Source: Thioploca sp.
Lineage (GTDB): Bacteria; Pseudomonadota; Gammaproteobacteria; Beggiatoales; Beggiatoaceae
DNA length: 64,000 nt
Direction of reading: 5' to 3'
Assembly (NCBI GenBank): GCA_030627235.1
Contig: DAOUSL010000002.1
Coordinates: forward strand, 366 to 64,365
This document shows positions 1 through 64,000 of this stretch, piece after piece (within the stretch, counting starts at the first letter, position 1; every line of letters starts with the position of its first letter). The notes beneath the pieces were generated by a model. The model was not told the DNA's origin. It saw only the letters and a list, made by a program, of their open reading frames with translations, and made no database searches. The position numbers and the translations under genes are program-made.

Positions 1-322
1 TAATTCCACTTTTGAAAGTATCAGCACTAATTATGCCTTTTACACTCAATTCATTTGAGGTTTCTTTATTGATAATTTCAGTTTTTTGTTGCAGTGAAGA
101 TATAATTTTTTGATTTTGAGAAATTAATTTATTGTTAGTTTCAGTAAGTTGTTTTATTTCGGTAAGTAATTTTTTATTTTCAGCATGTTGAGTTTCTATT
201 AATTCTCGTGCATATTTAAGCTGGTCAAGAGCTTCTTGGTAGCAATCAAAAGGTGCACATTGTTCAGCAGTTGCTGATAGCGTTGTCAATATTAAAATAA
301 ACCATAATGAAGTTCTTAACAT
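1..322 (-). CDS. hypothetical secreted coiled-coil protein, N-terminal part (gene runs off the left window edge)
   Basis: My own minus-strand translation from the ATG at 322-320: MLRTSLWFILILTTLSATAEQCAPFDCYQEALDQLKYARELIETQHAENKKLLTEIKQLTETNNKLISQNQKII... It has a signal-peptide-like start followed by a coiled-coil-like sequence, and the frame stays open to base 1. Not in the ORF track. Confidence 0.4.
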   Translation of the reverse strand, partial: MLRTSLWFILILTTLSATAEQCAPFDCYQEALDQLKYARELIETQHAENKKLLTEIKQLTETNNKLISQNQKIISSLQQKTEIINKETSNELSVKGIISADTFKSGI

Positions 323-344
323 ATAAATTCCTTAAGTTAAACAA

Positions 345-1355
345 TTATATTTGAATATACCAAAGATTATATAAATAACCAAATTCTAACCAATCCCATA
401 TATAATGCTGAGTTGCATGGTAACCAGCCCCATGTTGAATACAAGCCATTTTAGCAGCCCAAGCTTTTAAATCAATATATACATTTAGAATACGTTTAAT
501 AGGAGTTTTAGGGGTTAGGCTATTCAAAATCTTACATTTTTTTAAATCATAAATAGTAGAATGTTCCCATGTTTCTGGCGGTGCTTCTAGACCAAGTTGC
601 TGATAACAAAACATAGGTTCTGCTATTGAATCAAAATTAGTAGCATTTTCATTTTTTTTAGATTCAATTACAACGTTGCCAGTTGCAGATACCATTGGAA
701 TAGGGATAAGCGGCCCTCCAGTAGCCATCGAAGTAATTTCTAAAGAAAATGGGGCCATTTTAGCAGAAAAACCTTTATTTATTAATTGTTTATTTTGACT
801 AATTGAAGCAACTGTAGTTTCTACCGTACAGTTCATGCGTTCACTAAAATATTTGGATTCGTCTAAAAAACGGCTGATATTTTGTCGGAATTTTTTATGT
901 ATATTAGTGATTTGCACATCAAAATATTTGTTTAGCTGTTGTTTAGAATGTTGTTGCAAAGCATATAAAATTATCTGATCAATTTTAATTAAGCTATTTT
1001 CTATAATTGTTTTTAGTGGCTTATCCAATGCAATTGAATTAATAATTTTATCAATATCCTTGAATAAAAAAATAATTTTGGTTTCAAATAAAGATTTAAG
1101 CATAATTTTAAATTCCGGTTGTAGCTCAGAATTTGTTTGCAGTAAGTTATTTATTATTTTGCCAAAATACAGTTCTGCTTCTGTAGTTATATATTGTTTT
1201 TCTAAATCATCAACCAGTCTTTCGATATCAGATTTAAACCAACAATTTAAACCAGATATGGGTAATTCTGCAGAAATATAACATTCTGTATCAGCATTCA
1301 CATAGGACAAATTGGAAAGAATAGCTATGATTATTGATATTTTAAATATTCGCAT
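345..1355 (-). CDS. hypothetical secreted protein
   Basis: ORF track 345..1412. The internal ATG at 1355 gives MRIFKISIIIAILSNLSYVNA, a signal-peptide-like start. No family recognised. Confidence 0.55.
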   Translation of the reverse strand: MRIFKISIIIAILSNLSYVNADTECYISAELPISGLNCWFKSDIERLVDDLEKQYITTEAELYFGKIINNLLQTNSELQPEFKIMLKSLFETKIIFLFKDIDKIINSIALDKPLKTIIENSLIKIDQIILYALQQHSKQQLNKYFDVQITNIHKKFRQNISRFLDESKYFSERMNCTVETTVASISQNKQLINKGFSAKMAPFSLEITSMATGGPLIPIPMVSATGNVVIESKKNENATNFDSIAEPMFCYQQLGLEAPPETWEHSTIYDLKKCKILNSLTPKTPIKRILNVYIDLKAWAAKMACIQHGAGYHATQHYIWDWLEFGYLYNLWYIQI

Positions 1356-1478
1356 TTTTAAATTATACATGATTAAGAGGTTGTCTGGCAAAACTTCATA
1401 TACATTTTGCAAGAGTAATTATTTAATTTGTGCTATCTGTTTATTATAAAATTTGATAGTTCAGAGTAAAGTTAATAA

Positions 1479-1667
1479 AATTTAACTCGTAAGCAAGCGC
1501 CATATACCAAATCCATTCATGATGTGATGCAATCGGTTGGTCGTGCGATGGATAAATCTGAAGGTAAAAAATATGGTTATATTATTTTGTTAATTGGAGT
1601 TCCAGCAGATATGCCTTCAGAAGAAGCTCTTAAAAATAATCAAAAATATAAAGTTGTATGGTTATAA
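1479..1667 (+). pseudogene. relic of a restriction-type SF2 helicase (motif VI region only)
   Basis: Open 62-codon fragment NLTRKQAPYTKSIHDVMQSVGRAMDKSEGKKYGYIILLIGVPADMPSEEALKNNQKYKVVWL*. QSVGRAMD is a helicase motif VI (QxxGRxxR), and the GKKYGYII..VP....PEEAL....KYKVVW tail is typical of large helicase-methyltransferase (COG4889 / Type ISP-like) enzymes. There is no upstream helicase body and a stop lies immediately 5'. Confidence 0.55.
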
Positions 1668-1791
1668 TAATTTAAGAATAATGTAAATAAAAAAACATTT
1701 TTCTAAAAGATTAATGATACACTGAAAGTTAGTTTGTCAATAAAATTCATACTAAAAACTCTGGTTCTTAATTAATAGCGTACTAAATATT

Positions 1792-3132
1792 ATGTTAAAA
1801 AAATTTACAGTAAATAATTTTTTATCGTTTCAAAAAGAAAATAGCTTAGATTTAACAGCCGGAACAACAGAAGGACATTCTGGACACCTTGTCGATTTTG
1901 AAAAAGTAAAAATATTAAAAAGTGCGGTAATGTATGGAGCTAATGCCTCTGGTAAATCTAATTTAATTAAAGCAATTAAGTATGGTGAAGAAATAATTTT
2001 AAAAGGCTTAAATAATGTTGAAACTTATAAAAAGTATTTTAGGCTTGATAATAATAGCTTAAAAGAACCCACTGAGTTTGAATTTGAATTAGAACTTAAC
2101 AAACAATTTTTTTCATATGGTTTTAGTTCCGTATTAAATACTAAACAAGTCTTGGAAGAATGGTTATATGAAATTGGGAAAGAAAAACCAATAATGATAT
2201 TTGAGCGAAAAAATAATGATATATCATTAGGTAAACCTTTACTAAATCAAAATATTAAAGATAGATTTGAAATATATAAAGAAGATATGAAGAATCAAAA
2301 TAACCAATTATTTCTATCAGAAATTGCAAGTAAGGATTTAGATATTGAGGAAGTGAAAATAATCAATGATATTTATAATTGGTTTGAGGAAAAACTAATA
2401 ATATTATTTCCTAGTACAAAATTTAGTAAAAAACAGTTTATTGGTGAAGATGAAGACTTATCTAAATTATTTAAAAAATACCTTAATGAATTTGATACTG
2501 GGATAATAGATATTAAATCTATTGAAGAAGATTTTGAAATAGGTTTAAAAAATATTCCAGAGACAATGAAAAAAGCCATAGAAGAAAATTCTTTACCAAA
2601 TGAAGAATTTCAATATTCTGTAATAAACACTCCCAATAATGTATTTACAATATACAAAGATGAAAATAATGATTTAAAAGTTCAGAAATTAGGTTTAATA
2701 CATAGCCAAAAATTTAAGGATATATTTGAACTAGAAAATGAGTCAGATGGAACAAGACGACTATTTGATTTAATTCCATTGATTGGAAATTTTTCACAAG
2801 ATTATACAATTATTATAGATGAATTTGATAGAAGTTTGCATCCTAAATTAACAGAAAAATTCTTTGAATTATTTTATCAATTAAATAACTTAAAAACCCA
2901 ATTAATAGTTACTACTCATGAATCTACATTATTAAATTTAGATTTACTTAGAAGAGATGAAATTTGGTTTTTAGATAAGAACGATGATGGAGGTTCAAAT
3001 ATTTTCTCTTTAAATAAATTTACAGACATGTATGATTCTAAATTAGAAAAAGCTTATCTATTAGGAAGGTATGGAGCATTGCCAATATTTAAGAGTTTTA
3101 ATGTTTTTGATGAAATGGATGGAGATAATTAA
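1792..3132 (+). CDS. AAA_15/AAA_21-type ATPase (AbiLi / RloA-like)
   Basis: Walker A YGANASGKSNLIKAI; ESDGTRRLFDLIPLI; Walker B IIIDEFDRSLHP; QLIVTTHESTLLN. The stop codon abuts the start of the RloB-like gene. Confidence 0.8.
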   Translation: MLKKFTVNNFLSFQKENSLDLTAGTTEGHSGHLVDFEKVKILKSAVMYGANASGKSNLIKAIKYGEEIILKGLNNVETYKKYFRLDNNSLKEPTEFEFELELNKQFFSYGFSSVLNTKQVLEEWLYEIGKEKPIMIFERKNNDISLGKPLLNQNIKDRFEIYKEDMKNQNNQLFLSEIASKDLDIEEVKIINDIYNWFEEKLIILFPSTKFSKKQFIGEDEDLSKLFKKYLNEFDTGIIDIKSIEEDFEIGLKNIPETMKKAIEENSLPNEEFQYSVINTPNNVFTIYKDENNDLKVQKLGLIHSQKFKDIFELENESDGTRRLFDLIPLIGNFSQDYTIIIDEFDRSLHPKLTEKFFELFYQLNNLKTQLIVTTHESTLLNLDLLRRDEIWFLDKNDDGGSNIFSLNKFTDMYDSKLEKAYLLGRYGALPIFKSFNVFDEMDGDN

Positions 3133-3834
3133 ATGGGTTTTAAAGATAGGTCTTTTGAACAACCTGATTATACCGAAAAGGAACAAATACCTGAAAGAGC
3201 AATCATCATTTCTTGTGAAGGAAAAAACACAGAACCTCAATATTTTAAAATTATAAAAGATAAATTTTCTGATCATATGTCCGCCTTACTTGAAATAAAG
3301 ATAGTACCAAGAGATACCAAAAGTGCTCCCAAATATGTTTTATCTGATTTACAAGGTTTTATTGAAGAGAAATATGATTGTAAAAAAGGTCATGACCAAA
3401 TGTGGCTTGTTTTAGATCGAGAAAAAACACAAGACAGGAAACAAGCAATACTTGATATATTACCTGAATGTAAAGAAAAATATTATAATATTGCATTGAC
3501 AAATCCAGCATTTGAATTTTGGTTATTGCTTCATGTAGTTAATATTCAAAACTATAATGAAAATGATTTATTTCAAAATATAAAAATAAACAACAGTAAA
3601 AGATTTTTAGAAAAACAACTCTCAGACGAATTGGGTGGATATAACAAATCTAATTTAAACCCAAATATAGTAACTGAAGAAAACATAAAAAGAGCATTAA
3701 AACAGGAACAGTTATTTGAAAATGATTTAGAAAATATAATTGATAATTTGGGTTCAAATGTTGGTGATTTAGTTAAAGAAATATTGCCATCCTTCATAAC
3801 CTTGAATACAAAACCAGTTTCAAAGATGATTTAA
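3133..3834 (+). CDS. RloB-like (Toprim-like) protein, AbiLii-like partner of the ATPase
   Basis: IIISCEGKNTEPQYFKII near the N-terminus, WLVLDREK, and IALTNPAFEFWLLLH match the RloB family hallmarks as I remember them. The ATG at 3133 directly follows the ATPase TAA at 3130-3132. Confidence 0.75.
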   Translation: MGFKDRSFEQPDYTEKEQIPERAIIISCEGKNTEPQYFKIIKDKFSDHMSALLEIKIVPRDTKSAPKYVLSDLQGFIEEKYDCKKGHDQMWLVLDREKTQDRKQAILDILPECKEKYYNIALTNPAFEFWLLLHVVNIQNYNENDLFQNIKINNSKRFLEKQLSDELGGYNKSNLNPNIVTEENIKRALKQEQLFENDLENIIDNLGSNVGDLVKEILPSFITLNTKPVSKMI

Positions 3835-3847
3835 AAAAGATGCTTCC

Positions 3848-3900
3848 AACTCGTAAGTTGTATAAGCGAAACGTCATACACTAAATCAATCCATGATGTG
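3848..3900 (+). pseudogene. second, frameshifted relic of the same helicase segment
   Basis: AACTCGTAAG ... TACACTAAATCAATCCATGATGTG repeats the string at 1484-1526. It again encodes YTKSIHDV, but with 4 synonymous differences and a 10-nt length difference that breaks the frame. Confidence 0.45.
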
Positions 3901-3940
3901 GTGAGGAAACTAACTGCATCAATCATGTTGCTACACAATT

Positions 3941-3969
3941 GATGCAATTCCCTTCGTTCATTACATCCC
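3941..3969 (+). repeat. degenerate single REP (half of the 63-nt REP doublet)
   Basis: GATGCAATTCCCTTCGTTCATTACATCC matches the second hairpin of the element at 11524-11586 with one substitution. The GTAG head is degenerate. Confidence 0.5.
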
Positions 3970-4109
3970 TTTCTATATTTTTGTAAGAATGTTACTATAT
4001 CAATATATTAGTTAACATTTGAAATGATATTATTATCAAATAAAAACTAGAAAAATAAGCTATCTACCCTTATTTAATATGCACAATATTTATAACTAAA
4101 GGATTTTTT

Positions 4110-5330
4110 ATGAAACCTAATTCTAAAATATCTAAAGAGCATGGTGGCTGTTTGATACGAGCATTTTCCTCTTTTATGTGGACGGCAGCTATTATAATTT
4201 TACTATTTGTTATCTCAATGTTTGGTAGGCAATGGTATGATAGTTTAACAGAGTTGCTAGATTATAATAAAGTTGTACATTCGGATGGCTCAATAATAAA
4301 AACTGGAGTCCATTCTCAAGTTACTCCCCAAATTACATTAGTTTATGAAAATAAAAATGGCAAGAAGGTACGAGTAATAGCAGATGCTAAAGAATATTCT
4401 ATATTTGTTAATCAACAAGTTGCCAATTTAGAAATTGCTAAGAGCCGATTGCATAAACAGATGAAACAACTGTTAAATACTAGATTGACCACAGTATTTG
4501 ATACTATGAGTGATCGCATTGATAGGTTTGCTGACTGGTATTTTGCTTATACTACAACTTATAAAATTTTATGGGAAGCAAGCACTTCGGCTACTAGACA
4601 TACTTTTAGTACTGAAGCCTCAACGATATCTGAAGCTGTTTCAATAGATGTAGAAAAATACTTACATAAACATTATGAAAATATAGTTTTACGGCCAGAA
4701 ATTACTGATCCACAATTACAATATGTTTATCGAGATACTATTAAAGAAATTCATAGTGACTATGTTAAAGAATTAGCCAATATGCAAACTGATTTTCAGG
4801 TATTTGTAGCAAAATACACCACTCATCTTGATACTCCATCCACTATTGATTCCGAATTAGTATTAGATTGGAATAGCCAATTCAATAAAATTAATATGGC
4901 AGAATATGAAAAAGGACCAAAAGGAGCAGCATTAGGAGCTGCATTAGCTGCCAGTGGTGCAGTAACTGGTAAAGTAGTTGCAGGAACTGCTGGTAAAACT
5001 ATTGTTGGTAAAGCCGTAAGTACTGGTATATTTACTAAATTGGCTGCTCCATTTGTGTCTAAAGCAGTATTAGCTGGAACTGGAGGTGCTATAGGTAGTT
5101 TAGGTGGCCCTTTGGGAACTATTATAGGTGCTGTTGGTGGTATTAGCATTGATTATGCTATTAATGAAGGCATGGAACTTACCCAAAGGAATGCTTTTAT
5201 AATTGATGTTGAAACTGCAATTAATACTACTCAAGCTGAATGGGAAAAAGAAATGTTAAATTCATTACAAAATACTATTGACATTTGGATGGAAGATACT
5301 ATTCAGTTATTACCACGTTATGAAACATAA
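4110..5330 (+). CDS. hypothetical membrane protein with a C-terminal Gly/Ala-rich (glycine-zipper-like) region
   Basis: N-terminal TM segment (WTAAIIILLFVISMF); later GAALGAALAASGAVTGKVVAGTAGK...GGAIGSLGGPLGTIIGAVGG. No family recognised. Confidence 0.5.
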   Translation: MKPNSKISKEHGGCLIRAFSSFMWTAAIIILLFVISMFGRQWYDSLTELLDYNKVVHSDGSIIKTGVHSQVTPQITLVYENKNGKKVRVIADAKEYSIFVNQQVANLEIAKSRLHKQMKQLLNTRLTTVFDTMSDRIDRFADWYFAYTTTYKILWEASTSATRHTFSTEASTISEAVSIDVEKYLHKHYENIVLRPEITDPQLQYVYRDTIKEIHSDYVKELANMQTDFQVFVAKYTTHLDTPSTIDSELVLDWNSQFNKINMAEYEKGPKGAALGAALAASGAVTGKVVAGTAGKTIVGKAVSTGIFTKLAAPFVSKAVLAGTGGAIGSLGGPLGTIIGAVGGISIDYAINEGMELTQRNAFIIDVETAINTTQAEWEKEMLNSLQNTIDIWMEDTIQLLPRYET

Positions 5331-5449
5331 TTGGTATATTCAAGAAATAATTATATGAATTAACATATGATTCTAAATATTTATCATCAATACCAGTTTT
5401 TACCAGAAAACTGGTTATTTTGAAGTTAATAACATCTAAAATAATAATA

Positions 5450-6046
5450 ATGTCTAATAAAAATAATATTACTGGTGTTATCCTCGCTGGCGGACATGCC
5501 AAACGTATGAATGGGGAAGATAAAGGCCTGCTATTGATTAACAATAAATGTATGATTGAATATGTTATAGATACTATATCTCCCCAAGTTGATAATTTAT
5601 TAATTAGTGCTAATCGTAATCAGGAACGCTATTATCAATTGACTAATAGTCCAATATTATCCGATAATGCTGGTTATTATTATGGCCCTTTAGCCGGAAT
5701 TGCTATAGCTTTAGAAAATGCTTCCACAGATTATGTCTTATCTGTTCCTTGTGACGCTCCAGCAGTAAGCTCGGAATTAGCAGAACGCTTATATACTGGT
5801 TTAATGCAAAGTGGCGGTAAAATAAGCGTAGCACATGATGGAAAAAATATTCAACCAACATTTTGTTTAATGAAATGTAGTTTATTAACTGATTTATTAG
5901 CATTTTTTAAAATGGATGAACGTAGTGTTCGTCGTTTCTTACAACGCCATTCGGCAACTCAGGTAGATTTTTCTGATCTTGCAGATAGTTTTTTAAATAT
6001 TAATACAACAGAAGAACTTACTATTTACGAAAAGAATAATCGATGA
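5450..6046 (+). CDS. mobA: molybdenum cofactor guanylyltransferase
   Basis: ITGVILAGGHAKRMNGEDKGLL is the MobA N-terminal motif. The ATG at 5450 is preferred over the TTG at 5420. The 3' end overlaps mobB by 4 nt. Confidence 0.85.
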   Translation: MSNKNNITGVILAGGHAKRMNGEDKGLLLINNKCMIEYVIDTISPQVDNLLISANRNQERYYQLTNSPILSDNAGYYYGPLAGIAIALENASTDYVLSVPCDAPAVSSELAERLYTGLMQSGGKISVAHDGKNIQPTFCLMKCSLLTDLLAFFKMDERSVRRFLQRHSATQVDFSDLADSFLNINTTEELTIYEKNNR

Positions 6047-6558
6047 CTATTCCGATTTTAGGTTTTGTCGCCTATAGTGGTACTGGCAAAACAACATTAT
6101 TATTAAAGATCATTCCTTTATTGAAGCAAAAGAATATTCGTATCGGCATGATCAAACATACTCATCATAAAAAGTTTGATATAGATCATCCTGGTAAAGA
6201 TAGTTATCGTTTGCGACAAGCTGGAGCTGAACAGATGTTGGTTGCTTCTGGGAAGCGTTGGGCTTTAATGGTAGAAATGGAAGATAAACTTGAAGAGCCT
6301 AATTTGGAACATTTATTAGCTCATTTAAATCAGGAACAATTAGATTTAATTTTAGTTGAAGGCTTTAAGCACGAAAAGTTTCCTAAAATTGAGGTTCATC
6401 GTCCTAGTTTAGGTAAGTCATTATTATTTCCTGATGACGAATCCATAGTTGCTGTAGTTTGTGATGAACCTTCCTTAATAACAACTAATTTACCAATATT
6501 TGATATGAATGAGCCATTGCCAATAGTAAAATTTATTGAAAAGTATTTAGATACTTAA
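6043..6558 (+). CDS. mobB: molybdopterin-guanine dinucleotide biosynthesis adapter protein
   Basis: GFVAYSGTGKTTLLLKIIPLL P-loop; MIKHTHH; HPGKDSYRLRQAGA. Confidence 0.85.
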   Translation: MTIPILGFVAYSGTGKTTLLLKIIPLLKQKNIRIGMIKHTHHKKFDIDHPGKDSYRLRQAGAEQMLVASGKRWALMVEMEDKLEEPNLEHLLAHLNQEQLDLILVEGFKHEKFPKIEVHRPSLGKSLLFPDDESIVAVVCDEPSLITTNLPIFDMNEPLPIVKFIEKYLDT

Positions 6559-6585
6559 ATTATTAAAATTTTATCCATATTATAA

Positions 6586-6626
6586 AACCTAGCAATATTT
6601 GATAGTATTTATCAAAATGCTAGGTT
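6586..6626. terminator. long hairpin between convergent genes (candidate bidirectional terminator)
   Basis: AACCTAGCA (6586-6594) pairs with TGCTAGGTT (6618-6626), with an inner ATTTGATA / TATCAAAAT stem. It lies between the mobB stop and the stop of the 6664..7113 gene. Confidence 0.4.
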
Positions 6627-6663
6627 GTGTTGGACATGGCTTATTTAGGATATAACGCTTGAT

Positions 6664-7113
6664 CTATTTTAAATTTTTAGCAATTTCTTGCATTTTATTA
6701 ATCAAATCATTGATAGAAGTCATCTGTTGTTCATGACTAGACATAATTTTTGGCTGGATTATAACCTGTCGTTTTAATCTAGTAATTGCTTCCATAACCT
6801 GTTTAATATGTATTGCAAGTTTAGATGAGTTAGTTAACTGTTTTACATCGGTTTCAGCTTGATTAAGTTTGGCTAAAAATGCTTGTTTCTGATATTTCTT
6901 AGTATTTTCTATTTTATTAAAACGGTGGTTTTCTTCTTTAGAAGCTTTTTGATAATTTCTAATTTGGTTTAAATAACTACCTTGTTCTCCAACTTGTCTT
7001 TCATAAGCATCATTATTAAATCGATAAAATCGGCTATCTATCCCAATAGTATCTGGTTTAGTAGTACAATTAGTAATTGCAATTAACCATATTCCATAAA
7101 TAATCCAACGCAT
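6664..7113 (-). CDS. hypothetical secreted or lipoprotein-like coiled-coil protein
   Basis: MRWIIYGIWLIAITNC is a signal-like start (atypical lipobox); the rest is charged and helical. Confidence 0.45.
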   Translation of the reverse strand: MRWIIYGIWLIAITNCTTKPDTIGIDSRFYRFNNDAYERQVGEQGSYLNQIRNYQKASKEENHRFNKIENTKKYQKQAFLAKLNQAETDVKQLTNSSKLAIHIKQVMEAITRLKRQVIIQPKIMSSHEQQMTSINDLINKMQEIAKNLK

Positions 7114-7195
7114 AAATCCCTCTATAATTATCAGTTACTATTGAAGTCCAAATCTAATCTTGAGATAGATAAAAAATTTGAACTTCAAATAAATG

Positions 7196-10100
7196 CTATT
7201 TTACAAATTTAACATTTTTAATACCAGCATAACCTTCCGCTCTCCAAATTTGGTCGGAGGCTAATACTGTACCATTATTGTTATATATGCAAGTTTCTAA
7301 ATGTTCTAGTAATATTGGTTCTTGTTCAGGAGTTAATTGATAAACATTACAACCTAGTTCTTGTTGAGGAAGAATAGATGATCTTACCATTGGAGCATCA
7401 TAATACCACCAATAATTATTAGTATTTACCAAAATAAGTCCATCAGTTGCAACTTGTAAATTAATCCGTCCTGGTAAAGTCCAGCTACCAACTTCAACAA
7501 AACCTTTATCAGTTGGATTCAATTGAATTATCTTGGTAACTGGAGAAAATTCTTCTATATCAATATTATCTGCTTCTTTAGAATCTCTTGTAGATTTTAC
7601 AGAAATTTCCTCTTCAACTGAAACTGTTTCGTCAGGCATTGTTTCTAAAAAGATTGGCCCTTCTGGTTCAGTTATAACATTAGGTTCATTTTGACAGATT
7701 GCATACAATGTATTAGTAGCCCATTTAAAAGAAGTATAACCATCACATGACATATTATAACTATCTGATAATACAGCATTATTTGATTTTAAAGTTAATA
7801 AGTTCAAACGTTGTTGTCTATCTTCATTCATCTCTTGAGTAATTAATAAACCAGATTTGGTAATTGCTAATGGCGAACCAGGAATTGAACGAGTTGCAGA
7901 TTCAACAGGTTTATCTGCTTGTAAATCCCAGCTTCGTAATATCCATTGTGACTGCCAATAATCTTGTTCTGGCAACGGTAAGATCATATTAGGATTCTGT
8001 TTGAAAGAACGTTGTTCTGCAAGATAAAACCATCCGTCATGTAATAAAGGAGGACGACGATCATACCATATCTCATCATCAATTAGTTCAGAAGTTTTTT
8101 CTTGTTTATTATCGGTTTTTTCAGATAGTTCAAGCTGTTGTGGAGTAAATAATTGTTCGGTATTTTTATCAAACACTTGTATTTCCAGTGGTTCATAGTT
8201 ATTATAAAATACCACCATATCTTCATCCATGATTAAATCATTATAGCTTTTTGGCAATAACCAACTCTGTTCTGGAGTTTCTAAATTGTCAGTATCATAG
8301 CGATAAAAACGATGATATCCGCCCCTATTGCCGATAGAAGCAGTCCACAATTTTTCATTTTGGAGTTTTAACCAGGTTAAATTGGTAGCTAATTCTAATT
8401 CACCTAATATTTCTGGTTTTTTATCAATTCCCCAACGTAAAGTAACTAAAGATTGATTACCTAACCCTGCTAATACATCAGAATCAAGCATTAAACTACG
8501 TTGAATTTCTGTTGGGATAGGTAATAAACCAACATCTTTAAGTTTATCATCAGCAAATGAAACTATTTGTAAATTACTACCACCATTTGTTTCCCATGAG
8601 TTTATTGGTAAAGCAGCAAAGGCATCTTGCCAATTTAATAATAAAGCTCTTTCATCATCTAATGCTGGTGACCAACTATAAGCAACTTGACCAACCAAAG
8701 GAGTTATACGATTTATTAAAGTTGGTTTGGTTGGGTCTTCAACATTAAACAAAGAAACAGCTACTCGTCTAGCTCTTTTTACATCTTCATCTTCTTTAGC
8801 TTCATCATCCATACCAACTGCAAATAAACGATCTTCATGGAAAAATAGTTTTTCTGACCAACCAGGAATTATTAATTCACCAAGTATCGTGGGATTAGAA
8901 GAATCACTGAGGTCGATAACCCATAAAGGATCAGTACGTTCATAAGTTACTACAAAAGCCCGATCATCAACAAATCGAGTAGCAAATAGACCTTCTCCAG
9001 GAGCTATTTTATCAACTTGACCAGCTAAAGTAACTTTTTCTGGACTTAAATTATAAATAGCCAAAGTACTACCATCAGTACGATCTTCTGGGCCATAAAC
9101 AACTCTTAATTGTTGATTTAATATGCTTAAATGAAATTCTGAAGGAACTTGACCAGGAACTTTAATTAATGGTAATTTTACCAGTGGGTCAGATTGAGTT
9201 AAATCAAATACTTGAATCTGGGTAGTTTGCCATTTATCTTCTTCTGGATTATGATTAGCAATTACTAAATTATCAGAGAAAATTGCTATTTGTGGAGAAT
9301 AACCTGGAATCTCAGCTTCATCAACTGCTTCTAATTTTCCAGTATCTTTTAATTCTAATACATTGATAGATAAAATATTTCTATTAGGAATATATGCTGT
9401 AATACAAACTTCACATATTTCATCAGTTAAATTATAATCATATTGCTCACTAACACTATAAATATAATTCCCTCTTCGTCGTGACTCAATAAATCTTCCC
9501 TGTATAGTTATTTCATCTATTTTATTCAAGATATTACCAGTACCTGATTGTAAAACTATTAATTCAGTTGTTGCTTCGTTATAGTTAACCTGTAACAATA
9601 TATAGTAATCATCTATCACATAAAGCTCTTTAGGATTACCAGATAAAGCAATTGAACCAATTAAACTTGGATTAGAAACATCTGATACATCAATTACTTG
9701 AAATCTTTTCGCTGCTTCATTAGCATATAATAATTTATCACCAACTAGACGAAAAATATCAGGTTTTTCAGTTTGTACAGTACTACCATCATCAGACTCT
9801 GGAGCAAAAGATTCAGTTAAAGATGGTTGAGCAGATTCATCAGCGACCATATCAATGTCATCTTTTGACACACGATAATTATTTACATAATCATTTGGTA
9901 GAAAAAATTGTTGCCCTGGTAGACGTTCTTTACTAGCTTCTAAGCTTAAAGGTAATAGAGTAGAAGCCTGCCATAAGTCAGTATCAATTGGATTTTCATT
10001 AGCTCCTACTGCTATCAATGCTAAAAAACACCGTTGATTTTCTGGGCAAGATTCGTTAAAATCAGCTACTTTAAATGATTTAAAAGGATTTATATCAATA

Positions 10101-10333
10101 GCATTAGAATATGGTACTAAACCTTTTTTCCATTTTGATGATGAAACTAATGATTTAAATTCATTGGAATCTAAATTGAACCATACCAAATATACATCTA
10201 CATTATTTAAGTTCTGGTCATTACTAACAATGATTTGTGTATTAATATCAGTAGATTCTAAATTCAATTGTAAAGCTTGAACTGAAAAGCTTAATAAAAT
10301 AATTCCATATAAAAAGGAACGTAAAACTAACAT
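7196..10333 (-). CDS. secreted beta-propeller domain protein (Beta_propel family-like)
   Basis: Signal peptide MLVLRSFLYGIILLSFSVQA. ATRFVDDRAFVVTYERTDPLWVIDLSDSSNPTILGELIIPGWSEKLFFHED matches the conserved core of the bacterial/archaeal Beta_propel domain as I remember it. Confidence 0.65.
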   Translation of the reverse strand: MLVLRSFLYGIILLSFSVQALQLNLESTDINTQIIVSNDQNLNNVDVYLVWFNLDSNEFKSLVSSSKWKKGLVPYSNAIDINPFKSFKVADFNESCPENQRCFLALIAVGANENPIDTDLWQASTLLPLSLEASKERLPGQQFFLPNDYVNNYRVSKDDIDMVADESAQPSLTESFAPESDDGSTVQTEKPDIFRLVGDKLLYANEAAKRFQVIDVSDVSNPSLIGSIALSGNPKELYVIDDYYILLQVNYNEATTELIVLQSGTGNILNKIDEITIQGRFIESRRRGNYIYSVSEQYDYNLTDEICEVCITAYIPNRNILSINVLELKDTGKLEAVDEAEIPGYSPQIAIFSDNLVIANHNPEEDKWQTTQIQVFDLTQSDPLVKLPLIKVPGQVPSEFHLSILNQQLRVVYGPEDRTDGSTLAIYNLSPEKVTLAGQVDKIAPGEGLFATRFVDDRAFVVTYERTDPLWVIDLSDSSNPTILGELIIPGWSEKLFFHEDRLFAVGMDDEAKEDEDVKRARRVAVSLFNVEDPTKPTLINRITPLVGQVAYSWSPALDDERALLLNWQDAFAALPINSWETNGGSNLQIVSFADDKLKDVGLLPIPTEIQRSLMLDSDVLAGLGNQSLVTLRWGIDKKPEILGELELATNLTWLKLQNEKLWTASIGNRGGYHRFYRYDTDNLETPEQSWLLPKSYNDLIMDEDMVVFYNNYEPLEIQVFDKNTEQLFTPQQLELSEKTDNKQEKTSELIDDEIWYDRRPPLLHDGWFYLAEQRSFKQNPNMILPLPEQDYWQSQWILRSWDLQADKPVESATRSIPGSPLAITKSGLLITQEMNEDRQQRLNLLTLKSNNAVLSDSYNMSCDGYTSFKWATNTLYAICQNEPNVITEPEGPIFLETMPDETVSVEEEISVKSTRDSKEADNIDIEEFSPVTKIIQLNPTDKGFVEVGSWTLPGRINLQVATDGLILVNTNNYWWYYDAPMVRSSILPQQELGCNVYQLTPEQEPILLEHLETCIYNNNGTVLASDQIWRAEGYAGIKNVKFVK

Positions 10334-10561
10334 GGATTTTCTCCTTAAATTAAAGTATATATAATATAGAAGTGTAGCAATAGATTATTGAATATGCCAA
10401 TTTTTTAATTAATTTATGTTATAGAATTTTTCGATTGGATAAACTACAGCAATATTAAATAATTTGGTAGTCATGAACGAAGTAGTGGTAGTTACTATAA
10501 ACTATAATTAAATTAGTATATTAAAGTATCAAACACTACATTATTCAGGACTACCAATAAT

Positions 10562-11437
10562 TTATGTTAATCCTTTTTTAATAGAAAATTGTTGCTCTGC
10601 ATGATAAGAAGAACGTACTAAAGGTCCACTGGCAATATTTTTAAAACCCATTTTATACCCAAGTTTCGCTAATTCATCAAATTCAGTTGGTAATATATAA
10701 CGTTTTACTGGTAAATGTTCTTTAGTTGGTTGTAAATACTGTCCTAAAGTAATCATTTCACAATTATGGGAACGTAAATTTTCCATAACTTCTAATACTT
10801 CATCAATTTCTTCTCCCAAACCTAACATTAAGCCAGATTTAGTAGTTATTTGTGGATACATGGCTTTAAAATTTTCTATTAATTTCAATGACCAATTATA
10901 ATCAGCTCCTGGACGAACTGATTTATATAAACGTGGTACAGTTTCCACATTATGATTGAATACATTTGGCAGACCCTGTTGGAAAATTTTTAATGCAACA
11001 TCCATTCTGCCTCGAAAATCTGGGACTAATATTTCAATTTGGGTAGATGCAGATATTGCACGAATCTCATTTATACAAGCCACAAAATGACTAGCACCAC
11101 CATCTCGTAAATCATCACGATCTACAGATGTAATTACTGCATACTTTAATTTCATAGCAGTAATTGTATTAGCTAAATTTATTGGTTCATTACTATCAAG
11201 TGGTTTTGGTCGTCCGTGAGATATATCACAAAATGGGCATCTTCTGGTACAAATATTACCCATAACTATAAAAGTGGCTGTACCATTAGTAAAACATTCG
11301 TTTAAATTGGGACAAGAAGCTTCTTCGCATACAGTATGTAAATGATGTTGACGTAATTTACTTCTAACTTTAGTTACTGAATTATTATTAGAAACTTTAA
11401 TGCGTATCCATTTAGGTTTACGGAGTATGTTGTTCAC
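10562..11437 (-). CDS. lipA: lipoyl synthase
   Basis: [13 protein letters not shown] and [13 protein letters not shown] radical-SAM / auxiliary cluster motifs; full-length colinearity with LipA. Confidence 0.95.
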
Positions 11438-11523
11438 TATTATAAATTATTGAGTTAAATGTTATTAAAATAGGTGATAATTCTTAATTAAATTCAAAAT
11501 CAATTACTTATATTAGACATCAC

Positions 11524-11586
11524 GTAGGATGTAATGAGTTTACGAATTACATCTTGATGCAATTCCCTTCGTTCATTGCATCCTAC
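11524..11586 (+). repeat. 63-nt inverted REP doublet (REPIN-like), copy A
   Basis: GTAG-GATGTAAT-gagtttacga-ATTACATC-tt-GATGCAAT-tcccttcgttc-ATTGCATC-CTAC. It forms two 8-bp hairpins and each strand starts with GTAG. Confidence 0.8.
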
Positions 11587-11711
11587 ATATATCCTTATTT
11601 AGGAATTATGTCTAATATCTTTCAAATTTTAGTAGTCTTGAATAGAAGATTATAAAAAATCGTTCCAATATAAAAGGACAATCATAAAATATTACTCCCA
11701 CGTAATAATTC

Positions 11712-11737
11712 GTAGGGGTAATCTCTTGTGGTTGCCC
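11712..11737 (+). repeat. GTAG-headed imperfect hairpin (second REP-like type)
   Basis: GTAG GGGTAA tctcttgtgg TTGCCC in the same intergenic region as copy A. Confidence 0.35.
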
Positions 11738-11787
11738 TAATTAATTTGATGATATTAACATTCTTTATTAAAAAGTTAATCTATTAG

Positions 11788-12516
11788 TTACATCAAATCC
11801 TGATAAGCACTGTAAAGTCGCAATACTTTTTTAACATAGTTTCTAGTTTCCTTATATGGTGGAATTTTGTTGCCATAACGCTTTACTGCATTTTCACCGG
11901 CATTATAAGCAGCTAAAGCTAAACGTAAATTATTGTTAAATAAACCAATTAAATGACTTAAATATTTAGCTCCACCATAAACATTTTGTTTAGCATTAGT
12001 ACGATCTTTTACTCCAAAACGTCTGGCTGTTGCTGGCATAAGTTGCATTAAACCAACAGCTCCTTTAGGAGAAACTGCTTTAGGATTAAACGCTGATTCA
12101 GTTTGAATTACTGCATGTAATAAGGCTGGCTCTAAGTTAGTCCTATTAGCAACATCCCCAATTAAACTGCCATAATTACTATACTTACGGTGAATTTTAG
12201 CCCGAGAACCTCGAGAACCAATAGAAGTGGAATATGCTGGTAAAGTTACACCACCAATATAAATTAATTGGTAACTAGAATTATTAGGTTTATCAGTTAG
12301 ATGAATAGTACCTTTGACATCCACATATTTATAAATTTTTAATGATCCATCTTTTTCTTTATACTTAGGCTGAGCATGAATTTTTACTTTAGAACGGTAA
12401 GTTGGTGGCTTATCAGTATAATGGCGAGTTCCATTAGAATCTAAATAACTATAGATTTTACTCGCTAATACTTGATTACTACATAAAATTATTGCTAAAA
12501 AAATTATTCGTTTCAT
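11788..12516 (-). CDS. lytic transglycosylase (SLT domain) with DUF4124-like N-terminal repeats
   Basis: QTESAFNPKAVSPKGAVGLMQLMPATARRFG and AAYNAGENAV are SLT motifs. Two Y.Y.D..G..H.TDKP repeats are present. The ATG at 12516 gives the signal peptide MKRIIFLAIILCSNQVLA. Confidence 0.8.
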   Translation of the reverse strand: MKRIIFLAIILCSNQVLASKIYSYLDSNGTRHYTDKPPTYRSKVKIHAQPKYKEKDGSLKIYKYVDVKGTIHLTDKPNNSSYQLIYIGGVTLPAYSTSIGSRGSRAKIHRKYSNYGSLIGDVANRTNLEPALLHAVIQTESAFNPKAVSPKGAVGLMQLMPATARRFGVKDRTNAKQNVYGGAKYLSHLIGLFNNNLRLALAAYNAGENAVKRYGNKIPPYKETRNYVKKVLRLYSAYQDLM

Positions 12517-12769
12517 AATATTAGCTTTTATTAGTAAGCTAGAAATTGGAAGACTTAATTGTCTTAAATTTTGTTTTAGCAACTTATGCTATACAAATCT
12601 TTTTTTAAAATATGAAAAATAAATTACAACAACCATAATAATTTAACAGTTGCAGTTTATATTCCTAATTATATCCTGATAATTCTATATTTCTGGATGT
12701 GTTGAATTAAACTACTAGAATTTAAGCCAATTATATTTATAACTGCAATACCTTAGCCAATGTCAAAAT

Positions 12770-12850
12770 GTTTCGGGAATGAGGTACGATTTCCCTAAAT
12801 CCTGATATTACTTAGGTTTCGGGAAATCCACTATGTTCCATTCCCGAAAC
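12770..12850. repeat. 81-nt nested hairpin element
   Basis: Outer 12-bp perfect stem GTTTCGGGAATG (12770-12781) / CATTCCCGAAAC (12839-12850). Inner stem GATTTCCC (12788-12795) / GGGAAATC (12821-12828). Confidence 0.6.
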
Positions 12851-13131
12851 AACTAACTAATCATCATTAGCATTTATCATAAATATTTGATATATTCTTA
12901 GATTATCTTATCATTAAACTGATCAGAGATAAATGTAACATACCCGAATACCATAAAAATATAACGTAATTTTATGTTTATAAAAAGTTATAATTAAATT
13001 TTGTTCACTGATAGAATTGATAATATTGTTGAAAAGAGTAAAATCCAATATAACCATTCTATTAAATGGTATAATAAAAAAATCGAATTTAATAATGTTC
13101 CATTAATTATATACATCCTGCACAGATAATA

Positions 13132-14325
13132 ATGCATTATAAATATCAAGCAATAGACACTCAACAACAAGAAGTCAGTGGAATTTTAACTGCTGATACA
13201 GAACGAGAAGCAGCTCGCCAGTTAAAACAACGAGACCTTACTCCAATTAATATTACAATAATTAGTAATACTAAAGTTCGGAGTAATAGCAAACCCAAAC
13301 AGCGTGATGTACTAATTGTATTACATGAACTTGCTACTTTGTTAGAATCAGGAGTTCCACTAATAGATGCAGTAGAATCTTTAGCTAATTCGTCTCATCA
13401 TCCATTCATAACTCAAACATTTGCTGATATCTCTGCTGAATTAAGGCATGGAAAAGCATTTTCTAGTGCTTTACAAGCATGTCCATTAGAATTACCATGG
13501 TACGTAACTCAATTAGTGGAGGCTGGTGAATTAACTGGTAAAATTGCTATTGCATTGCGAGATGGTGTTGATCAAATGGAATATGATGCTAAAGTTGCCA
13601 ATGAAATGCGAAATGCGATGATTTATCCAGTGATATTAATTTTATCTGGCATCAGTGCAGTATTAATGATATTTATCGTCGTAGTCCCACGGTTTGCTGG
13701 TATTCTTAAAGGTAAAGTAGATGAGATACCAATGTTAGCTCAAATGGTTTTAGGAACTGGCATGTTTTTAAATAAAAATTTTGACTTAGTGATTGGAGGG
13801 CTGGTAGTATTATTAGTTATTATTACTTATATAGTTAGTCAACCGAATTTGCGAGCTAAAATTAAAGATGCCACTGCCAAATTACCATTTTTAGGTATAT
13901 GGATAATTGAAGCTGAAGCAGCCCGTTGGTCAGCAATGTTGGGGACTTTATTGGAAAACAAGGTTTCTTTACTAAAAGCATTAGAACTAGCTAAACAAGG
14001 GATTAAATTGCCAAGTTTAAATGCTAGACTTACTCAAGTTAATAAAGCTGTAAAAGCTGGTACTAGTTTATCCAAAGCCTTGCAAGATAATGATGCTATG
14101 ACTACTACTGGCCATAATCTTATTAGAGCTGGTGAAAGAGCTGGTGAATTACCACGTATGTTGCGTTCTTTATCCAAGTTATTAGAGGAGAGTAGTAGAA
14201 CTCGGATGAAGCGTTTTTTATTATTAATCGAACCATTAGCAATTTTATTAATAGGTGGAGTAATAGGAGTGATTATTACTGGGGTGATTTTAGCAATTAC
14301 CAGCGTAAATAAAGTAGCATTTTGA
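13132..14325 (+). CDS. GspF/PilC-family platform protein (type II secretion / type IV pilus)
   Basis: About 400 aa with three TM regions and duplicated T2SSF-type helical domains (LATLLESGVPLIDAVESLA; LGTLLENKVSLLKALELA). Confidence 0.8.
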   Translation: MHYKYQAIDTQQQEVSGILTADTEREAARQLKQRDLTPINITIISNTKVRSNSKPKQRDVLIVLHELATLLESGVPLIDAVESLANSSHHPFITQTFADISAELRHGKAFSSALQACPLELPWYVTQLVEAGELTGKIAIALRDGVDQMEYDAKVANEMRNAMIYPVILILSGISAVLMIFIVVVPRFAGILKGKVDEIPMLAQMVLGTGMFLNKNFDLVIGGLVVLLVIITYIVSQPNLRAKIKDATAKLPFLGIWIIEAEAARWSAMLGTLLENKVSLLKALELAKQGIKLPSLNARLTQVNKAVKAGTSLSKALQDNDAMTTTGHNLIRAGERAGELPRMLRSLSKLLEESSRTRMKRFLLLIEPLAILLIGGVIGVIITGVILAITSVNKVAF

Positions 14326-14326
14326 T

Positions 14327-14830
14327 ATGAATATTTTCTTAATAGGGCCAATGGGAGTAGGAAAGACCACGATTGGTCATTATTTATCAGACCATCTAAA
14401 ACTAGATTTTATAGATAGTGATCATGAAATTGAGAAACAAGCTGGTGTAACAATCCCAATGATTTTTGAATTTGAAAGTGAGCTTGGGTTTAGAAGGCGA
14501 GAACGTGCTGTAATCAATGAATTGACTCAACAAAATAATATCGTATTATCTACTGGTGGTGGAGTAGTGCTAGATAAAAATAATCGTCGATACTTGAAAA
14601 AACGTGGTTATGTAATCTATTTATCTGCTTCAGTGAACGAATTATTAGAACGTACTTCCCACAGTCATAACCGACCTTTATTGCAAACTGGCAATCCTCG
14701 GGAAAAAATAACTAACTTACTTGCAGAACGCCATCCATTATATAAAATGACATCAGATTATATTATAGACACAACTCAAAAAAGCATTCGTCAAGTGATT
14801 AAATTAATCTTAGGACATTTAAAAAAATGA
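14327..14830 (+). CDS. aroK: shikimate kinase
   Basis: [19 protein letters not shown]; STGGGVV; RPLL. Confidence 0.9.
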
Positions 14831-15906
14831 ATACATTGCAAGTAGATTTAGGTACACGTAGCTACCCTATTTATATTGGTCAAAATCTATTAAGACAGTC
14901 TAATTTAATTGCTCCACATATTCAAAGTAAACAAGTTTTAATAGTGACTAATGAAACAGTAGCTCCATTATATTTAAATAAAGTTATTAATACATTAGAT
15001 GATTTTGAAATTAAAACAGTAATTTTACCAGATGGAGAACAATATAAGAATTTAATAGTATTAAACCAAATTTTTGATACTTTACTGCGTCAACATTTTA
15101 ATCGGCAAACTACCTTAATTGCACTAGGTGGTGGAGTAGTTGGAGATATGACTGGATTTGCTGCTGCTTGTTATCAAAGAGGGGTAGATTTTATTCAAAT
15201 TCCAACCACTTTATTGGCTCAAGTTGATTCTTCAGTTGGTGGTAAAACTGGAGTCAACCATTCATTAGGTAAAAATATGATTGGGGCATTTTATCAACCT
15301 AAAAGTGTATTGATAGATACCGAAACATTAAAAACTTTAGATAATAGACAATTTAGTGCAGGACTAGCAGAAGTAATTAAATATGGTTTAATCAATGATT
15401 TAGAATTTTTTGAATGGTTAGAAACCAATATGACGATCTTATTAAAACAAGATTCACAAGCTCTAAGTTTTGCAATTGCTAGATCTTGTCAAAATAAAGC
15501 CGATATTGTAGCTGAAGATGAGAAAGAAAGTGGCAAAAGAGCCTTATTAAATTTAGGTCACACTTTTGGTCATGCGATAGAAACAGGAGCTGGTTATGGA
15601 AAATATTTACATGGTGAAGCTATAGCAATTGGAATAAAACTAGCAGCTCAATTTTCAGCTCTCTTAGGTTGGTTAGATGATTCTACTGTATCACGGATTA
15701 TTAATTTATTAGCAAAAGCAGATTTACCAACTGAAATACCTAAAGAATTAACTGGTTCACAAATGTTAGAATTGATGCAAGTTGATAAAAAAGTTATAGA
15801 TGGTAAAATTCGTTTGGTATTAATGCAAGACTTAGGTAAATCAGTTGTTACAGATCAATTTGATATACAAGAGTTAACTGTTTTTTTGCAGGAATTTGGT
15901 GAATAA
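14827..15906 (+). CDS. aroB: 3-dehydroquinate synthase
   Basis: [45 protein letters not shown]; [12 protein letters not shown]. Confidence 0.95.
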
Positions 15907-15936
15907 TATTTATTACTATTTTTCAAGAGATATAAT

Positions 15937-16236
15937 ATGTTATATGCAATTATAAGTGAAGATGTTCCTAATAGTTTAGAAGCTAGACTTAAAACTCGCC
16001 CAGCTCATTTAGAACGTTTAAAAACTTTACAATCACAAGGACGTTTGTTATTAGCAGGCCCACATCCAGCAATTGATGTCAATGACCCAGGTTCAGCCGG
16101 ATTTACTGGTAGTTTAGTAGTAGCAGAATTTTCTTCACAAGAAGTTGCTAATGAATGGGCAAATGCTGATCCCTATAATGAAGCTGGAATTTATGCTAAA
16201 ATTATTGTTAAACCGTTTAAGAAAGTGTTACCATAA
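15937..16236 (+). CDS. YciI family protein
   Basis: 99 aa; [22 protein letters not shown]...DPY..AG.Y pattern of the YciI-like fold. Confidence 0.75.
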
Positions 16237-16341
16237 GATTTATTATATAATCATCTATTTATAAATATACTGCTATGTTAAATCATGTTAGAGAACAAAA
16301 ATAATGCAATTTGATTTTGGTAAGAACTGGTTCTAATAATT

Positions 16342-17148
16342 ATGAATATTGAATATCTTTTAGCTCGTTTTGTTAGAAAATTTACACCAGAATATCTGTT
16401 CAATTTTTTCTTGCAAAAAGGAATTTTCATAAAACCAGGAATTGAAACAAGTAATCCTAATGAAGCTTTATCACAGTATTTAAATGTCCTAAATAAACAG
16501 GATATTTCTATTGTAGGAAAAAAATGTTTATTGTTTGGATATGGCGGAAATTTTGGACTGGGTTGTATGTTATTAGAAAAAGGGGCAAAACATGTTATTC
16601 TAATGGATAAATATGCACATCCAAATACTAAACGTAATCTAGCTCTTTTGCCACGTTATGAAAAATATTTAGAATATACTGACAAAGAAATCTTGCCTCG
16701 TTCTGATTACATAACTTTACATCATGAAGACATTCAAAAACTTTCTACTACTGTGGATATTGTGTTAAGCTCATCAGTTTTTGAGCATGTAGAAGATGTG
16801 GAAGAAGTAACACAAGCATTAGCTGCTTTGATGAATCCAAAAGGTGTACAAGTACATTTTATAGATTTACGTGATCATTTTTTTAAGTATCCATTTGAAA
16901 TGCTTTGTTATTCTGAAAAGATATGGTATAAATGGTTAAATCCATCAAGTTACCTAAATCGGTACAGAATGTTTGATTATCAACGTGTTTTTGAACAAAA
17001 TTTTACAAATGTTGAAATAATAGTATTAGAAAGAAATATGGATGTATTTAAAAAAGTACAGTCTCGTGTACGCAAAGAATTTCTCAGTAATGTAACTGAA
17101 ATAGATTCTATAACAAGTATTTTAGTAATTGTTAAAGGGACTCCGTAG
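16342..17148 (+). CDS. class I SAM-dependent methyltransferase
   Basis: LLFGYGGNFGLGCMLLEKGAKHVILMD (motif I) and VLSSSVFEHVED. Confidence 0.65.
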   Translation: MNIEYLLARFVRKFTPEYLFNFFLQKGIFIKPGIETSNPNEALSQYLNVLNKQDISIVGKKCLLFGYGGNFGLGCMLLEKGAKHVILMDKYAHPNTKRNLALLPRYEKYLEYTDKEILPRSDYITLHHEDIQKLSTTVDIVLSSSVFEHVEDVEEVTQALAALMNPKGVQVHFIDLRDHFFKYPFEMLCYSEKIWYKWLNPSSYLNRYRMFDYQRVFEQNFTNVEIIVLERNMDVFKKVQSRVRKEFLSNVTEIDSITSILVIVKGTP

Positions 17149-17151
17149 GTA

Positions 17152-18276
17152 ATGCGTATATTGGTTCTCAACTATGAATTTCCTCCAGTTGGTGGAGGTG
17201 GTGGGCGTGTTGCAGAAGATATTTGTCACTCTTTAGCCAAACGAGGGCATGAGATTCGGGTTATAACGGCTTATGTTAAAAATTTGCCCAAGATTGAGCA
17301 AAAAAATGGTTATAAAATTTTTCGCATTTTCTCTTTTCGGCAACGAAAAGAAACTTGTACCGTTTGGGAAATGGCATTTTTCTTAGGGTTTGCTTTATTG
17401 CCTTGTTTGAAACAAGCCATAATATGGAAACCTGATGTAATACATGTGCATTTTGCAGTTCCAACCGGCGTTTTAGCTTATCTAGTTAATTTGATAACCC
17501 GTATTCCTTATGTGCTGACAGTACATTTAGGTGATGTGCCGGGAGGCGTACCGGAACAAACTAATCGACTTTTTAAAATAATCAAACCCTTGACTATTCC
17601 CATTTGGCAACGTGCTTCTGCTATTATTGCTGTCAGCAATTTTATTCGAGAATTAGCTTTAAAATCTTATGATGTCACTATAGAAACATTATTCAATGGT
17701 ATTGAACTCAATAAATATCGACAAAACACTTTACCAGTTAATAACCCCAAACGCATCGTATTTGTTGGGCGGTTTGAACGACAGAAGAATTTGATTTTTT
17801 TACTGGATGTATTAACCAGCGTTTCTGATCTGGACTGGGAATTAGATATGTTAGGAGATGGCCCACTTATGTTGGCAGTACAACAAAAGCTAGAACAAAC
17901 CAATCTTACTAAAAAAGTCAGGTTACATGGATGGGTTAATCAAACAGCTGTGGACACCATTATGAGTCAAGCTGATATTTTAGTTTTACCTTCTACCTCA
18001 GAAGGAATGCCAGTAGTAGGGGCCCTTGCTCTTGCTCAGGGTTTAGCCATACTTGGTAGTGATATTGGAGGGCTTTTCGATATAGTGAAACCAGGAGTCA
18101 ATGGATTTCTTTGCCCAGTTAATAATCACGATGTTTTTAAGACAGCATTAAAAACAATGTTAACAAATGAGAAGCTATTAAATGATATGAAGATTGCCAG
18201 CAAACAACACGCACATCAATTTAATCTAGTGGAGATTGTTGGACAATACGAAGATATTTTTAATTCTATTAAATAA
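17152..18276 (+). CDS. glycosyltransferase family 4 (GT-B)
   Basis: MRILVLNYEFPPVGGGGGRV; PSTSEGMPVVGALALAQGLAILGSDIGGLFDIVKPGVNGFL (EX7E-type motif). Confidence 0.85.
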   Translation: MRILVLNYEFPPVGGGGGRVAEDICHSLAKRGHEIRVITAYVKNLPKIEQKNGYKIFRIFSFRQRKETCTVWEMAFFLGFALLPCLKQAIIWKPDVIHVHFAVPTGVLAYLVNLITRIPYVLTVHLGDVPGGVPEQTNRLFKIIKPLTIPIWQRASAIIAVSNFIRELALKSYDVTIETLFNGIELNKYRQNTLPVNNPKRIVFVGRFERQKNLIFLLDVLTSVSDLDWELDMLGDGPLMLAVQQKLEQTNLTKKVRLHGWVNQTAVDTIMSQADILVLPSTSEGMPVVGALALAQGLAILGSDIGGLFDIVKPGVNGFLCPVNNHDVFKTALKTMLTNEKLLNDMKIASKQHAHQFNLVEIVGQYEDIFNSIK

Positions 18277-18291
18277 CCTGGATAATATTTG

Positions 18292-20310
18292 ATGAATAAT
18301 ATGATTTACATGAATTTTGTTGAATTTATTTTCTTTTTGCTATCTTTAGGGCTGGTATTTCTTGTCGCTTTAAAAAATTTAAACTCCATCATTAAGAGTC
18401 TAGCAGTTACTATATTAGTAATACCCATTTTATATTTATCTATAGAAGGAACCACTCAATTTTTAACCACTGATGAGGCATATATATTTACAGAAGTCAT
18501 AAATATACACAATTCAGGTATGGAGCAGTGGTATATGTCTGCCAATCGTACTTCTGATGCAGTTATAGGTACTTTTTTGAGTTTATTTCAAAAGTATACT
18601 CATTATGGAAGGATAATGGACTCAAATGAACTAATTATGTTCAGTAAGGCGGTCCGTTGGTTTGTTGGTTTTTTAATTATTATTGCGATATATGGATTAC
18701 TCAATAAATACTACATTGCTGAAAATCAGAGAGTTTCCTATTTTATTATTTATTTTTATTCTGTGCTTTCTTTGCCAGTCAGTCTTATTGCCCTGAAAAT
18801 TGCTAATTACGATCTCCTTTCTATGTTACTTGGAACATTGGCAATCATTCTACTCTTAAGGGCACTTCAAATAAAAAGTGATAGACACGCCTTAGTGGGG
18901 ATTATAATCAGCTTATTAGCCACACAAGAAAAACTTATTGCTTATCCCATATTAGCATTTTCATTGATTATTTTTACTTACCTAAAACTTGAACAAACTG
19001 AAAATAGGAATTATAAAACCTCTTTTTATTATTCATTTTACGCCATTTTCATCGCTTTTTTGACCAGTTTGACGACATTTTTAATTGTGGCAATGGCAGC
19101 AAGAAATGGTCATATTCCCCACATCAGTTTTTATGATGTCATTGTTCCAATAGTAGGTGCTTCTGCTAGCATCATAAGAAGACTTATAGTAGGTGGTGAT
19201 TTTTCGGAAACAATTCTCCCCCCTTCTTTCTTGTTAATATTATTGACTGGCTTTATTATCAGTTATGTGTCTTTGGTCTTAATTAAAATTAAACCTTGGT
19301 TGATAAACTTATTTTTTCCTTGGTTGAAAGGGAATATGAGATTGATAAGTATAATAACTATTTTTATGGTATTTTTAGTAGGGGTTGTTGGTACATATTC
19401 AATAGAAACCGTTTTTGCTAGTCTATTTCTTCCTGCTCAAGAAGGACAATATGTACCCCCCTATTCATTTAATAACAATGCTTTCTATTATGATGCTACC
19501 AGTAAGTTTGAATATTTCATTTATTCTATTGCTCATGCTTACGCCATTTTTACCAATAGTATTCCCTCTATTTACCTTGTCATATTGTTATTAGTATGGA
19601 ATCAAAGACATAAGAGAGAATGCTTTTCTGGTTGGGGAATCATATTATTACTAGTGTTGGTAATGCCATTAGTTTATGCACTTACTTATACTCCGATGCA
19701 ACCTAGATATTTTAATCTGTTTTTATTTACACTAATTTTGATTATTGGAATAGAAATGAGTAAAATTATGAGTTACTATAAAAATATCATCCAGTTAGTT
19801 TTAGTTTCTGTATTTGTCGTTTCTCTGCTCATTGAAATATTACCTTTTCGACCTATTTTCGGTGCCTTTAGACCAATATGGAGTCATTCATTCAATGCAT
19901 TGCCAAGTAAAGGAACTATCCAGCCTATTTATTGGGGGTGGGGAGATTCACTATTTCTCGCAGGAAAAAAAATAGAAAAAATGATGGCTGAAGGTCAAAT
20001 CAAAAATGATAAAGTCCGTCTTTACTTTCCTTATTTTGGAACATGGATTAATTCAAATAAGGCTATAACAATTTATAACTTTTATACAATTGGGGATTGG
20101 GAAGCTAAACATTTTGATACTTCCTTTGTCAAACTTATGCACTTTACAAAATCAGATTATTTATTGGTTAATAATGGAATAATTGTTAGGGGATTAATCC
20201 CTTTTTTTAAGGATATAAAACCCATTTTCACAATATCATATCGTGGTTATACTCAAGCATGGGTATATAGAGGGGATCAGATTAAACATAAGTTTAAAAA
20301 GCTTCGATAA
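18292..20310 (+). CDS. large polytopic membrane protein, possible GT-C-type glycosyltransferase or polymerase
   Basis: Translation is strongly hydrophobic with many predicted TM helices (not counted); glycan-locus context. No specific family recognised. Confidence 0.5.
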   Translation: MNNMIYMNFVEFIFFLLSLGLVFLVALKNLNSIIKSLAVTILVIPILYLSIEGTTQFLTTDEAYIFTEVINIHNSGMEQWYMSANRTSDAVIGTFLSLFQKYTHYGRIMDSNELIMFSKAVRWFVGFLIIIAIYGLLNKYYIAENQRVSYFIIYFYSVLSLPVSLIALKIANYDLLSMLLGTLAIILLLRALQIKSDRHALVGIIISLLATQEKLIAYPILAFSLIIFTYLKLEQTENRNYKTSFYYSFYAIFIAFLTSLTTFLIVAMAARNGHIPHISFYDVIVPIVGASASIIRRLIVGGDFSETILPPSFLLILLTGFIISYVSLVLIKIKPWLINLFFPWLKGNMRLISIITIFMVFLVGVVGTYSIETVFASLFLPAQEGQYVPPYSFNNNAFYYDATSKFEYFIYSIAHAYAIFTNSIPSIYLVILLLVWNQRHKRECFSGWGIILLLVLVMPLVYALTYTPMQPRYFNLFLFTLILIIGIEMSKIMSYYKNIIQLVLVSVFVVSLLIEILPFRPIFGAFRPIWSHSFNALPSKGTIQPIYWGWGDSLFLAGKKIEKMMAEGQIKNDKVRLYFPYFGTWINSNKAITIYNFYTIGDWEAKHFDTSFVKLMHFTKSDYLLVNNGIIVRGLIPFFKDIKPIFTISYRGYTQAWVYRGDQIKHKFKKLR

Positions 20311-20649
20311 AGAGAAATCAAGTTATTTTTAGGTAACTCCAACAAAATATTATGTCTGACTTCAATATCAGAGTGAAATTGGTATTTTATTATTTAGGAA
20401 TTGCCTTAATTACTTTTTTCAAAATGAAAATATTAATAAAATTAATAAGCTGTGTTAAATCGGTATAAATTCTGTTGTTTATTGTGAAAATATCTATACT
20501 ATTCTAGTATAATGAATGCTAGAAGTGAACCACTACCACCTAGAAGAACGGTAGATTCAAAAGAGGAGCTATAGCCCCGTAATACCTTACAGCTATAACT
20601 CAATTCTAATGTTCTAAACCATTTATGGGACTATAAATAATTTTAACTT

Positions 20650-22011
20650 ATGGGATTGACAACAATGACTCAATCTATTCCTTATTCAACTACTTTATTA
20701 GAACAAGAACTGCGTTCACAAATTTTTACAGCAGTTCAAACTTATTATAATTTTAAATTTCGTCCTCAGTCGTTCATACCTACTCAAACACCCATTCCAT
20801 CTTCTGGTAAAGTTGTTGGTAGCCAAGAAATCCAAAACATGGTGGAAGCCTCACTTGACGGCTGGCTCACTACTGGACGTTTTAATGAAGCATTTGAACA
20901 AAAATTAGCCAAATTTCTTGGAGTTAAGCATGTATTTACCACCAACTCAGGTTCGTCAGCCAACCTCTTAGCTTTTTCGGCTTTGACTTCACCAAAACTG
21001 GGTGAAAGAAGATTGAAACCGGGAAATGAAGTTATTAGTGTTGCAGCAGCTTTTCCTACTACTGTCAATCCTATTCTTCAACATGGCATGATTCCAGTTT
21101 TTGTGGATGTCGATATTCCTACTTATAATATAGATACTACACTGATTGAAGCAGCTATCTCTGCTAAAACTAAAGCTATCATGTTGGCACATAGTTTGGG
21201 TAATCCTTATAATCTTGATGAAGTGATGCGCATTGCTAAAAAACATAATCTGTGGCTTATTGAAGATTGTTGTGACGCACTGGGTTCAACTTATAATGGT
21301 AAACTGGTGGGAACATTTGGTGATATTGCGACACTTAGTTTTTATCCAGCACATCAAATTACAATGGGAGAAGGTGGAGCCGTTTTTACGAATAACACTC
21401 TTTTAAATCGTATTGCTGAGTCTTTTCGCGATTGGGGGCGTGATTGTTATTGTGAACCGGGTAAGGATAATACTTGTGGTAAACGTTTTGATCGGCAATT
21501 AGGTACGTTACCGGAAGGTTATGATCATAAATATACTTATTCACATTTAGGCTATAATCTCAAAATTAGTGATATGCAAGCAGCGGTGGGATTGGCACAA
21601 TTAGATAAATTGTCACACTTTGTTACTAAACGTCAAGAAAATTTTTGTTATCTCCGCGAACATTTAGCAAGTTTAGAAGAATTTTTGATTTTGCCAGAAG
21701 CTACGCTTAACAGTGAACCGTCTTGGTTTGGTTTTCCAATCACAATTAAAAAAGATGCAGGAAGAATACGAGTTGACTTGCTAAAATATTTGGATAAGTA
21801 TAAGATTGGTACTCGCCTATTATTTGCTGGTAATATTACTCGTCAACCGTATTTTCAGGATAGGCAATATCGTATCAGTGGGGAATTGATCAATACAGAG
21901 ATTATTATGAATGATACTTTTTGGATTGGGGTTTATCCGGGGCTGTCAGCAGAGATGCTTGACTACATAGTAAATAAGATGGAGGCATTTTTTGGAGTTG
22001 GTAGACATTAA
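20650..22011 (+). CDS. ddhC: CDP-6-deoxy-D-xylo-4-hexulose-3-dehydrase (E1)
   Basis: Near full-length colinearity with RfbH/DdhC as I remember it: [129 protein letters not shown]. Confidence 0.9.
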
Positions 22012-22043
22012 GTCATTATTGATTACTCGTTGCCAGAAATGAT

Positions 22044-22916
22044 ATGAATAAATACAGAGTTGCAATCCTTGGGTCAGGAAATATTGGAACAGATTTATTG
22101 GTAAAAGTTCAAAGATCGGAGAATTTAGAGTGTGTTGCCTTTATTGGAAGAAGCCGTGGTTCACGGGGAATGGCTAAAGCCCTTGAACTGGGAGTGAAAT
22201 TATCAGACCAAAGTATCGAATATGTTATTGACAACGCAAGTAAAATCGACCTCGTTTTTGATGCTACATCGGCAAAGGATCACATGGTGCATGCACCAAT
22301 CCTCAAGGAACTTGGCATCAGATGTATTGATCTTACTCCAGCCAAAATTGGACCAATGTGTGTTCCTTTAATTAATACAGAGGAATGCATGGATAATATG
22401 AATATCAATATGGTTACATGTGGTGGCCAAGCATCGATACCCATTGCAGTAGCACTTGCAAGGACACACAAGAATATTGAGTATATTGAGGTGGTGTCTA
22501 GTATTGCCTCAAAAAGTGCTGGACCAGCAACCCGCTCCAATCTTGATGAATACATTAAAACTACCGAAAGAGGCGTAAAACACTTCTCCTGTGCAAAAAA
22601 AACCAAGGCAATACTGATTCTTAATCCTGCTATACCTTATATTGATATGATGACTACAATCCTCGCTAAAATAAATGAACCTAATTTAGAGTTGCTAAAA
22701 ATAGAGCTTGCCTCGCTGTTGGAAAGAGTCCAGTCTTATGTACCAGGATACAAACTAATTTTGGGACCACTATTTGAAAATGGGAGGATCGTTGTAATAT
22801 TAAGAGTGCAAGGTTTTGGTGACTATTTGCCAAAATATGCTGGTAATCTTGATATTATTAATTGTGCTGCAATTGCGATAGCTGAAGAATATGCCAAGGC
22901 GGTGAAGAATGAGTAA
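22044..22916 (+). CDS. acetaldehyde dehydrogenase (acetylating), DmpF/MhpF family
   Basis: RVAILGSGNIGTDLLVKV NAD motif and the active-site segment MVTCGGQASIP; length about 290 aa. Confidence 0.8.
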   Translation: MNKYRVAILGSGNIGTDLLVKVQRSENLECVAFIGRSRGSRGMAKALELGVKLSDQSIEYVIDNASKIDLVFDATSAKDHMVHAPILKELGIRCIDLTPAKIGPMCVPLINTEECMDNMNINMVTCGGQASIPIAVALARTHKNIEYIEVVSSIASKSAGPATRSNLDEYIKTTERGVKHFSCAKKTKAILILNPAIPYIDMMTTILAKINEPNLELLKIELASLLERVQSYVPGYKLILGPLFENGRIVVILRVQGFGDYLPKYAGNLDIINCAAIAIAEEYAKAVKNE

Positions 22917-23931
22917 TAATAAGCAAAAAATACTTATTAGTGATTCAACACTTCGGGATGGAAATCATGCGGTATTGCATCAACTCACTGAACAACAAAT
23001 CGCTACATATTGTACAGCTGCTAATTCTGCAGGTGTACCTATTGTTGAGGTTGGGCATGGTAATGGTCTAGGTGCATCATCACTTCAGGTGGGTGAAGCT
23101 GCTGTAGATGACCTGACTATGCTTACTATTGCTCGTAAGCATCTCAAGAATTCACGGCTTGGTATTCATGCAATACCTGGTTTTGCTACCATAGAACGTG
23201 ATCTTAAGCCTGCTATCAATTGTGGCGTGGATGTATTTCGCATCGCTGCTCACTGTACCGAGGCAGATATTACAGAACGCCATATTCGGTTCTGCCGTAT
23301 GGAGGGAAAAATAGTTTTTGGTGTACTTATGATGAGTCACATGGTGGAGAAGGAGATTCTTGCTGATGAAGCCCGTAAGATGCAGAATTATGGTGCAGAG
23401 GGAATTATTCTAATGGATTCTGCGGGCAACTACCTACCGAATGATGTGAAAGAGAAAGTGAGTTTTCTTAAAGAAAATCTCAAAGTGTCAGTGGGCTTTC
23501 ATTCACATAATAATCTTGGAATGGGTATTGCAAATTCAGTGGCTGCTGTGGAAGCAGGAGCTGCTATCATTGATGGCTGTGCAAGGGGTTTTGGTGCAGG
23601 TGCGGGAAATGCCCAGTTAGAAGTACTGGTGGCGGTACTTGAACGGATGGGATATAACTTGGGCATTGACTTATACAAATTACTTGATGCAAGTGATCTA
23701 GCCGAAAGAGAGTTGATGGAAAAGATGCCCACAGTCGGATCCACAAGTATTGTCAGTGGACTGTCAGGAGTTTTTTCAGGTTACCTCAAGCCCGTTAACC
23801 GTATAGCAAAAGAATTTGATATTGATCCGCGTGACCTTTTTTTTGAGTTAGGTAGACAAAAAGTGGTGGCAGGCCAAGAGGATAGAATTATTGAAATAGC
23901 TGCTGAACTCTCTAATTCTGGGAAAAATTAA
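22909..23931 (+). CDS. 4-hydroxy-2-oxovalerate aldolase-like (DmpG/MhpE family, HMGL-like)
   Basis: DSTLRDGNHAV; HSHNNLGMGIANSVAAVEAGAAIIDGCARGFGAGAGNAQLEVLVAVLERMG. The start overlaps the upstream dehydrogenase gene by 8 nt. Confidence 0.8.
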   Translation: MSNNKQKILISDSTLRDGNHAVLHQLTEQQIATYCTAANSAGVPIVEVGHGNGLGASSLQVGEAAVDDLTMLTIARKHLKNSRLGIHAIPGFATIERDLKPAINCGVDVFRIAAHCTEADITERHIRFCRMEGKIVFGVLMMSHMVEKEILADEARKMQNYGAEGIILMDSAGNYLPNDVKEKVSFLKENLKVSVGFHSHNNLGMGIANSVAAVEAGAAIIDGCARGFGAGAGNAQLEVLVAVLERMGYNLGIDLYKLLDASDLAERELMEKMPTVGSTSIVSGLSGVFSGYLKPVNRIAKEFDIDPRDLFFELGRQKVVAGQEDRIIEIAAELSNSGKN

Positions 23932-23935
23932 TGTG

Positions 23936-24991
23936 ATGAAGAAAGAACAGAAAAAATTGATGACTGATGATTGCGAACGTGTTTATTCGGAAGTTTCCGG
24001 CAAACTCGACGTTCTGTCAGGGGCGACCTTGCTGATTACTGGGGGGTCGGGGTTTATGGGAAGTTGGTTATGTGAGATGGTGTATTACATGAACGAAATC
24101 CACAAAATGGATATTCGTCTTTTCGTCATAGCACGTGATCATGAACGTTTTGAATCTCGTCTTCCACATGTAGCAAGTGCCAAAAATATCGAATTTATAT
24201 GCACCGATATTCGCAATGTCAGTGAATTCCCTCGTGAAGTTAATTATATCATCCATGCTGCAGCGAACCCAGATAGTCGCTTCCACTCATCTAGACCTTT
24301 TGAAACGATGTCTACAATCGCCGAAGGAACTGGAGCAGTTTTCAGAGCCGCATCCTTGGTGTCAGATTTACGTAATATTATTAATGCTGGTTCCAGTGCG
24401 GTATATTCATCGGAACCGAATAACAGAGAGAAGTTCTCAGAGATATCACCGGGATTACCTCTCAATAGCAAAGTGTCCAATTCTTTTTCCGAAGCGAACC
24501 GTTATTCTGAAACTCTGTGTTCAGCAGCACGAAATGAATTACGTTTGCCAATAGTTACTATTAGGCCATTTACTTTCTGCGGAGCATATCAGGATATCGA
24601 TTCTCCATGGGCACTTAATAATTTTATCAATGATGCTATGTGCAAGCGTCGTATTCGTATTCATGGTGATGGTGAAACGTTCCGTAGCTATATGTATGGG
24701 GCTGATTTAGCTGTTTGGGTTCTTATTATCATGCTACATGCGAGAAGCGGACAAATCTATAATGTTGGAAATAGTAATGGTTTTTCGCTCAGAGAGATTG
24801 CCGAAAAGGTCGCCAGTTGCTTTCAGCCAGCACCTAGTGTGTTACTGAATACCTCTCTCACTGGTGATATTAATCAATCAACATTGCTACCAGATGTGAC
24901 AAAGGCTGAAAAGGAATTTGGACTTAAACAATATACCAATATTGATACTGCCATTCAAAAAACAATACAATGGTATAAAAATGCTTGTTGA
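23936..24991 (+). CDS. NAD-dependent epimerase/dehydratase family (extended SDR), candidate ketosugar reductase
   Basis: LLITGGSGFMGSWL Rossmann motif; IIHAAA; Y..SK-like region (YSETLC). Starts 2-5 nt after the aldolase stop. Confidence 0.7.
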   Translation: MKKEQKKLMTDDCERVYSEVSGKLDVLSGATLLITGGSGFMGSWLCEMVYYMNEIHKMDIRLFVIARDHERFESRLPHVASAKNIEFICTDIRNVSEFPREVNYIIHAAANPDSRFHSSRPFETMSTIAEGTGAVFRAASLVSDLRNIINAGSSAVYSSEPNNREKFSEISPGLPLNSKVSNSFSEANRYSETLCSAARNELRLPIVTIRPFTFCGAYQDIDSPWALNNFINDAMCKRRIRIHGDGETFRSYMYGADLAVWVLIIMLHARSGQIYNVGNSNGFSLREIAEKVASCFQPAPSVLLNTSLTGDINQSTLLPDVTKAEKEFGLKQYTNIDTAIQKTIQWYKNAC

Positions 24992-25022
24992 TAGAAAATT
25001 CAATAGAAGATGCCCATAAATT

Positions 25023-26846
25023 ATGTCTAAGAAAGTAAAAGTTAGCGATGAAATCGCAGAATTTCTTAAAAAGCAAGAAATCCGACATGTATTTGGGATT
25101 GTAGGTTCAGCTATTTCCCATATATTCGATTCAATACATAGACTTGGTTATACACAGATTGTTTGTGTTCATCATGAACAAGCAGCCACTATGGCAATGC
25201 AGACTTATTTTAGGATGACCGGTAAAATTACGGCTGCATTGGTGACTGCAGGAGGTGGTAGTTCAAATGCCATTACGGGTGTTTTGAGTGCATGGGCTGA
25301 TTCATTACCTGGAATTATTATCTCAGGACAGGAGAACACTCGATTTATCAAGTCAATGAATAATATGCGGATGTGGGGAATTCAAGGTTTTGACAGTACG
25401 TCAATGGTTGACAAGATAACAAAATACGCTGTTCGGGTGATGGAACCAAAACAGTCCGTGTATGAACTAGAAAAAGCCTATCATATTGCTGGCCATGGAC
25501 GACCTGGACCTGTCTGGATTGATTATCCGATGGATATTCAGGGAAGCAGTATATCTGCTAACGAATTTGATCATTATTCCCCTCAAGCCGATAAGTTGAT
25601 GGCTGTTTCAGACTCAACTACAAAAATTGTTCTGGAGATGATTGGTGTATCTCGGCGTCCAGTTTTTTGGTTAGGTCACGGTATTAGGCTGTCTGATGCT
25701 ATGGGGAAAATCTATTTTCTTTTGGAAAAATTCCCATTTCCAACTCTGGTAACTTGGGCTGGCATAGATATACTTGATGATGGTCACTCACTAAATTTCG
25801 GTAGAGCTGGTGTCTATGGTAATCGTGTAGCAAACTTTGTGGTTCAAAATTCTGATCTGGTAATTGCGATTGGTAACCGATTCGCTATTCCAATGATTGG
25901 ATATGAGCATTCTGAATTCGCACGTGAAGCAAAAATTATTCAAGTGGATATTGATAAACTTGAGCTGGAAAAGACAAAAGACATGGTTGATCTTGGTATT
26001 GAATCTGATGCAGGAGCTTTTATTGAGAAATTGCTTGTGATGTCTAATAACTCTGAATTCAAGTTGCCACAATTTCAAGATTGGCTAACTATTTGTAATG
26101 GTTATAGGGAGCGATATCCGTATATTGGCCCTGAACACGCAGATAGGAATGGTGCTATAAATTCCTATCGTTTTATTGACCAACTAAGTGAGTATTTTAA
26201 ACAAGATCAGGTAATTACCACTGATATGGGTACAGCACTTCTGTCTGGTCATCAGGCTATACGTGTACGTGGTGAACAACGGCTAATGACTTCAACCGGT
26301 TTAGGAGAAATGGGTTATGGTTTACCTGCTGCAATAGGTGCTTCATTTGCTCGTAATAAAGGAGAAGTGATGTGTCTAAATTGTGATGGAGGGATGATGA
26401 TGAACCTCCAAGAGCTTCAGACAATTGTGCATCATCAACTACCCATAAAACTTTTTATTTTTAATAACGATGGTTATTTGATGATCAAGCATACACAGAA
26501 AAATTTATTTCAAGGACTCTATACTGCCTCTGATAAAGAAAGTGGTGTATCGTGTCCTAATTTTTCAAGGATTTCTGCTGCTTTTGAGATTCCGTATTAC
26601 GCGATAAAAACTTGGGATGATTTTGCAAAAGTTATACCACAGGTTCAAAGAGCGAAATGTCCAGTGTTCTGTGAGGTGTTCATGGATCCAGAACAGTATT
26701 CTTATCCTAAGCAATCATTGGCAGTTCGCCAAGACGGGTCAATCGTTTCGCCTCCTTTGGAAGATATGTCCCCATTATTGCCTAGGAATGTGTTTAAACG
26801 TGAAATGCTTATAAGTTTGCATCCGAAATCAGAAAGTCTTAACTGA
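25023..26846 (+). CDS. thiamine diphosphate-dependent enzyme, acetolactate-synthase-large-subunit-like (YerE-like)
   Basis: VFGIVGSAISHIFDS, TAGGGSSNAITGV, GLGEMGYGLPAAIGA, NCDGGMMMNLQELQT...NNDGY (ThDP-binding motif). Confidence 0.8.
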   Translation: MSKKVKVSDEIAEFLKKQEIRHVFGIVGSAISHIFDSIHRLGYTQIVCVHHEQAATMAMQTYFRMTGKITAALVTAGGGSSNAITGVLSAWADSLPGIIISGQENTRFIKSMNNMRMWGIQGFDSTSMVDKITKYAVRVMEPKQSVYELEKAYHIAGHGRPGPVWIDYPMDIQGSSISANEFDHYSPQADKLMAVSDSTTKIVLEMIGVSRRPVFWLGHGIRLSDAMGKIYFLLEKFPFPTLVTWAGIDILDDGHSLNFGRAGVYGNRVANFVVQNSDLVIAIGNRFAIPMIGYEHSEFAREAKIIQVDIDKLELEKTKDMVDLGIESDAGAFIEKLLVMSNNSEFKLPQFQDWLTICNGYRERYPYIGPEHADRNGAINSYRFIDQLSEYFKQDQVITTDMGTALLSGHQAIRVRGEQRLMTSTGLGEMGYGLPAAIGASFARNKGEVMCLNCDGGMMMNLQELQTIVHHQLPIKLFIFNNDGYLMIKHTQKNLFQGLYTASDKESGVSCPNFSRISAAFEIPYYAIKTWDDFAKVIPQVQRAKCPVFCEVFMDPEQYSYPKQSLAVRQDGSIVSPPLEDMSPLLPRNVFKREMLISLHPKSESLN

Positions 26847-27247
26847 TGTTACGTAGGCTAATCAGAAATCAATAGCTTACGTGGCAAAAAAGTTTCGTAA
26901 TTCGTTGTTTTTTCATTATAGATGCTTAACATCAGGTCTTAAATAACTTATTATTAGCAGTGACCATGTACTCCGCTCTGGATTGCTAGGGTAAGTTAGG
27001 TACACATAAATCTTTTAACATTTTTTTTGTACCAACACCAACAATATAACTGACTTTGAATGTTAAAATACTTTTGTGTACCTACTATATGATTTAATTT
27101 GGAATACAAATGTTTTTTTGATCCTACATGTTGTATGTTCCTTTTATTGAAGAATATAACCTAACAAAAGAGTGAAAACATAGTGAAAGAAGCATAATGT
27201 GTCGTAATTGGAAAGAATAATGACAAGTATGTTTGAGGAAATAAATT

Positions 27248-28291
27248 TTGTGCCAAATTATCAATGAGGATATCAATAAAATAATTGAAGCTGACTTGCC
27301 TTGGCAGGAATTAAGTGGTAAAACCGTTCTGATAACGGGAGCTTCAGGACTTCTACCTGCATATTTAGTAGAAACACTACTCCATTTAAATAAAAAACAA
27401 TTTTATAAAAAAGTTCATGTTATTGGAATTGTTAAAAATCAAAAGTATGCAAGAAACAAATTTATGCATCACAAGAATAATGAATATCTGAATTTGTTGA
27501 AATCAGATGTTAATGATTTAATACAAATTGACAGCAAAATAGATATTATTATCCATGCTGCTAGTCATGCAAGCCCAAAATATTATGCGATAGATCCAGT
27601 TGGTACATTATTACCAAATATAACTGGAACTAAAAATCTTCTTGAACTTGGTGTGAAAAAGAAAATAAAGTCTTTTTTGTTTTTTAGTAGTGGAGAAGTG
27701 TATGGAAAAGCTACAGATGTTTCTTTAGGAACAGGTGAATCATCATACGGTTGGCTCGATCCAATGGATGTACGTTCATGCTATGCAGAAAGTAAACGGA
27801 TGGGAGAAACAATGTGTGTAGCATGGGGAAAACAATATGGTTTCGATGTTAAAGTAGTACGACCATTTCACACCTATGGCCCCGGAATGAAGTTAGATGA
27901 TGGACGAGTATTTGCAGATTTTGTATCTAATATTGTGAATGGTGAAGATATTGTGATGAAAAGTGATGGTTCGCATAAAAGGCCATTTTGCTATATTTCT
28001 GATGCGACAGTTGGTTTTTTGACAGTATTGTTAAAGGGAGAATCTGCAAATGCATATAATATCGCCAATCCAATGCAAAATGTAAGTATTAAAACTTTAG
28101 CAGAAATGCTAATTGACCTTTTTCCAGAAAAAAGATTGAAGGTTAAAAGTGCTACTGTAAATCAGTCGCAATATATGCGTAGTCCAATTACTGAACAACT
28201 ACCAGATATTTCTAAATTAATAAAGTTGGGTTGGATGCCAAAAATAGATATTCGTGAAGGATTTTATCGTACTATTAGGAGCTATTTATGA
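27248..28291 (+). CDS. NAD-dependent epimerase/dehydratase family (extended SDR)
   Basis: VLITGASGLLPAYL; IIHAASHASP; YAESKRMGE (YxxxK). TTG start as in the ORF track; start uncertain. Confidence 0.7.
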   Translation: MCQIINEDINKIIEADLPWQELSGKTVLITGASGLLPAYLVETLLHLNKKQFYKKVHVIGIVKNQKYARNKFMHHKNNEYLNLLKSDVNDLIQIDSKIDIIIHAASHASPKYYAIDPVGTLLPNITGTKNLLELGVKKKIKSFLFFSSGEVYGKATDVSLGTGESSYGWLDPMDVRSCYAESKRMGETMCVAWGKQYGFDVKVVRPFHTYGPGMKLDDGRVFADFVSNIVNGEDIVMKSDGSHKRPFCYISDATVGFLTVLLKGESANAYNIANPMQNVSIKTLAEMLIDLFPEKRLKVKSATVNQSQYMRSPITEQLPDISKLIKLGWMPKIDIREGFYRTIRSYL

Positions 28292-29208
28292 ATATTGAAG
28301 AATTGATGTTGCAATACGAATTAGGTAATATGGCAAAAGCAGAGTTTATAAAACTCATGCATACTCACCACCGTATGCTGTTTGACTATAGTAAATTTAT
28401 ATGTGATAGAGATATACAGAAGATAGAGATAACAGATAATAGCGTGGTTATGACATCACGTAAACTTGGAATCAAAATTATTTGTGATGAACAAGACTAC
28501 AGAATTGCACCCGTAGAGATATTGAATTTCCAAGAATACGAAAAACAAGATTCTGATATGATTTTCAGGCTTGTTAATGATAAAGATACACTATTAGATA
28601 TAGGAGCAAATATTGGTTGGTATTCTATTGGATTATCAAAAGCTAAAAATAACCTGAATATTCATGCCTTTGAACCAATTCCAAAAACCTATGAATATTT
28701 AGTTGCAAACGTTAGATTAAATGGACTTACCAATATCCATATACATAAACATGGTTTGTCAAACGAAACCTCTGAAGTACCTTTTTATTATTATCCTGAA
28801 GGTTCTGGTAATGCTTCTATGTCAAATCTAGCGGCTAATATGAATTCAATAGAAATAAAATTACAAGTTATACCACTTGATTTTTTTGTAAAGAGACATG
28901 GAATTGATAAGGTAGATTTTATAAAATGTGATGTAGAGGGTGCAGAATTATTAGTTTTTCAAGGTGGTCGAGACACTATTCAAAGAGATAAACCCATCGT
29001 GTTTTCTGAAATATTGAGAAAATGGTCTGCAAAATTTGGTTATCATCCCAATGATATTATCAGTTTTTTTACTGAATTGGGATATGGATGCTTCACAGTT
29101 AAAGAAAAAAAACTATCTAGGTTTTTGAAAGTGGACGAAAACACTATTGATACTAATTACTTTTTTCTTCACGAAGGTGCTCATAAACAGATAATTGACA
29201 GTTACTAA
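28288..29208 (+). CDS. FkbM-family methyltransferase
   Basis: LLDIGANIGWYSI; HAFEPIPKTYEYLVANVRLNGL; IKCDVEGAELLVFQG. Confidence 0.75.
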   Translation: MNIEELMLQYELGNMAKAEFIKLMHTHHRMLFDYSKFICDRDIQKIEITDNSVVMTSRKLGIKIICDEQDYRIAPVEILNFQEYEKQDSDMIFRLVNDKDTLLDIGANIGWYSIGLSKAKNNLNIHAFEPIPKTYEYLVANVRLNGLTNIHIHKHGLSNETSEVPFYYYPEGSGNASMSNLAANMNSIEIKLQVIPLDFFVKRHGIDKVDFIKCDVEGAELLVFQGGRDTIQRDKPIVFSEILRKWSAKFGYHPNDIISFFTELGYGCFTVKEKKLSRFLKVDENTIDTNYFFLHEGAHKQIIDSY

Positions 29209-29688
29209 ATTAAGAGACTTACTTAACACTCCAATGAGTTCATTATCAATAGTTTGAGTGTAATGTTGTGGTAATCCTGTTGCTTATCGTAATAAAGTGC
29301 GATAAACTTACTTGGTAGACATAATCTTACTGAATGTCAGATTGATTATGTTTAAGGCTGTTAAATATATAGGCTCTTTGGGATTTTACGGGATAATTAA
29401 ATCCAGTAAAAATAATAAGTTACATGCCACTGCTTTTTCAATGGAACCTATTTTTATGAAATTCCTTTAAAATAATTAACTTAATATACAGGAAAAAAAT
29501 AGCGATTATTCCAAACGTATAGTAATATCGTTCCCAGTGCATATCCTTACATATCAATATAGATACGTTGAAACCAAAGGTTTATATTTAAAATACCATA
29601 ACATAATTTAATACCCTCGCAAAAAGCTTGAGTATTAAATTAAGCCATTATAAAAGATAAGAAAATTCTTAAAGATTGTTTGCAGTAA

Positions 29689-29853
29689 ATTCGTAATCAA
29701 GATTTAGTTGATATTTTACTTGTTGATGATGGTTCAACAGACAAAACAAAGGAAATTGCAACTTTTTATTCGAGAGGATTACAAGACATTAATTTTATAG
29801 TCCAAAAATCCATCAATTCGTTGTACTATTGGAGTTTAAATAATGACATTTAA
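29689..29853 (+). pseudogene. relic of a GT2 glycosyltransferase N-terminus
   Basis: Open fragment IRNQDLVDILLVDDGSTDKTKEIATFYSRGLQDINFIV... carries the GT2 DDGS(T)D signature but has no start and no body. It runs into the start of the next gene. Confidence 0.45.
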
Positions 29854-30940
29854 TTTTAACCAGATAGATAAAAAGTTTTTAACCATAGGAATCCCAACCT
29901 ATAATAGAGTTCATACTTTACAAAGACTTCTGCGTTCTTTGGAAGAACTACAGTCGCCATGGTTGGAATTGGGGATTATTACTATACTTATTAGTGATAA
30001 CCATTCTACGGATAGCACTGGTGATTTTATAAAAAATCATAAACTGTCAAGTTATATTGATTACTCTATAAACGACAAAAATATTGGAGCCGGTAAGAAT
30101 ATGTTAAAAATCACCAATATGTTTGACTCTAATTATTTGATGATGATTGGTGATGATGATATTATTCTATTAGAAAATTTAGTTAAGTTAATTCAAGAGT
30201 TATGGTTAGAAAAACCAGATTATGCTTTAATCAATTTAAAAAATATAACGGGTTTTAATACCATTAATTCTAACGAACAAGGCATCTTTCAAAATGTCAT
30301 TCAAAATAGTCTTGTTAATGTACTTGGTTATTTTGGTTGTATTATAATAAGCGATAAATTAAGAAATTATTTGTCATTAAATGGCTGTATTTTTGGTATT
30401 GATACGTATTGGCCCAGCATAGAGTTATTTTTTAAAATTCCTTCTTCATTTAAAGGCATATTGGTTCTTAATCCTCCTATCCAATTGATAGCAGATGCGG
30501 TCCGCTGGGAAGTGGAAGATTGGTTTGAGATTAGCCGAGTGCACAATTTGAAATTTTTAAATAAGCTATACACTCAAAGCGTATTAACAGAAAATGATTA
30601 TGATGCACTCGTTCTTTCTGTGACTAAAAAACAAGCTTATATTGTTATATTTGCTTTTTTGTTTGGTAAAAATTTTCAAAAGACCAAAATATCTGTTAAA
30701 TACATACTTGCTCATTTTTATGAAAAAATTTCTAGCACAGATAAAATAGTGTTGTTATCCATTTCTCGTTTTCCTATAATTTTTAACCAATTATTAAGGC
30801 CATTAAATATCTTTTTTTACTATATTATTTATAAAAAATTTTATGTTGGGTTTCTGAATCTCTTCCGAAAAGAGAAAAAAAAGGATATGATTGCTCCTTT
30901 TATTAACAATAATAAACCCAACATACTTTTTCAAATATAA
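29843..30940 (+). CDS. glycosyltransferase family 2-like protein with hydrophobic C-terminal part
   Basis: LTIGIPTYNRVHTLQRLLRSL; LISDNHSTDSTGDF; MIGDDD. Confidence 0.65.
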   Translation: MTFNFNQIDKKFLTIGIPTYNRVHTLQRLLRSLEELQSPWLELGIITILISDNHSTDSTGDFIKNHKLSSYIDYSINDKNIGAGKNMLKITNMFDSNYLMMIGDDDIILLENLVKLIQELWLEKPDYALINLKNITGFNTINSNEQGIFQNVIQNSLVNVLGYFGCIIISDKLRNYLSLNGCIFGIDTYWPSIELFFKIPSSFKGILVLNPPIQLIADAVRWEVEDWFEISRVHNLKFLNKLYTQSVLTENDYDALVLSVTKKQAYIVIFAFLFGKNFQKTKISVKYILAHFYEKISSTDKIVLLSISRFPIIFNQLLRPLNIFFYYIIYKKFYVGFLNLFRKEKKKDMIAPFINNNKPNILFQI

Positions 30941-30967
30941 GATAATTATTAGGTTTGCCAAAAAATT

Positions 30968-31735
30968 ATGAAAGCAGTCATATTAGCCGGTGGTTTAGGC
31001 ACTCGTTTAGCAGAAGAAACTATCTTAAAACCTAAACCAATGGTAGAAATTGGTGGAAAACCAATCCTGTGGCATATCATGAAAATTTACTCTACTCATG
31101 GTATCAATGACTTTATCATCTGTTTAGGATATAAAGGCTATATCATCAAAGAATACTTTTCCAATTATTTTCTCCACATGTCTGACGTAACAATTGACAT
31201 GCCACACAACAAAATCGAAGTGCATCAAAACCGTGTAGAACCATGGCGAATCACCTTAGTTGATACCGGTGAAAATACTATGACGGGCGGACGCTTAAAG
31301 AAGGTACACCAATATCTTGACGAAGAAGACTTCTGTCTCACTTATGGCGATGGTGTGGGAAATATAGACATTACCCAATTAATCACTTTTCATAAAGAAC
31401 AAGGTACATTAGGTACATTGACAGCAATGCAACCATTAGGTCGTTTTGGTGCGTTAAAATTGCATAATAATAAAGTTGTTCAATTTCAGGAAAAACCTCA
31501 AGAAGAAGGCGGAAAAATAAATGGTGGTTTTTTTGTACTTTCTCCTAAAGTGATAGACTATATTGACGGCGATAACACGGTATGGGAACGCGAACCAATG
31601 GAACGTTTAGCACATGAAAATCAAATGTCTGCCTATCTTCATAAGGGATTCTGGCAACCGATGGATGCCCTGCGCGACAAAAATTATCTGGAAGAACTTT
31701 GGGCAACTGGAAAAGCACCTTGGAAAATATGGTAA
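30968..31735 (+). CDS. ddhA: glucose-1-phosphate cytidylyltransferase
   Basis: [40 protein letters not shown]; TYGDGV; GGFFVL; [10 protein letters not shown]. Confidence 0.9.
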
Positions 31736-32802
31736 ATTCATCCTTCTGGAAAAACAAGCAAATCTTGATAACCGGACATACTGGATTTAAAGGCAGTTGG
31801 CTATCGCTTTGGTTACACTCAATGGAGGCCAATATCATTGGCTACTCGCTCCCTCCCCCAACTAATCCCAATCTTTTTGAAACTATCCATTTGGCTGATA
31901 AAATAACCAGTATTATCGGCGATGTGCGTGACTTTGAACATCTACATACTGTGATCGCAAACTATAAACCGGAAATTATTTTCCATTTAGCAGCACAACC
32001 ACTCGTTAGATATTCATATAGCCACCCTATTGAAACTTATGCAACTAATGTAATGGGTACTGTGCATTTATTGGAAGCTGTCAGACAAATTGGTAGCGTC
32101 AAGGTAATTATTAATGTCACCAGTGATAAATGCTATCAAAATCGTGAATGGATTTGGGGATACCGTGAAAACGAACCAATGGGAGGGTATGATCCTTATA
32201 GCAGCAGTAAAGGATGTTCTGAATTAGTCACCGCCGCATTTCAAAATTCCTTTTTTAATACGACAGACTTTGCTAAACATGGTACTGCGTTAGCGTCAGT
32301 ACGTGCAGGTAATGTAATTGGTGGTGGCGACTGGGCCGAAGATAGGCTAATTCCAGACATTATACATGCTTTTATGGCAGGAAAACCGGTTATCATTCGT
32401 AATTCTCAAGCAATCAGACCTTGGCAACATGTTTTAGAACCACTCAGTGGATATTTACTCTTAGCTCAAAAATTATGGGAAGATGGTTCCCAATATGCTG
32501 AAGGTTGGAATTTCGGTCCCAATGAAAACGATGCTAAACCGGTAGGTTGGATAGTAGATTATCTTACCAAAATATGGGGAGAAAATGTTAGTTGGAAAAA
32601 GGATATTCAAACAAAACATCCACACGAAGCACATTATTTAAAATTAGATTGTTCAAAAGCTAAATCTAAGCTGGATTGGCATCCAAAGTGGGACATTGAA
32701 ACAGCATTAAATATTACTGTGGATTGGTACAAAGCCTATCAACAAGAAAAAGATATGTATTCTTTAATGAAAGAACAAATTCGTGTTTATTCGCATACTT
32801 AA
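31729..32802 (+). CDS. ddhB: CDP-glucose 4,6-dehydratase
   Basis: [18 protein letters not shown]; [11 protein letters not shown]; [11 protein letters not shown]; [17 protein letters not shown]. The ATG at 31729 (ATGGTAA overlap with the ddhA stop) is preferred over 31699. Confidence 0.9.
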
Positions 32803-32847
32803 TGTGATAAACTGCTATAAAAAATATTACCTAATATTGAGAATGAA

Positions 32848-33792
32848 ATGAAAAATGATACAACTGTTGAAGAAATTATTAATATTCTAACTGACCCAGA
32901 ATTTCCTGATAAAAATATGTGGATAGAAGAAAATTTTGTCGTTTCCAGCAAAAATAAATATTGCATAGATAACACTGGAATGGTAGATTTTCTACATATT
33001 GACAGGGAAAATGTAACAACAGACTCCAAAAATGTTTCTATTTTGTTTAAATTAAATAATTGGTATAACAATGAATTTGAACAAAGAATAGCACATACAA
33101 TTTTTGCTGGGGGGGGGGTTGGCCTGTTAGTTTTAAATAAAAAAATCCGTTTATGGTTGCAACAGGTAGAAGGTATTTTTTTGGATGTAGGATGTGGTGA
33201 TCAGAAATGGAAAAAATATATGCCAGACAATATCAAATATGTGCCTATTGATTATTTGCCAGCGGTAGAAAGCTGCCCTTGGAAAGACTCATATCCACTG
33301 GTTAATGCTGACGCATTAAAACTTCCGTTTAAAAACGGGACTGTGGATGCTATATTGAATGTTTTTGTTCTTGAACATGTAAAATCTCCTGAAATTCTCA
33401 TAAAAGAGTTTTCTCGTGTTTTAAAATCTGGAGGAGTATTATTACTTGCTGGACCTGGTGATCTTTTGATGACTCATGGAGAACCGCACAATTATTTTAA
33501 TATGACAAAATATGCTTACCAACTGTTGTTAGAAAAATTTGAGATGGAAATTGTTGAGGAATATTTTCCTTCTAAATTTTGGATGTCTATATTCAATGCA
33601 GTTTATTCCAAAATTGTTAGGAATGATTTTTACAATCGTACTCCGTTGCATAAATTGTTTCAAATTCCAGTCTTCATAGTATCTCTTATTTTATCTCCTA
33701 TTTTTAATATTATTGCATATATCTTAGATTTAATTACACCTTTTAACAAAAAAGGTTATAGTGCATACATGGTACTTGCTCGAAAAAAATGA
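32848..33792 (+). CDS. class I SAM-dependent methyltransferase with hydrophobic C-terminus; carries a G10 tract
   Basis: FLDVGCGDQKW; DAILNVFVLEHV; LKSGGVLLL. The G10 run at 33109-33118 encodes GGG and is in frame. Confidence 0.7.
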   Translation: MKNDTTVEEIINILTDPEFPDKNMWIEENFVVSSKNKYCIDNTGMVDFLHIDRENVTTDSKNVSILFKLNNWYNNEFEQRIAHTIFAGGGVGLLVLNKKIRLWLQQVEGIFLDVGCGDQKWKKYMPDNIKYVPIDYLPAVESCPWKDSYPLVNADALKLPFKNGTVDAILNVFVLEHVKSPEILIKEFSRVLKSGGVLLLAGPGDLLMTHGEPHNYFNMTKYAYQLLLEKFEMEIVEEYFPSKFWMSIFNAVYSKIVRNDFYNRTPLHKLFQIPVFIVSLILSPIFNIIAYILDLITPFNKKGYSAYMVLARKK

Positions 33793-34766
33793 GAAAAACA
33801 TTAATATTTGTACTAAAAGTTACTTTTTCCATTGGTGTAATTATATTTATATTTTATAATTACATCACTATTAATGATTTTATCCAAACAGTACAAAACA
33901 TTAATTATTTTCTGTTACCATTTTTGATTCTATTGGTTTATTTTACAAGATTACTGATAGCCTACCAAACAAAAATTAGTTTAGTTCCTTTCAATATTCA
34001 AACCAGCACTTTTAACATTTTCAAAATACACCTCATTTCCACATTTTATTCACTGGTTCTATCAAGCGATATTATTGCGGGTGGTGTCAGTTGGCACTTA
34101 CTTTCTAAAGACAATGGCAGACGTGCTGAAGTCGCCAGTGTTATTGTTTATTTAAGAATTTTAAATCTGATTACCCTCCTGCCTTTCGTATTATTAGGTA
34201 TTTATCTTGAACCAAAATTAAAAGCGTACAATATTCAACCCTATGTACTTATATTTGGGTTATTATTACTGATAATGCTCCTACCTTTTTTTTGGCACAA
34301 ACTAACTCTTCTCACGGAATCAACTCTTAACTACCTTATTTCACTCATTCCAATCAAAAAATTATCAAAACGTTTGTTAGAGGCTAACGACAATGTATGG
34401 AACTCAGTCAAAATAAGCCAAGCAATGCCTCTTAACTTTACTTTTAAGGTAATTACGTTATCTCTTATATCACAAATACTCGCTATCATTTTTATGTACT
34501 ATACATTAGAAATGGTTAATATTCATCTACCCTTTTCTGTGGCAACTTGGTTAATAGCATTAGCTATAATCATTGCCATACTGCCCTTAACAATAGGCGG
34601 TATTGGGGTACGAGATATTAGCTTCGTATTTATTTTAAACGAACTTTATAGTGTGCCAGCAGAAGCATCCTTACTTGCTTCAACAGTTATTTTATTGATA
34701 GGTTCAATTTTCTTTGGTGCAATTTTAGGTGGGTATTATGCGATAACTTTTGGAAAAAGAAAGTAG
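33789..34766 (+). CDS. UPF0104 / lysyl-PG-synthase-TM-like (flippase-like) membrane protein
   Basis: Polytopic membrane protein. LPLTIGGIGVRD near the C-terminus is typical of this family. Confidence 0.55.
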   Translation: MRKTLIFVLKVTFSIGVIIFIFYNYITINDFIQTVQNINYFLLPFLILLVYFTRLLIAYQTKISLVPFNIQTSTFNIFKIHLISTFYSLVLSSDIIAGGVSWHLLSKDNGRRAEVASVIVYLRILNLITLLPFVLLGIYLEPKLKAYNIQPYVLIFGLLLLIMLLPFFWHKLTLLTESTLNYLISLIPIKKLSKRLLEANDNVWNSVKISQAMPLNFTFKVITLSLISQILAIIFMYYTLEMVNIHLPFSVATWLIALAIIIAILPLTIGGIGVRDISFVFILNELYSVPAEASLLASTVILLIGSIFFGAILGGYYAITFGKRK

Positions 34767-34918
34767 TTAAAGTAAATGCTTCAAAAACATTTTAACATAG
34801 CTTTTTTCATCAATTAAAACTGTAACATGACAAATGTCAGATAGATAATTTTCTATATGAATTTTTTATCATGTTATTAACTTAATACTAGATTTTCTAT
34901 GATTAATATTTTATTAGT

Positions 34919-35434
34919 TTAATAAACCCTACGTCTATCTTTCCATAATCTAATGACTTGTAAACGCCATAAATAGTTGACCGTTAAATAACCAATTGCG
35001 GCACTTATAGTCCCCATTACTAAACAACCTAGCAATAATGGTTGCAGAAGATTTTCTAAAGTATATAATAACCATTCAGGAGAGAAACTAAATCCTGTTT
35101 CCATAATTGGTATACCTAATATTAATGCCCCTAATTTATACGCAAAATACAATAAAGGTGGCATAGTAATCGGATTAGTTATCCAAACCAAACTAACTGC
35201 TAATGGTAAATTAACCCGTAACCAAATTGCTACTGTGACCGCTAATAACATCTGCATTGGTAAAGGAATAAAAGCTATAAATAAACCCACAGCCATTCCT
35301 CCTGATAAAGAACGTCTATTCAAATGCCATAGATTTGGTTCATGTAATAGCTTGCCTAAAAATTGTAACTTCGGATTTGATTTAATTTGAGATGGTCTTG
35401 GTAACGAATGTTTAAAGAATTTTTTTATCGACAT
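34919..35434 (-). CDS. DUF2062 family membrane protein
   Basis: LHEPNLWHLNRRSLSGGMAVGLFIAFIPLPMQMLLAV...WITNPIT. GGAGGAAA Shine-Dalgarno 5' of the ATG. Sits divergently next to comEC. Confidence 0.7.
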   Translation of the reverse strand: MSIKKFFKHSLPRPSQIKSNPKLQFLGKLLHEPNLWHLNRRSLSGGMAVGLFIAFIPLPMQMLLAVTVAIWLRVNLPLAVSLVWITNPITMPPLLYFAYKLGALILGIPIMETGFSFSPEWLLYTLENLLQPLLLGCLVMGTISAAIGYLTVNYLWRLQVIRLWKDRRRVY

Positions 35435-35458
35435 ATTTCCTCCAAAATATATTAATAG

Positions 35459-37708
35459 ATGCGTTTAAGCATATTGGCTTTCATGCTTGGTATTTTATAC
35501 TGCCAAACGTTATCTGAATTGCCAGATATCATATGGTTTACGCTGTTATTGCCTCTTGGACTATTCCCACGCTTGCGTCTGCTATCTTTCTTTATACTCG
35601 GTCTGATATATGCTATTTGGCGTGCGGATATTATCCTAGCCCAAAAATTACCTGCTGAACTGATAGGAAAAAATATAAAAATTACTGGTACTGTTCTTGA
35701 TATTCCTAGTCAGCATAGATTTAAATTTTATCCAGAAGCTAGTCCAAAATGGCCAAATCCAGGTCTTATTTATTTAAGATATCCAAAAAAACAGCTATCA
35801 GTAAGGCCTGGCCAACAATGGGACTTTATAGTCAATTTAAAACAAACTAGAAATACATTTAACTTCGATAGTTTTGATTCTGAAAAATGGCTTTTTAGTC
35901 ATAGGGTAATGGCAATTGGTTCAATACGTTCAGCAAAATTATTACATGAAACGTCTTTATTAAATATAAGTGACATACGTTATTCTTTAGTAAAAATAAT
36001 TAAACAAGAATTATCAAAATATCAAAGTGGTGGAATTATTATTGCTTTAGCTTTAGGTGAAAAAAGTATTATTCCAACTCACCAAAAGAAAATCCTACGT
36101 CATACTAACATATCTCATTTAATTGCAATCTCTGGCTTACATATCGGCTTTATTGCTTGGATTATCTTTATAATAAGTCATAACTTATGGAAACATATAG
36201 GTAATGTGCTAATATTTCCAGCTTCTCGGTTTGCAGCCATAGTCAGTATACTATTTGCAACTAGTTATGCCTTATTAGCTGGTTTTTCCTTACCTACCCA
36301 AAGAGCTTTAATCATGCTGATAGTAGCATTATCCGGCATAATATTCAACTATAAAATTACTAGCTTAAATATTTTTTCTATAGCTTTACTAATAATATTA
36401 ATTTGGGATCCATTAACCGTTTTATCAGTTGAGTTTTGGTTATCATTTGGAACGGTGGCCATAATATTTTATTCATTAGATAATCGCAAACGAAAAAAAC
36501 GAACTCCTTTAGAAAACACTGGTTTATCTATTCTTAAAATCCAAATAATAATAACCTTGAGTTTATTTCCAGTTCTACTTTTCATATTTGGTTATGTTGC
36601 TTTATCATCATTTATTGCTAATTTAATCGCTATTCCTTGGGTAAGTTTTATCGTTATTCCATTCACTTTGTTGGGTATAATTTTATTGCCATTAACCAAT
36701 GGATTACTACATGTAGCCGCATTTACGTTCGATGCTATATTGATTCCGATGGCTTGGTTAGCTGATTTAGAGTGGAATCTATTTTATTTAAAACCACCTT
36801 TATGGACTGTAATTGTAGCAATGCCAGGAATTTTCATTTTATTTTTACCATCTGGTTTTCCAGCTCGTTGGTTAGGAATTATCTGGTTATTACCATTATT
36901 TACTAATCAACAATTTAATTCCAAAATTCTTAAACAAGGAGAATTATGGTTTACTTTATTAGATGTTGGACAAGGATTATCTACAGTTATAAGAACTAAA
37001 AATCATACACTTATATATGATACAGGCCCTAGCGAATATATTGGCAAAACTGTAATCCTGCCATTTTTACAAGCTAAAAAAGTTCAACATATTGATAAAA
37101 TCATTATTAGTCATGCTGATAAAGATCATAGTGGTGGTTTTAAAGCTTTAATAGATGACTTTGTCCAGCAGGATTTAACAGAAATATTAACTAGTGCTAA
37201 TAAATATAAAATTAACTATCCTCAATATAAAATCAAACCTTGTCAAGCTGGTCAAGAATGGTTATGGGATGGAGTAAAATTTCAAATTTTACATCCTCCT
37301 GCTAATTTTAAAATCGACAATACCAATGATAAAAGTTGTGTATTAAAAATAAGTACAGAGAAAAATTCTATTTTATTACCAGGTGATATTGGGAAAGATA
37401 TAGAATTAAATTTAATCGCTAATTATGCTTTGGAGCTAAAAACTGATATTCTGGTTGCTCCTCATCATGGAAGTGGAAATTCCTCTACCATTAGTTTTAT
37501 TAATACTGTTAGACCGAAAATAGTTTTATTCTCAACTGGTTATAATAATTCTTATAATCATCCAAGAAAAAATATAACTCAACGTTATGAAAAATATAAA
37601 TCTTTAATTATTGATACTGCTGAATCAGGAGCGATCAATTTACGATTAAGTACAGATGGGATTTTTAAACCTAGCACAGCTCGTAGGAAGAGTTATTGGT
37701 ATAAATAA
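35459..37708 (+). CDS. comEC: DNA internalization-related competence protein ComEC/Rec2
   Basis: Competence-domain TM core (ISHLIAISGLHIGF) plus a C-terminal metallo-beta-lactamase part (LDVGQGLS; IISHADKDHSGG; VAPHHGS). The start is uncertain, because only 24 nt separate it from the divergent gene. Confidence 0.85.
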   Translation: MRLSILAFMLGILYCQTLSELPDIIWFTLLLPLGLFPRLRLLSFFILGLIYAIWRADIILAQKLPAELIGKNIKITGTVLDIPSQHRFKFYPEASPKWPNPGLIYLRYPKKQLSVRPGQQWDFIVNLKQTRNTFNFDSFDSEKWLFSHRVMAIGSIRSAKLLHETSLLNISDIRYSLVKIIKQELSKYQSGGIIIALALGEKSIIPTHQKKILRHTNISHLIAISGLHIGFIAWIIFIISHNLWKHIGNVLIFPASRFAAIVSILFATSYALLAGFSLPTQRALIMLIVALSGIIFNYKITSLNIFSIALLIILIWDPLTVLSVEFWLSFGTVAIIFYSLDNRKRKKRTPLENTGLSILKIQIIITLSLFPVLLFIFGYVALSSFIANLIAIPWVSFIVIPFTLLGIILLPLTNGLLHVAAFTFDAILIPMAWLADLEWNLFYLKPPLWTVIVAMPGIFILFLPSGFPARWLGIIWLLPLFTNQQFNSKILKQGELWFTLLDVGQGLSTVIRTKNHTLIYDTGPSEYIGKTVILPFLQAKKVQHIDKIIISHADKDHSGGFKALIDDFVQQDLTEILTSANKYKINYPQYKIKPCQAGQEWLWDGVKFQILHPPANFKIDNTNDKSCVLKISTEKNSILLPGDIGKDIELNLIANYALELKTDILVAPHHGSGNSSTISFINTVRPKIVLFSTGYNNSYNHPRKNITQRYEKYKSLIIDTAESGAINLRLSTDGIFKPSTARRKSYWYK

Positions 37709-37787
37709 TTTTATAATTCTTGATTATTATCATATAAATACCATTCTATAAATTAATATTATCAATCAAACTTTGGAATAAATAAAT

Positions 37788-38618
37788 TTGACTAACAAAA
37801 ATTTCGTTACCACATATGACCAGTATGATAACGTAAATAGATTTATTAAAAAATTTACAATTTTTGCATGTATATTTGGTATTATTGGTTGTTCCACAAC
37901 AACAAATCAAACAAATAACATCAATGTCGTTCCAATCAAATATAAACCTTTAGTCATATCTCAGAAATTTTTACCCAAGAGTAAAAGAATTTCTCAACAA
38001 TTTAAACAGCGAAAGAAACATGCTATTTCATATGATTCTAAAACTGGAAATCATTATTTTAAACCGTCAAAAAGATATAATTATACCAATAGATCGAATT
38101 CAATAAAATACCAAAAGCGATTCAGATATCAACCAACTTTTAATATGTATGAATTGCAACGTTATTATCGGCGGAAAGGTATTATTAAATTATCTTCGAA
38201 TGCCAATTATGGTAAATATGGTATGTCTCGACGTTCCAAATATGGTACTCCCAGAAAACATAATGGTGTCGATATAGTAGGTAAGGTTGGAGATCACGTA
38301 TATTCAGTAAGATCTGGCATTGCAGAAATATCACCAACTGGAACTGGTGGTAAATTAGGAATTTATGTTAGAATTAAAGAAAATAATGGTTATTATACTG
38401 ACCATGCTCATCTTAGCAAAGTAGCAATAATAAATGGTACTTGGGTTAATACAGGTGATTTAATTGGATATATCGGTAAAACTGGCAACGTTCCAAAATA
38501 TCTTACAGCTCATGTTCATATTAGCCGTTGGTATAAATGGAATGGTAAACAAGCATTTACAGATCCTACCCAATTAGTCTTTGGTTATATTTACAACAAC
38601 CCATATGCACTGCGATAA
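37788..38618 (+). CDS. M23 family metallopeptidase lipoprotein
   Basis: Lipobox FGIIGC; HNGVDI, DHAHLS and AHVHIS match the M23 HxxxD / HxH motifs. Confidence 0.75.
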   Translation: MTNKNFVTTYDQYDNVNRFIKKFTIFACIFGIIGCSTTTNQTNNINVVPIKYKPLVISQKFLPKSKRISQQFKQRKKHAISYDSKTGNHYFKPSKRYNYTNRSNSIKYQKRFRYQPTFNMYELQRYYRRKGIIKLSSNANYGKYGMSRRSKYGTPRKHNGVDIVGKVGDHVYSVRSGIAEISPTGTGGKLGIYVRIKENNGYYTDHAHLSKVAIINGTWVNTGDLIGYIGKTGNVPKYLTAHVHISRWYKWNGKQAFTDPTQLVFGYIYNNPYALR

Positions 38619-38652
38619 TAAGATTATTTAGAGGGAAAATTAGAAAAACATC

Positions 38653-39720
38653 ATGTCTGGAAATACATTTGGAAAGAGCTTTACAGTAACTACATTTGGA
38701 GAGAGTCATGGGCCCTCGATTGGTGGTATTGTGGATGGCTGTCCTCCAGGATTAGCTTTAACTCCCGAAGATTTACAAGTTGATTTAGATCGTCGCAAAC
38801 CAGGAACTTCTCGTCACACTACTCAACGACGTGAAGATGACAAAGTAGAAATTTTATCTGGAGTATTTGAAGGTAAAACTACTGGTTGTCCAATTGGATT
38901 ATTGATTCCAAATACTGATCATCGTTCCAAAGATTATAGTATTATTAAAGATCAATTCCGGCCTGGTCATGCTGATTATACTTATCATAAGAAATATGGT
39001 ATTCGTGACTATCGTGGTGGTGGTAGGTCTTCAGCTAGAGAAACAGCCGTTAGAGTTGCTGCCGGTGGAATTGCAAAAAAATATCTTCAAGAGCAATATG
39101 GAATCCAAATCCGTGGTTATTTAGCTCAGTTAGGTCCGTTAAAAATAACTAATTTTGATTGGCAAGAAATTGATAATAATGCTTTTTTCTGTCCTGATGC
39201 TAAATTAATTCCTGAATTAGAAAATTACATGGATGATTTACGGAAAGAAGGTAATTCTATTGGGGCTAGAGTAAATGTTATCGCTAATAATGTACCAACT
39301 GGTTTAGGCGAACCTATTTTTGATCGACTGGATGCAGAAATTGCCCATGCGATGATGAGTATCAATGCGGTGAAAGGAGTTGAAATTGGAGATGGTTTTG
39401 CTAGTGTGGAACAAAAAGGTACTGAACATCGAGATGAAATGACTCCACAAGGTTTTAACAGTAATCATGCGGGTGGTATATTAGGTGGTATTTCTTCCGG
39501 CCAAGATATTGTGGTTAGCATAGCTTTAAAACCAACTTCAAGTCTACGTTTACCAGGTAGTAGCATTGATATTAATGGTCAACCTACCGAGGTTATTACC
39601 ACTGGCCGTCATGATCCTTGTGTTGGTATTCGGGCTACTCCAATAGCAGAGGCAATGTTGGCTCTAGTATTAATGGATCACACCTTGCGTAATAAAGCTC
39701 AAACTTCATCTGTTAAGTAA
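38653..39720 (+). CDS. aroC: chorismate synthase
   Basis: [19 protein letters not shown]; [16 protein letters not shown]; [11 protein letters not shown]; GRHDPCVG. Confidence 0.95.
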
Positions 39721-39737
39721 ATTTAATATTAATTTTT

Positions 39738-39753
39738 TTTGCGTAACTTCAGT
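39738..39753 (+). repeat. solo copy of the terminal inverted repeat of the IS at 56448-57642
   Basis: TTTGCGTAACTTCAGT is identical to 16 nt of the IS right end (57626-57641). It lies 18 nt after the aroC stop. Confidence 0.5.
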
Positions 39754-39799
39754 GAATATTGAACATAAATTGAGCTTATTTTGAAAGTGATTAATAACA

Positions 39800-40357
39800 A
39801 TGGAACTAGAAAAACTTAATTTTAACATCCGCCTGACAATTAGACATTCCTTGCGAATTTTATATGCCAGAAGAAAAATGACTGACTTCTTTCCATTAAC
39901 ATCAGTTGCTGAATATCAAAATTTATCTGACGAACAGATAGAACATATTGACCAACTTGTGTATAGATTTCAAAAGCTACAAGATGACATGGGAACTAAA
40001 CTTTTTAAATCTGTAGTAGCTAATTTAGGTGAAGCTGAAGTTTTCAATAAACCTATTTTAGAAATTATAAATATTATGAAAAAATATGGTGTTGTAAATG
40101 ATAAAGTAGATTGGCAAACGATGAGAGAGATTAGAAATTCTTTAGCTCATGAATATTTAGATGATGTAAAAAATGATATAGAACTACTGAATTATTTATT
40201 CACCACAAAAAGCATAGAAATTATTGAAATATTAAAAGAAATTTTATATTATATTAAACTTAATATGTATTCAAATATATATAAAGACACCAAAATTGAA
40301 CTAGATAAATTTTATGAGACTATCACAAACTCAAATTTCAGCGATTCTAAAAGCTAA
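39800..40357 (+). CDS. HEPN-domain protein (HepT / HI0074-like putative toxin)
   Basis: MREIRNSLAHEY contains the Rx4HxY HEPN RNase motif. All-helical sequence. Paired with an MNT-type gene. Confidence 0.55.
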   Translation: MELEKLNFNIRLTIRHSLRILYARRKMTDFFPLTSVAEYQNLSDEQIEHIDQLVYRFQKLQDDMGTKLFKSVVANLGEAEVFNKPILEIINIMKKYGVVNDKVDWQTMREIRNSLAHEYLDDVKNDIELLNYLFTTKSIEIIEILKEILYYIKLNMYSNIYKDTKIELDKFYETITNSNFSDSKS

Positions 40358-40612
40358 AAAATCATTTTTTCCTGATTCTAAAATTTACCTATTTGGTAGT
40401 AGAACTGATGATTCTAGGAATGGAGGAGATATTGATTTATACATTCTATTTGAAAACAGAATTGCAGATGGTGTGAAAAAAAAATAGATTTTTTAGTTAT
40501 GTTGAAATCTTTGATAGGAGAGCAAAAAATAGATGTGATTTTGGCTGATAAATCACAAAATAGGTTAATAGATAAAATCGTTAAACAAGAAGGAATATTG
40601 CTTGATAAATAG
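40314..40612 (+). pseudogene. minimal nucleotidyltransferase (MNT antitoxin-like), frameshifted in an A9 tract
   Basis: Frame 0: MRLSQTQISAILKAKKSFFPDSKIYLFGSRTDDSRNGGDIDLYILFENRIADGVKKK* (GS-x9-DxD NTase motif), with the stop at 40485-40487 directly after A9 (40476-40484). The other frame continues IDFLVMLKSLIGEQKIDVILADKSQNRLIDKIVKQEGILLDK* to 40612. A10 would join the two parts into a protein of about 99 aa. Confidence 0.6.
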
Positions 40613-40719
40613 TTTAATTCGTCTGAAAAGCTCAAATCACTATGATTTGAAATCCTTTTATATTGAGTCTTTGGATTGATGTTTAATTTAATTAAGAATT
40701 AAGAATTAAGAATTGAAAT

Positions 40720-40751
40720 ATGTCGGGCTAATGATAAACCCGACATTTTTT
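40720..40751 (+). terminator. rho-independent terminator between MNT and pgk
   Basis: ATGTCGGG-ctaatgataaa-CCCGACAT followed by a T6 run. Confidence 0.6.
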
Positions 40752-40753
40752 AA

Positions 40754-41938
40754 CTAATTACCACGCTCTTCCAAAATAGCTACTGCTGGTAATTTTTTAC
40801 CTTCTAAAAACTCTAAGAAAGCACCACCACCGGTAGAAATATAGGAAACTTTATCAGCAATATCATATTTATCAACAGCTGCTAAAGTATCACCACCACC
40901 AGCGATAGAGAAAGCACTACTTTCCGCAATTGCTTCCGCCAAAGCTTTAGTACCAGCTCCGAATTGGTCATATTCAAACACTCCAACTGGACCATTCCAA
41001 ACGATAGTACCAGCATTCTTTAAAATTTCGGCAAACTTAGCTGAAGTTTCTGGCCCAACATCAAAAATCATGTCATCGTCAGTAGCTTCTGATACAGCTT
41101 TTAAAGTTGCTGGAGCATCTGCTTGTTCAAATGGACTAACTGTGCCAGTTACAATGTCAGTAGGAACTGGAATATCACCACCTTGTTGTTTAGCAGCAGC
41201 AGTTAATTTTTTAGATTCATCAACTAAATTAGCTTCATATAAAGATTTACCAACATTATGACCATCAGCAGCGATAAAAGTATTTGCGATGCCACCACCT
41301 ACAATCAATTGGTCAACTATTTTGGATAGAGAATCTAATACAGTTAATTTAGTTGAAACCTTAGAACCACCAACGATAGCTACCATTGGTCGAGCTGGAT
41401 TATCCAAAGCTTTGCCTAATGCTTCCAATTCACCAGCTAATAAAGGACCTGCACAAGCAACTGGTGCATATTTAGCTACGCCATGAGTAGAAGCTTGAGC
41501 TCTATGAGCAGTTCCAAAGGCATCCATCACATAAACATCACATAACTCTGCCATTTTCTTGGATAAGGCATCATCATTTTTCTTTTCGCCTTTGTTAAAA
41601 CGAACATTTTCACACAGGACTACTTCACCATTATTTAATTCTATGCCATTTAACCAATCTCTAACTAATTTTACTGGTTTTCCCAATAAGTTAGATAAAT
41701 GTTCTGCAACTGGAGCCATAGAATATTTGTCTTCAAATTCACCTTCAGTAGGACGACCTAAATGTGACATTAACATAACTTTAGCTCCAGCTTCCAACGC
41801 ATGTTTAATGGTTGGTAATGAAGCTTTAATACGAATATCACTGGAAACTTTGCCATCTTTCAATGGTACATTTAAATCTTCTCTAATTAGAACTCGTTTA
41901 CCAGCAAGGTCTAAATCAATCATTTTGATGATAGCCAT
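40754..41938 (-). CDS. pgk: phosphoglycerate kinase
   Basis: [18 protein letters not shown]; MSHLGRP; FGTAHRA; GGGDT..A. Confidence 0.95.
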
Positions 41939-41946
41939 AAGTTTTC

Positions 41947-42102
41947 CTATTTGATTTTAACTTCTTTGTAATCAACATGTTTACGCACTACTGGATCAAA
42001 TTTTTTCAGTACCAGTTTATCTGGAGTAGTACGTTTATTTTTAGTAGTAGTGTAGTAATGGCCTGTATTGGCAGAAGAAACTAATTTAATTTTATCACGC
42101 AT
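41947..42102 (-). CDS. rpmG: 50S ribosomal protein L33
   Basis: My own minus-strand translation: [51 protein letters not shown] (51 aa). It is nearly colinear with E. coli L33. Absent from the ORF track because it is under 60 aa. Confidence 0.9.
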
Positions 42103-42326
42103 ATTTATATTCCTAAGAGTTTAAAATGTGGTAGTACCACGGTATACATTCCTAACAGAAACGTTCAGAATGAGAAGTTTTTAATGATATGTATTTGTAT
42201 TGATTAATATATAATTGTTAACTAAATTTAATTTTAAACTTGGTAGTGCCTATAATTTAAAGCAACAATATAACAACTTTTTTTAATTCTACTCTTATCA
42301 CCAATTATTTTCACTAAAATCTTTTA

Positions 42327-44015
42327 TTAAATTTTTTTTACTTCCCATACTTTTATTGCTTGTTCTGATAACCATAATTGATAATTATTAAGATTTTGTA
42401 AATTCCAATCATCATATTCAGCAATCTTTTTAGCTAAGTTGAAAGAAGTCTTTGAATAAAACTTTTTTTTATCAGTAAAATTTGACCGTTTTAATTCATC
42501 TTTTTCAAGTAAAATAACATTTCCTAATCTGTCTTGAATATCATTAACACCTTCTCCAAAATATTCATCCCAATGTTGTTCAGGACGGTATGGGCAAATA
42601 TGTTCTAATGTTGTTTTTAAATAATCTGTTTGATTACCCAAGAAAATTTCAATTTCGGATAATAAAAATCGAATTTTTTTTGATGATTGGCGACTAGGCA
42701 TTTTGTGAAATTCAAAAGCATTAGAAAAAGTTTTATCATCAGGATACAGTTTTTTAAATTCCTCACCATTTTTAATATGGCTAGCCCTTTTATAATCACC
42801 TTCATAAATTTTAATGGCTATTTGATTATAAGTTTTTTCTTGTTCATTTGGTGAGTGATGACAAATAACGTTATATCTAATTGATAAAACATATAAATAT
42901 TTTATTATTTTAATAAATTCTTCAGCTGTAAATTTACTAAAGGCAGCCATAAAAATAGTTAGTGGCTGTTTAATATTGAATAAACGAAGACCTTCAAGAA
43001 ATTTTTTAGCTTCTCTATATTTTACCTCATCTAGGTCAGACCACCATTCATCATTAGGATTTAATAATGAAGCGTAAATAGGTGCATATTTATCTAATGA
43101 GTTTAAGTAAGCATATGCACTTTCAGGAGTATTAGCCATTTTTATAATGGATGAAAACAGCTCTTTTTTGGTTACTAATTTCTGTTGAAAATTATGATGA
43201 TATCGAATAAAATCAGTAAAATTAGCTTCTCCCAATTGAGAGACAACAACTGACCAATTTTCATCTAATTCATTTAACGTTTCATCTATTACATCATTAT
43301 TTTTGGTAACTACTGAAAAAATATAATTTTTTAATAAATCTGGAGTTGATAATTGAACACCTCTGGCATTTAGAGTTTCAAAAACTTTATAGGCATTTAA
43401 TTCATCTTGAACTACAATTTTAGTAAAAATCATACCAGAAGTTAATTTTTCAATAAACTTAGCAACTTGACTACCTGAATCACCCATAGACTTATTGGTA
43501 TAAAATTGAAAAGCCTTATGTAATAATTTGTTAGTTAAGGTTAAACCACGTCGATTAGGTGCATCTAAATTTGAACAAATATATTTAAAATTCTGACTAT
43601 TATTCCGGTTAAGCGATAATTTATTATCAACTCGTAAAGAAATAGTATTCAGCGAACCAATAAATCGGTCATATAAAGCATCTAAACGTTTTTTATTGGC
43701 TTCTTGTTCTTGATTTAATTCAATTAATAATTTAATTTGTCTCATTGCTGCTAAAACTATTAAAGATAATGTAACTAAACGTTGTTGTCCATCAATCACT
43801 TCAAAATCATGTTGCCCTTTACGTTGTAATACTACATAACCCATATAATGATAATGCTCTTCTTCAAGTGTTTCGATATCAGCCCATAGTTCTTCCCAAT
43901 GTTCTTGTTTCCAAGCATAATCACGTTGAAATCTTGGAACTTTATACCTAACACCATTTCCTATTAACTCTTGAAAGGTCTGGTTTGTTGGTTCCATTAA
44001 CATAAAATTTGGCAT
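42327..44015 (-). CDS. GmrSD-like DUF262 + DUF1524 protein (putative modification-dependent / type IV restriction nuclease)
   Basis: N-terminal YKVPRFQRDYAW and DGQQRL (DUF262, ParB-like NTPase). C-terminal LEHICP...RLGNVILLEKDELKRSN (DUF1524 His-Me finger). Confidence 0.8.
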   Translation of the reverse strand: MPNFMLMEPTNQTFQELIGNGVRYKVPRFQRDYAWKQEHWEELWADIETLEEEHYHYMGYVVLQRKGQHDFEVIDGQQRLVTLSLIVLAAMRQIKLLIELNQEQEANKKRLDALYDRFIGSLNTISLRVDNKLSLNRNNSQNFKYICSNLDAPNRRGLTLTNKLLHKAFQFYTNKSMGDSGSQVAKFIEKLTSGMIFTKIVVQDELNAYKVFETLNARGVQLSTPDLLKNYIFSVVTKNNDVIDETLNELDENWSVVVSQLGEANFTDFIRYHHNFQQKLVTKKELFSSIIKMANTPESAYAYLNSLDKYAPIYASLLNPNDEWWSDLDEVKYREAKKFLEGLRLFNIKQPLTIFMAAFSKFTAEEFIKIIKYLYVLSIRYNVICHHSPNEQEKTYNQIAIKIYEGDYKRASHIKNGEEFKKLYPDDKTFSNAFEFHKMPSRQSSKKIRFLLSEIEIFLGNQTDYLKTTLEHICPYRPEQHWDEYFGEGVNDIQDRLGNVILLEKDELKRSNFTDKKKFYSKTSFNLAKKIAEYDDWNLQNLNNYQLWLSEQAIKVWEVKKI

Positions 44016-44207
44016 TTATATTGAAATTAATTGGTAATTATATTATTTAAATATTAGAAGGTTAGGAAAAATCTATCTTATCCTTTAAATCTATTTAGTG
44101 TTGAGAGCTTGTTATTTAAATATTAATTTGGTTATAAAGTTATTAACTAGTAGTTTTTTCATTTCTTCTAAAATTATTATTTTGATACAATTGGTTAGAA
44201 TTGTATA

Positions 44208-45137
44208 TTAAATTTTTCTATTGTTAATACCAAAAGGGATATGAACCATAGGTATATCGCCAGCTTCTGATTCTAAATGTGATTTTTGATCATCAAAAAA
44301 TATATGAGGCTTCAAAATTGTTAATATCCTTTCTTTATTCATCCCACCAAGAAAAAATGTTTCATTTGCACTTACTCCCCAATTTTCTAATGTAGTGATA
44401 ACTCTTTCATGTGCTGGAGCATTTCTAGCTGTAACAATAGCAGTTCTCAAAATTCTATTATAACTACTATCTTCCTCTTCAGCACGATCCTCTAATTTTT
44501 GCATAAAAGATAATTTTTTGAATAAGTCTGCAAGTGGCCCAGGATTATGTGGAATATTTGATTTGTCAGTTTCATGTTTATAGAAGCCATCAAGTTGACT
44601 TTCTTGGTAAATTGATTCTGATTCATCATCTGCAATAACCCCATCAAAATCAAAAGCTATTCTTAGTTCACCATCTTCTGAATCATCAGTTACCTTTGTT
44701 GGTAATACTGTTCCAGCAGGATATCCATAATCAATTGCTTTAACAACATCTTTTGCATTTGCTGATAGAAAAAGTGAAGCATTGAATGCTGGGATATATT
44801 CGTATGGCGATTTTCCTTCTGTAAATGCAGCCCTAGAAATATCCAGTTTATAGTGCTGTATAGAACGAAATACTCTTTTTCCTGTTATAGCAGAATTACG
44901 TGATAAAAGAACTACTTCTACTGGTTGCTCTTTTTTAAAATGTTCATTTATACTTAGGAATCGTCTTATGAAAGAAAATGCAACTCCTTTTTCTAAAACT
45001 GTATCTAAATTCTTTTTCTGATATTTTTTATATACTTTTGGTCCATTTTCTCTGAATATTTTATCTGATTCACCAAGATCAAATAATGCACTTGAAGACA
45101 CTGCTATAACTAATTTTCGTTCTATGGGATAAGACAT
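44208..45137 (-). CDS. cytosolic-5'-nucleotidase-IA-like 5'-nucleotidase (HAD-like)
   Basis: 309 aa. IAVSSSALFDL; RIAFDFDGVIADDESE (DxDG HAD-type nucleophile motif); TAIVTARNAPAHERV; FFLGG..K; IFFDDQ..H. This matches the bacterial 5_nucleotid family as I remember it. Confidence 0.65.
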   Translation of the reverse strand: MSYPIERKLVIAVSSSALFDLGESDKIFRENGPKVYKKYQKKNLDTVLEKGVAFSFIRRFLSINEHFKKEQPVEVVLLSRNSAITGKRVFRSIQHYKLDISRAAFTEGKSPYEYIPAFNASLFLSANAKDVVKAIDYGYPAGTVLPTKVTDDSEDGELRIAFDFDGVIADDESESIYQESQLDGFYKHETDKSNIPHNPGPLADLFKKLSFMQKLEDRAEEEDSSYNRILRTAIVTARNAPAHERVITTLENWGVSANETFFLGGMNKERILTILKPHIFFDDQKSHLESEAGDIPMVHIPFGINNRKI

Positions 45138-45220
45138 TTATTCTCTTGTGAAATCTAGCAATTATTTTCTTACATTGAAAACCTTAGTTAGTAAGAATTA
45201 TTTTTGATTATTTGTTACTC

Positions 45221-45320
45221 GACTATCAAGTTTTTTAACAGAAATTTGGCATCAAACAAGAATAAACCACTTGATGTAGAGACAAGGCATGCCTTGTCTC
45301 TACAAGAAAACTTGATAGTC
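45221..45320. repeat. 100-bp element: 14-bp terminal inverted repeats enclosing a 28-bp perfect GTAG-headed palindrome
   Basis: GACTATCAAGTTTT (45221-45234) and AAAACTTGATAGTC (45307-45320). GTAGAGACAAGGCATGCCTTGTCTCTAC at 45276-45303 is a perfect palindrome. Confidence 0.7.
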
Positions 45321-45345
45321 TAGTGTTATGAGTTTTTCAAATAAT

Positions 45346-47001
45346 TTAATTAAGAACCAACTGAGTTTTAATTTCCTCTTCAAAGAAACGCTTAATCTCT
45401 TGTTTCAAATTATCATCTTTTACATAACCTATTGCTTTTTCATAATATTCTGTAGCTTGACGTTTTGAACCAAACATATGGTAATCATTGGCTATTTTTA
45501 GGCAAATAAAGGCTTTTTCATCAGTTTTAGAAAACAAGTAACTCATGTTATCAAAAGCTTTTTTGTGAAATTTAGCAGCAGTCTGTGGTAATTGATGATC
45601 GTTAGCTATATCGCCCAATAAATTATAGGCAGTTATTAAAGAATTTGGAGTTTCATAATGGTCATCATCAAACTTTTCTTGGAACAAAATTTCCATTTCA
45701 AATGCTTGTAGATGTTGATCTAATCCTTCAAGAGCCATTATAAGAATCATAATAGGTTCAATAGCTTCTGGTTCTGAATCCATAGATTGTATGGCATATT
45801 GTTTAGCAAGCTCAAAATCTTTATCAAACAGATACGCAACCGATTTTAAATATAGCAAAAAGCTTTCGGTTTGATTAATAGTTTTAAACTGTTTTATATA
45901 CTTCACAAAATCCTGTTTATAACCTAAACTATGGAGCAAAATAGCTCCCATAATAGCATCGCTTCTAGCCCCTTTTATAGAGGACTCTTTATTATTTAAA
46001 TAATTATCAATCATCTCACGAGTTTCTTCGATAATCATGTTATAACTATTACCCAGATTTTCAGCTTGAGCTACTTTCTTTTGTTCAATTATTTTATCAT
46101 TTAGTTCATTAAGTTGGGTTAGATGTTTTACCATTATAATTTTGAGTTTAGGCTGAGATGTATATTCTTCGACAATAACCGCCTTTGCTTGATTAAATGA
46201 ATTATTTAATTGAGTTTGTGTTTCTTTATTACTTGCCAAAACTGTGGTTAGTTTATCTTTACCGTCTTTTAAACGAATAAACAGCTTTTCTACTTCACCA
46301 GTTCCAAAATTACCGGCTGGAATAATTTGAATAATTTGGGTAGCTTTACTTTTTTCCTTCAATGATAAATACATAAAACCAAAATCACCAAATTTAGTTG
46401 CAGAAGCTAAAACTAGTTTAGTTGTTGCTGTTATACCTTTCATTGCCATAGCTTCACCTCCAAAACCCAAAGTAGCAGCTGAAGTAGCATTAAGAATGGC
46501 AGCACCAGTAATAGCATTTCCTCCAACCCAACCACCTAACGTAGAAAGTCCAGACATATAAGAACCTGCCCCTCCACCTGCAATAAGTTGACTAGCCACA
46601 TAACTTACTCCTGTACCAGCAGCCGGAGCTCCAGTACCGGCTGTATAAACTGTAAATGCAGCTGCACCGGCACTAGCTACGGCTATTGCAGACCAAAATA
46701 CGGTATCATTTTTCCAGAAAGGGATTTTATAAACATATTCAAATCGGAGTTCTTTACTATCAGCCAATAAATTGCTTGCTTTTTCGGCAACATTATCTTT
46801 TGCATTACCTGCAATTTCTTTAACAGCTTTTGCTTTCTCTGCAATATTATCTTTCGCATTGCCAGCAATTTCTTTAGCTACTTTTGCTTTCTCAACAATA
46901 TTGTCTTTTATTGAATCCCAATATGACTTTTCCTCTGCTTGAACTGAAAAAGCCAGAGAAATCAATGTTACTAACATACCTATAATGATTTTGTTTTTCA
47001 T
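45346..47001 (-). CDS. hypothetical exported/membrane protein: 18-aa tandem repeats, Gly/Ala-rich region, C-terminal TPR-like repeats
   Basis: Signal peptide MKNKIIIGMLVTLISLAFSVQA. About 2.5 copies of AKEIAGNAKDNIAEKAKAV. AGAAAFTVYTAGTGAPAAGTG...GGGAGSYMSGLSTLGGWVGGN. The C-terminal half has TPR-like A..Y..A...-type helices. Confidence 0.5.
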   Translation of the reverse strand: MKNKIIIGMLVTLISLAFSVQAEEKSYWDSIKDNIVEKAKVAKEIAGNAKDNIAEKAKAVKEIAGNAKDNVAEKASNLLADSKELRFEYVYKIPFWKNDTVFWSAIAVASAGAAAFTVYTAGTGAPAAGTGVSYVASQLIAGGGAGSYMSGLSTLGGWVGGNAITGAAILNATSAATLGFGGEAMAMKGITATTKLVLASATKFGDFGFMYLSLKEKSKATQIIQIIPAGNFGTGEVEKLFIRLKDGKDKLTTVLASNKETQTQLNNSFNQAKAVIVEEYTSQPKLKIIMVKHLTQLNELNDKIIEQKKVAQAENLGNSYNMIIEETREMIDNYLNNKESSIKGARSDAIMGAILLHSLGYKQDFVKYIKQFKTINQTESFLLYLKSVAYLFDKDFELAKQYAIQSMDSEPEAIEPIMILIMALEGLDQHLQAFEMEILFQEKFDDDHYETPNSLITAYNLLGDIANDHQLPQTAAKFHKKAFDNMSYLFSKTDEKAFICLKIANDYHMFGSKRQATEYYEKAIGYVKDDNLKQEIKRFFEEEIKTQLVLN

Positions 47002-47031
47002 ATTTAATTCTCCTGTTTTAAATTATAATAC

Positions 47032-47748
47032 TCACAAAATACTCTTAACCTTACTAGCATTACGATAACAAGAGTCAGCACAAGGTTTATTACCATTAAT
47101 ATCATCAGTCTCAATTTCCTTCTTAGCCAACACTTCAGAAAGCCCAACTGATAACAACTCTTCAATATCCATATGATCCCTCACATTCTTCCTTGCTGGC
47201 AGATTCCTATCCTCACGTAACTTTTTAGCAGTCTTACCAAACAACCCCTTATAAGTACCATTAGTACAATGAACATATCCATAACCACTTACGTCATGTT
47301 CTTCAAGAGTTCTCGTCAAAATATTCCTAGCAGCCTTACCCAAAGTACGAGTAGCGTGTAACTCCTGTTCCTCTGGAGTCATCTTATCCACAACTTCATC
47401 AGCAAGTGCAATATCACCAGTTTGATAACGCATATAAATTTCATTTACATGCATATGCAATTCAGGTGAAAGATACTTTGCATAAGCCAAAGCAATCTGC
47501 CAATGCCCCCATGAAGCCCCGTAACGACCTCGTGTAGTCCTATAAATAGTCGTTGAGCGGATATTTAATTTTTTAGCAACTGAGTCAATAAAATCCTGAC
47601 CAGATTCCAATTTCCAATGACTTGGATCACGTTTACCATTAGGTTTTCCAGACGCATTCCACAAATCAGTCAAACAAATAAAATCACCATCATGGCGGAT
47701 AGATTTGTCTTTATAAACCAGCTCAAAATGTTTGGATGGATTTTTCAT
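47032..47748 (-). CDS. KilA-N domain protein
   Basis: ICLTDLWNASGK......W......FI......TTRGRYGASWGHWQIALAYAKYLSPELHMHV fits the KilA-N DNA-binding fold pattern. The composition looks more G+C-rich than the neighbouring genes. Confidence 0.65.
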   Translation of the reverse strand: MKNPSKHFELVYKDKSIRHDGDFICLTDLWNASGKPNGKRDPSHWKLESGQDFIDSVAKKLNIRSTTIYRTTRGRYGASWGHWQIALAYAKYLSPELHMHVNEIYMRYQTGDIALADEVVDKMTPEEQELHATRTLGKAARNILTRTLEEHDVSGYGYVHCTNGTYKGLFGKTAKKLREDRNLPARKNVRDHMDIEELLSVGLSEVLAKKEIETDDINGNKPCADSCYRNASKVKSIL

Positions 47749-47780
47749 AAAATAATCTCAACTAGAGGTAACAAAAAAAA

Positions 47781-48236
47781 TTAATCATATACAAAATCTG
47801 TAATATCATTAAAAATATCGTACGGCAATTGCTCAACTAATTTATCAATTAGTATCATTTCATCTAATTCTAATTTATGGCATATATTTGCAAAACATTT
47901 TTTTAAATTTATATATTTTATAATATCTTTAGTTTGGCAGGACTTTTTTAAGAATTGTGAAGCTTTCTTATGCTCATCTTTTTCGATAAACGATATAAAT
48001 TTTTTATTTTTAAAACCTAATTTTTTATATTCAGTAGCTTTATTTTCTCTTTGACCAGAAAACGCTCTTTCTAATTTTTGAAACTCATCACTTGCATACC
48101 AAATAGACAAAGCATCTAAAACAGAGCTTTTACCACAACTATTTTCACCAGTTAAAATATTTAAGTTACTATTTAACTCAAATAAAACATTCTCAAATCT
48201 CTTGAAATTTTTTAACTCTATTTTAGATATATACAT
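47781..48236 (-). CDS. short P-loop protein: N-terminal (Walker A) part of an AAA_15/OLD-type ATPase, with no Walker B
   Basis: MYISKIELKNFKRFENVLFELNSNLNILTGENSCGKSSVLDAL is a typical RecF/OLD/AAA_15 N-terminus, but the ORF ends after 151 aa. It is either a truncated relic or a stand-alone small protein. Confidence 0.45.
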   Translation of the reverse strand: MYISKIELKNFKRFENVLFELNSNLNILTGENSCGKSSVLDALSIWYASDEFQKLERAFSGQRENKATEYKKLGFKNKKFISFIEKDEHKKASQFLKKSCQTKDIIKYINLKKCFANICHKLELDEMILIDKLVEQLPYDIFNDITDFVYD

Positions 48237-48248
48237 AATTATAAATAT

Positions 48249-49310
48249 TTAATTTTTCTCAATATAATCCCTTACCGATCTTTCCAACTCATCAACCAAA
48301 TCATCATTATTAATTTTATGATCAGGTTTTCCACCAATATATAATAAATTTGGACTACCACCAGCTAAACCAATATGAGCTTCCTTAGCCTCACCTGGCC
48401 CATTCACCACGCAACCCATTACTGCAACATCCAATGGCTGTAAAATATCCTCCAATCTTTGCTCCAATTCATTAACAACCTTGATAACATCGAAATTTTG
48501 CCGAGAACAAGAAGGACAAGCGATTAAATTGATACCTTTTTGGCGAATATGCAGGCTATTTAAAATATCAAACCCAACTTTAATTTCTTCAATTGGATCA
48601 GCAGCTAACGAAACTCGGATAGTATCACCAATGCCATCATTCAATAACATTCCTAAACCAATAGCCGATTTAACAGTTCCAGATCGCAAACCACCAGCCT
48701 CTGTAATCCCCAAATGTAGTGGCTGTTCAATCTGAGTAGCAAGCTGTCGATAAGCTTTCACCGTCATAAATATTTCCGAAGCTTTAAGACTAATTTTAAA
48801 ATTTGGAAAATTCAATCTATCTAAAATTTCAATATGACGTAAAGCCGATTCAACCATAGCCTCAGCAGTTGGTTCCTTATACTTCTGTTGTAAATCTTTC
48901 TCTAACGAACCAGCATTTACCCCTATCCGAATTGGAATATTTTTATCCTTAGCACAGTCTATCACTGCTCGAACTCGATCTTCACGCCCAATATTACCCG
49001 GATTAATCCTTAAACAATCAGCTCCTAATTCAGCCACTCGTAATGCTATTTTATAGTCAAAATGAATATCAGTAATTAAAGGAATATTAACCAATTTTTT
49101 TATTTTTCCAAATGCCTCAGCAGCTTCTAAAGTTGGAACTGAAACTCGAACAATATCAGCTCCAACTTGTTGCAAAGCTTTAATTTGTGCCACAGTGTTT
49201 GCAACATCATTGGTATCGGTATTGGTCATGCTCTGTACTGAAATTGGAGCATCACCACCAACCGCTACATTACCGACTTTAATTTGTCGAGAGATACGTC
49301 GTTGAATCAT
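48249..49310 (-). CDS. ispG: 4-hydroxy-3-methylbut-2-en-1-yl diphosphate synthase
   Basis: [15 protein letters not shown]; RVSVP; ACPSCSR; [11 protein letters not shown]. Confidence 0.95.
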
Positions 49311-50326
49311 TAATTTTCACTACCAATAATAAATAAGTTTCTCTGGCCTCTACGTTTAGGATATTCCTTTATATCTTTGATCTCACCTTTATACTCAACG
49401 TTTATTCCATCAACATTGCCAACCTTCAAATAAAAAGGTGGAGTACCATCCCGAGATAAAGATTTGCCAACACTACCAATACCTTCATATAAACTAGCTT
49501 TAGTTTTATCAGTAATTCGCATCCAAGCTTTAGCTTTAAAATGAACTTTTATCGTTTTGTCATTTACTGGCGGAATGGTTTCAACAATTGGTTCAATATT
49601 TTCTTCTATATTAACATTATTCTGGTTATTAATAACCGTTTCTTCAAATTCAGGAACAGGAATTGTGAGATCAGGTTCAATAGGAATAGTTGGCCCAGTT
49701 TCTGATATCATTGGAATTATTGGAGGTGATTCAGGATATTGCCACATTGCTACCAAGACCAATAAAATTATAACAACCACAACTGTCCCAAAAATATGCA
49801 ATGGATCATGTCGGGTGGCTTGCTCTTTACGTTTCATTGGAGGATGCAATTTTGGTTGTTGACCGTCTGGGTCAAAAGTATCCAAAATAGATTCTGGTTT
49901 TACATTAAGTAATTTAGCGTAATTACGCATATAACCACGTATAAAAATAGGTGGTGGTAAATGCTCGTAGTCATCAGCTTCAAGTTTTTCTATAACCGTA
50001 GAATCTAAAAATAATCGATCTGCTACATGTTTAATTGACACATTATTTTGTTCTCGCAATTTGCGTAAACGTAATCCTGGAGCTAAAATTTCTAATTCAT
50101 CTGGTTCCATATTATTTATCTGAACTTCATTTTGTTGATTAGCTTCTTGGCTAATATTCTTTTGATTAGATTCTGAAGATTCTTTAATTTCCTCAGATTC
50201 AGAAATAGTTTTAGCTTCCTCAGGCTCTGAAGATTCTTTAGTTTCCTCAGGCTCAGAAGTAGTTTTAGTTTCCTCACTCTGAGATTCAAGCTTGGTATCA
50301 TCACTTTTTTCGATAGTATTTGTCAT
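49310..50326 (-). CDS. rodZ: cytoskeleton protein RodZ with an acidic repeat N-terminal extension
   Basis: [53 protein letters not shown] (HTH), one TM segment, and a C-terminal DUF4115-like part. Sits between pilW and ispG as in other gammaproteobacteria. Confidence 0.8.
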
Positions 50327-50335
50327 AATGTAACT

Positions 50336-51097
50336 CTAATAATAGTTTTTTTGATTCAGCATTTGAATTTCGGTTGAATCTGGGAAATTTTTACGCAATA
50401 ATAATATATAACTTGCTTCTTTATCTCTGTTATTCAGAGCTTTTTCTATGCGGATTCCTAGCCATAAAGTCTGAGGCGTATGTTTGGCTATTCTTAAATA
50501 CCGTAATAAGTAATCATTTGCCTGAGGATAATGATTTTGTTGATATTTTAATACAGCCATTTGATATAAAGCTCTAGGGAATTTGATGTTATTTTGTAAA
50601 GCTTTACGCAAGTATTTTTCAGCTTTATCAATTTCTTTATTATGCAATGCACATATTCCAGCATTAGTATATGGAATTTCTGGAATTCTGTAAACTGGGT
50701 TACTAACTGCTATAAGAAAATGTTTCTCTGCTTCTTCCCATTTGTTCAATTGGCATAAAAATTGTCCATAATTACTATGAATATCTGAATTTTCTGGCTC
50801 GTATTTTAAGGCTTGTTGATAATGAGATGCCGCTTTTTCAGTTTCATTAACTCGTTCATATAAAACCGCAATAGCATTATGACCTTTAGCAAAAGATGGG
50901 CAGAAATTTAATGATTTTTTAAAACGTTGTAGAGCAATATCATTTTTTTGTCGTCTCATGTACTCAATGCCTAATTGTACATTTATTTCAGCATTTTTTT
51001 TATCTTTAGGCAAACAAGTACCTTTAAAGTTAGGCGTACAAGCATTAATTAGCATAATCAGCAGAAATAATACACATAATTTGTATATTTGCTTCAT
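50336..51097 (-). CDS. pilW: type IV pilus biogenesis/stability TPR lipoprotein PilW
   Basis: MKQIYKLCVLFLLIMLINAC lipoprotein-like start, TPR repeats, and the conserved rlmN-pilW-rodZ position. Confidence 0.7.
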   Translation of the reverse strand: MKQIYKLCVLFLLIMLINACTPNFKGTCLPKDKKNAEINVQLGIEYMRRQKNDIALQRFKKSLNFCPSFAKGHNAIAVLYERVNETEKAASHYQQALKYEPENSDIHSNYGQFLCQLNKWEEAEKHFLIAVSNPVYRIPEIPYTNAGICALHNKEIDKAEKYLRKALQNNIKFPRALYQMAVLKYQQNHYPQANDYLLRYLRIAKHTPQTLWLGIRIEKALNNRDKEASYILLLRKNFPDSTEIQMLNQKNYY

Positions 51098-51315
51098 AAT
51101 ATTTATTATCAAATAGTTTAAATATAAAATCATTAATCTAATTATTAAACTAATAAAATTATAAAATAGTTAATTTTTTAAAATTAGGAGACTATCAATA
51201 TGTCACTTTAATTAAAAATATATCAGATAGATAATTCCTTAATCTTAAAAGAAATACAAAATAACTGTTTACACAGATATCCAAAATTGAATAAATCCTA
51301 ACCTTCAACTAAATA

Positions 51316-52380
51316 TTAATCAGCCTTGATTCTCAAATTTTGTACTTTACCAGCCAATTGTCCACAAGCAGCATTTATATCATCACCCCTTATTTTACGA
51401 GTTACGGTTACTAACCCAGCACGAATAAGGATATCGCGAAAATTATCTATGGTCTCAGTTGTAGAACATTCGTAAGTAATACCAGGAAATGGATTGAATG
51501 GAATCAGGTTTATTTTAGCTAAAATACCACGTAATAATTTTGCCAATTCTGTAGCATGAGAAGGGCTATCATTAATACCTTTTAACATAATATATTCAAA
51601 AGTAACATGACTGTTACCCTGAGCATAATCTCGACAAGTTTTCATTAAATCAGCTAATGGATATTTTTTATTGATTGGTATTAATTGATTACGCAATTCA
51701 TCATTGGGAGCATGTAAAGATATAGCAAGGCTAACTGGACATTGTTCTTTTAACTTTATCAAAGCAGGTACAATTCCAACTGTACTCAAAGTTATACGTC
51801 GGCGTGATAATCCATAGGAAAAATCATCTAACATAATGTTTATTGCTTTGATTACATTATCAAAATTAATCAATGGCTCTCCCATACCCATTATTACTAC
51901 ATTGCTAATAGCATGTTTAAAATTTTCTGGTACACAGCCATCAGCAATAATAATCTGTTCTGCTAACCATAATTGGCCAATAATTTCAGCAGTAGTCAAA
52001 TTACGATTGAAACCTTGTTTTCCAGTCGCACAAAATGTACAATCCAATGCACATCCAGCTTGAGAAGAAATACATAAAGTATTACGTCCTTCCTCAGGAA
52101 TGAACACCATTTCAATACTATTCTCACTATCAAGCTTCACCAACCATTTACGAGTTCCATCTTGGGAAACTTGCATGGTTTGAATTTCAGGTAACTTAAG
52201 ACAGGCAATAGTTTGCAAGCGGCTTCGTAAGTCCTTGCTCAAATTGGTCATGTCAGCAAATTCAAGAACGTTTTGCTGATATACCCATTTCATTATTTGA
52301 GTAGCACGAAATGATTTTTCGCCAAGTTCTTCAAAAAATGTAATTAATCCTTCTCGATCCAAATTGAGCAAGTTTATCAT
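51316..52380 (-). CDS. rlmN: 23S rRNA / tRNA m2A methyltransferase, radical SAM
   Basis: [26 protein letters not shown]; MGMGEPL; CGQL. Confidence 0.95.
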
Positions 52381-52811
52381 TATCTAGTACGTGGGCAAAG
52401 TTCTGAATCAGTGAAGAAAAAAGCAATTTCAGTTTTAGCTGTATCCGTAGCATCAGAACCATGTACTGCATTTTCGTCAACGGTTTCAGCAAAGTCAGCT
52501 CGAATAGTTCCTGGTTTTGCATCTTTTGGATTAGTTGCTCCCATAATATTACGGTGTACAGCAACAGCATTTTCTCGTTCTAACACTTGTACCATTACTG
52601 GTCCAGATAACATAAAATCAACTAGTTCTCCAAAAAAAGGACGTTCTTTATGTATAGCGTAAAAGCCTTCTGCTTGTTCACGAGTTAAATGCAACATTTT
52701 AGCTGCAATAATGCGTAAACCACCTTTTTCAAACCGAGAATAGATTTCGCCAATTACATTTTTAGCAATAGCATCTGGTTTAATAATTGACAAAGTACGT
52801 TCAACTGCCAT
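52380..52811 (-). CDS. ndk: nucleoside diphosphate kinase
   Basis: [11 protein letters not shown]; FY..H..RPFF; NAVHGSD. Confidence 0.95.
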
Positions 52812-53156
52812 TTGGTATATAGCTCCATTAAAATGATTAAATTCTTAATATATGTTCAGTAAAATATTTTGGGTTAATCTGTCTGCATAATATTTGGTTA
52901 GCAGGTTTTTATGCTTTAAAATATCAATCCAACTGCAATATCATAACATAAATTTGCCTACATTTTAAATAAAATATAGGCATTTAATATAGGTATAGGA
53001 CTTACACTTTGTTAAAAGAATTATTTTATAAATATGTAAAAATCCAATAACTTATTCTAAAGGATGTGGTTGCAATATAATATATTTAACTTTTTTGCCC
53101 AACCATTGAGGATAATTATAATGGATTATTTTTACAAATCATAATGTTATATAAAT

Positions 53157-53219
53157 GTAGGATGCAATGAACGAAGTGAATTGCATCAAAATGTAATTCG
53201 TAAACTCATTACATCCTAC
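53157..53219 (-). repeat. 63-nt inverted REP doublet, copy B (reverse orientation relative to copies A and C)
   Basis: The reverse complement is identical to copy A at 61 of 63 positions. Shared flanks with copy C extend the match to 53146-53227. Confidence 0.8.
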
Positions 53220-53413
53220 ATAAAGTCAGTTAATACAATCATACTTAGTTATATTACTTTCGGTATTTAGGAAACGATGTATAATAAAAACTGAACAATT
53301 ATCTATTGATGGAATATTTTTTAGATTACCAGATAAAGTCTATACATATGTGAAAATAATTTTGATTATAAATACATGTTTTTCAGACTTCAATAACTAA
53401 TTACATTTTAAAA

Positions 53414-54163
53414 ATGAATAATTTAAAAACTATTATTGTGATTCCAGCTCGTTTAAATTCTTCACGTTTAGCTAATAAAATTTTAGCAGATATTGCTGGT
53501 CAACCGATGTTATGGCATGTTTATAATCGTTGTTTACAAGTTGCCAAAGTAAGTGAAGTACATGTTGTGACTGATGCTGAAGAAATTGCTACTCAAGTAA
53601 CAAATTGGGGAGGAAAAGCATGGATGACAGAATCTGCCTGTGCTTCTGGGACTGAGAGAATAGTGGCAATTTTGGATAATTTAGATGCTGATATTATTAT
53701 CAACGTACAAGCTGACCAACCTTTGATAGAGCCAGAGATAATAAATCAATTAATTGAAGTGTTTGCTAATACTAATCCGTTACCAGATATTGTAACTCCA
53801 GCCTATCCAATTACAACAACTGCTAAATTATTTGATCCTAATTTGGTCAAAATAGCTAGACAACATGATGGTTATGCTCTATATTTTTCTCGTAATCCAA
53901 TTCCTTATGTGCGAGATATTGATAATAATGAATGGGTTAAGAAAAATAACTTTTTTGGACATGTTGGTATTTATGGTTATCGAAGAAATATATTGGAAGA
54001 ATATACAACGTTGCCACACAGCCCACTAGAACAAGCTGAAAAATTAGAACAATTAAGATTTCTACAAGCTGGCAAAAATATTTATACTTTTATCACAGAA
54101 CATGATGTAATTTCTGTTGACACTCAAGCTGATTTAGAACAAGTACGAGCTAAATTTAAATAA
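53414..54163 (+). CDS. kdsB: 3-deoxy-manno-octulosonate cytidylyltransferase
   Basis: IIVIPARLNSSRLANKILADIAGQPMLWHV; NVQADQPLI; HVGIYGYR. Confidence 0.9.
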   Translation: MNNLKTIIVIPARLNSSRLANKILADIAGQPMLWHVYNRCLQVAKVSEVHVVTDAEEIATQVTNWGGKAWMTESACASGTERIVAILDNLDADIIINVQADQPLIEPEIINQLIEVFANTNPLPDIVTPAYPITTTAKLFDPNLVKIARQHDGYALYFSRNPIPYVRDIDNNEWVKKNNFFGHVGIYGYRRNILEEYTTLPHSPLEQAEKLEQLRFLQAGKNIYTFITEHDVISVDTQADLEQVRAKFK

Positions 54164-54203
54164 TTAGCATGACTGAACAGTGTATATTAATTACAGACTT
54201 TAT

Positions 54204-54266
54204 GTAGGATGTAATGAGTTTACGAATTACATCTTGATGCAATTCCCTTCGGTCATTGCATCCTAC
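54204..54266 (+). repeat. 63-nt inverted REP doublet, copy C
   Basis: Identical to copy A at 62 of 63 positions. Shared flanks with copy B extend the match to 54196-54277. Confidence 0.8.
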
Positions 54267-54333
54267 ATTTATATAACTTTAATTTAGGAAAAATTTCTAT
54301 CTGCACACTGTTCAGTTAGATTGCCAGCCATAA

Positions 54334-55563
54334 TTAATATCTATTCACTGGCATAAAATGTTTAGCCCAGCGTTCTAATTTACTATGTTCATCTACTTTA
54401 TTGAAAGTTGGCTGTCCACTTGAATCTCTTTCTACTAATACTACTTGTTCTGGCTGTAACAAATCTAAAAAATAAGGAGAATGTGTAGTTAAAATAATTT
54501 GAGTTTTACCAGCATTTACAATTTTACAAATTTCTTCTACCATTAAACGAATAGTACGAGGGTCTAAACCATTTTCGATCTCTTCAATTACAATTAATGG
54601 TGGAGGATTTGGATGTCGTAATAATGCTAATAATGCTACGATTCGTAAAGTACCAGTTGATAATAACCAATCAGCAATTTTACATTCTCCTTCCGTTAAT
54701 TCCATGTAAACATTACGTTCTAATTCTGTGCTTAATACGACTTGTAAATTTTGAGCATATGGTAATATACGTTGTAATGTTTCTAAAATTCCACTAAATA
54801 CTTCTGGATTTAATTTACGAATACTTAACAAATATTTAGCAATGTTAGAACCATCTTTATTTAATTGTACTTCTCTACTAACTCGTTTTTGACCAGTTGG
54901 TGCTAACATATTATCAGGATTTAAGGATATAAATTGCCAATCAAAACTATCCCAAAAATGTTTATTTTTATTGACATCATCCAGCCATCGCATCAACATA
55001 GTTGTAGAAAAAGAATCTCCCATGCTTCTAATATATCTGGATAAAGCAGCCCATAATGCAGAATTAGCTTTAGATAATATAGAAAATTCATTACTGGCTG
55101 GAGCAGAAAAATCAAAAGAATCTACTTCTGGAAAATAAAAGGCATTATTTGCTTTACGCTCAACCATTAATATATTGCTGAAAGCTAACTTTTCATTTTG
55201 AATTAAAAGTTCTTTTTCTTTATCAAGTGTTATTGCCATGTTTGCACAAAACTGAGAACCATTCATTTGTCTACATAGTTCAAATGTCATTGGATTGGAT
55301 TCATAAGTTCCATCTTCAGAGGTTTCTAGCTCATGAGGATTAATTTTATTTCGCAAATGTTCAAATCCACGCCATTTACTCATAGCAGTATCTAAACCAT
55401 GCTTAATAATTGTTTTATAAGTTTCTAAACCCTCAATAAAACTACTTTTTCCCGAACCATTATTACCAATGAAAACAGTCAACGGTACAAACTCAACAAT
55501 ATTACTATCTTGAATAGCTTTAAAATTTTTAATTTGAAAACTTTTTATGGCTAAATCATTCAT
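54334..55563 (-). CDS. solitary AAA_15/AAA_21-type ATPase
   Basis: FQIKNFKAI....VEFVPLTVFIGNNGSGKSSFIEGL; LSTGTLRIVALLALL; LIVIEEIENGLDP; IILTTHSPYFLDLL. The ATG at 55563 has an AAGGA Shine-Dalgarno upstream. Confidence 0.7.
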   Translation of the reverse strand: MNDLAIKSFQIKNFKAIQDSNIVEFVPLTVFIGNNGSGKSSFIEGLETYKTIIKHGLDTAMSKWRGFEHLRNKINPHELETSEDGTYESNPMTFELCRQMNGSQFCANMAITLDKEKELLIQNEKLAFSNILMVERKANNAFYFPEVDSFDFSAPASNEFSILSKANSALWAALSRYIRSMGDSFSTTMLMRWLDDVNKNKHFWDSFDWQFISLNPDNMLAPTGQKRVSREVQLNKDGSNIAKYLLSIRKLNPEVFSGILETLQRILPYAQNLQVVLSTELERNVYMELTEGECKIADWLLSTGTLRIVALLALLRHPNPPPLIVIEEIENGLDPRTIRLMVEEICKIVNAGKTQIILTTHSPYFLDLLQPEQVVLVERDSSGQPTFNKVDEHSKLERWAKHFMPVNRY

Positions 55564-55871
55564 TATATAAATCCTTATAAGCTTTTTCACATCAGTATAT
55601 CATATTTTTCTTATATTATTTAGAATGCTTTAATTCATTAATATTACTTATAAAATATAGATTTTGAGCCTGTCTTTGGAATGATAAAAATAGTATATTA
55701 TAAATATTTATGGATTGATAATTAAAACAAATATTATTCTAAATTAAACTATTAATGTCTATAAAATGGTAAAATTAAAAATAGAGTTACAAACCAATAT
55801 AGTAACCATATGTTATTGCTTAACATTAATTCTATATAAAAGACAAAAAATCTTAGAAAGACAAAAATTAT

Positions 55872-56393
55872 ATGCAAGATAAAAAATTATTGGTTATTTT
55901 TCTAATAAATTATTTATTTTGGTTAATAGCACCTGTTAACCCAGCAAATATATCTTGTAATACTTTAGCTGCTGATGAAGTTTCTTTTATTTCAACTACT
56001 GGTCGTCTGGTAATCCCAAAAGTTACTATTGATGAAGATACAAGTTATAACGTAATTATGCAGCAAGAACAAGATGATAAACTATTATTTTCTATAACCA
56101 AAGTTATACCAATTCCAACATTTAAAGAAAGATATAAAAGTATAATTTATGGACAAACTAAACAAGAAATTGCACAACTTCTTGGATTTCCAGCTATTAC
56201 TCGGCAATTAGAAAAACGAGAAGGTTCTGGTTCTATTCCTAACAATATTTATCTGGGTGATCTTTATGAGCATTGGCAGTATTTATTAAAAGGTAGAGTT
56301 TATATTGTTTGGTTTGCTGCTACCCAAGATAATCCAAAAAATATATGGACAGTGATTGGTAAAACTACTTTTTTAGATGGTACAATATTTTAA
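55872..56393 (+). CDS. hypothetical exported protein
   Basis: ORF track only. Hydrophobic N-terminus; no family recognised. Confidence 0.35.
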   Translation: MQDKKLLVIFLINYLFWLIAPVNPANISCNTLAADEVSFISTTGRLVIPKVTIDEDTSYNVIMQQEQDDKLLFSITKVIPIPTFKERYKSIIYGQTKQEIAQLLGFPAITRQLEKREGSGSIPNNIYLGDLYEHWQYLLKGRVYIVWFAATQDNPKNIWTVIGKTTFLDGTIF

Positions 56394-56447
56394 ATTAAAT
56401 CTAATTAACTGCATCATGATTTTTCAAAAAACTAGCTATCTATTATA

Positions 56448-57642
56448 AACTGAAGTTACGCAAAGTAAAATAAATACTAGAATAAGAATAACTAACAAAA
56501 ATAATGTTAGATAGCCTTCAAAACTTGTAGTTCGTGAAAAGCAGTTTTGATAGCTTTAAGATATAATTTAGAACGTAAAGCGAAGTGATTAAAATTATTA
56601 GATATTTTTAATCTTTCCATCTTGAAAACAGCTATAATAGAAGCAAAAATGTGATTAGATTGCGAAACGATTTTTTGAGCAGGTGATTTAGCTAATGCAG
56701 CGTTAGATTTAAGCGATTTATGAAAGACTTCGACTTTCCACCGTTTCTGATAGATTGTAGTAATGTCTTTCCACTGTAAGTCCAATTTACTGCAAGTCAG
56801 ATACAGGATACCAGTGCTATCATCTTTGTTCGTAAAGACTTGGCGGGCAAGACAAACGGGAAAATCCATGCCTTTTAACCAACCGGTTATAGCTTCCTGT
56901 TCTGACCATTGGATTTGATCTACACGAGTGAAACGACCTTGTAATTTATCTTCCATACTTAATGCTACTAAACGATTACTTTTCAATGCTCCTATAAAGT
57001 CTTTGTCATGTTTCACTTTTATATGTTCAAGATTGTCTACTGAACTAAACCAACTATCAAATAATACATAACTAAAATCTAGCTGATTTTGCATACAAGT
57101 ATTTATCATATCTCTCATTAACTCATTCTTTGTAACCTCACTACGTCGTTTCTCTTTGCCAGTTTTTGGGTCTGTGAATTTTATTGGTTTATGAATTAAT
57201 TCAAAACTCACTGGTATTGATATATTATCTGCATTATACAAGCAATTCAATAAGTTTATCCCTTTCACATTACGTCCTTTAGTATGGTCATAATGCCAAC
57301 ATATTAGCTCATTTTCCTTCATACTGGGTTTTTCTTGAATCGTGTCATCGAATATCAATACACCATTTGCCGATTCTATTTCACGCACTGTTGGCTTTAC
57401 CTGTTGCCACAAGTCTTTCGATGTATATTCTTCTTTTGATAAGAATCTTGTAAATGTATCGTGGCTTATGTCTCCATCTAATAAGTTTGATAACCCTGTC
57501 GCTGTTGCGTATCCAAATGTTACCATTAAGTAATCTGTATACAAATCTAATTGATATTTATCCATTTTTTGATTATAACTTAATTTACTTTGAATTTACA
57601 TTATTTATGGTTACATTTATAATACTTTGCGTAACTTCAGTT
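56448..57642 (-). mobile_element. IS4-superfamily insertion sequence (1195 bp, single transposase ORF)
   Basis: Perfect 20-bp terminal inverted repeats: AACTGAAGTTACGCAAAGTA (56448-56467) and its reverse complement at 57623-57642. They enclose the transposase ORF. Confidence 0.8.
56507..57565 (-). CDS. DDE transposase, IS4/IS701-like
   Basis: YQKRWKVEVFHKSLK is the Y-(2)-R-(3)-E-(6)-K signature of IS4-type DDE transposases. IFDDT and LFDSWF are candidate D residues. Confidence 0.8.
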   Translation of the reverse strand: MDKYQLDLYTDYLMVTFGYATATGLSNLLDGDISHDTFTRFLSKEEYTSKDLWQQVKPTVREIESANGVLIFDDTIQEKPSMKENELICWHYDHTKGRNVKGINLLNCLYNADNISIPVSFELIHKPIKFTDPKTGKEKRRSEVTKNELMRDMINTCMQNQLDFSYVLFDSWFSSVDNLEHIKVKHDKDFIGALKSNRLVALSMEDKLQGRFTRVDQIQWSEQEAITGWLKGMDFPVCLARQVFTNKDDSTGILYLTCSKLDLQWKDITTIYQKRWKVEVFHKSLKSNAALAKSPAQKIVSQSNHIFASIIAVFKMERLKISNNFNHFALRSKLYLKAIKTAFHELQVLKAI

Positions 57643-58196
57643 AATAATAAAGATACTAAAATAACAATGATAACAACCACTCCACTACGCAATAAATGTT
57701 CTTTAAATACTTTTAAATCTGATACTATATAAGCTGTACCAAGTATTTCATTTTTAAAAATTATAGGTTGGATAAATTCTAATTTGTTTCTGTGAAAATC
57801 ATAATATTTTTGATTTGGTGCTATATTATGTTGTATGTAATATTCCGTAATTGTTGTGAAATTATATTCGGTTTCGTTTAAGTAACCTTGTTTGAAATAA
57901 CTCGCATACTTAGTTCCATTTTTTGCAAATATATGTACTACAATAATATTTTTATTATCTTTTAAACCAGCAATATTCTCTTCAACTGTATTAGGTTTTT
58001 CAAATATAAGTCCAGCAGAACTGTTAATACCAATTAGATCAGCTAATACAGACAAATCTTTTACCATTTGTTGCCGAAATGTAAATAGGTCACTAGCAAC
58101 AAATGCAATCGAAGCTAAAAATATCACTACTGTACTGGTCAAAATAATAATTATTCTAAGTTTATTTTTAATAGAAATTTTGTTAAATACACGCAT
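57643..58196 (-). pseudogene. 5' part of a CHASE8-like membrane sensor (kinase or cyclase) truncated by the IS
   Basis: TM1 (IIIILTSTVVIFLASIAFV); periplasmic VKDLSVLADLIGINSSAGLIFEKPNTVEENIAGLKDNKNIIVVHIF..NG..YASY, resembling CHASE8 sensor modules as I remember them; TM2 (GVVVIIVILVSLLL). The reading frame then runs into the IS right end at 57642 and stops. No output domain exists. Confidence 0.5.
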
Positions 58197-58228
58197 AAGT
58201 TAGTATCCATCCAAAAAGTATAAACACT

Positions 58229-58759
58229 ATGTTTTTTAAAAAAATTAATCTAGTATTGATTGTATTTATAATAATGTATAATCAAAGTTACGCAGAGGTT
58301 CAAGAATACCAAGTTAAGGCAGTATTTTTATATAATTTTGCAAACTTTATTAAATGGCCAAAAAATACTTTTTCTAATCCTGACACACCATTTAGCATTT
58401 GTATTTTAGGAGATGATCCATTTCAACAAGAAATTGATATTACTATAAGAAATGAAAAAATAGAACAACGTCCAGTTGTTATACAAAGATTAAATAATTT
58501 AATAAAGATTAATATATGTCAAATATTATTTATTAGCCAATCTGAAACTAATTATTTGAAAGATATTCTAAATACCTTACAAAAATATCCAATTCTTACT
58601 GTTAGTGATATTGATACCTTTGTCATTGCAGGAGGTATGATTCAATTTTTTGTACAGAATCGAAGAGTAGGTTTTTATATTGCTCCAGATGTATTAAAAA
58701 CTATCAATTTAGAAATCAGTGCCAATCTATTGCGAGTTGCTAAGATTTTTCGTCAATAA
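58229..58759 (+). CDS. YfiR-family (DUF4154) periplasmic protein
   Basis: Signal peptide, then YQVKAVFLYNFANFIKWP, the DUF4154 hallmark. Confidence 0.7.
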   Translation: MFFKKINLVLIVFIIMYNQSYAEVQEYQVKAVFLYNFANFIKWPKNTFSNPDTPFSICILGDDPFQQEIDITIRNEKIEQRPVVIQRLNNLIKINICQILFISQSETNYLKDILNTLQKYPILTVSDIDTFVIAGGMIQFFVQNRRVGFYIAPDVLKTINLEISANLLRVAKIFRQ

Positions 58760-58774
58760 GTTATAACTCATATT

Positions 58775-60817
58775 ATGAAAATAAGTATATCAAATTTTAA
58801 GTTATTTTTGGGGATTCTGTTATTTACGATAAATTGTTCAGCTGATACCGAAAATCATATTTTAATTAGTCAACTTAAGAAATTATCTTTAGAAGAGCTT
58901 GTCAAAATAGAAACTTTTAATTTTAAAGCCAATTTACCTGCTAGAAAAATCCAAAAATTAACTGAAACTCCAACAGCTTTATTTGTTATTACTCAAGATG
59001 ATATTCGTCGAGCTGGAATTACTAGTTTGCCAGAGGCTTTACGAATGGTACCAGGAATGCAGGTTGCGAGGATAAATAGTAGCAAATGGGCAATCACCAC
59101 TAGAGGATTAAATGGCTTATTTACTAGTAAGTTATTAGTTATGATTGATGGTCGTAGTGTTTATACTATATTGCGTTCGGAAGTCAATTGGGATACTCAA
59201 GATTTATTATTAGAAGATATAGAACGGATCGAAGTTATTCGTGGGCCTGGAGCTTCACTATGGGGTTCTAATGCTGTCAACGGTATGATTAATATTATTA
59301 CCAAATCTAGCAAAGATACTCAAAAAAATTTGATTACTACAACTATTGGCAAAGGTGAGGAAAATGTTATTATCGGCTTACGACATGGTGGTAAAATCAA
59401 TGATACTAGCCATTATAGAGTTTATGGTAAGTTTTATGAACATGATAATTTTGTTAATGCCCAAGGAATTAATCAGCAAGATAATTGGCAAATGAAAAGA
59501 GCTGGCTTTCGGATTGATCAAGATATAGCTAGAGACAATAATCTTACTGTACAAGGTGATGTTTATAAAGGTTTTACTAAACAAAATTTATTAAGCTTCC
59601 AGACCGGAGAATTTTTTAGTGACATTGTTGATATTAATGGATTTAATATATTAGGACGTTGGCAAACTAATAATATGATATTGCAGACCTATTATGATCA
59701 AACTAATCGTCAGGAAACATTATTGGGAGATAAACGTGGAACTTTTGATATTGATTTTCAACATAGCTGGAAACCTAATGCAAATCAGGGATTAATATGG
59801 GGATTAGGCTATCGTTATGTACATGATGATATAGATGATTCGTTTGCAATAACTTATATTCCAAAAAAGCGGCAAGATAATTTATTTAGTGTTTTTGCTG
59901 AAGGAGAACTTAAGTTACAAAATTTTAAGTTAACTTTAGGCTCAAAAATTGAACATAATGACTATTCAGGTTTAGAAATTCAACCAACAGCTCGTATCTT
60001 ATGGAATAAGCAACAACATAGTTTTTGGGGAGCAGTATCACGAGCAATACGTAGCCCTACTAGAACTGATAAAGATGTTCAATATTTCTTATCTGGTAAT
60101 GCTATGTCTAATATTTTACATAATGTTAATTACGAGAATTCTGCTATTCCAGAAAATCAAGCAAATACAATGATTATACAAGGAAATATTGATTATAAAG
60201 CAGAAACCGTATTAGCTTATGAATTAGGCTATAGATTCAATATAACCAATAAATTTTTATTAGATGCAACAATATTTTACAATGATTATGACGAATTACA
60301 AATTTTCCAACCAGTACAAATAATATCCCCATCTACTATCATATTGAAAGGTATGAATAAAATGTATGGAGAAACATATGGGTTGGAAGTTACAGCATCT
60401 TGGCAAGCAAATAATAATTGGAAATTAATCTCAACCTATAATTATTTAAATATCGAACTGCATCTTGATCCAGATGTTATATTAGTGCCTCCTTTGGATG
60501 ATTTTTTTTCTGAAATCCAAGAAGATTATAGTCCACATCATCAAGCTAATATTCGTTCATTATTATCATTATCAAACAATTTAGAATTAGATACAACATT
60601 ATATTACGTTGGTAGTATTTTTAATGAATATGTTAGTAGTTATAATCGATTTGATATTCGCTTGGGTTGGAATCCAAAACAGTGGCAATTTAGCTTCGGA
60701 GTGCGTAATGTCTTTGATAAACAACAACCAGAATTTAATAATAGTATTAGTGATAATTATATTCTTGCTAATGAAGCTAGGCGAGCCTTTTATATACAAA
60801 TGAAGTATCTTTTTTAA
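58775..60817 (+). CDS. TonB-dependent outer-membrane receptor
   Basis: Plug domain (PTALFVITQDDIRRAGITSLPEALRMVPGMQVAR; IEVIRGPGASLWGSNAVNGMINIITK), followed by a beta-barrel ending in ...YIQMKYLF. Confidence 0.85.
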   Translation: MKISISNFKLFLGILLFTINCSADTENHILISQLKKLSLEELVKIETFNFKANLPARKIQKLTETPTALFVITQDDIRRAGITSLPEALRMVPGMQVARINSSKWAITTRGLNGLFTSKLLVMIDGRSVYTILRSEVNWDTQDLLLEDIERIEVIRGPGASLWGSNAVNGMINIITKSSKDTQKNLITTTIGKGEENVIIGLRHGGKINDTSHYRVYGKFYEHDNFVNAQGINQQDNWQMKRAGFRIDQDIARDNNLTVQGDVYKGFTKQNLLSFQTGEFFSDIVDINGFNILGRWQTNNMILQTYYDQTNRQETLLGDKRGTFDIDFQHSWKPNANQGLIWGLGYRYVHDDIDDSFAITYIPKKRQDNLFSVFAEGELKLQNFKLTLGSKIEHNDYSGLEIQPTARILWNKQQHSFWGAVSRAIRSPTRTDKDVQYFLSGNAMSNILHNVNYENSAIPENQANTMIIQGNIDYKAETVLAYELGYRFNITNKFLLDATIFYNDYDELQIFQPVQIISPSTIILKGMNKMYGETYGLEVTASWQANNNWKLISTYNYLNIELHLDPDVILVPPLDDFFSEIQEDYSPHHQANIRSLLSLSNNLELDTTLYYVGSIFNEYVSSYNRFDIRLGWNPKQWQFSFGVRNVFDKQQPEFNNSISDNYILANEARRAFYIQMKYLF

Positions 60818-60828
60818 GACATGGTAAT

Positions 60829-61974
60829 ATGAAAATTCCTACAACTTTAAATATGATTCAACAATTGATAGCAATACCTTCCATCAGTTGTAATGATCCA
60901 AAAATAGATCAAAGTAATCAAGCTATAATTGATTTACTAGCAACTTGGTGTAATGAGCTAGGTTTTAAATGTGAAATTATGCCAATCCCTAACTATCCCA
61001 ACAAGTTTAATTTATTAGCTACCTTGGGTAGTGGTGAAGATGGTTTGGTTTTAGCTGGCCACACTGACACAGTTCCTTATGATATAAATAGTTGGCAATT
61101 TAACCCATTTAAACTCACTGAACAAGATAATCGTTTATACGGATTGGGAACTAGTGATATGAAAGCATTTTTTGCCTTGGCATTAACCGCTATTGAACAA
61201 CTATTAGCCAATGATATTAAGCTACAACGTCCAATAACTATAATTGCCACTGCCAATGAAGAAACTAATATGGCTGGAGCTAAAGCATTAATTAATAAAC
61301 AGAAATCAAAATATGCTTTAATAGGAGAACCAACCGGATTAAAACCAATTAGAATGCATAAAGGAATTATGATGGAAGCTATTATTTTACATGGGAAATC
61401 TGGACATTCTAGTGATCCAAACTTGGGTAATAATGCCTTGGAAGGTATGTATAAAGTAATCGGAGAACTGTCAAGTTGGCGGGAACAATTACAAACTAAA
61501 CACCATAATTCAGCATTTAAAATTCCAATTCCAACTATGAATTTTGGTTATATTAAAGGTGGTGATAATCCTAATCGTATTTGTGCCGACTGTGAATTAC
61601 ATATAGACTTACGTCCGTTACCAGGCATGAATTTAACAGAATTACGTTCCACAATCCGTCAATTAGTAAATAAAAGCTTACAAAATACTGGCTTAGATAT
61701 AAAATTTAAAGCATTGTTTGGAGGTATTCCAGCTATGGAAACTCCTGCTAACTCTGATATAGTGCAATTTACAGAACGTTTAACTAAACATCCAGCTGAG
61801 GCAGTCGCATATGCAACCGAAGCTCCTTATTTACAAGCATTAGGTATGCAAACTATTATTTTAGGCCCTGGCGATATTGAGCAAGCTCATCAGCCAGACG
61901 AATTTATTTTTGTAAATAGGTTACAACCAATGATAGATATTTTAACCAAATTAATCATTCATTATAACAAATAA
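60829..61974 (+). CDS. argE: acetylornithine deacetylase
   Basis: LIAIPSIS.....DQSN...I.LLA.W...LGF; KFNLLATLG; LAGHTDTVP; LYGLGTSDMKAFFA. Colinear with E. coli ArgE. Confidence 0.85.
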   Translation: MKIPTTLNMIQQLIAIPSISCNDPKIDQSNQAIIDLLATWCNELGFKCEIMPIPNYPNKFNLLATLGSGEDGLVLAGHTDTVPYDINSWQFNPFKLTEQDNRLYGLGTSDMKAFFALALTAIEQLLANDIKLQRPITIIATANEETNMAGAKALINKQKSKYALIGEPTGLKPIRMHKGIMMEAIILHGKSGHSSDPNLGNNALEGMYKVIGELSSWREQLQTKHHNSAFKIPIPTMNFGYIKGGDNPNRICADCELHIDLRPLPGMNLTELRSTIRQLVNKSLQNTGLDIKFKALFGGIPAMETPANSDIVQFTERLTKHPAEAVAYATEAPYLQALGMQTIILGPGDIEQAHQPDEFIFVNRLQPMIDILTKLIIHYNK

Positions 61975-61978
61975 TATC

Positions 61979-63142
61979 CTATAAATTACCTTGTAAAATT
62001 GCTTTAACTTGTCTGATAACTCTCTGTACATCAGCATTATTCATACTAGGATAGATTGGTAAACTGACAGCTCTTTGATAAGTATCTAAAGCTACTGGAA
62101 AATCTGTTGGTTTGAAATTATATCTTTCACGCCAATAAGTATGCAAATGCAATGGAATAAAATGTACACTAGTACCAATCCCAGCTTCTTTCATCCGTTC
62201 TATAAAAGTATTACGATCTATATGCAATTCTTCTAATTTTAATTGAATAACATATAGATGCCAAGCATGAGTACTATCTGGATGTTGATATGGAGTACGC
62301 ATTGGCAAATCAGCAAAAGCTTGATTATATTGCTCTGCTATTTCAGTTCTACGTTGTAAAAAATTGTTGACCTTGAGAAGTTGTTGAATGCCTAAAGCGG
62401 CTGCAATATCATTCATATTATATTTAAAACCAGGAGCAATTATATCGTAATGCCAAGCTGGTACATTGGAAGAACTACGATTAAATACATCTTTACTAAT
62501 CCCATGTAGACGTAAAGCTTGCATATGTTCTGCATAATCTGAATTAGCAGTCACTATCATCCCACCTTCGCCAGTAGCAAGAGTTTTGGTTACATAAAAG
62601 CTATAAACCGTGATATCACCTAATGTACCTACTGCACGTCCCTTATAATAAGTTGGCAGTGCATGAGCAGCATCTTCAACTATTTTCAGAGAATATTGTT
62701 TGGCTAAAGCTAAAATAGCATCCATATTGCTAGCTTGTCCAGCAAAATGTACTGGTAAAATAGCTTTAATTCCATCGTTAGTTTCCAATGCTTTAGCTAT
62801 TTGTTCGACATCTATATTAAATGTATTTGAATTAATATCGACGAATAATGGTTCTGCTCCTAAATAACGGATTACTTCTGCAGTTGCAGTAAAGGTATAA
62901 GGTGTGGTAATTATTTTATCACCCGGCTGAATGCCTATGGCCTCAAGGGCTAAATGCAAACCGGCAGTACAAGAATTAACTGCTAATGTATGAGGAGTAC
63001 CAATAAATTTAGCAAATTCTTCTTCAAAATATTTAGTTTTCGGTCCACTTGTAAGCCAACCAGAACGTAATGTATCAACAACTTCATTAATTTCTTCTTC
63101 GCCAATACATGGCAATGCAAACGGTAAAAATTTCTCAATCAC
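61979..63142 (-). CDS. DegT/DnrJ/EryC1/StrS-family sugar aminotransferase (ArnB-like)
   Basis: LPFALPCIGEEEINEVVDTLRSGWLTSGPKT; EDAAHA; SFYVTKTLATGEGGM (PLP lysine region). Confidence 0.8.
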   Translation of the reverse strand: MIEKFLPFALPCIGEEEINEVVDTLRSGWLTSGPKTKYFEEEFAKFIGTPHTLAVNSCTAGLHLALEAIGIQPGDKIITTPYTFTATAEVIRYLGAEPLFVDINSNTFNIDVEQIAKALETNDGIKAILPVHFAGQASNMDAILALAKQYSLKIVEDAAHALPTYYKGRAVGTLGDITVYSFYVTKTLATGEGGMIVTANSDYAEHMQALRLHGISKDVFNRSSSNVPAWHYDIIAPGFKYNMNDIAAALGIQQLLKVNNFLQRRTEIAEQYNQAFADLPMRTPYQHPDSTHAWHLYVIQLKLEELHIDRNTFIERMKEAGIGTSVHFIPLHLHTYWRERYNFKPTDFPVALDTYQRAVSLPIYPSMNNADVQRVIRQVKAILQGNL

Positions 63143-63390
63143 CTTAATATGGCTCCGGTTTATAATTTGGAACAGCTGAAGATATTATATATCATTATTT
63201 TTTATATTTTAATAAACCTATAATCTAACTTAGGAATTATATGATAAATCCAAAAAAAAATTAATTTAATGAAAATTATATAGTTACAATATTTATACTT
63301 AATCAACAATCATTTCCAAGAAAGCATGTCTTCATTAAAATTGACATCTACAATCTAAACCAAGTTCTTTTAACATAAATCGACATATTA

Positions 63391-64000
63391 TCAAAACATA
63401 ATTTTTACACAAACACTGCGAATAAAGTAGCCATCAATTATCCCTACAAATTTAGAACGATAGGCTTGCACATAGTCAGCATACTTAATTAAATCTTGAT
63501 AATCACGTTTAAAAAAAACTATTAATTTACTATCTGGATGTTCAGTAAGCCAAGGACAAATGTCGTATTCATCAACAACTTTTAATTTTTGTTGTAGTCT
63601 ACCCAAGAAATGATATTCACCATAATAATTACCAAAATGAGCTAAAGTAGTACCATTTTGTTGAAGAGTATTAATTTTATTACTAATTTCACGTAAATCA
63701 TAAGCTTGCCCTCCTGCTCTAAGAATTGTCAATGGAATAATTAAGCTAACTAATACTGTTACAGAACTAAGAGCAAGCAATCTCTGTTTAAATTTATTCG
63801 ATTGTTGTCCTAATAAAATTCCACCCAGCACAATCAATGCGATAGAAACTGGCAATGGAATATTTTCTACCCACAATGGTAAACGGGTAACTGATAATAA
63901 ATAAGGTACGATTAAAAATACAATACCTAATAAAATTATAATTAAACCAGGTAAAGCAGCACTTCGGCGATATTTAGGGATAGTTATTTTTTCTAATAAA
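63391..64000 (-). CDS. C-terminal part of a polytopic glycosyltransferase (GT39/GT83, ArnT-like); gene continues past the right window edge
   Basis: The frame stays open from 63391 to base 64000 (...LEKITIPKYRRSAALPGLIIILLGIVFLIVPYLLSVTRLPLWVENIP...). TM helices are followed by a soluble tail with GNYYGEYHFLGRL, typical of ArnT-like C-termini. Adjacent to the ArnB-like gene. Confidence 0.45.
   Translation of the reverse strand, partial: LLEKITIPKYRRSAALPGLIIILLGIVFLIVPYLLSVTRLPLWVENIPLPVSIALIVLGGILLGQQSNKFKQRLLALSSVTVLVSLIIPLTILRAGGQAYDLREISNKINTLQQNGTTLAHFGNYYGEYHFLGRLQQKLKVVDEYDICPWLTEHPDSKLIVFFKRDYQDLIKYADYVQAYRSKFVGIIDGYFIRSVCVKIMF

Follow-up and report, generated by a model that had tools for sequence, protein, structure and literature searches.

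A compact block of five genes in an uncultured marine Beggiatoaceae, a giant sulfur bacterium (Thioploca sp.), probably forms, with a probability of roughly 0.7, the central part of a pathway of the erwiniose type that leads to an acyl-branched 3,6-dideoxyhexose. The surface-glycan locus carrying the block covers approximately 16.3-34.8 kb of the window, the analysed stretch of 64,000 nucleotides. Encoded on the plus strand are an RfbH/DdhC-type E1 dehydrase (20650-22011), an acylating acetaldehyde dehydrogenase (22044-22916), a class II pyruvate aldolase (22909-23931), an extended SDR termed F1 (23933-24991) and a ThDP-dependent YerE-like carboligase (25023-26846). The dehydrogenase and aldolase genes overlap by 8 nt, and the other intergenic distances are, in order, 32, 1 and 31 nt. 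On the two sides of the block, gaps of 339 and 401 bp contain only trivial ORFs of 29-50 amino acids. The G+C content of the block is 37-42% versus about 30% in the surroundings, and the increase extends to synonymous sites, as GC3 is 0.24-0.33 (mean 0.30) versus 0.18 ± 0.04 in genes outside the glycan locus. The tight packing with its coordinates and gaps, the elevated G+C content and the bounding ORF-free gaps of 340 and 400 bp described in an earlier note are thus borne out by the ORF positions and by measurement. As the same DNA is present in three independent assemblies, the gene arrangement is not an assembly artefact.

The genes to provide the sugar acceptor can be assigned with equivalog models. 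The first gene of the block encodes a CDP-6-deoxy-L-threo-D-glycero-4-hexulose 3-dehydrase of the PMP/[2Fe-2S] type (NF011936, 749 bits versus a cutoff of 423), with His235 in place of the PLP lysine (SFYPAHQ) and the cysteine pattern C208-X57-C266-X-C268-X7-C276; the protein shares 70% identity with the homologue that adjoins JanthE in Janthinobacterium HH01. Located 4.1 kb downstream of the block, in agreement with the 4 kb given previously, are ddhA for glucose-1-phosphate cytidylyltransferase (30968-31735, plus strand; TIGR02623, 464 bits versus 300) and ddhB for CDP-glucose 4,6-dehydratase (31699-32802, plus strand; TIGR02622, 541 bits versus 278). The ddhB match starts at residue 16, and the real start is probably some codons 3' of the TTG at 31699. 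An E3/ddhD homologue was not detected in the window when 23 proteins of the E3 type, taken from related loci, were used as tblastn queries (best E-value about 0.1), which confirms its reported absence, nor was one found, in answer to the suggested genome search, in the same-genome stretches examined beyond the window ends. The 3-deoxygenation would thus have to proceed without its canonical partner here, and the electron donor would be encoded outside the window. Absence of E3 is, however, the usual state, as a nearby E3 gene is present in just 24 of 80 related loci.

The ThDP enzyme is of the type of JanthE of Janthinobacterium sp. HH01 (PDB 8rph/8rpi/8rpj), as it scores 764 bits against 8rph versus at most 264 bits against chains labelled acetolactate synthase (ALS) and shares 55.7% identity with JanthE across 607 amino acids. 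It possesses an NCDGG motif, the CDG part of which is common to JanthE, and the JanthE hotspots Y268, P293, Y297 and K567 are identical, while V121 is replaced by Ile. Identity as an acetolactate synthase was rejected, since the protein stays below every ALS cutoff (best model TIGR00118, 349.5 versus 538) and JanthE is the far better match; the previous assignment as YerE-like, rather than grouping with ALS, is upheld. JanthE accepts 4-hydroxy-2-oxovalerate as well as ketones as acceptors and is promiscuous, with its physiological substrates stated as unidentified (PMC12188165). By analogy, the enzyme of the window would decarboxylate a keto acid and attach the product at C-4 of the CDP-4-keto sugar.

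The two genes upstream of F1 encode proteins that resemble the DmpFG, BphIJ, MhpEF and HsaFG complexes of aromatic and steroid meta-cleavage in fold, catalytic residues, metal ligands and the DmpG communication domain. The dehydrogenase (TIGR03215, 375 bits versus 282), similar to ErwJ, DmpF and BphJ, retains the active-site cysteine motif TCGGQA and has 7z3s (282 bits) and DmpF 1nvm_B (237 bits) as best solved structures; it may run reductively, from acetyl-CoA to acetaldehyde. The aldolase, similar to ErwI, DmpG and BphI (TIGR03217, 385 bits versus 286), carries DmpG_comm and the conserved catalytic residues R/D/H and metal ligands H/H. Its 40% identity to DmpG is not comparable with the 43% pairwise similarity reported for ErwI and BphI (PMC9306805). 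The 8-nt gene overlap suggests translational coupling and a channelling complex. In contrast to the meta-cleavage complexes, the pair would operate in the synthetic direction and in the context of sugar biosynthesis. While Leu87/Tyr290 enforce (4S) specificity in BphI and Leu/Tyr is found at these positions in all four solved catabolic enzymes, the window aldolase and 63 of 63 sugar-locus aldolases possess His/Phe. As the BphI double mutant L87N/Y290F is (4R)-specific (PMC3962088), substitution at these positions predicts the opposite product, (4R)-4-hydroxy-2-oxopentanoate, which the aldolase would form from pyruvate and acetaldehyde.

The linkage of the pair to the sugar genes was assessed in 80 genome loci encoding the same ThDP family, considering neighbours within 10 kb. 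Dehydrogenase and aldolase genes are present in 73 and 72 of these loci, respectively, far beyond chance, and RfbH, DdhA and DdhB are encoded in 62, 63 and 61. The survey proposed in the earlier note thus connects the pair with sugar genes, and in the relatives the pair does not belong to a catabolic operon. The loci are patchily distributed over many phyla, which, together with the raised GC3, fits the foreign origin suggested before; more than 200 YerE-like clusters have been found in silico as cited in a review (PMC12247030). The unit was, however, delimited too narrowly with five genes: the closest metagenomic relatives (L082-L084, 75% identical) display the same order dehydrogenase-aldolase-F1-ThDP-F2-methyltransferase, and in the window the conserved module likewise continues with the gene for a second extended SDR, F2 (27248-28291), and an FkbM-family methyltransferase gene (28288-29208), both on the plus strand. 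A GT2 glycosyltransferase gene follows the methyltransferase gene also in L082-L084.

With respect to the accessory enzymes, F1, as the central NAD(P)H oxidoreductase of the module, matched the Pfam Epimerase domain and no NCBIfam equivalog. Its gene directly neighbours that of the aldolase in 64 of the 73 dehydrogenase-bearing loci, being the sole accessory SDR in 24 of these, and F1 shares 34% identity with its Janthinobacterium counterpart. F1 is a candidate for the branch ketoreductase in an ErwF/YerF-type role; by gene position, though, ErwF matches a cluster-12 SDR, a type absent from the window, and the reductase assignment is ambiguous. F2, a member of the UDP-glucuronate-decarboxylase-like fold family (best solved structure human UXS1 2b69, 149 bits), occurs in 35 of the 80 loci with about 50% identity and is a candidate accessory tailoring enzyme. 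The methyltransferase (PF05050 and TIGR01444 matches), found in 19 loci and always with F2, may methylate the branched sugar; in four loci its gene is located between the dehydrogenase and aldolase genes. The GT2 glycosyltransferase (29843-30940, plus strand; PF00535), which has one C-terminal hydrophobic, TM-like segment (residues 256-274), is the putative transferase for the CDP-sugar.

The precedent, not known to the earlier note, is the ErwE/F/I/J set for erwiniose in Pectobacterium atrosepticum SCRI1043 (Steitz et al., 2022; PMC9306805), with which a pathway of this enzyme combination has been characterised. In the erwiniose scheme, ErwJ converts acetyl-CoA to acetaldehyde, ErwI adds pyruvate to give (R)-4-hydroxy-2-oxopentanoate, ErwE decarboxylates the latter and transfers the resulting C4 unit onto CDP-4-keto-3,6-dideoxyglucose, after which the branch is reduced by an SDR; in partial in vitro testing, ErwE took 4-hydroxy-2-oxopentanoate with (4R) selectivity but not pyruvate (PMC9306805). 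By enzyme type, the window shares the four enzymes next to the CDP-4-keto-3,6-dideoxyglucose genes and the same inferred logic. It differs by the gene order dehydrogenase-aldolase-F1-ThDP versus ErwE-F-J-I (the latter deduced from consecutive accession numbers), by F1 and F2 as two SDRs belonging to other orthogroups, by the FkbM methyltransferase, by the lack of the SDR type that Pseudomonas and Janthinobacterium loci have in the place of ErwF, by the absence of a nearby E3 and by its Beggiatoaceae host. The JanthE locus (ddhA-ddhB-rfbH-JanthE-SDR-dehydrogenase-aldolase-F1), equally without a nearby E3, encodes the same neighbour types (ddhA, ddhB, rfbH, dehydrogenase, aldolase, F1) with 34-70% identity, but has an extra cluster-12 SDR right after JanthE and is devoid of F2 and the FkbM methyltransferase.

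Accordingly modelled on erwiniose, the pathway would start with CDP-4-keto-6-deoxyglucose made by DdhA and DdhB, as expected from their family assignment, from which RfbH, with its E1 signatures, would remove the 3-hydroxyl group to give CDP-4-keto-3,6-dideoxyglucose. In analogy to ErwJ/ErwI, acetaldehyde derived from acetyl-CoA would be passed to the coupled aldolase and joined with pyruvate to 4-hydroxy-2-oxopentanoate, with the (4R) configuration predicted by His/Phe. The JanthE-type enzyme would decarboxylate this keto acid and couple the C4 acyl anion thus formed to the sugar ketone at C-4, a chemistry that JanthE and ErwE both carry out on model substrates, to yield a tertiary alcohol bearing a 3-hydroxybutanoyl branch. 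Subsequently, F1 would reduce the branch ketone, F2 and the methyltransferase might tailor the product further and a glycosyltransferase would put the sugar into the surface glycan. The postulated module for a C-branched 3,6-dideoxyhexose is supported by the JanthE-like enzyme and the sugar-gene linkage. The recruited DmpFG-type pair would, as proposed, provide the branch donor, which by the erwiniose precedent would, though, not be a C2/C3 unit but a C5 keto acid; direct action of the pair on a sugar aldehyde does not agree with the erwiniose scheme, in which it builds 4-hydroxy-2-oxopentanoate for a C4 branch.

The length of the aldehyde sets the length of the branch, so that both are predicted from pocket residues only. 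Conceivably, though with a rather small likelihood, the same cassette reduces propionyl- or butyryl-CoA and forms a C6-C7 4-hydroxy-2-oxo acid and thereby a C5-C6 branch, with a product that resembles caryophyllose or aurantose more than erwiniose. BphI-type aldolases take propanal and longer aldehydes, with single pocket changes shifting the preference, and the window pocket is altered, as His-Ala-Ile replaces Leu-Leu-Leu of DmpG, with Ala at DmpG position 89 where most relatives (His-Val-Ile) have Val. Moreover, the ThDP enzyme of the aurantose producer S. aurantia is 60% identical and of the same CDG family, and ErwE converts also 4-hydroxy-2-oxohexanoate (PMC9306805). On the other hand, the chain-limiting position of BphI Leu89 is bulky in the sugar-locus aldolases (Ile in 54, Met in 9 of 63), while opening of a BphI-type pocket needed L89A, which argues for a short aldehyde substrate. 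Also, the dehydrogenase scores above the cutoff of the acetaldehyde dehydrogenase equivalog, and the only worked-out case with a DmpFG-type pair gives a C4 branch (PMC9306805). The caryophyllose and gastriose clusters (Mycobacterium marinum MMAR_2332, M. gastri MyGE) follow the same general scheme, in which an aldolase makes a hydroxylated 2-oxo acid and a ThDP carboligase and a reductase then act on this same deoxy-keto sugar, but these clusters for long C6-C7 branches employ a different aldolase, reported as aldolase/citrate-lyase family (MMAR_2331), and have no acylating dehydrogenase.

Somewhat less probable still is a route as for yersiniose A of Yersinia pseudotuberculosis (DdhA-D, YerE, YerF), which shares with the erwiniose-type proposal the acceptor, the ThDP acyl-anion addition at the C-4 ketone and the subsequent SDR reduction. 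Here the enzyme would add a C2 acetyl branch from pyruvate and the pair would extend it by aldol addition or merely remove side-product acetaldehyde. In fact, JanthE takes pyruvate in vitro (PMC12188165), YerE employs pyruvate with an identical sugar acceptor (PMC9306805) and five related loci have a CDG-type ThDP enzyme without the pair within 10 kb. YerE needs no such pair, and the Yersinia cluster possesses ddhD (E3). On the other hand, based on the rejection of pyruvate by ErwE, the enzyme of the only tested cluster of this kind, aldol extension after branching was excluded by the authors (PMC9306805). The fully retained pyruvate- and metal-binding residues of the aldolase fit free pyruvate as the nucleophile, and linkage in 72-73 of 80 loci and the specialised His/Phe pocket are hard to square with detoxification. 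Finally, that the pair is left over from a catabolic meta-cleavage operon and that the ThDP enzyme is an acetolactate synthase, both adjacent to the sugar genes by chance, is most improbable, since, although both pair proteins pass NCBIfam equivalog cutoffs for catabolic enzymes and the best named ThDP models are ALS, these models stay under their cutoffs, the window holds no further meta-cleavage genes, Leu/Tyr as in the catabolic enzymes is missing from the aldolase and the survey, with ThDP/ddh linkage conserved across phyla, effectively refutes this explanation.

Cumulatively, the enzyme combination is not new; the erwiniose-type block adds a giant sulfur bacterium to the examples of a known pathway type, and the module is widely distributed as a horizontally mobile cassette.

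Five genes are tightly packed on the plus strand of the window, encoding a 3-dehydrase of the E1 type, RfbH (20650-22011; NF011936 equivalog, 749 bits vs. a cutoff of 423), an acetylating acetaldehyde dehydrogenase (22044-22916; TIGR03215, 375 bits vs. 282), a 4-hydroxy-2-oxovalerate aldolase with a DmpG communication domain (22909-23931; TIGR03217, 385 bits vs. 286; PF07836, 84 bits), an extended SDR designated F1 (23933-24991; assigned by family search, no equivalog) and a three-domain ThDP enzyme (25023-26846). The rfbH and dehydrogenase genes are 32 nt apart, the dehydrogenase and aldolase genes overlap by 8 nt, F1 begins 1 nt after the aldolase gene and the ThDP gene 31 nt after F1; the block is bounded by gaps of 339 bp and 401 bp containing trivial small ORFs only. 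The G+C content of the block is 37-42% vs. approximately 30% in the surroundings, and at synonymous sites its mean GC3 is 0.30 vs. 0.18 +/- 0.04 in genes not belonging to the glycan locus; ddhA (GC3 0.32) and ddhB (0.30), located downstream at 30968-32802 by family search, are raised as well. ORF coordinates, family searches and base composition thus confirm the five genes, their spacings and bounding gaps, the elevated G+C content and the downstream position of ddhA and ddhB as described in the earlier note. The proposal of a five-gene unit did not hold, as a second extended SDR, F2 (27248-28291), and an FkbM family methyltransferase (28288-29208) follow in the same order in the closest metagenomic relatives (75-83% identical), which display the succession RfbH, dehydrogenase, aldolase, F1, ThDP enzyme and F2, then methyltransferase and GT2, as in the window. 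An assembly chimera can be dismissed because the identical sequence occurs in three assemblies.

A search of the window for regulatory and RNA elements gave no Rfam match and no enrichment of the ops/JUMPstart-like octamer, while promoter-like sites were as frequent as chance predicts and terminator-like sites exceeded chance modestly. Gene remnants, sought in three intergenic gaps, were restricted to a weak GT2-like trace in the 634-bp gap 5' of the GT2 gene, where approximately 29665-29811 matches the N-terminal parts of related-locus proteins (E about 1e-4) in a reading frame different from that of the GT2 gene and may represent a decayed gene fragment.

By sequence, the ThDP enzyme is YerE-like, of the JanthE type. 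The top solved structures are 8rph/8rpi/8rpj with 764 bits, followed by chains labelled as acetolactate synthase with 264 bits or less. The protein does score against acetolactate synthase models, but the best of these, TIGR00118, reaches 349.5 bits vs. a cutoff of 538 and all others equally stay below their own cutoffs, which argues against an acetolactate synthase. The structure 8rph is JanthE of Janthinobacterium sp. HH01, a characterised YerE-like enzyme (PMC12188165), with which the window enzyme shares 55.7% identity over 607 residues (residues 3-606 aligned to JanthE 5-611), the stretch CLNCDGGMMMNLQELQT being common to both proteins in the alignment with 8rph. The canonical GDG motif for ThDP binding is replaced by CDG (N453-C454-D455-G456), NCDGG being present in 71 of 75 ORFs of the ThDP family. 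The cofactor-activating Glu of HHEQ is invariant. Four of the five JanthE hotspot residues are identical (Y268, P293, Y297 and K567), with V121 exchanged for Ile. Plasmid-borne copies of the ThDP gene were not found at E <= 1e-80.

The earlier note knew of no characterised pathway with this combination of genes; the same enzyme set was, though, published in 2022 for the erwiniose cluster of P. atrosepticum, which adjoins CDP-4-keto-3,6-dideoxyglucose genes and encodes the ThDP enzyme ErwE, the reductase ErwF, the acetaldehyde dehydrogenase ErwJ and the BphI-like aldolase ErwI (accessions of ErwE/F/I/J WP_011093010-13; Steitz et al., 2022; PMC9306805). In the erwiniose scheme, ErwJ converts acetyl-CoA to acetaldehyde, which is joined with pyruvate to (R)-4-hydroxy-2-oxopentanoate by ErwI; ErwE subsequently decarboxylates this acid and transfers the C4 unit onto the C-4 ketone of the sugar, with the branch reduced by ErwF (PMC9306805). 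ErwE accepts the hydroxy-keto acid with (4R)-selectivity and rejects pyruvate (PMC9306805). A 2025 review names additional YerE-like enzymes and refers to an in-silico survey covering more than 200 clusters of this kind (PMC12247030). Compared by enzyme type, the window and the erwiniose cluster have in common a YerE-like ThDP gene, a BphI/DmpG-type aldolase, a BphJ/DmpF-type dehydrogenase and a reductase gene. The functional idea that a catabolic aldolase-dehydrogenase pair provides the donor for a C-branched dideoxyhexose stands in outline, but the provision of the donor is a more specific affair than the C2/C3 supply envisaged, involving 4-hydroxy-2-oxopentanoate and a C4 unit in the ErwE scheme. 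The pathway type being already published, the window represents the cassette in a new lineage, with a tailoring variant.

The native cluster of JanthE itself was reached via a homologue of the SDR encoded 3' of the ThDP gene in Pseudomonas loci (L090; Janthinobacterium sp. HH01, AMWD01000002.1, 4133431-4154372). The gene order is ddhA-ddhB-rfbH-JanthE-SDR-dehydrogenase-aldolase-F1-GT2, with a ThDP gene product 100% identical to the 8rph sequence and with E3 absent. Between the window and this locus, identity amounts to 68% for DdhA, 58% for DdhB, 70% for RfbH, 56% for the dehydrogenase, 64% for the aldolase, 34% for F1 and 56% for the ThDP enzyme; with this gene order and these identities the two modules are, at the sequence level, orthologous. 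JanthE accepts 4-hydroxy-2-oxovalerate, and its physiological substrates have been reported as not identified (PMC12188165). The neighbourhood of ddh, dehydrogenase and aldolase genes points to CDP-4-keto-3,6-dideoxyglucose and 4-hydroxy-2-oxopentanoate as the natural substrates.

Could the aldolase-dehydrogenase pair nevertheless serve in catabolism, as DmpFG and BphIJ do? The window aldolase conserves Arg, Asp and His for catalysis as well as two His residues as metal ligands, and all five are invariant among the sugar-locus aldolases. In agreement with the earlier note, however, the annotated ORFs of the window include no meta-cleavage dioxygenase, hydrolase or hydratase, and the Leu87/Tyr290 pair that holds BphI to (4S) specificity is replaced by His/Phe, which together argue against a catabolic role. 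His/Phe is found in 63 of 63 sugar-locus aldolases including that of the window, as opposed to Leu/Tyr in all four catabolic structures compared (DmpG, 8ih7, HsaF (4jn6) and 4lrs), and the position of BphI Leu89 is occupied by Ile or Met in the sugar-locus enzymes. Of 150 aldolase representatives retrieved across the whole library, those of the His/Phe type stand nearest to the enzyme of the window and those of the Leu/Tyr type rank lower, with some other near relatives showing different non-Tyr variants. The strictly (4S)-specific BphI is deprived of stereocontrol by Y290F and becomes (4R)-specific with L87N/Y290F or L87W/Y290F, and L89A opens the pocket for longer aldehydes (PMC3962088). We infer from sequence that the sugar-locus aldolases would make the (4R) acid needed by ErwE, from a short aldehyde. 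The His/Phe signature also lends indirect support to (4R)-4-hydroxy-2-oxopentanoate, rather than pyruvate, as the donor that the ThDP enzyme of the window would use. As a separate observation, 78 of the 150 representatives possess Phe/His at positions 87/290 of BphI, and the majority of the ones inspected have approximately 620-710 aa, about twice the normal length (P0281-P0393); they form a DmpG-like group of their own, whose additional length may stem from a fusion.

E1 enzymes, which are 3-dehydrases dependent on PMP and [2Fe-2S], are hallmarked by a His in place of the PLP-lysine of aminotransferases and by a C-X57-C-X-C-X7-C iron-sulfur motif. RfbH of the window has His235 (SFYPAHQ) at the PLP-lysine position and the pattern C208-X57-C266-X-C268-X7-C276, the [2Fe-2S] motif of the Yersinia E1. 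Because these iron-sulfur cysteines are present, a ColD-type dehydratase independent of E3 is ruled out; RfbH should therefore depend on an external electron donor encoded elsewhere in the genome. Of the CDP-4-keto-3,6-dideoxyglucose genes, ddhA, ddhB and E1 are present in the window and the E3 reductase gene (ddhD) is absent, as the earlier note had stated: 23 E3-type proteins encoded in related loci, taken as tblastn queries, matched nothing in the 64 kb better than E ~0.1 and revealed no remnants, nor does the window encode a Fer2/FAD_binding_6/NAD_binding_1 protein. E3 was not found either in the fetched stretches of the same genome beyond the window ends. Across the 80 related loci, E3-type genes are close by in no more than 24.

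These 80 loci, kept from a scan of one genome per species, carry ThDP enzymes 55-69% identical to that of the window and span many phyla, the closest among them being from an uncultured Francisella MAG. Carriers of the cassette include Bacteroidota, Beta- and Gammaproteobacteria, Leptospira, Legionella, Coxiellaceae, Francisella relatives, Armatimonadota and Omnitrophota; Pectobacterium is represented neither among the 80 loci nor among the homologues listed for the ThDP enzyme and for the SDR at the ErwF position. Within 10 kb of the ThDP gene, the dehydrogenase is encoded in 73 of the 80 loci, the aldolase in 72, RfbH in 62, DdhA in 63 and DdhB in 61. Seven loci have neither dehydrogenase nor aldolase, two of them on short contigs and five, with adequate flanks, being real exceptions; another short contig stops just 3' of its dehydrogenase gene. 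L004, L005, L010, L037 and L049 combine a CDG-type ThDP enzyme and ddh genes with no aldolase-dehydrogenase pair within 10 kb, and transketolase-like genes adjoin the ThDP gene in L002 (9975-11656; Transketolase_N in the one scanned), such that other donor acids may be used, and other branches made, in these loci.

The order of the core genes is either dehydrogenase-aldolase-F1-ThDP enzyme, as in the window, or ThDP enzyme-dehydrogenase-aldolase-F1. F1 occurs in 64 of the 73 dehydrogenase-bearing loci, alone in 24, with F2 in 13, with F2 and the methyltransferase, the type of the window, in 17 and with the cluster-12 SDR in 10. These cassette variants probably encode different sugars. Cultivable carriers of the variant with F1, F2 and the methyltransferase are exemplified by Flavobacterium and Mucilaginibacter species among loci L015-L069, the Beggiatoaceae host itself being uncultured. 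The methyltransferase is always accompanied by F2 and is located between the dehydrogenase and aldolase genes in four loci. The candidates for an NAD(P)H-dependent reductase in the window are the two extended SDRs, F1 and F2. By position, ErwF matches the cluster-12 SDR, the type found in Pseudomonas and Janthinobacterium loci, which the window does not possess. F1, the only accessory SDR in 24 loci, is a candidate branch-ketone reductase, and F2 is similar to UDP-glucuronate decarboxylase (149 bits). A relative with 75% identity has, 5' of the cassette, a called gene (L082:531-2135) for a 534-aa product with PemK toxin and DegT/RfbH domains, probably due to a fusion made in gene calling or to insertion of a toxin gene at the rfbH start.

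The block is part of a glycan locus of approximately 18 kb (16.3-34.8 kb) between aroK-aroB and comEC, which additionally encodes two further methyltransferases, GT4 and GT2 glycosyltransferases, a 673-aa protein with about 11 transmembrane segments and a flippase-like PF03706 protein. The 673-aa protein (18289-20310, plus strand), whose transmembrane-like segments are followed by a soluble C-terminal domain of approximately 140 aa, has no match in Pfam or NCBIfam; the GT2 (29843-30940) has one C-terminal hydrophobic segment and the PF03706 protein (33789-34766) seven transmembrane segments. Taken together, the three are reminiscent of glycosylation in the periplasm by way of a polyprenyl-phosphate carrier, a flippase and a GT-C enzyme. 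At the window end, a DegT-type aminotransferase (61979-63142, minus strand) is followed, just past the window, by PMT_2 (GT-C) and LAB_N-domain proteins (L087:624-2459), which looks like an Arn-like set for lipid A or glycan modification.

With respect to the host, proteins named Candidatus Mar..., Thioploca and Ca. Halobeggiatoa share 93-94% identity with the window IspG, as against 81-85% for those of Ca. Parabeggiatoa, Beggiatoa and Ca. Thiomargarita, and the order ndk-rlmN-pilW-rodZ-ispG is typical of Gammaproteobacteria; these sequence features identify a marine member of the Beggiatoaceae. Directly beside ispG, a 551-aa protein of no known family, a KilA-N protein and a short AAA_23 fragment (45346-48236, minus strand) may constitute a small inserted element; the GC skew is strongly negative (-0.27 to -0.37) over 47-49 kb, including most of ispG. 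Elsewhere in the window, defence-type genes code for an AAA_21 ATPase with a RloB-like partner (1792-3834), a GmrSD restriction endonuclease (42327-44015) and an AAA_15/AAA_21 ATPase (54334-55590), and a DDE-family transposase gene is located at 56507-57565 (minus strand).

The branch length and stereochemistry of the product are predictions. A more novel reading, tentative and given roughly one chance in three, is that the variant with F1, F2 and the FkbM methyltransferase, found in the window and 17 other loci, would make a chemically undescribed O-methylated and/or epimerised C4-branched 3,6-dideoxyhexose with an erwiniose-like octose skeleton, maybe delivered in this giant sulfur bacterium via a polyprenyl-phosphate carrier and a GT-C-like transferase of the membrane, and that the His/Phe aldolases would be a natural (4R)-selective clade of class II pyruvate aldolases, paralleling the engineered stereo-inversion of BphI.

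The finding illustrates the recruitment of a catabolic aldolase-dehydrogenase complex for making the side chain of a rare branched sugar of the cell surface, a principle published in 2022, so that the pathway logic is not new. The genomic evidence places the crystallised biocatalyst JanthE in exactly this gene context, and the invariant His/Phe signature of the aldolases, which predicts (4R) stereochemistry, could guide biocatalyst mining. Given the strength of branched sugars as serological determinants, the predictions could aid the interpretation of LPS diversity. The cassette is very widespread, and its range now reaches the large sulfur bacteria.
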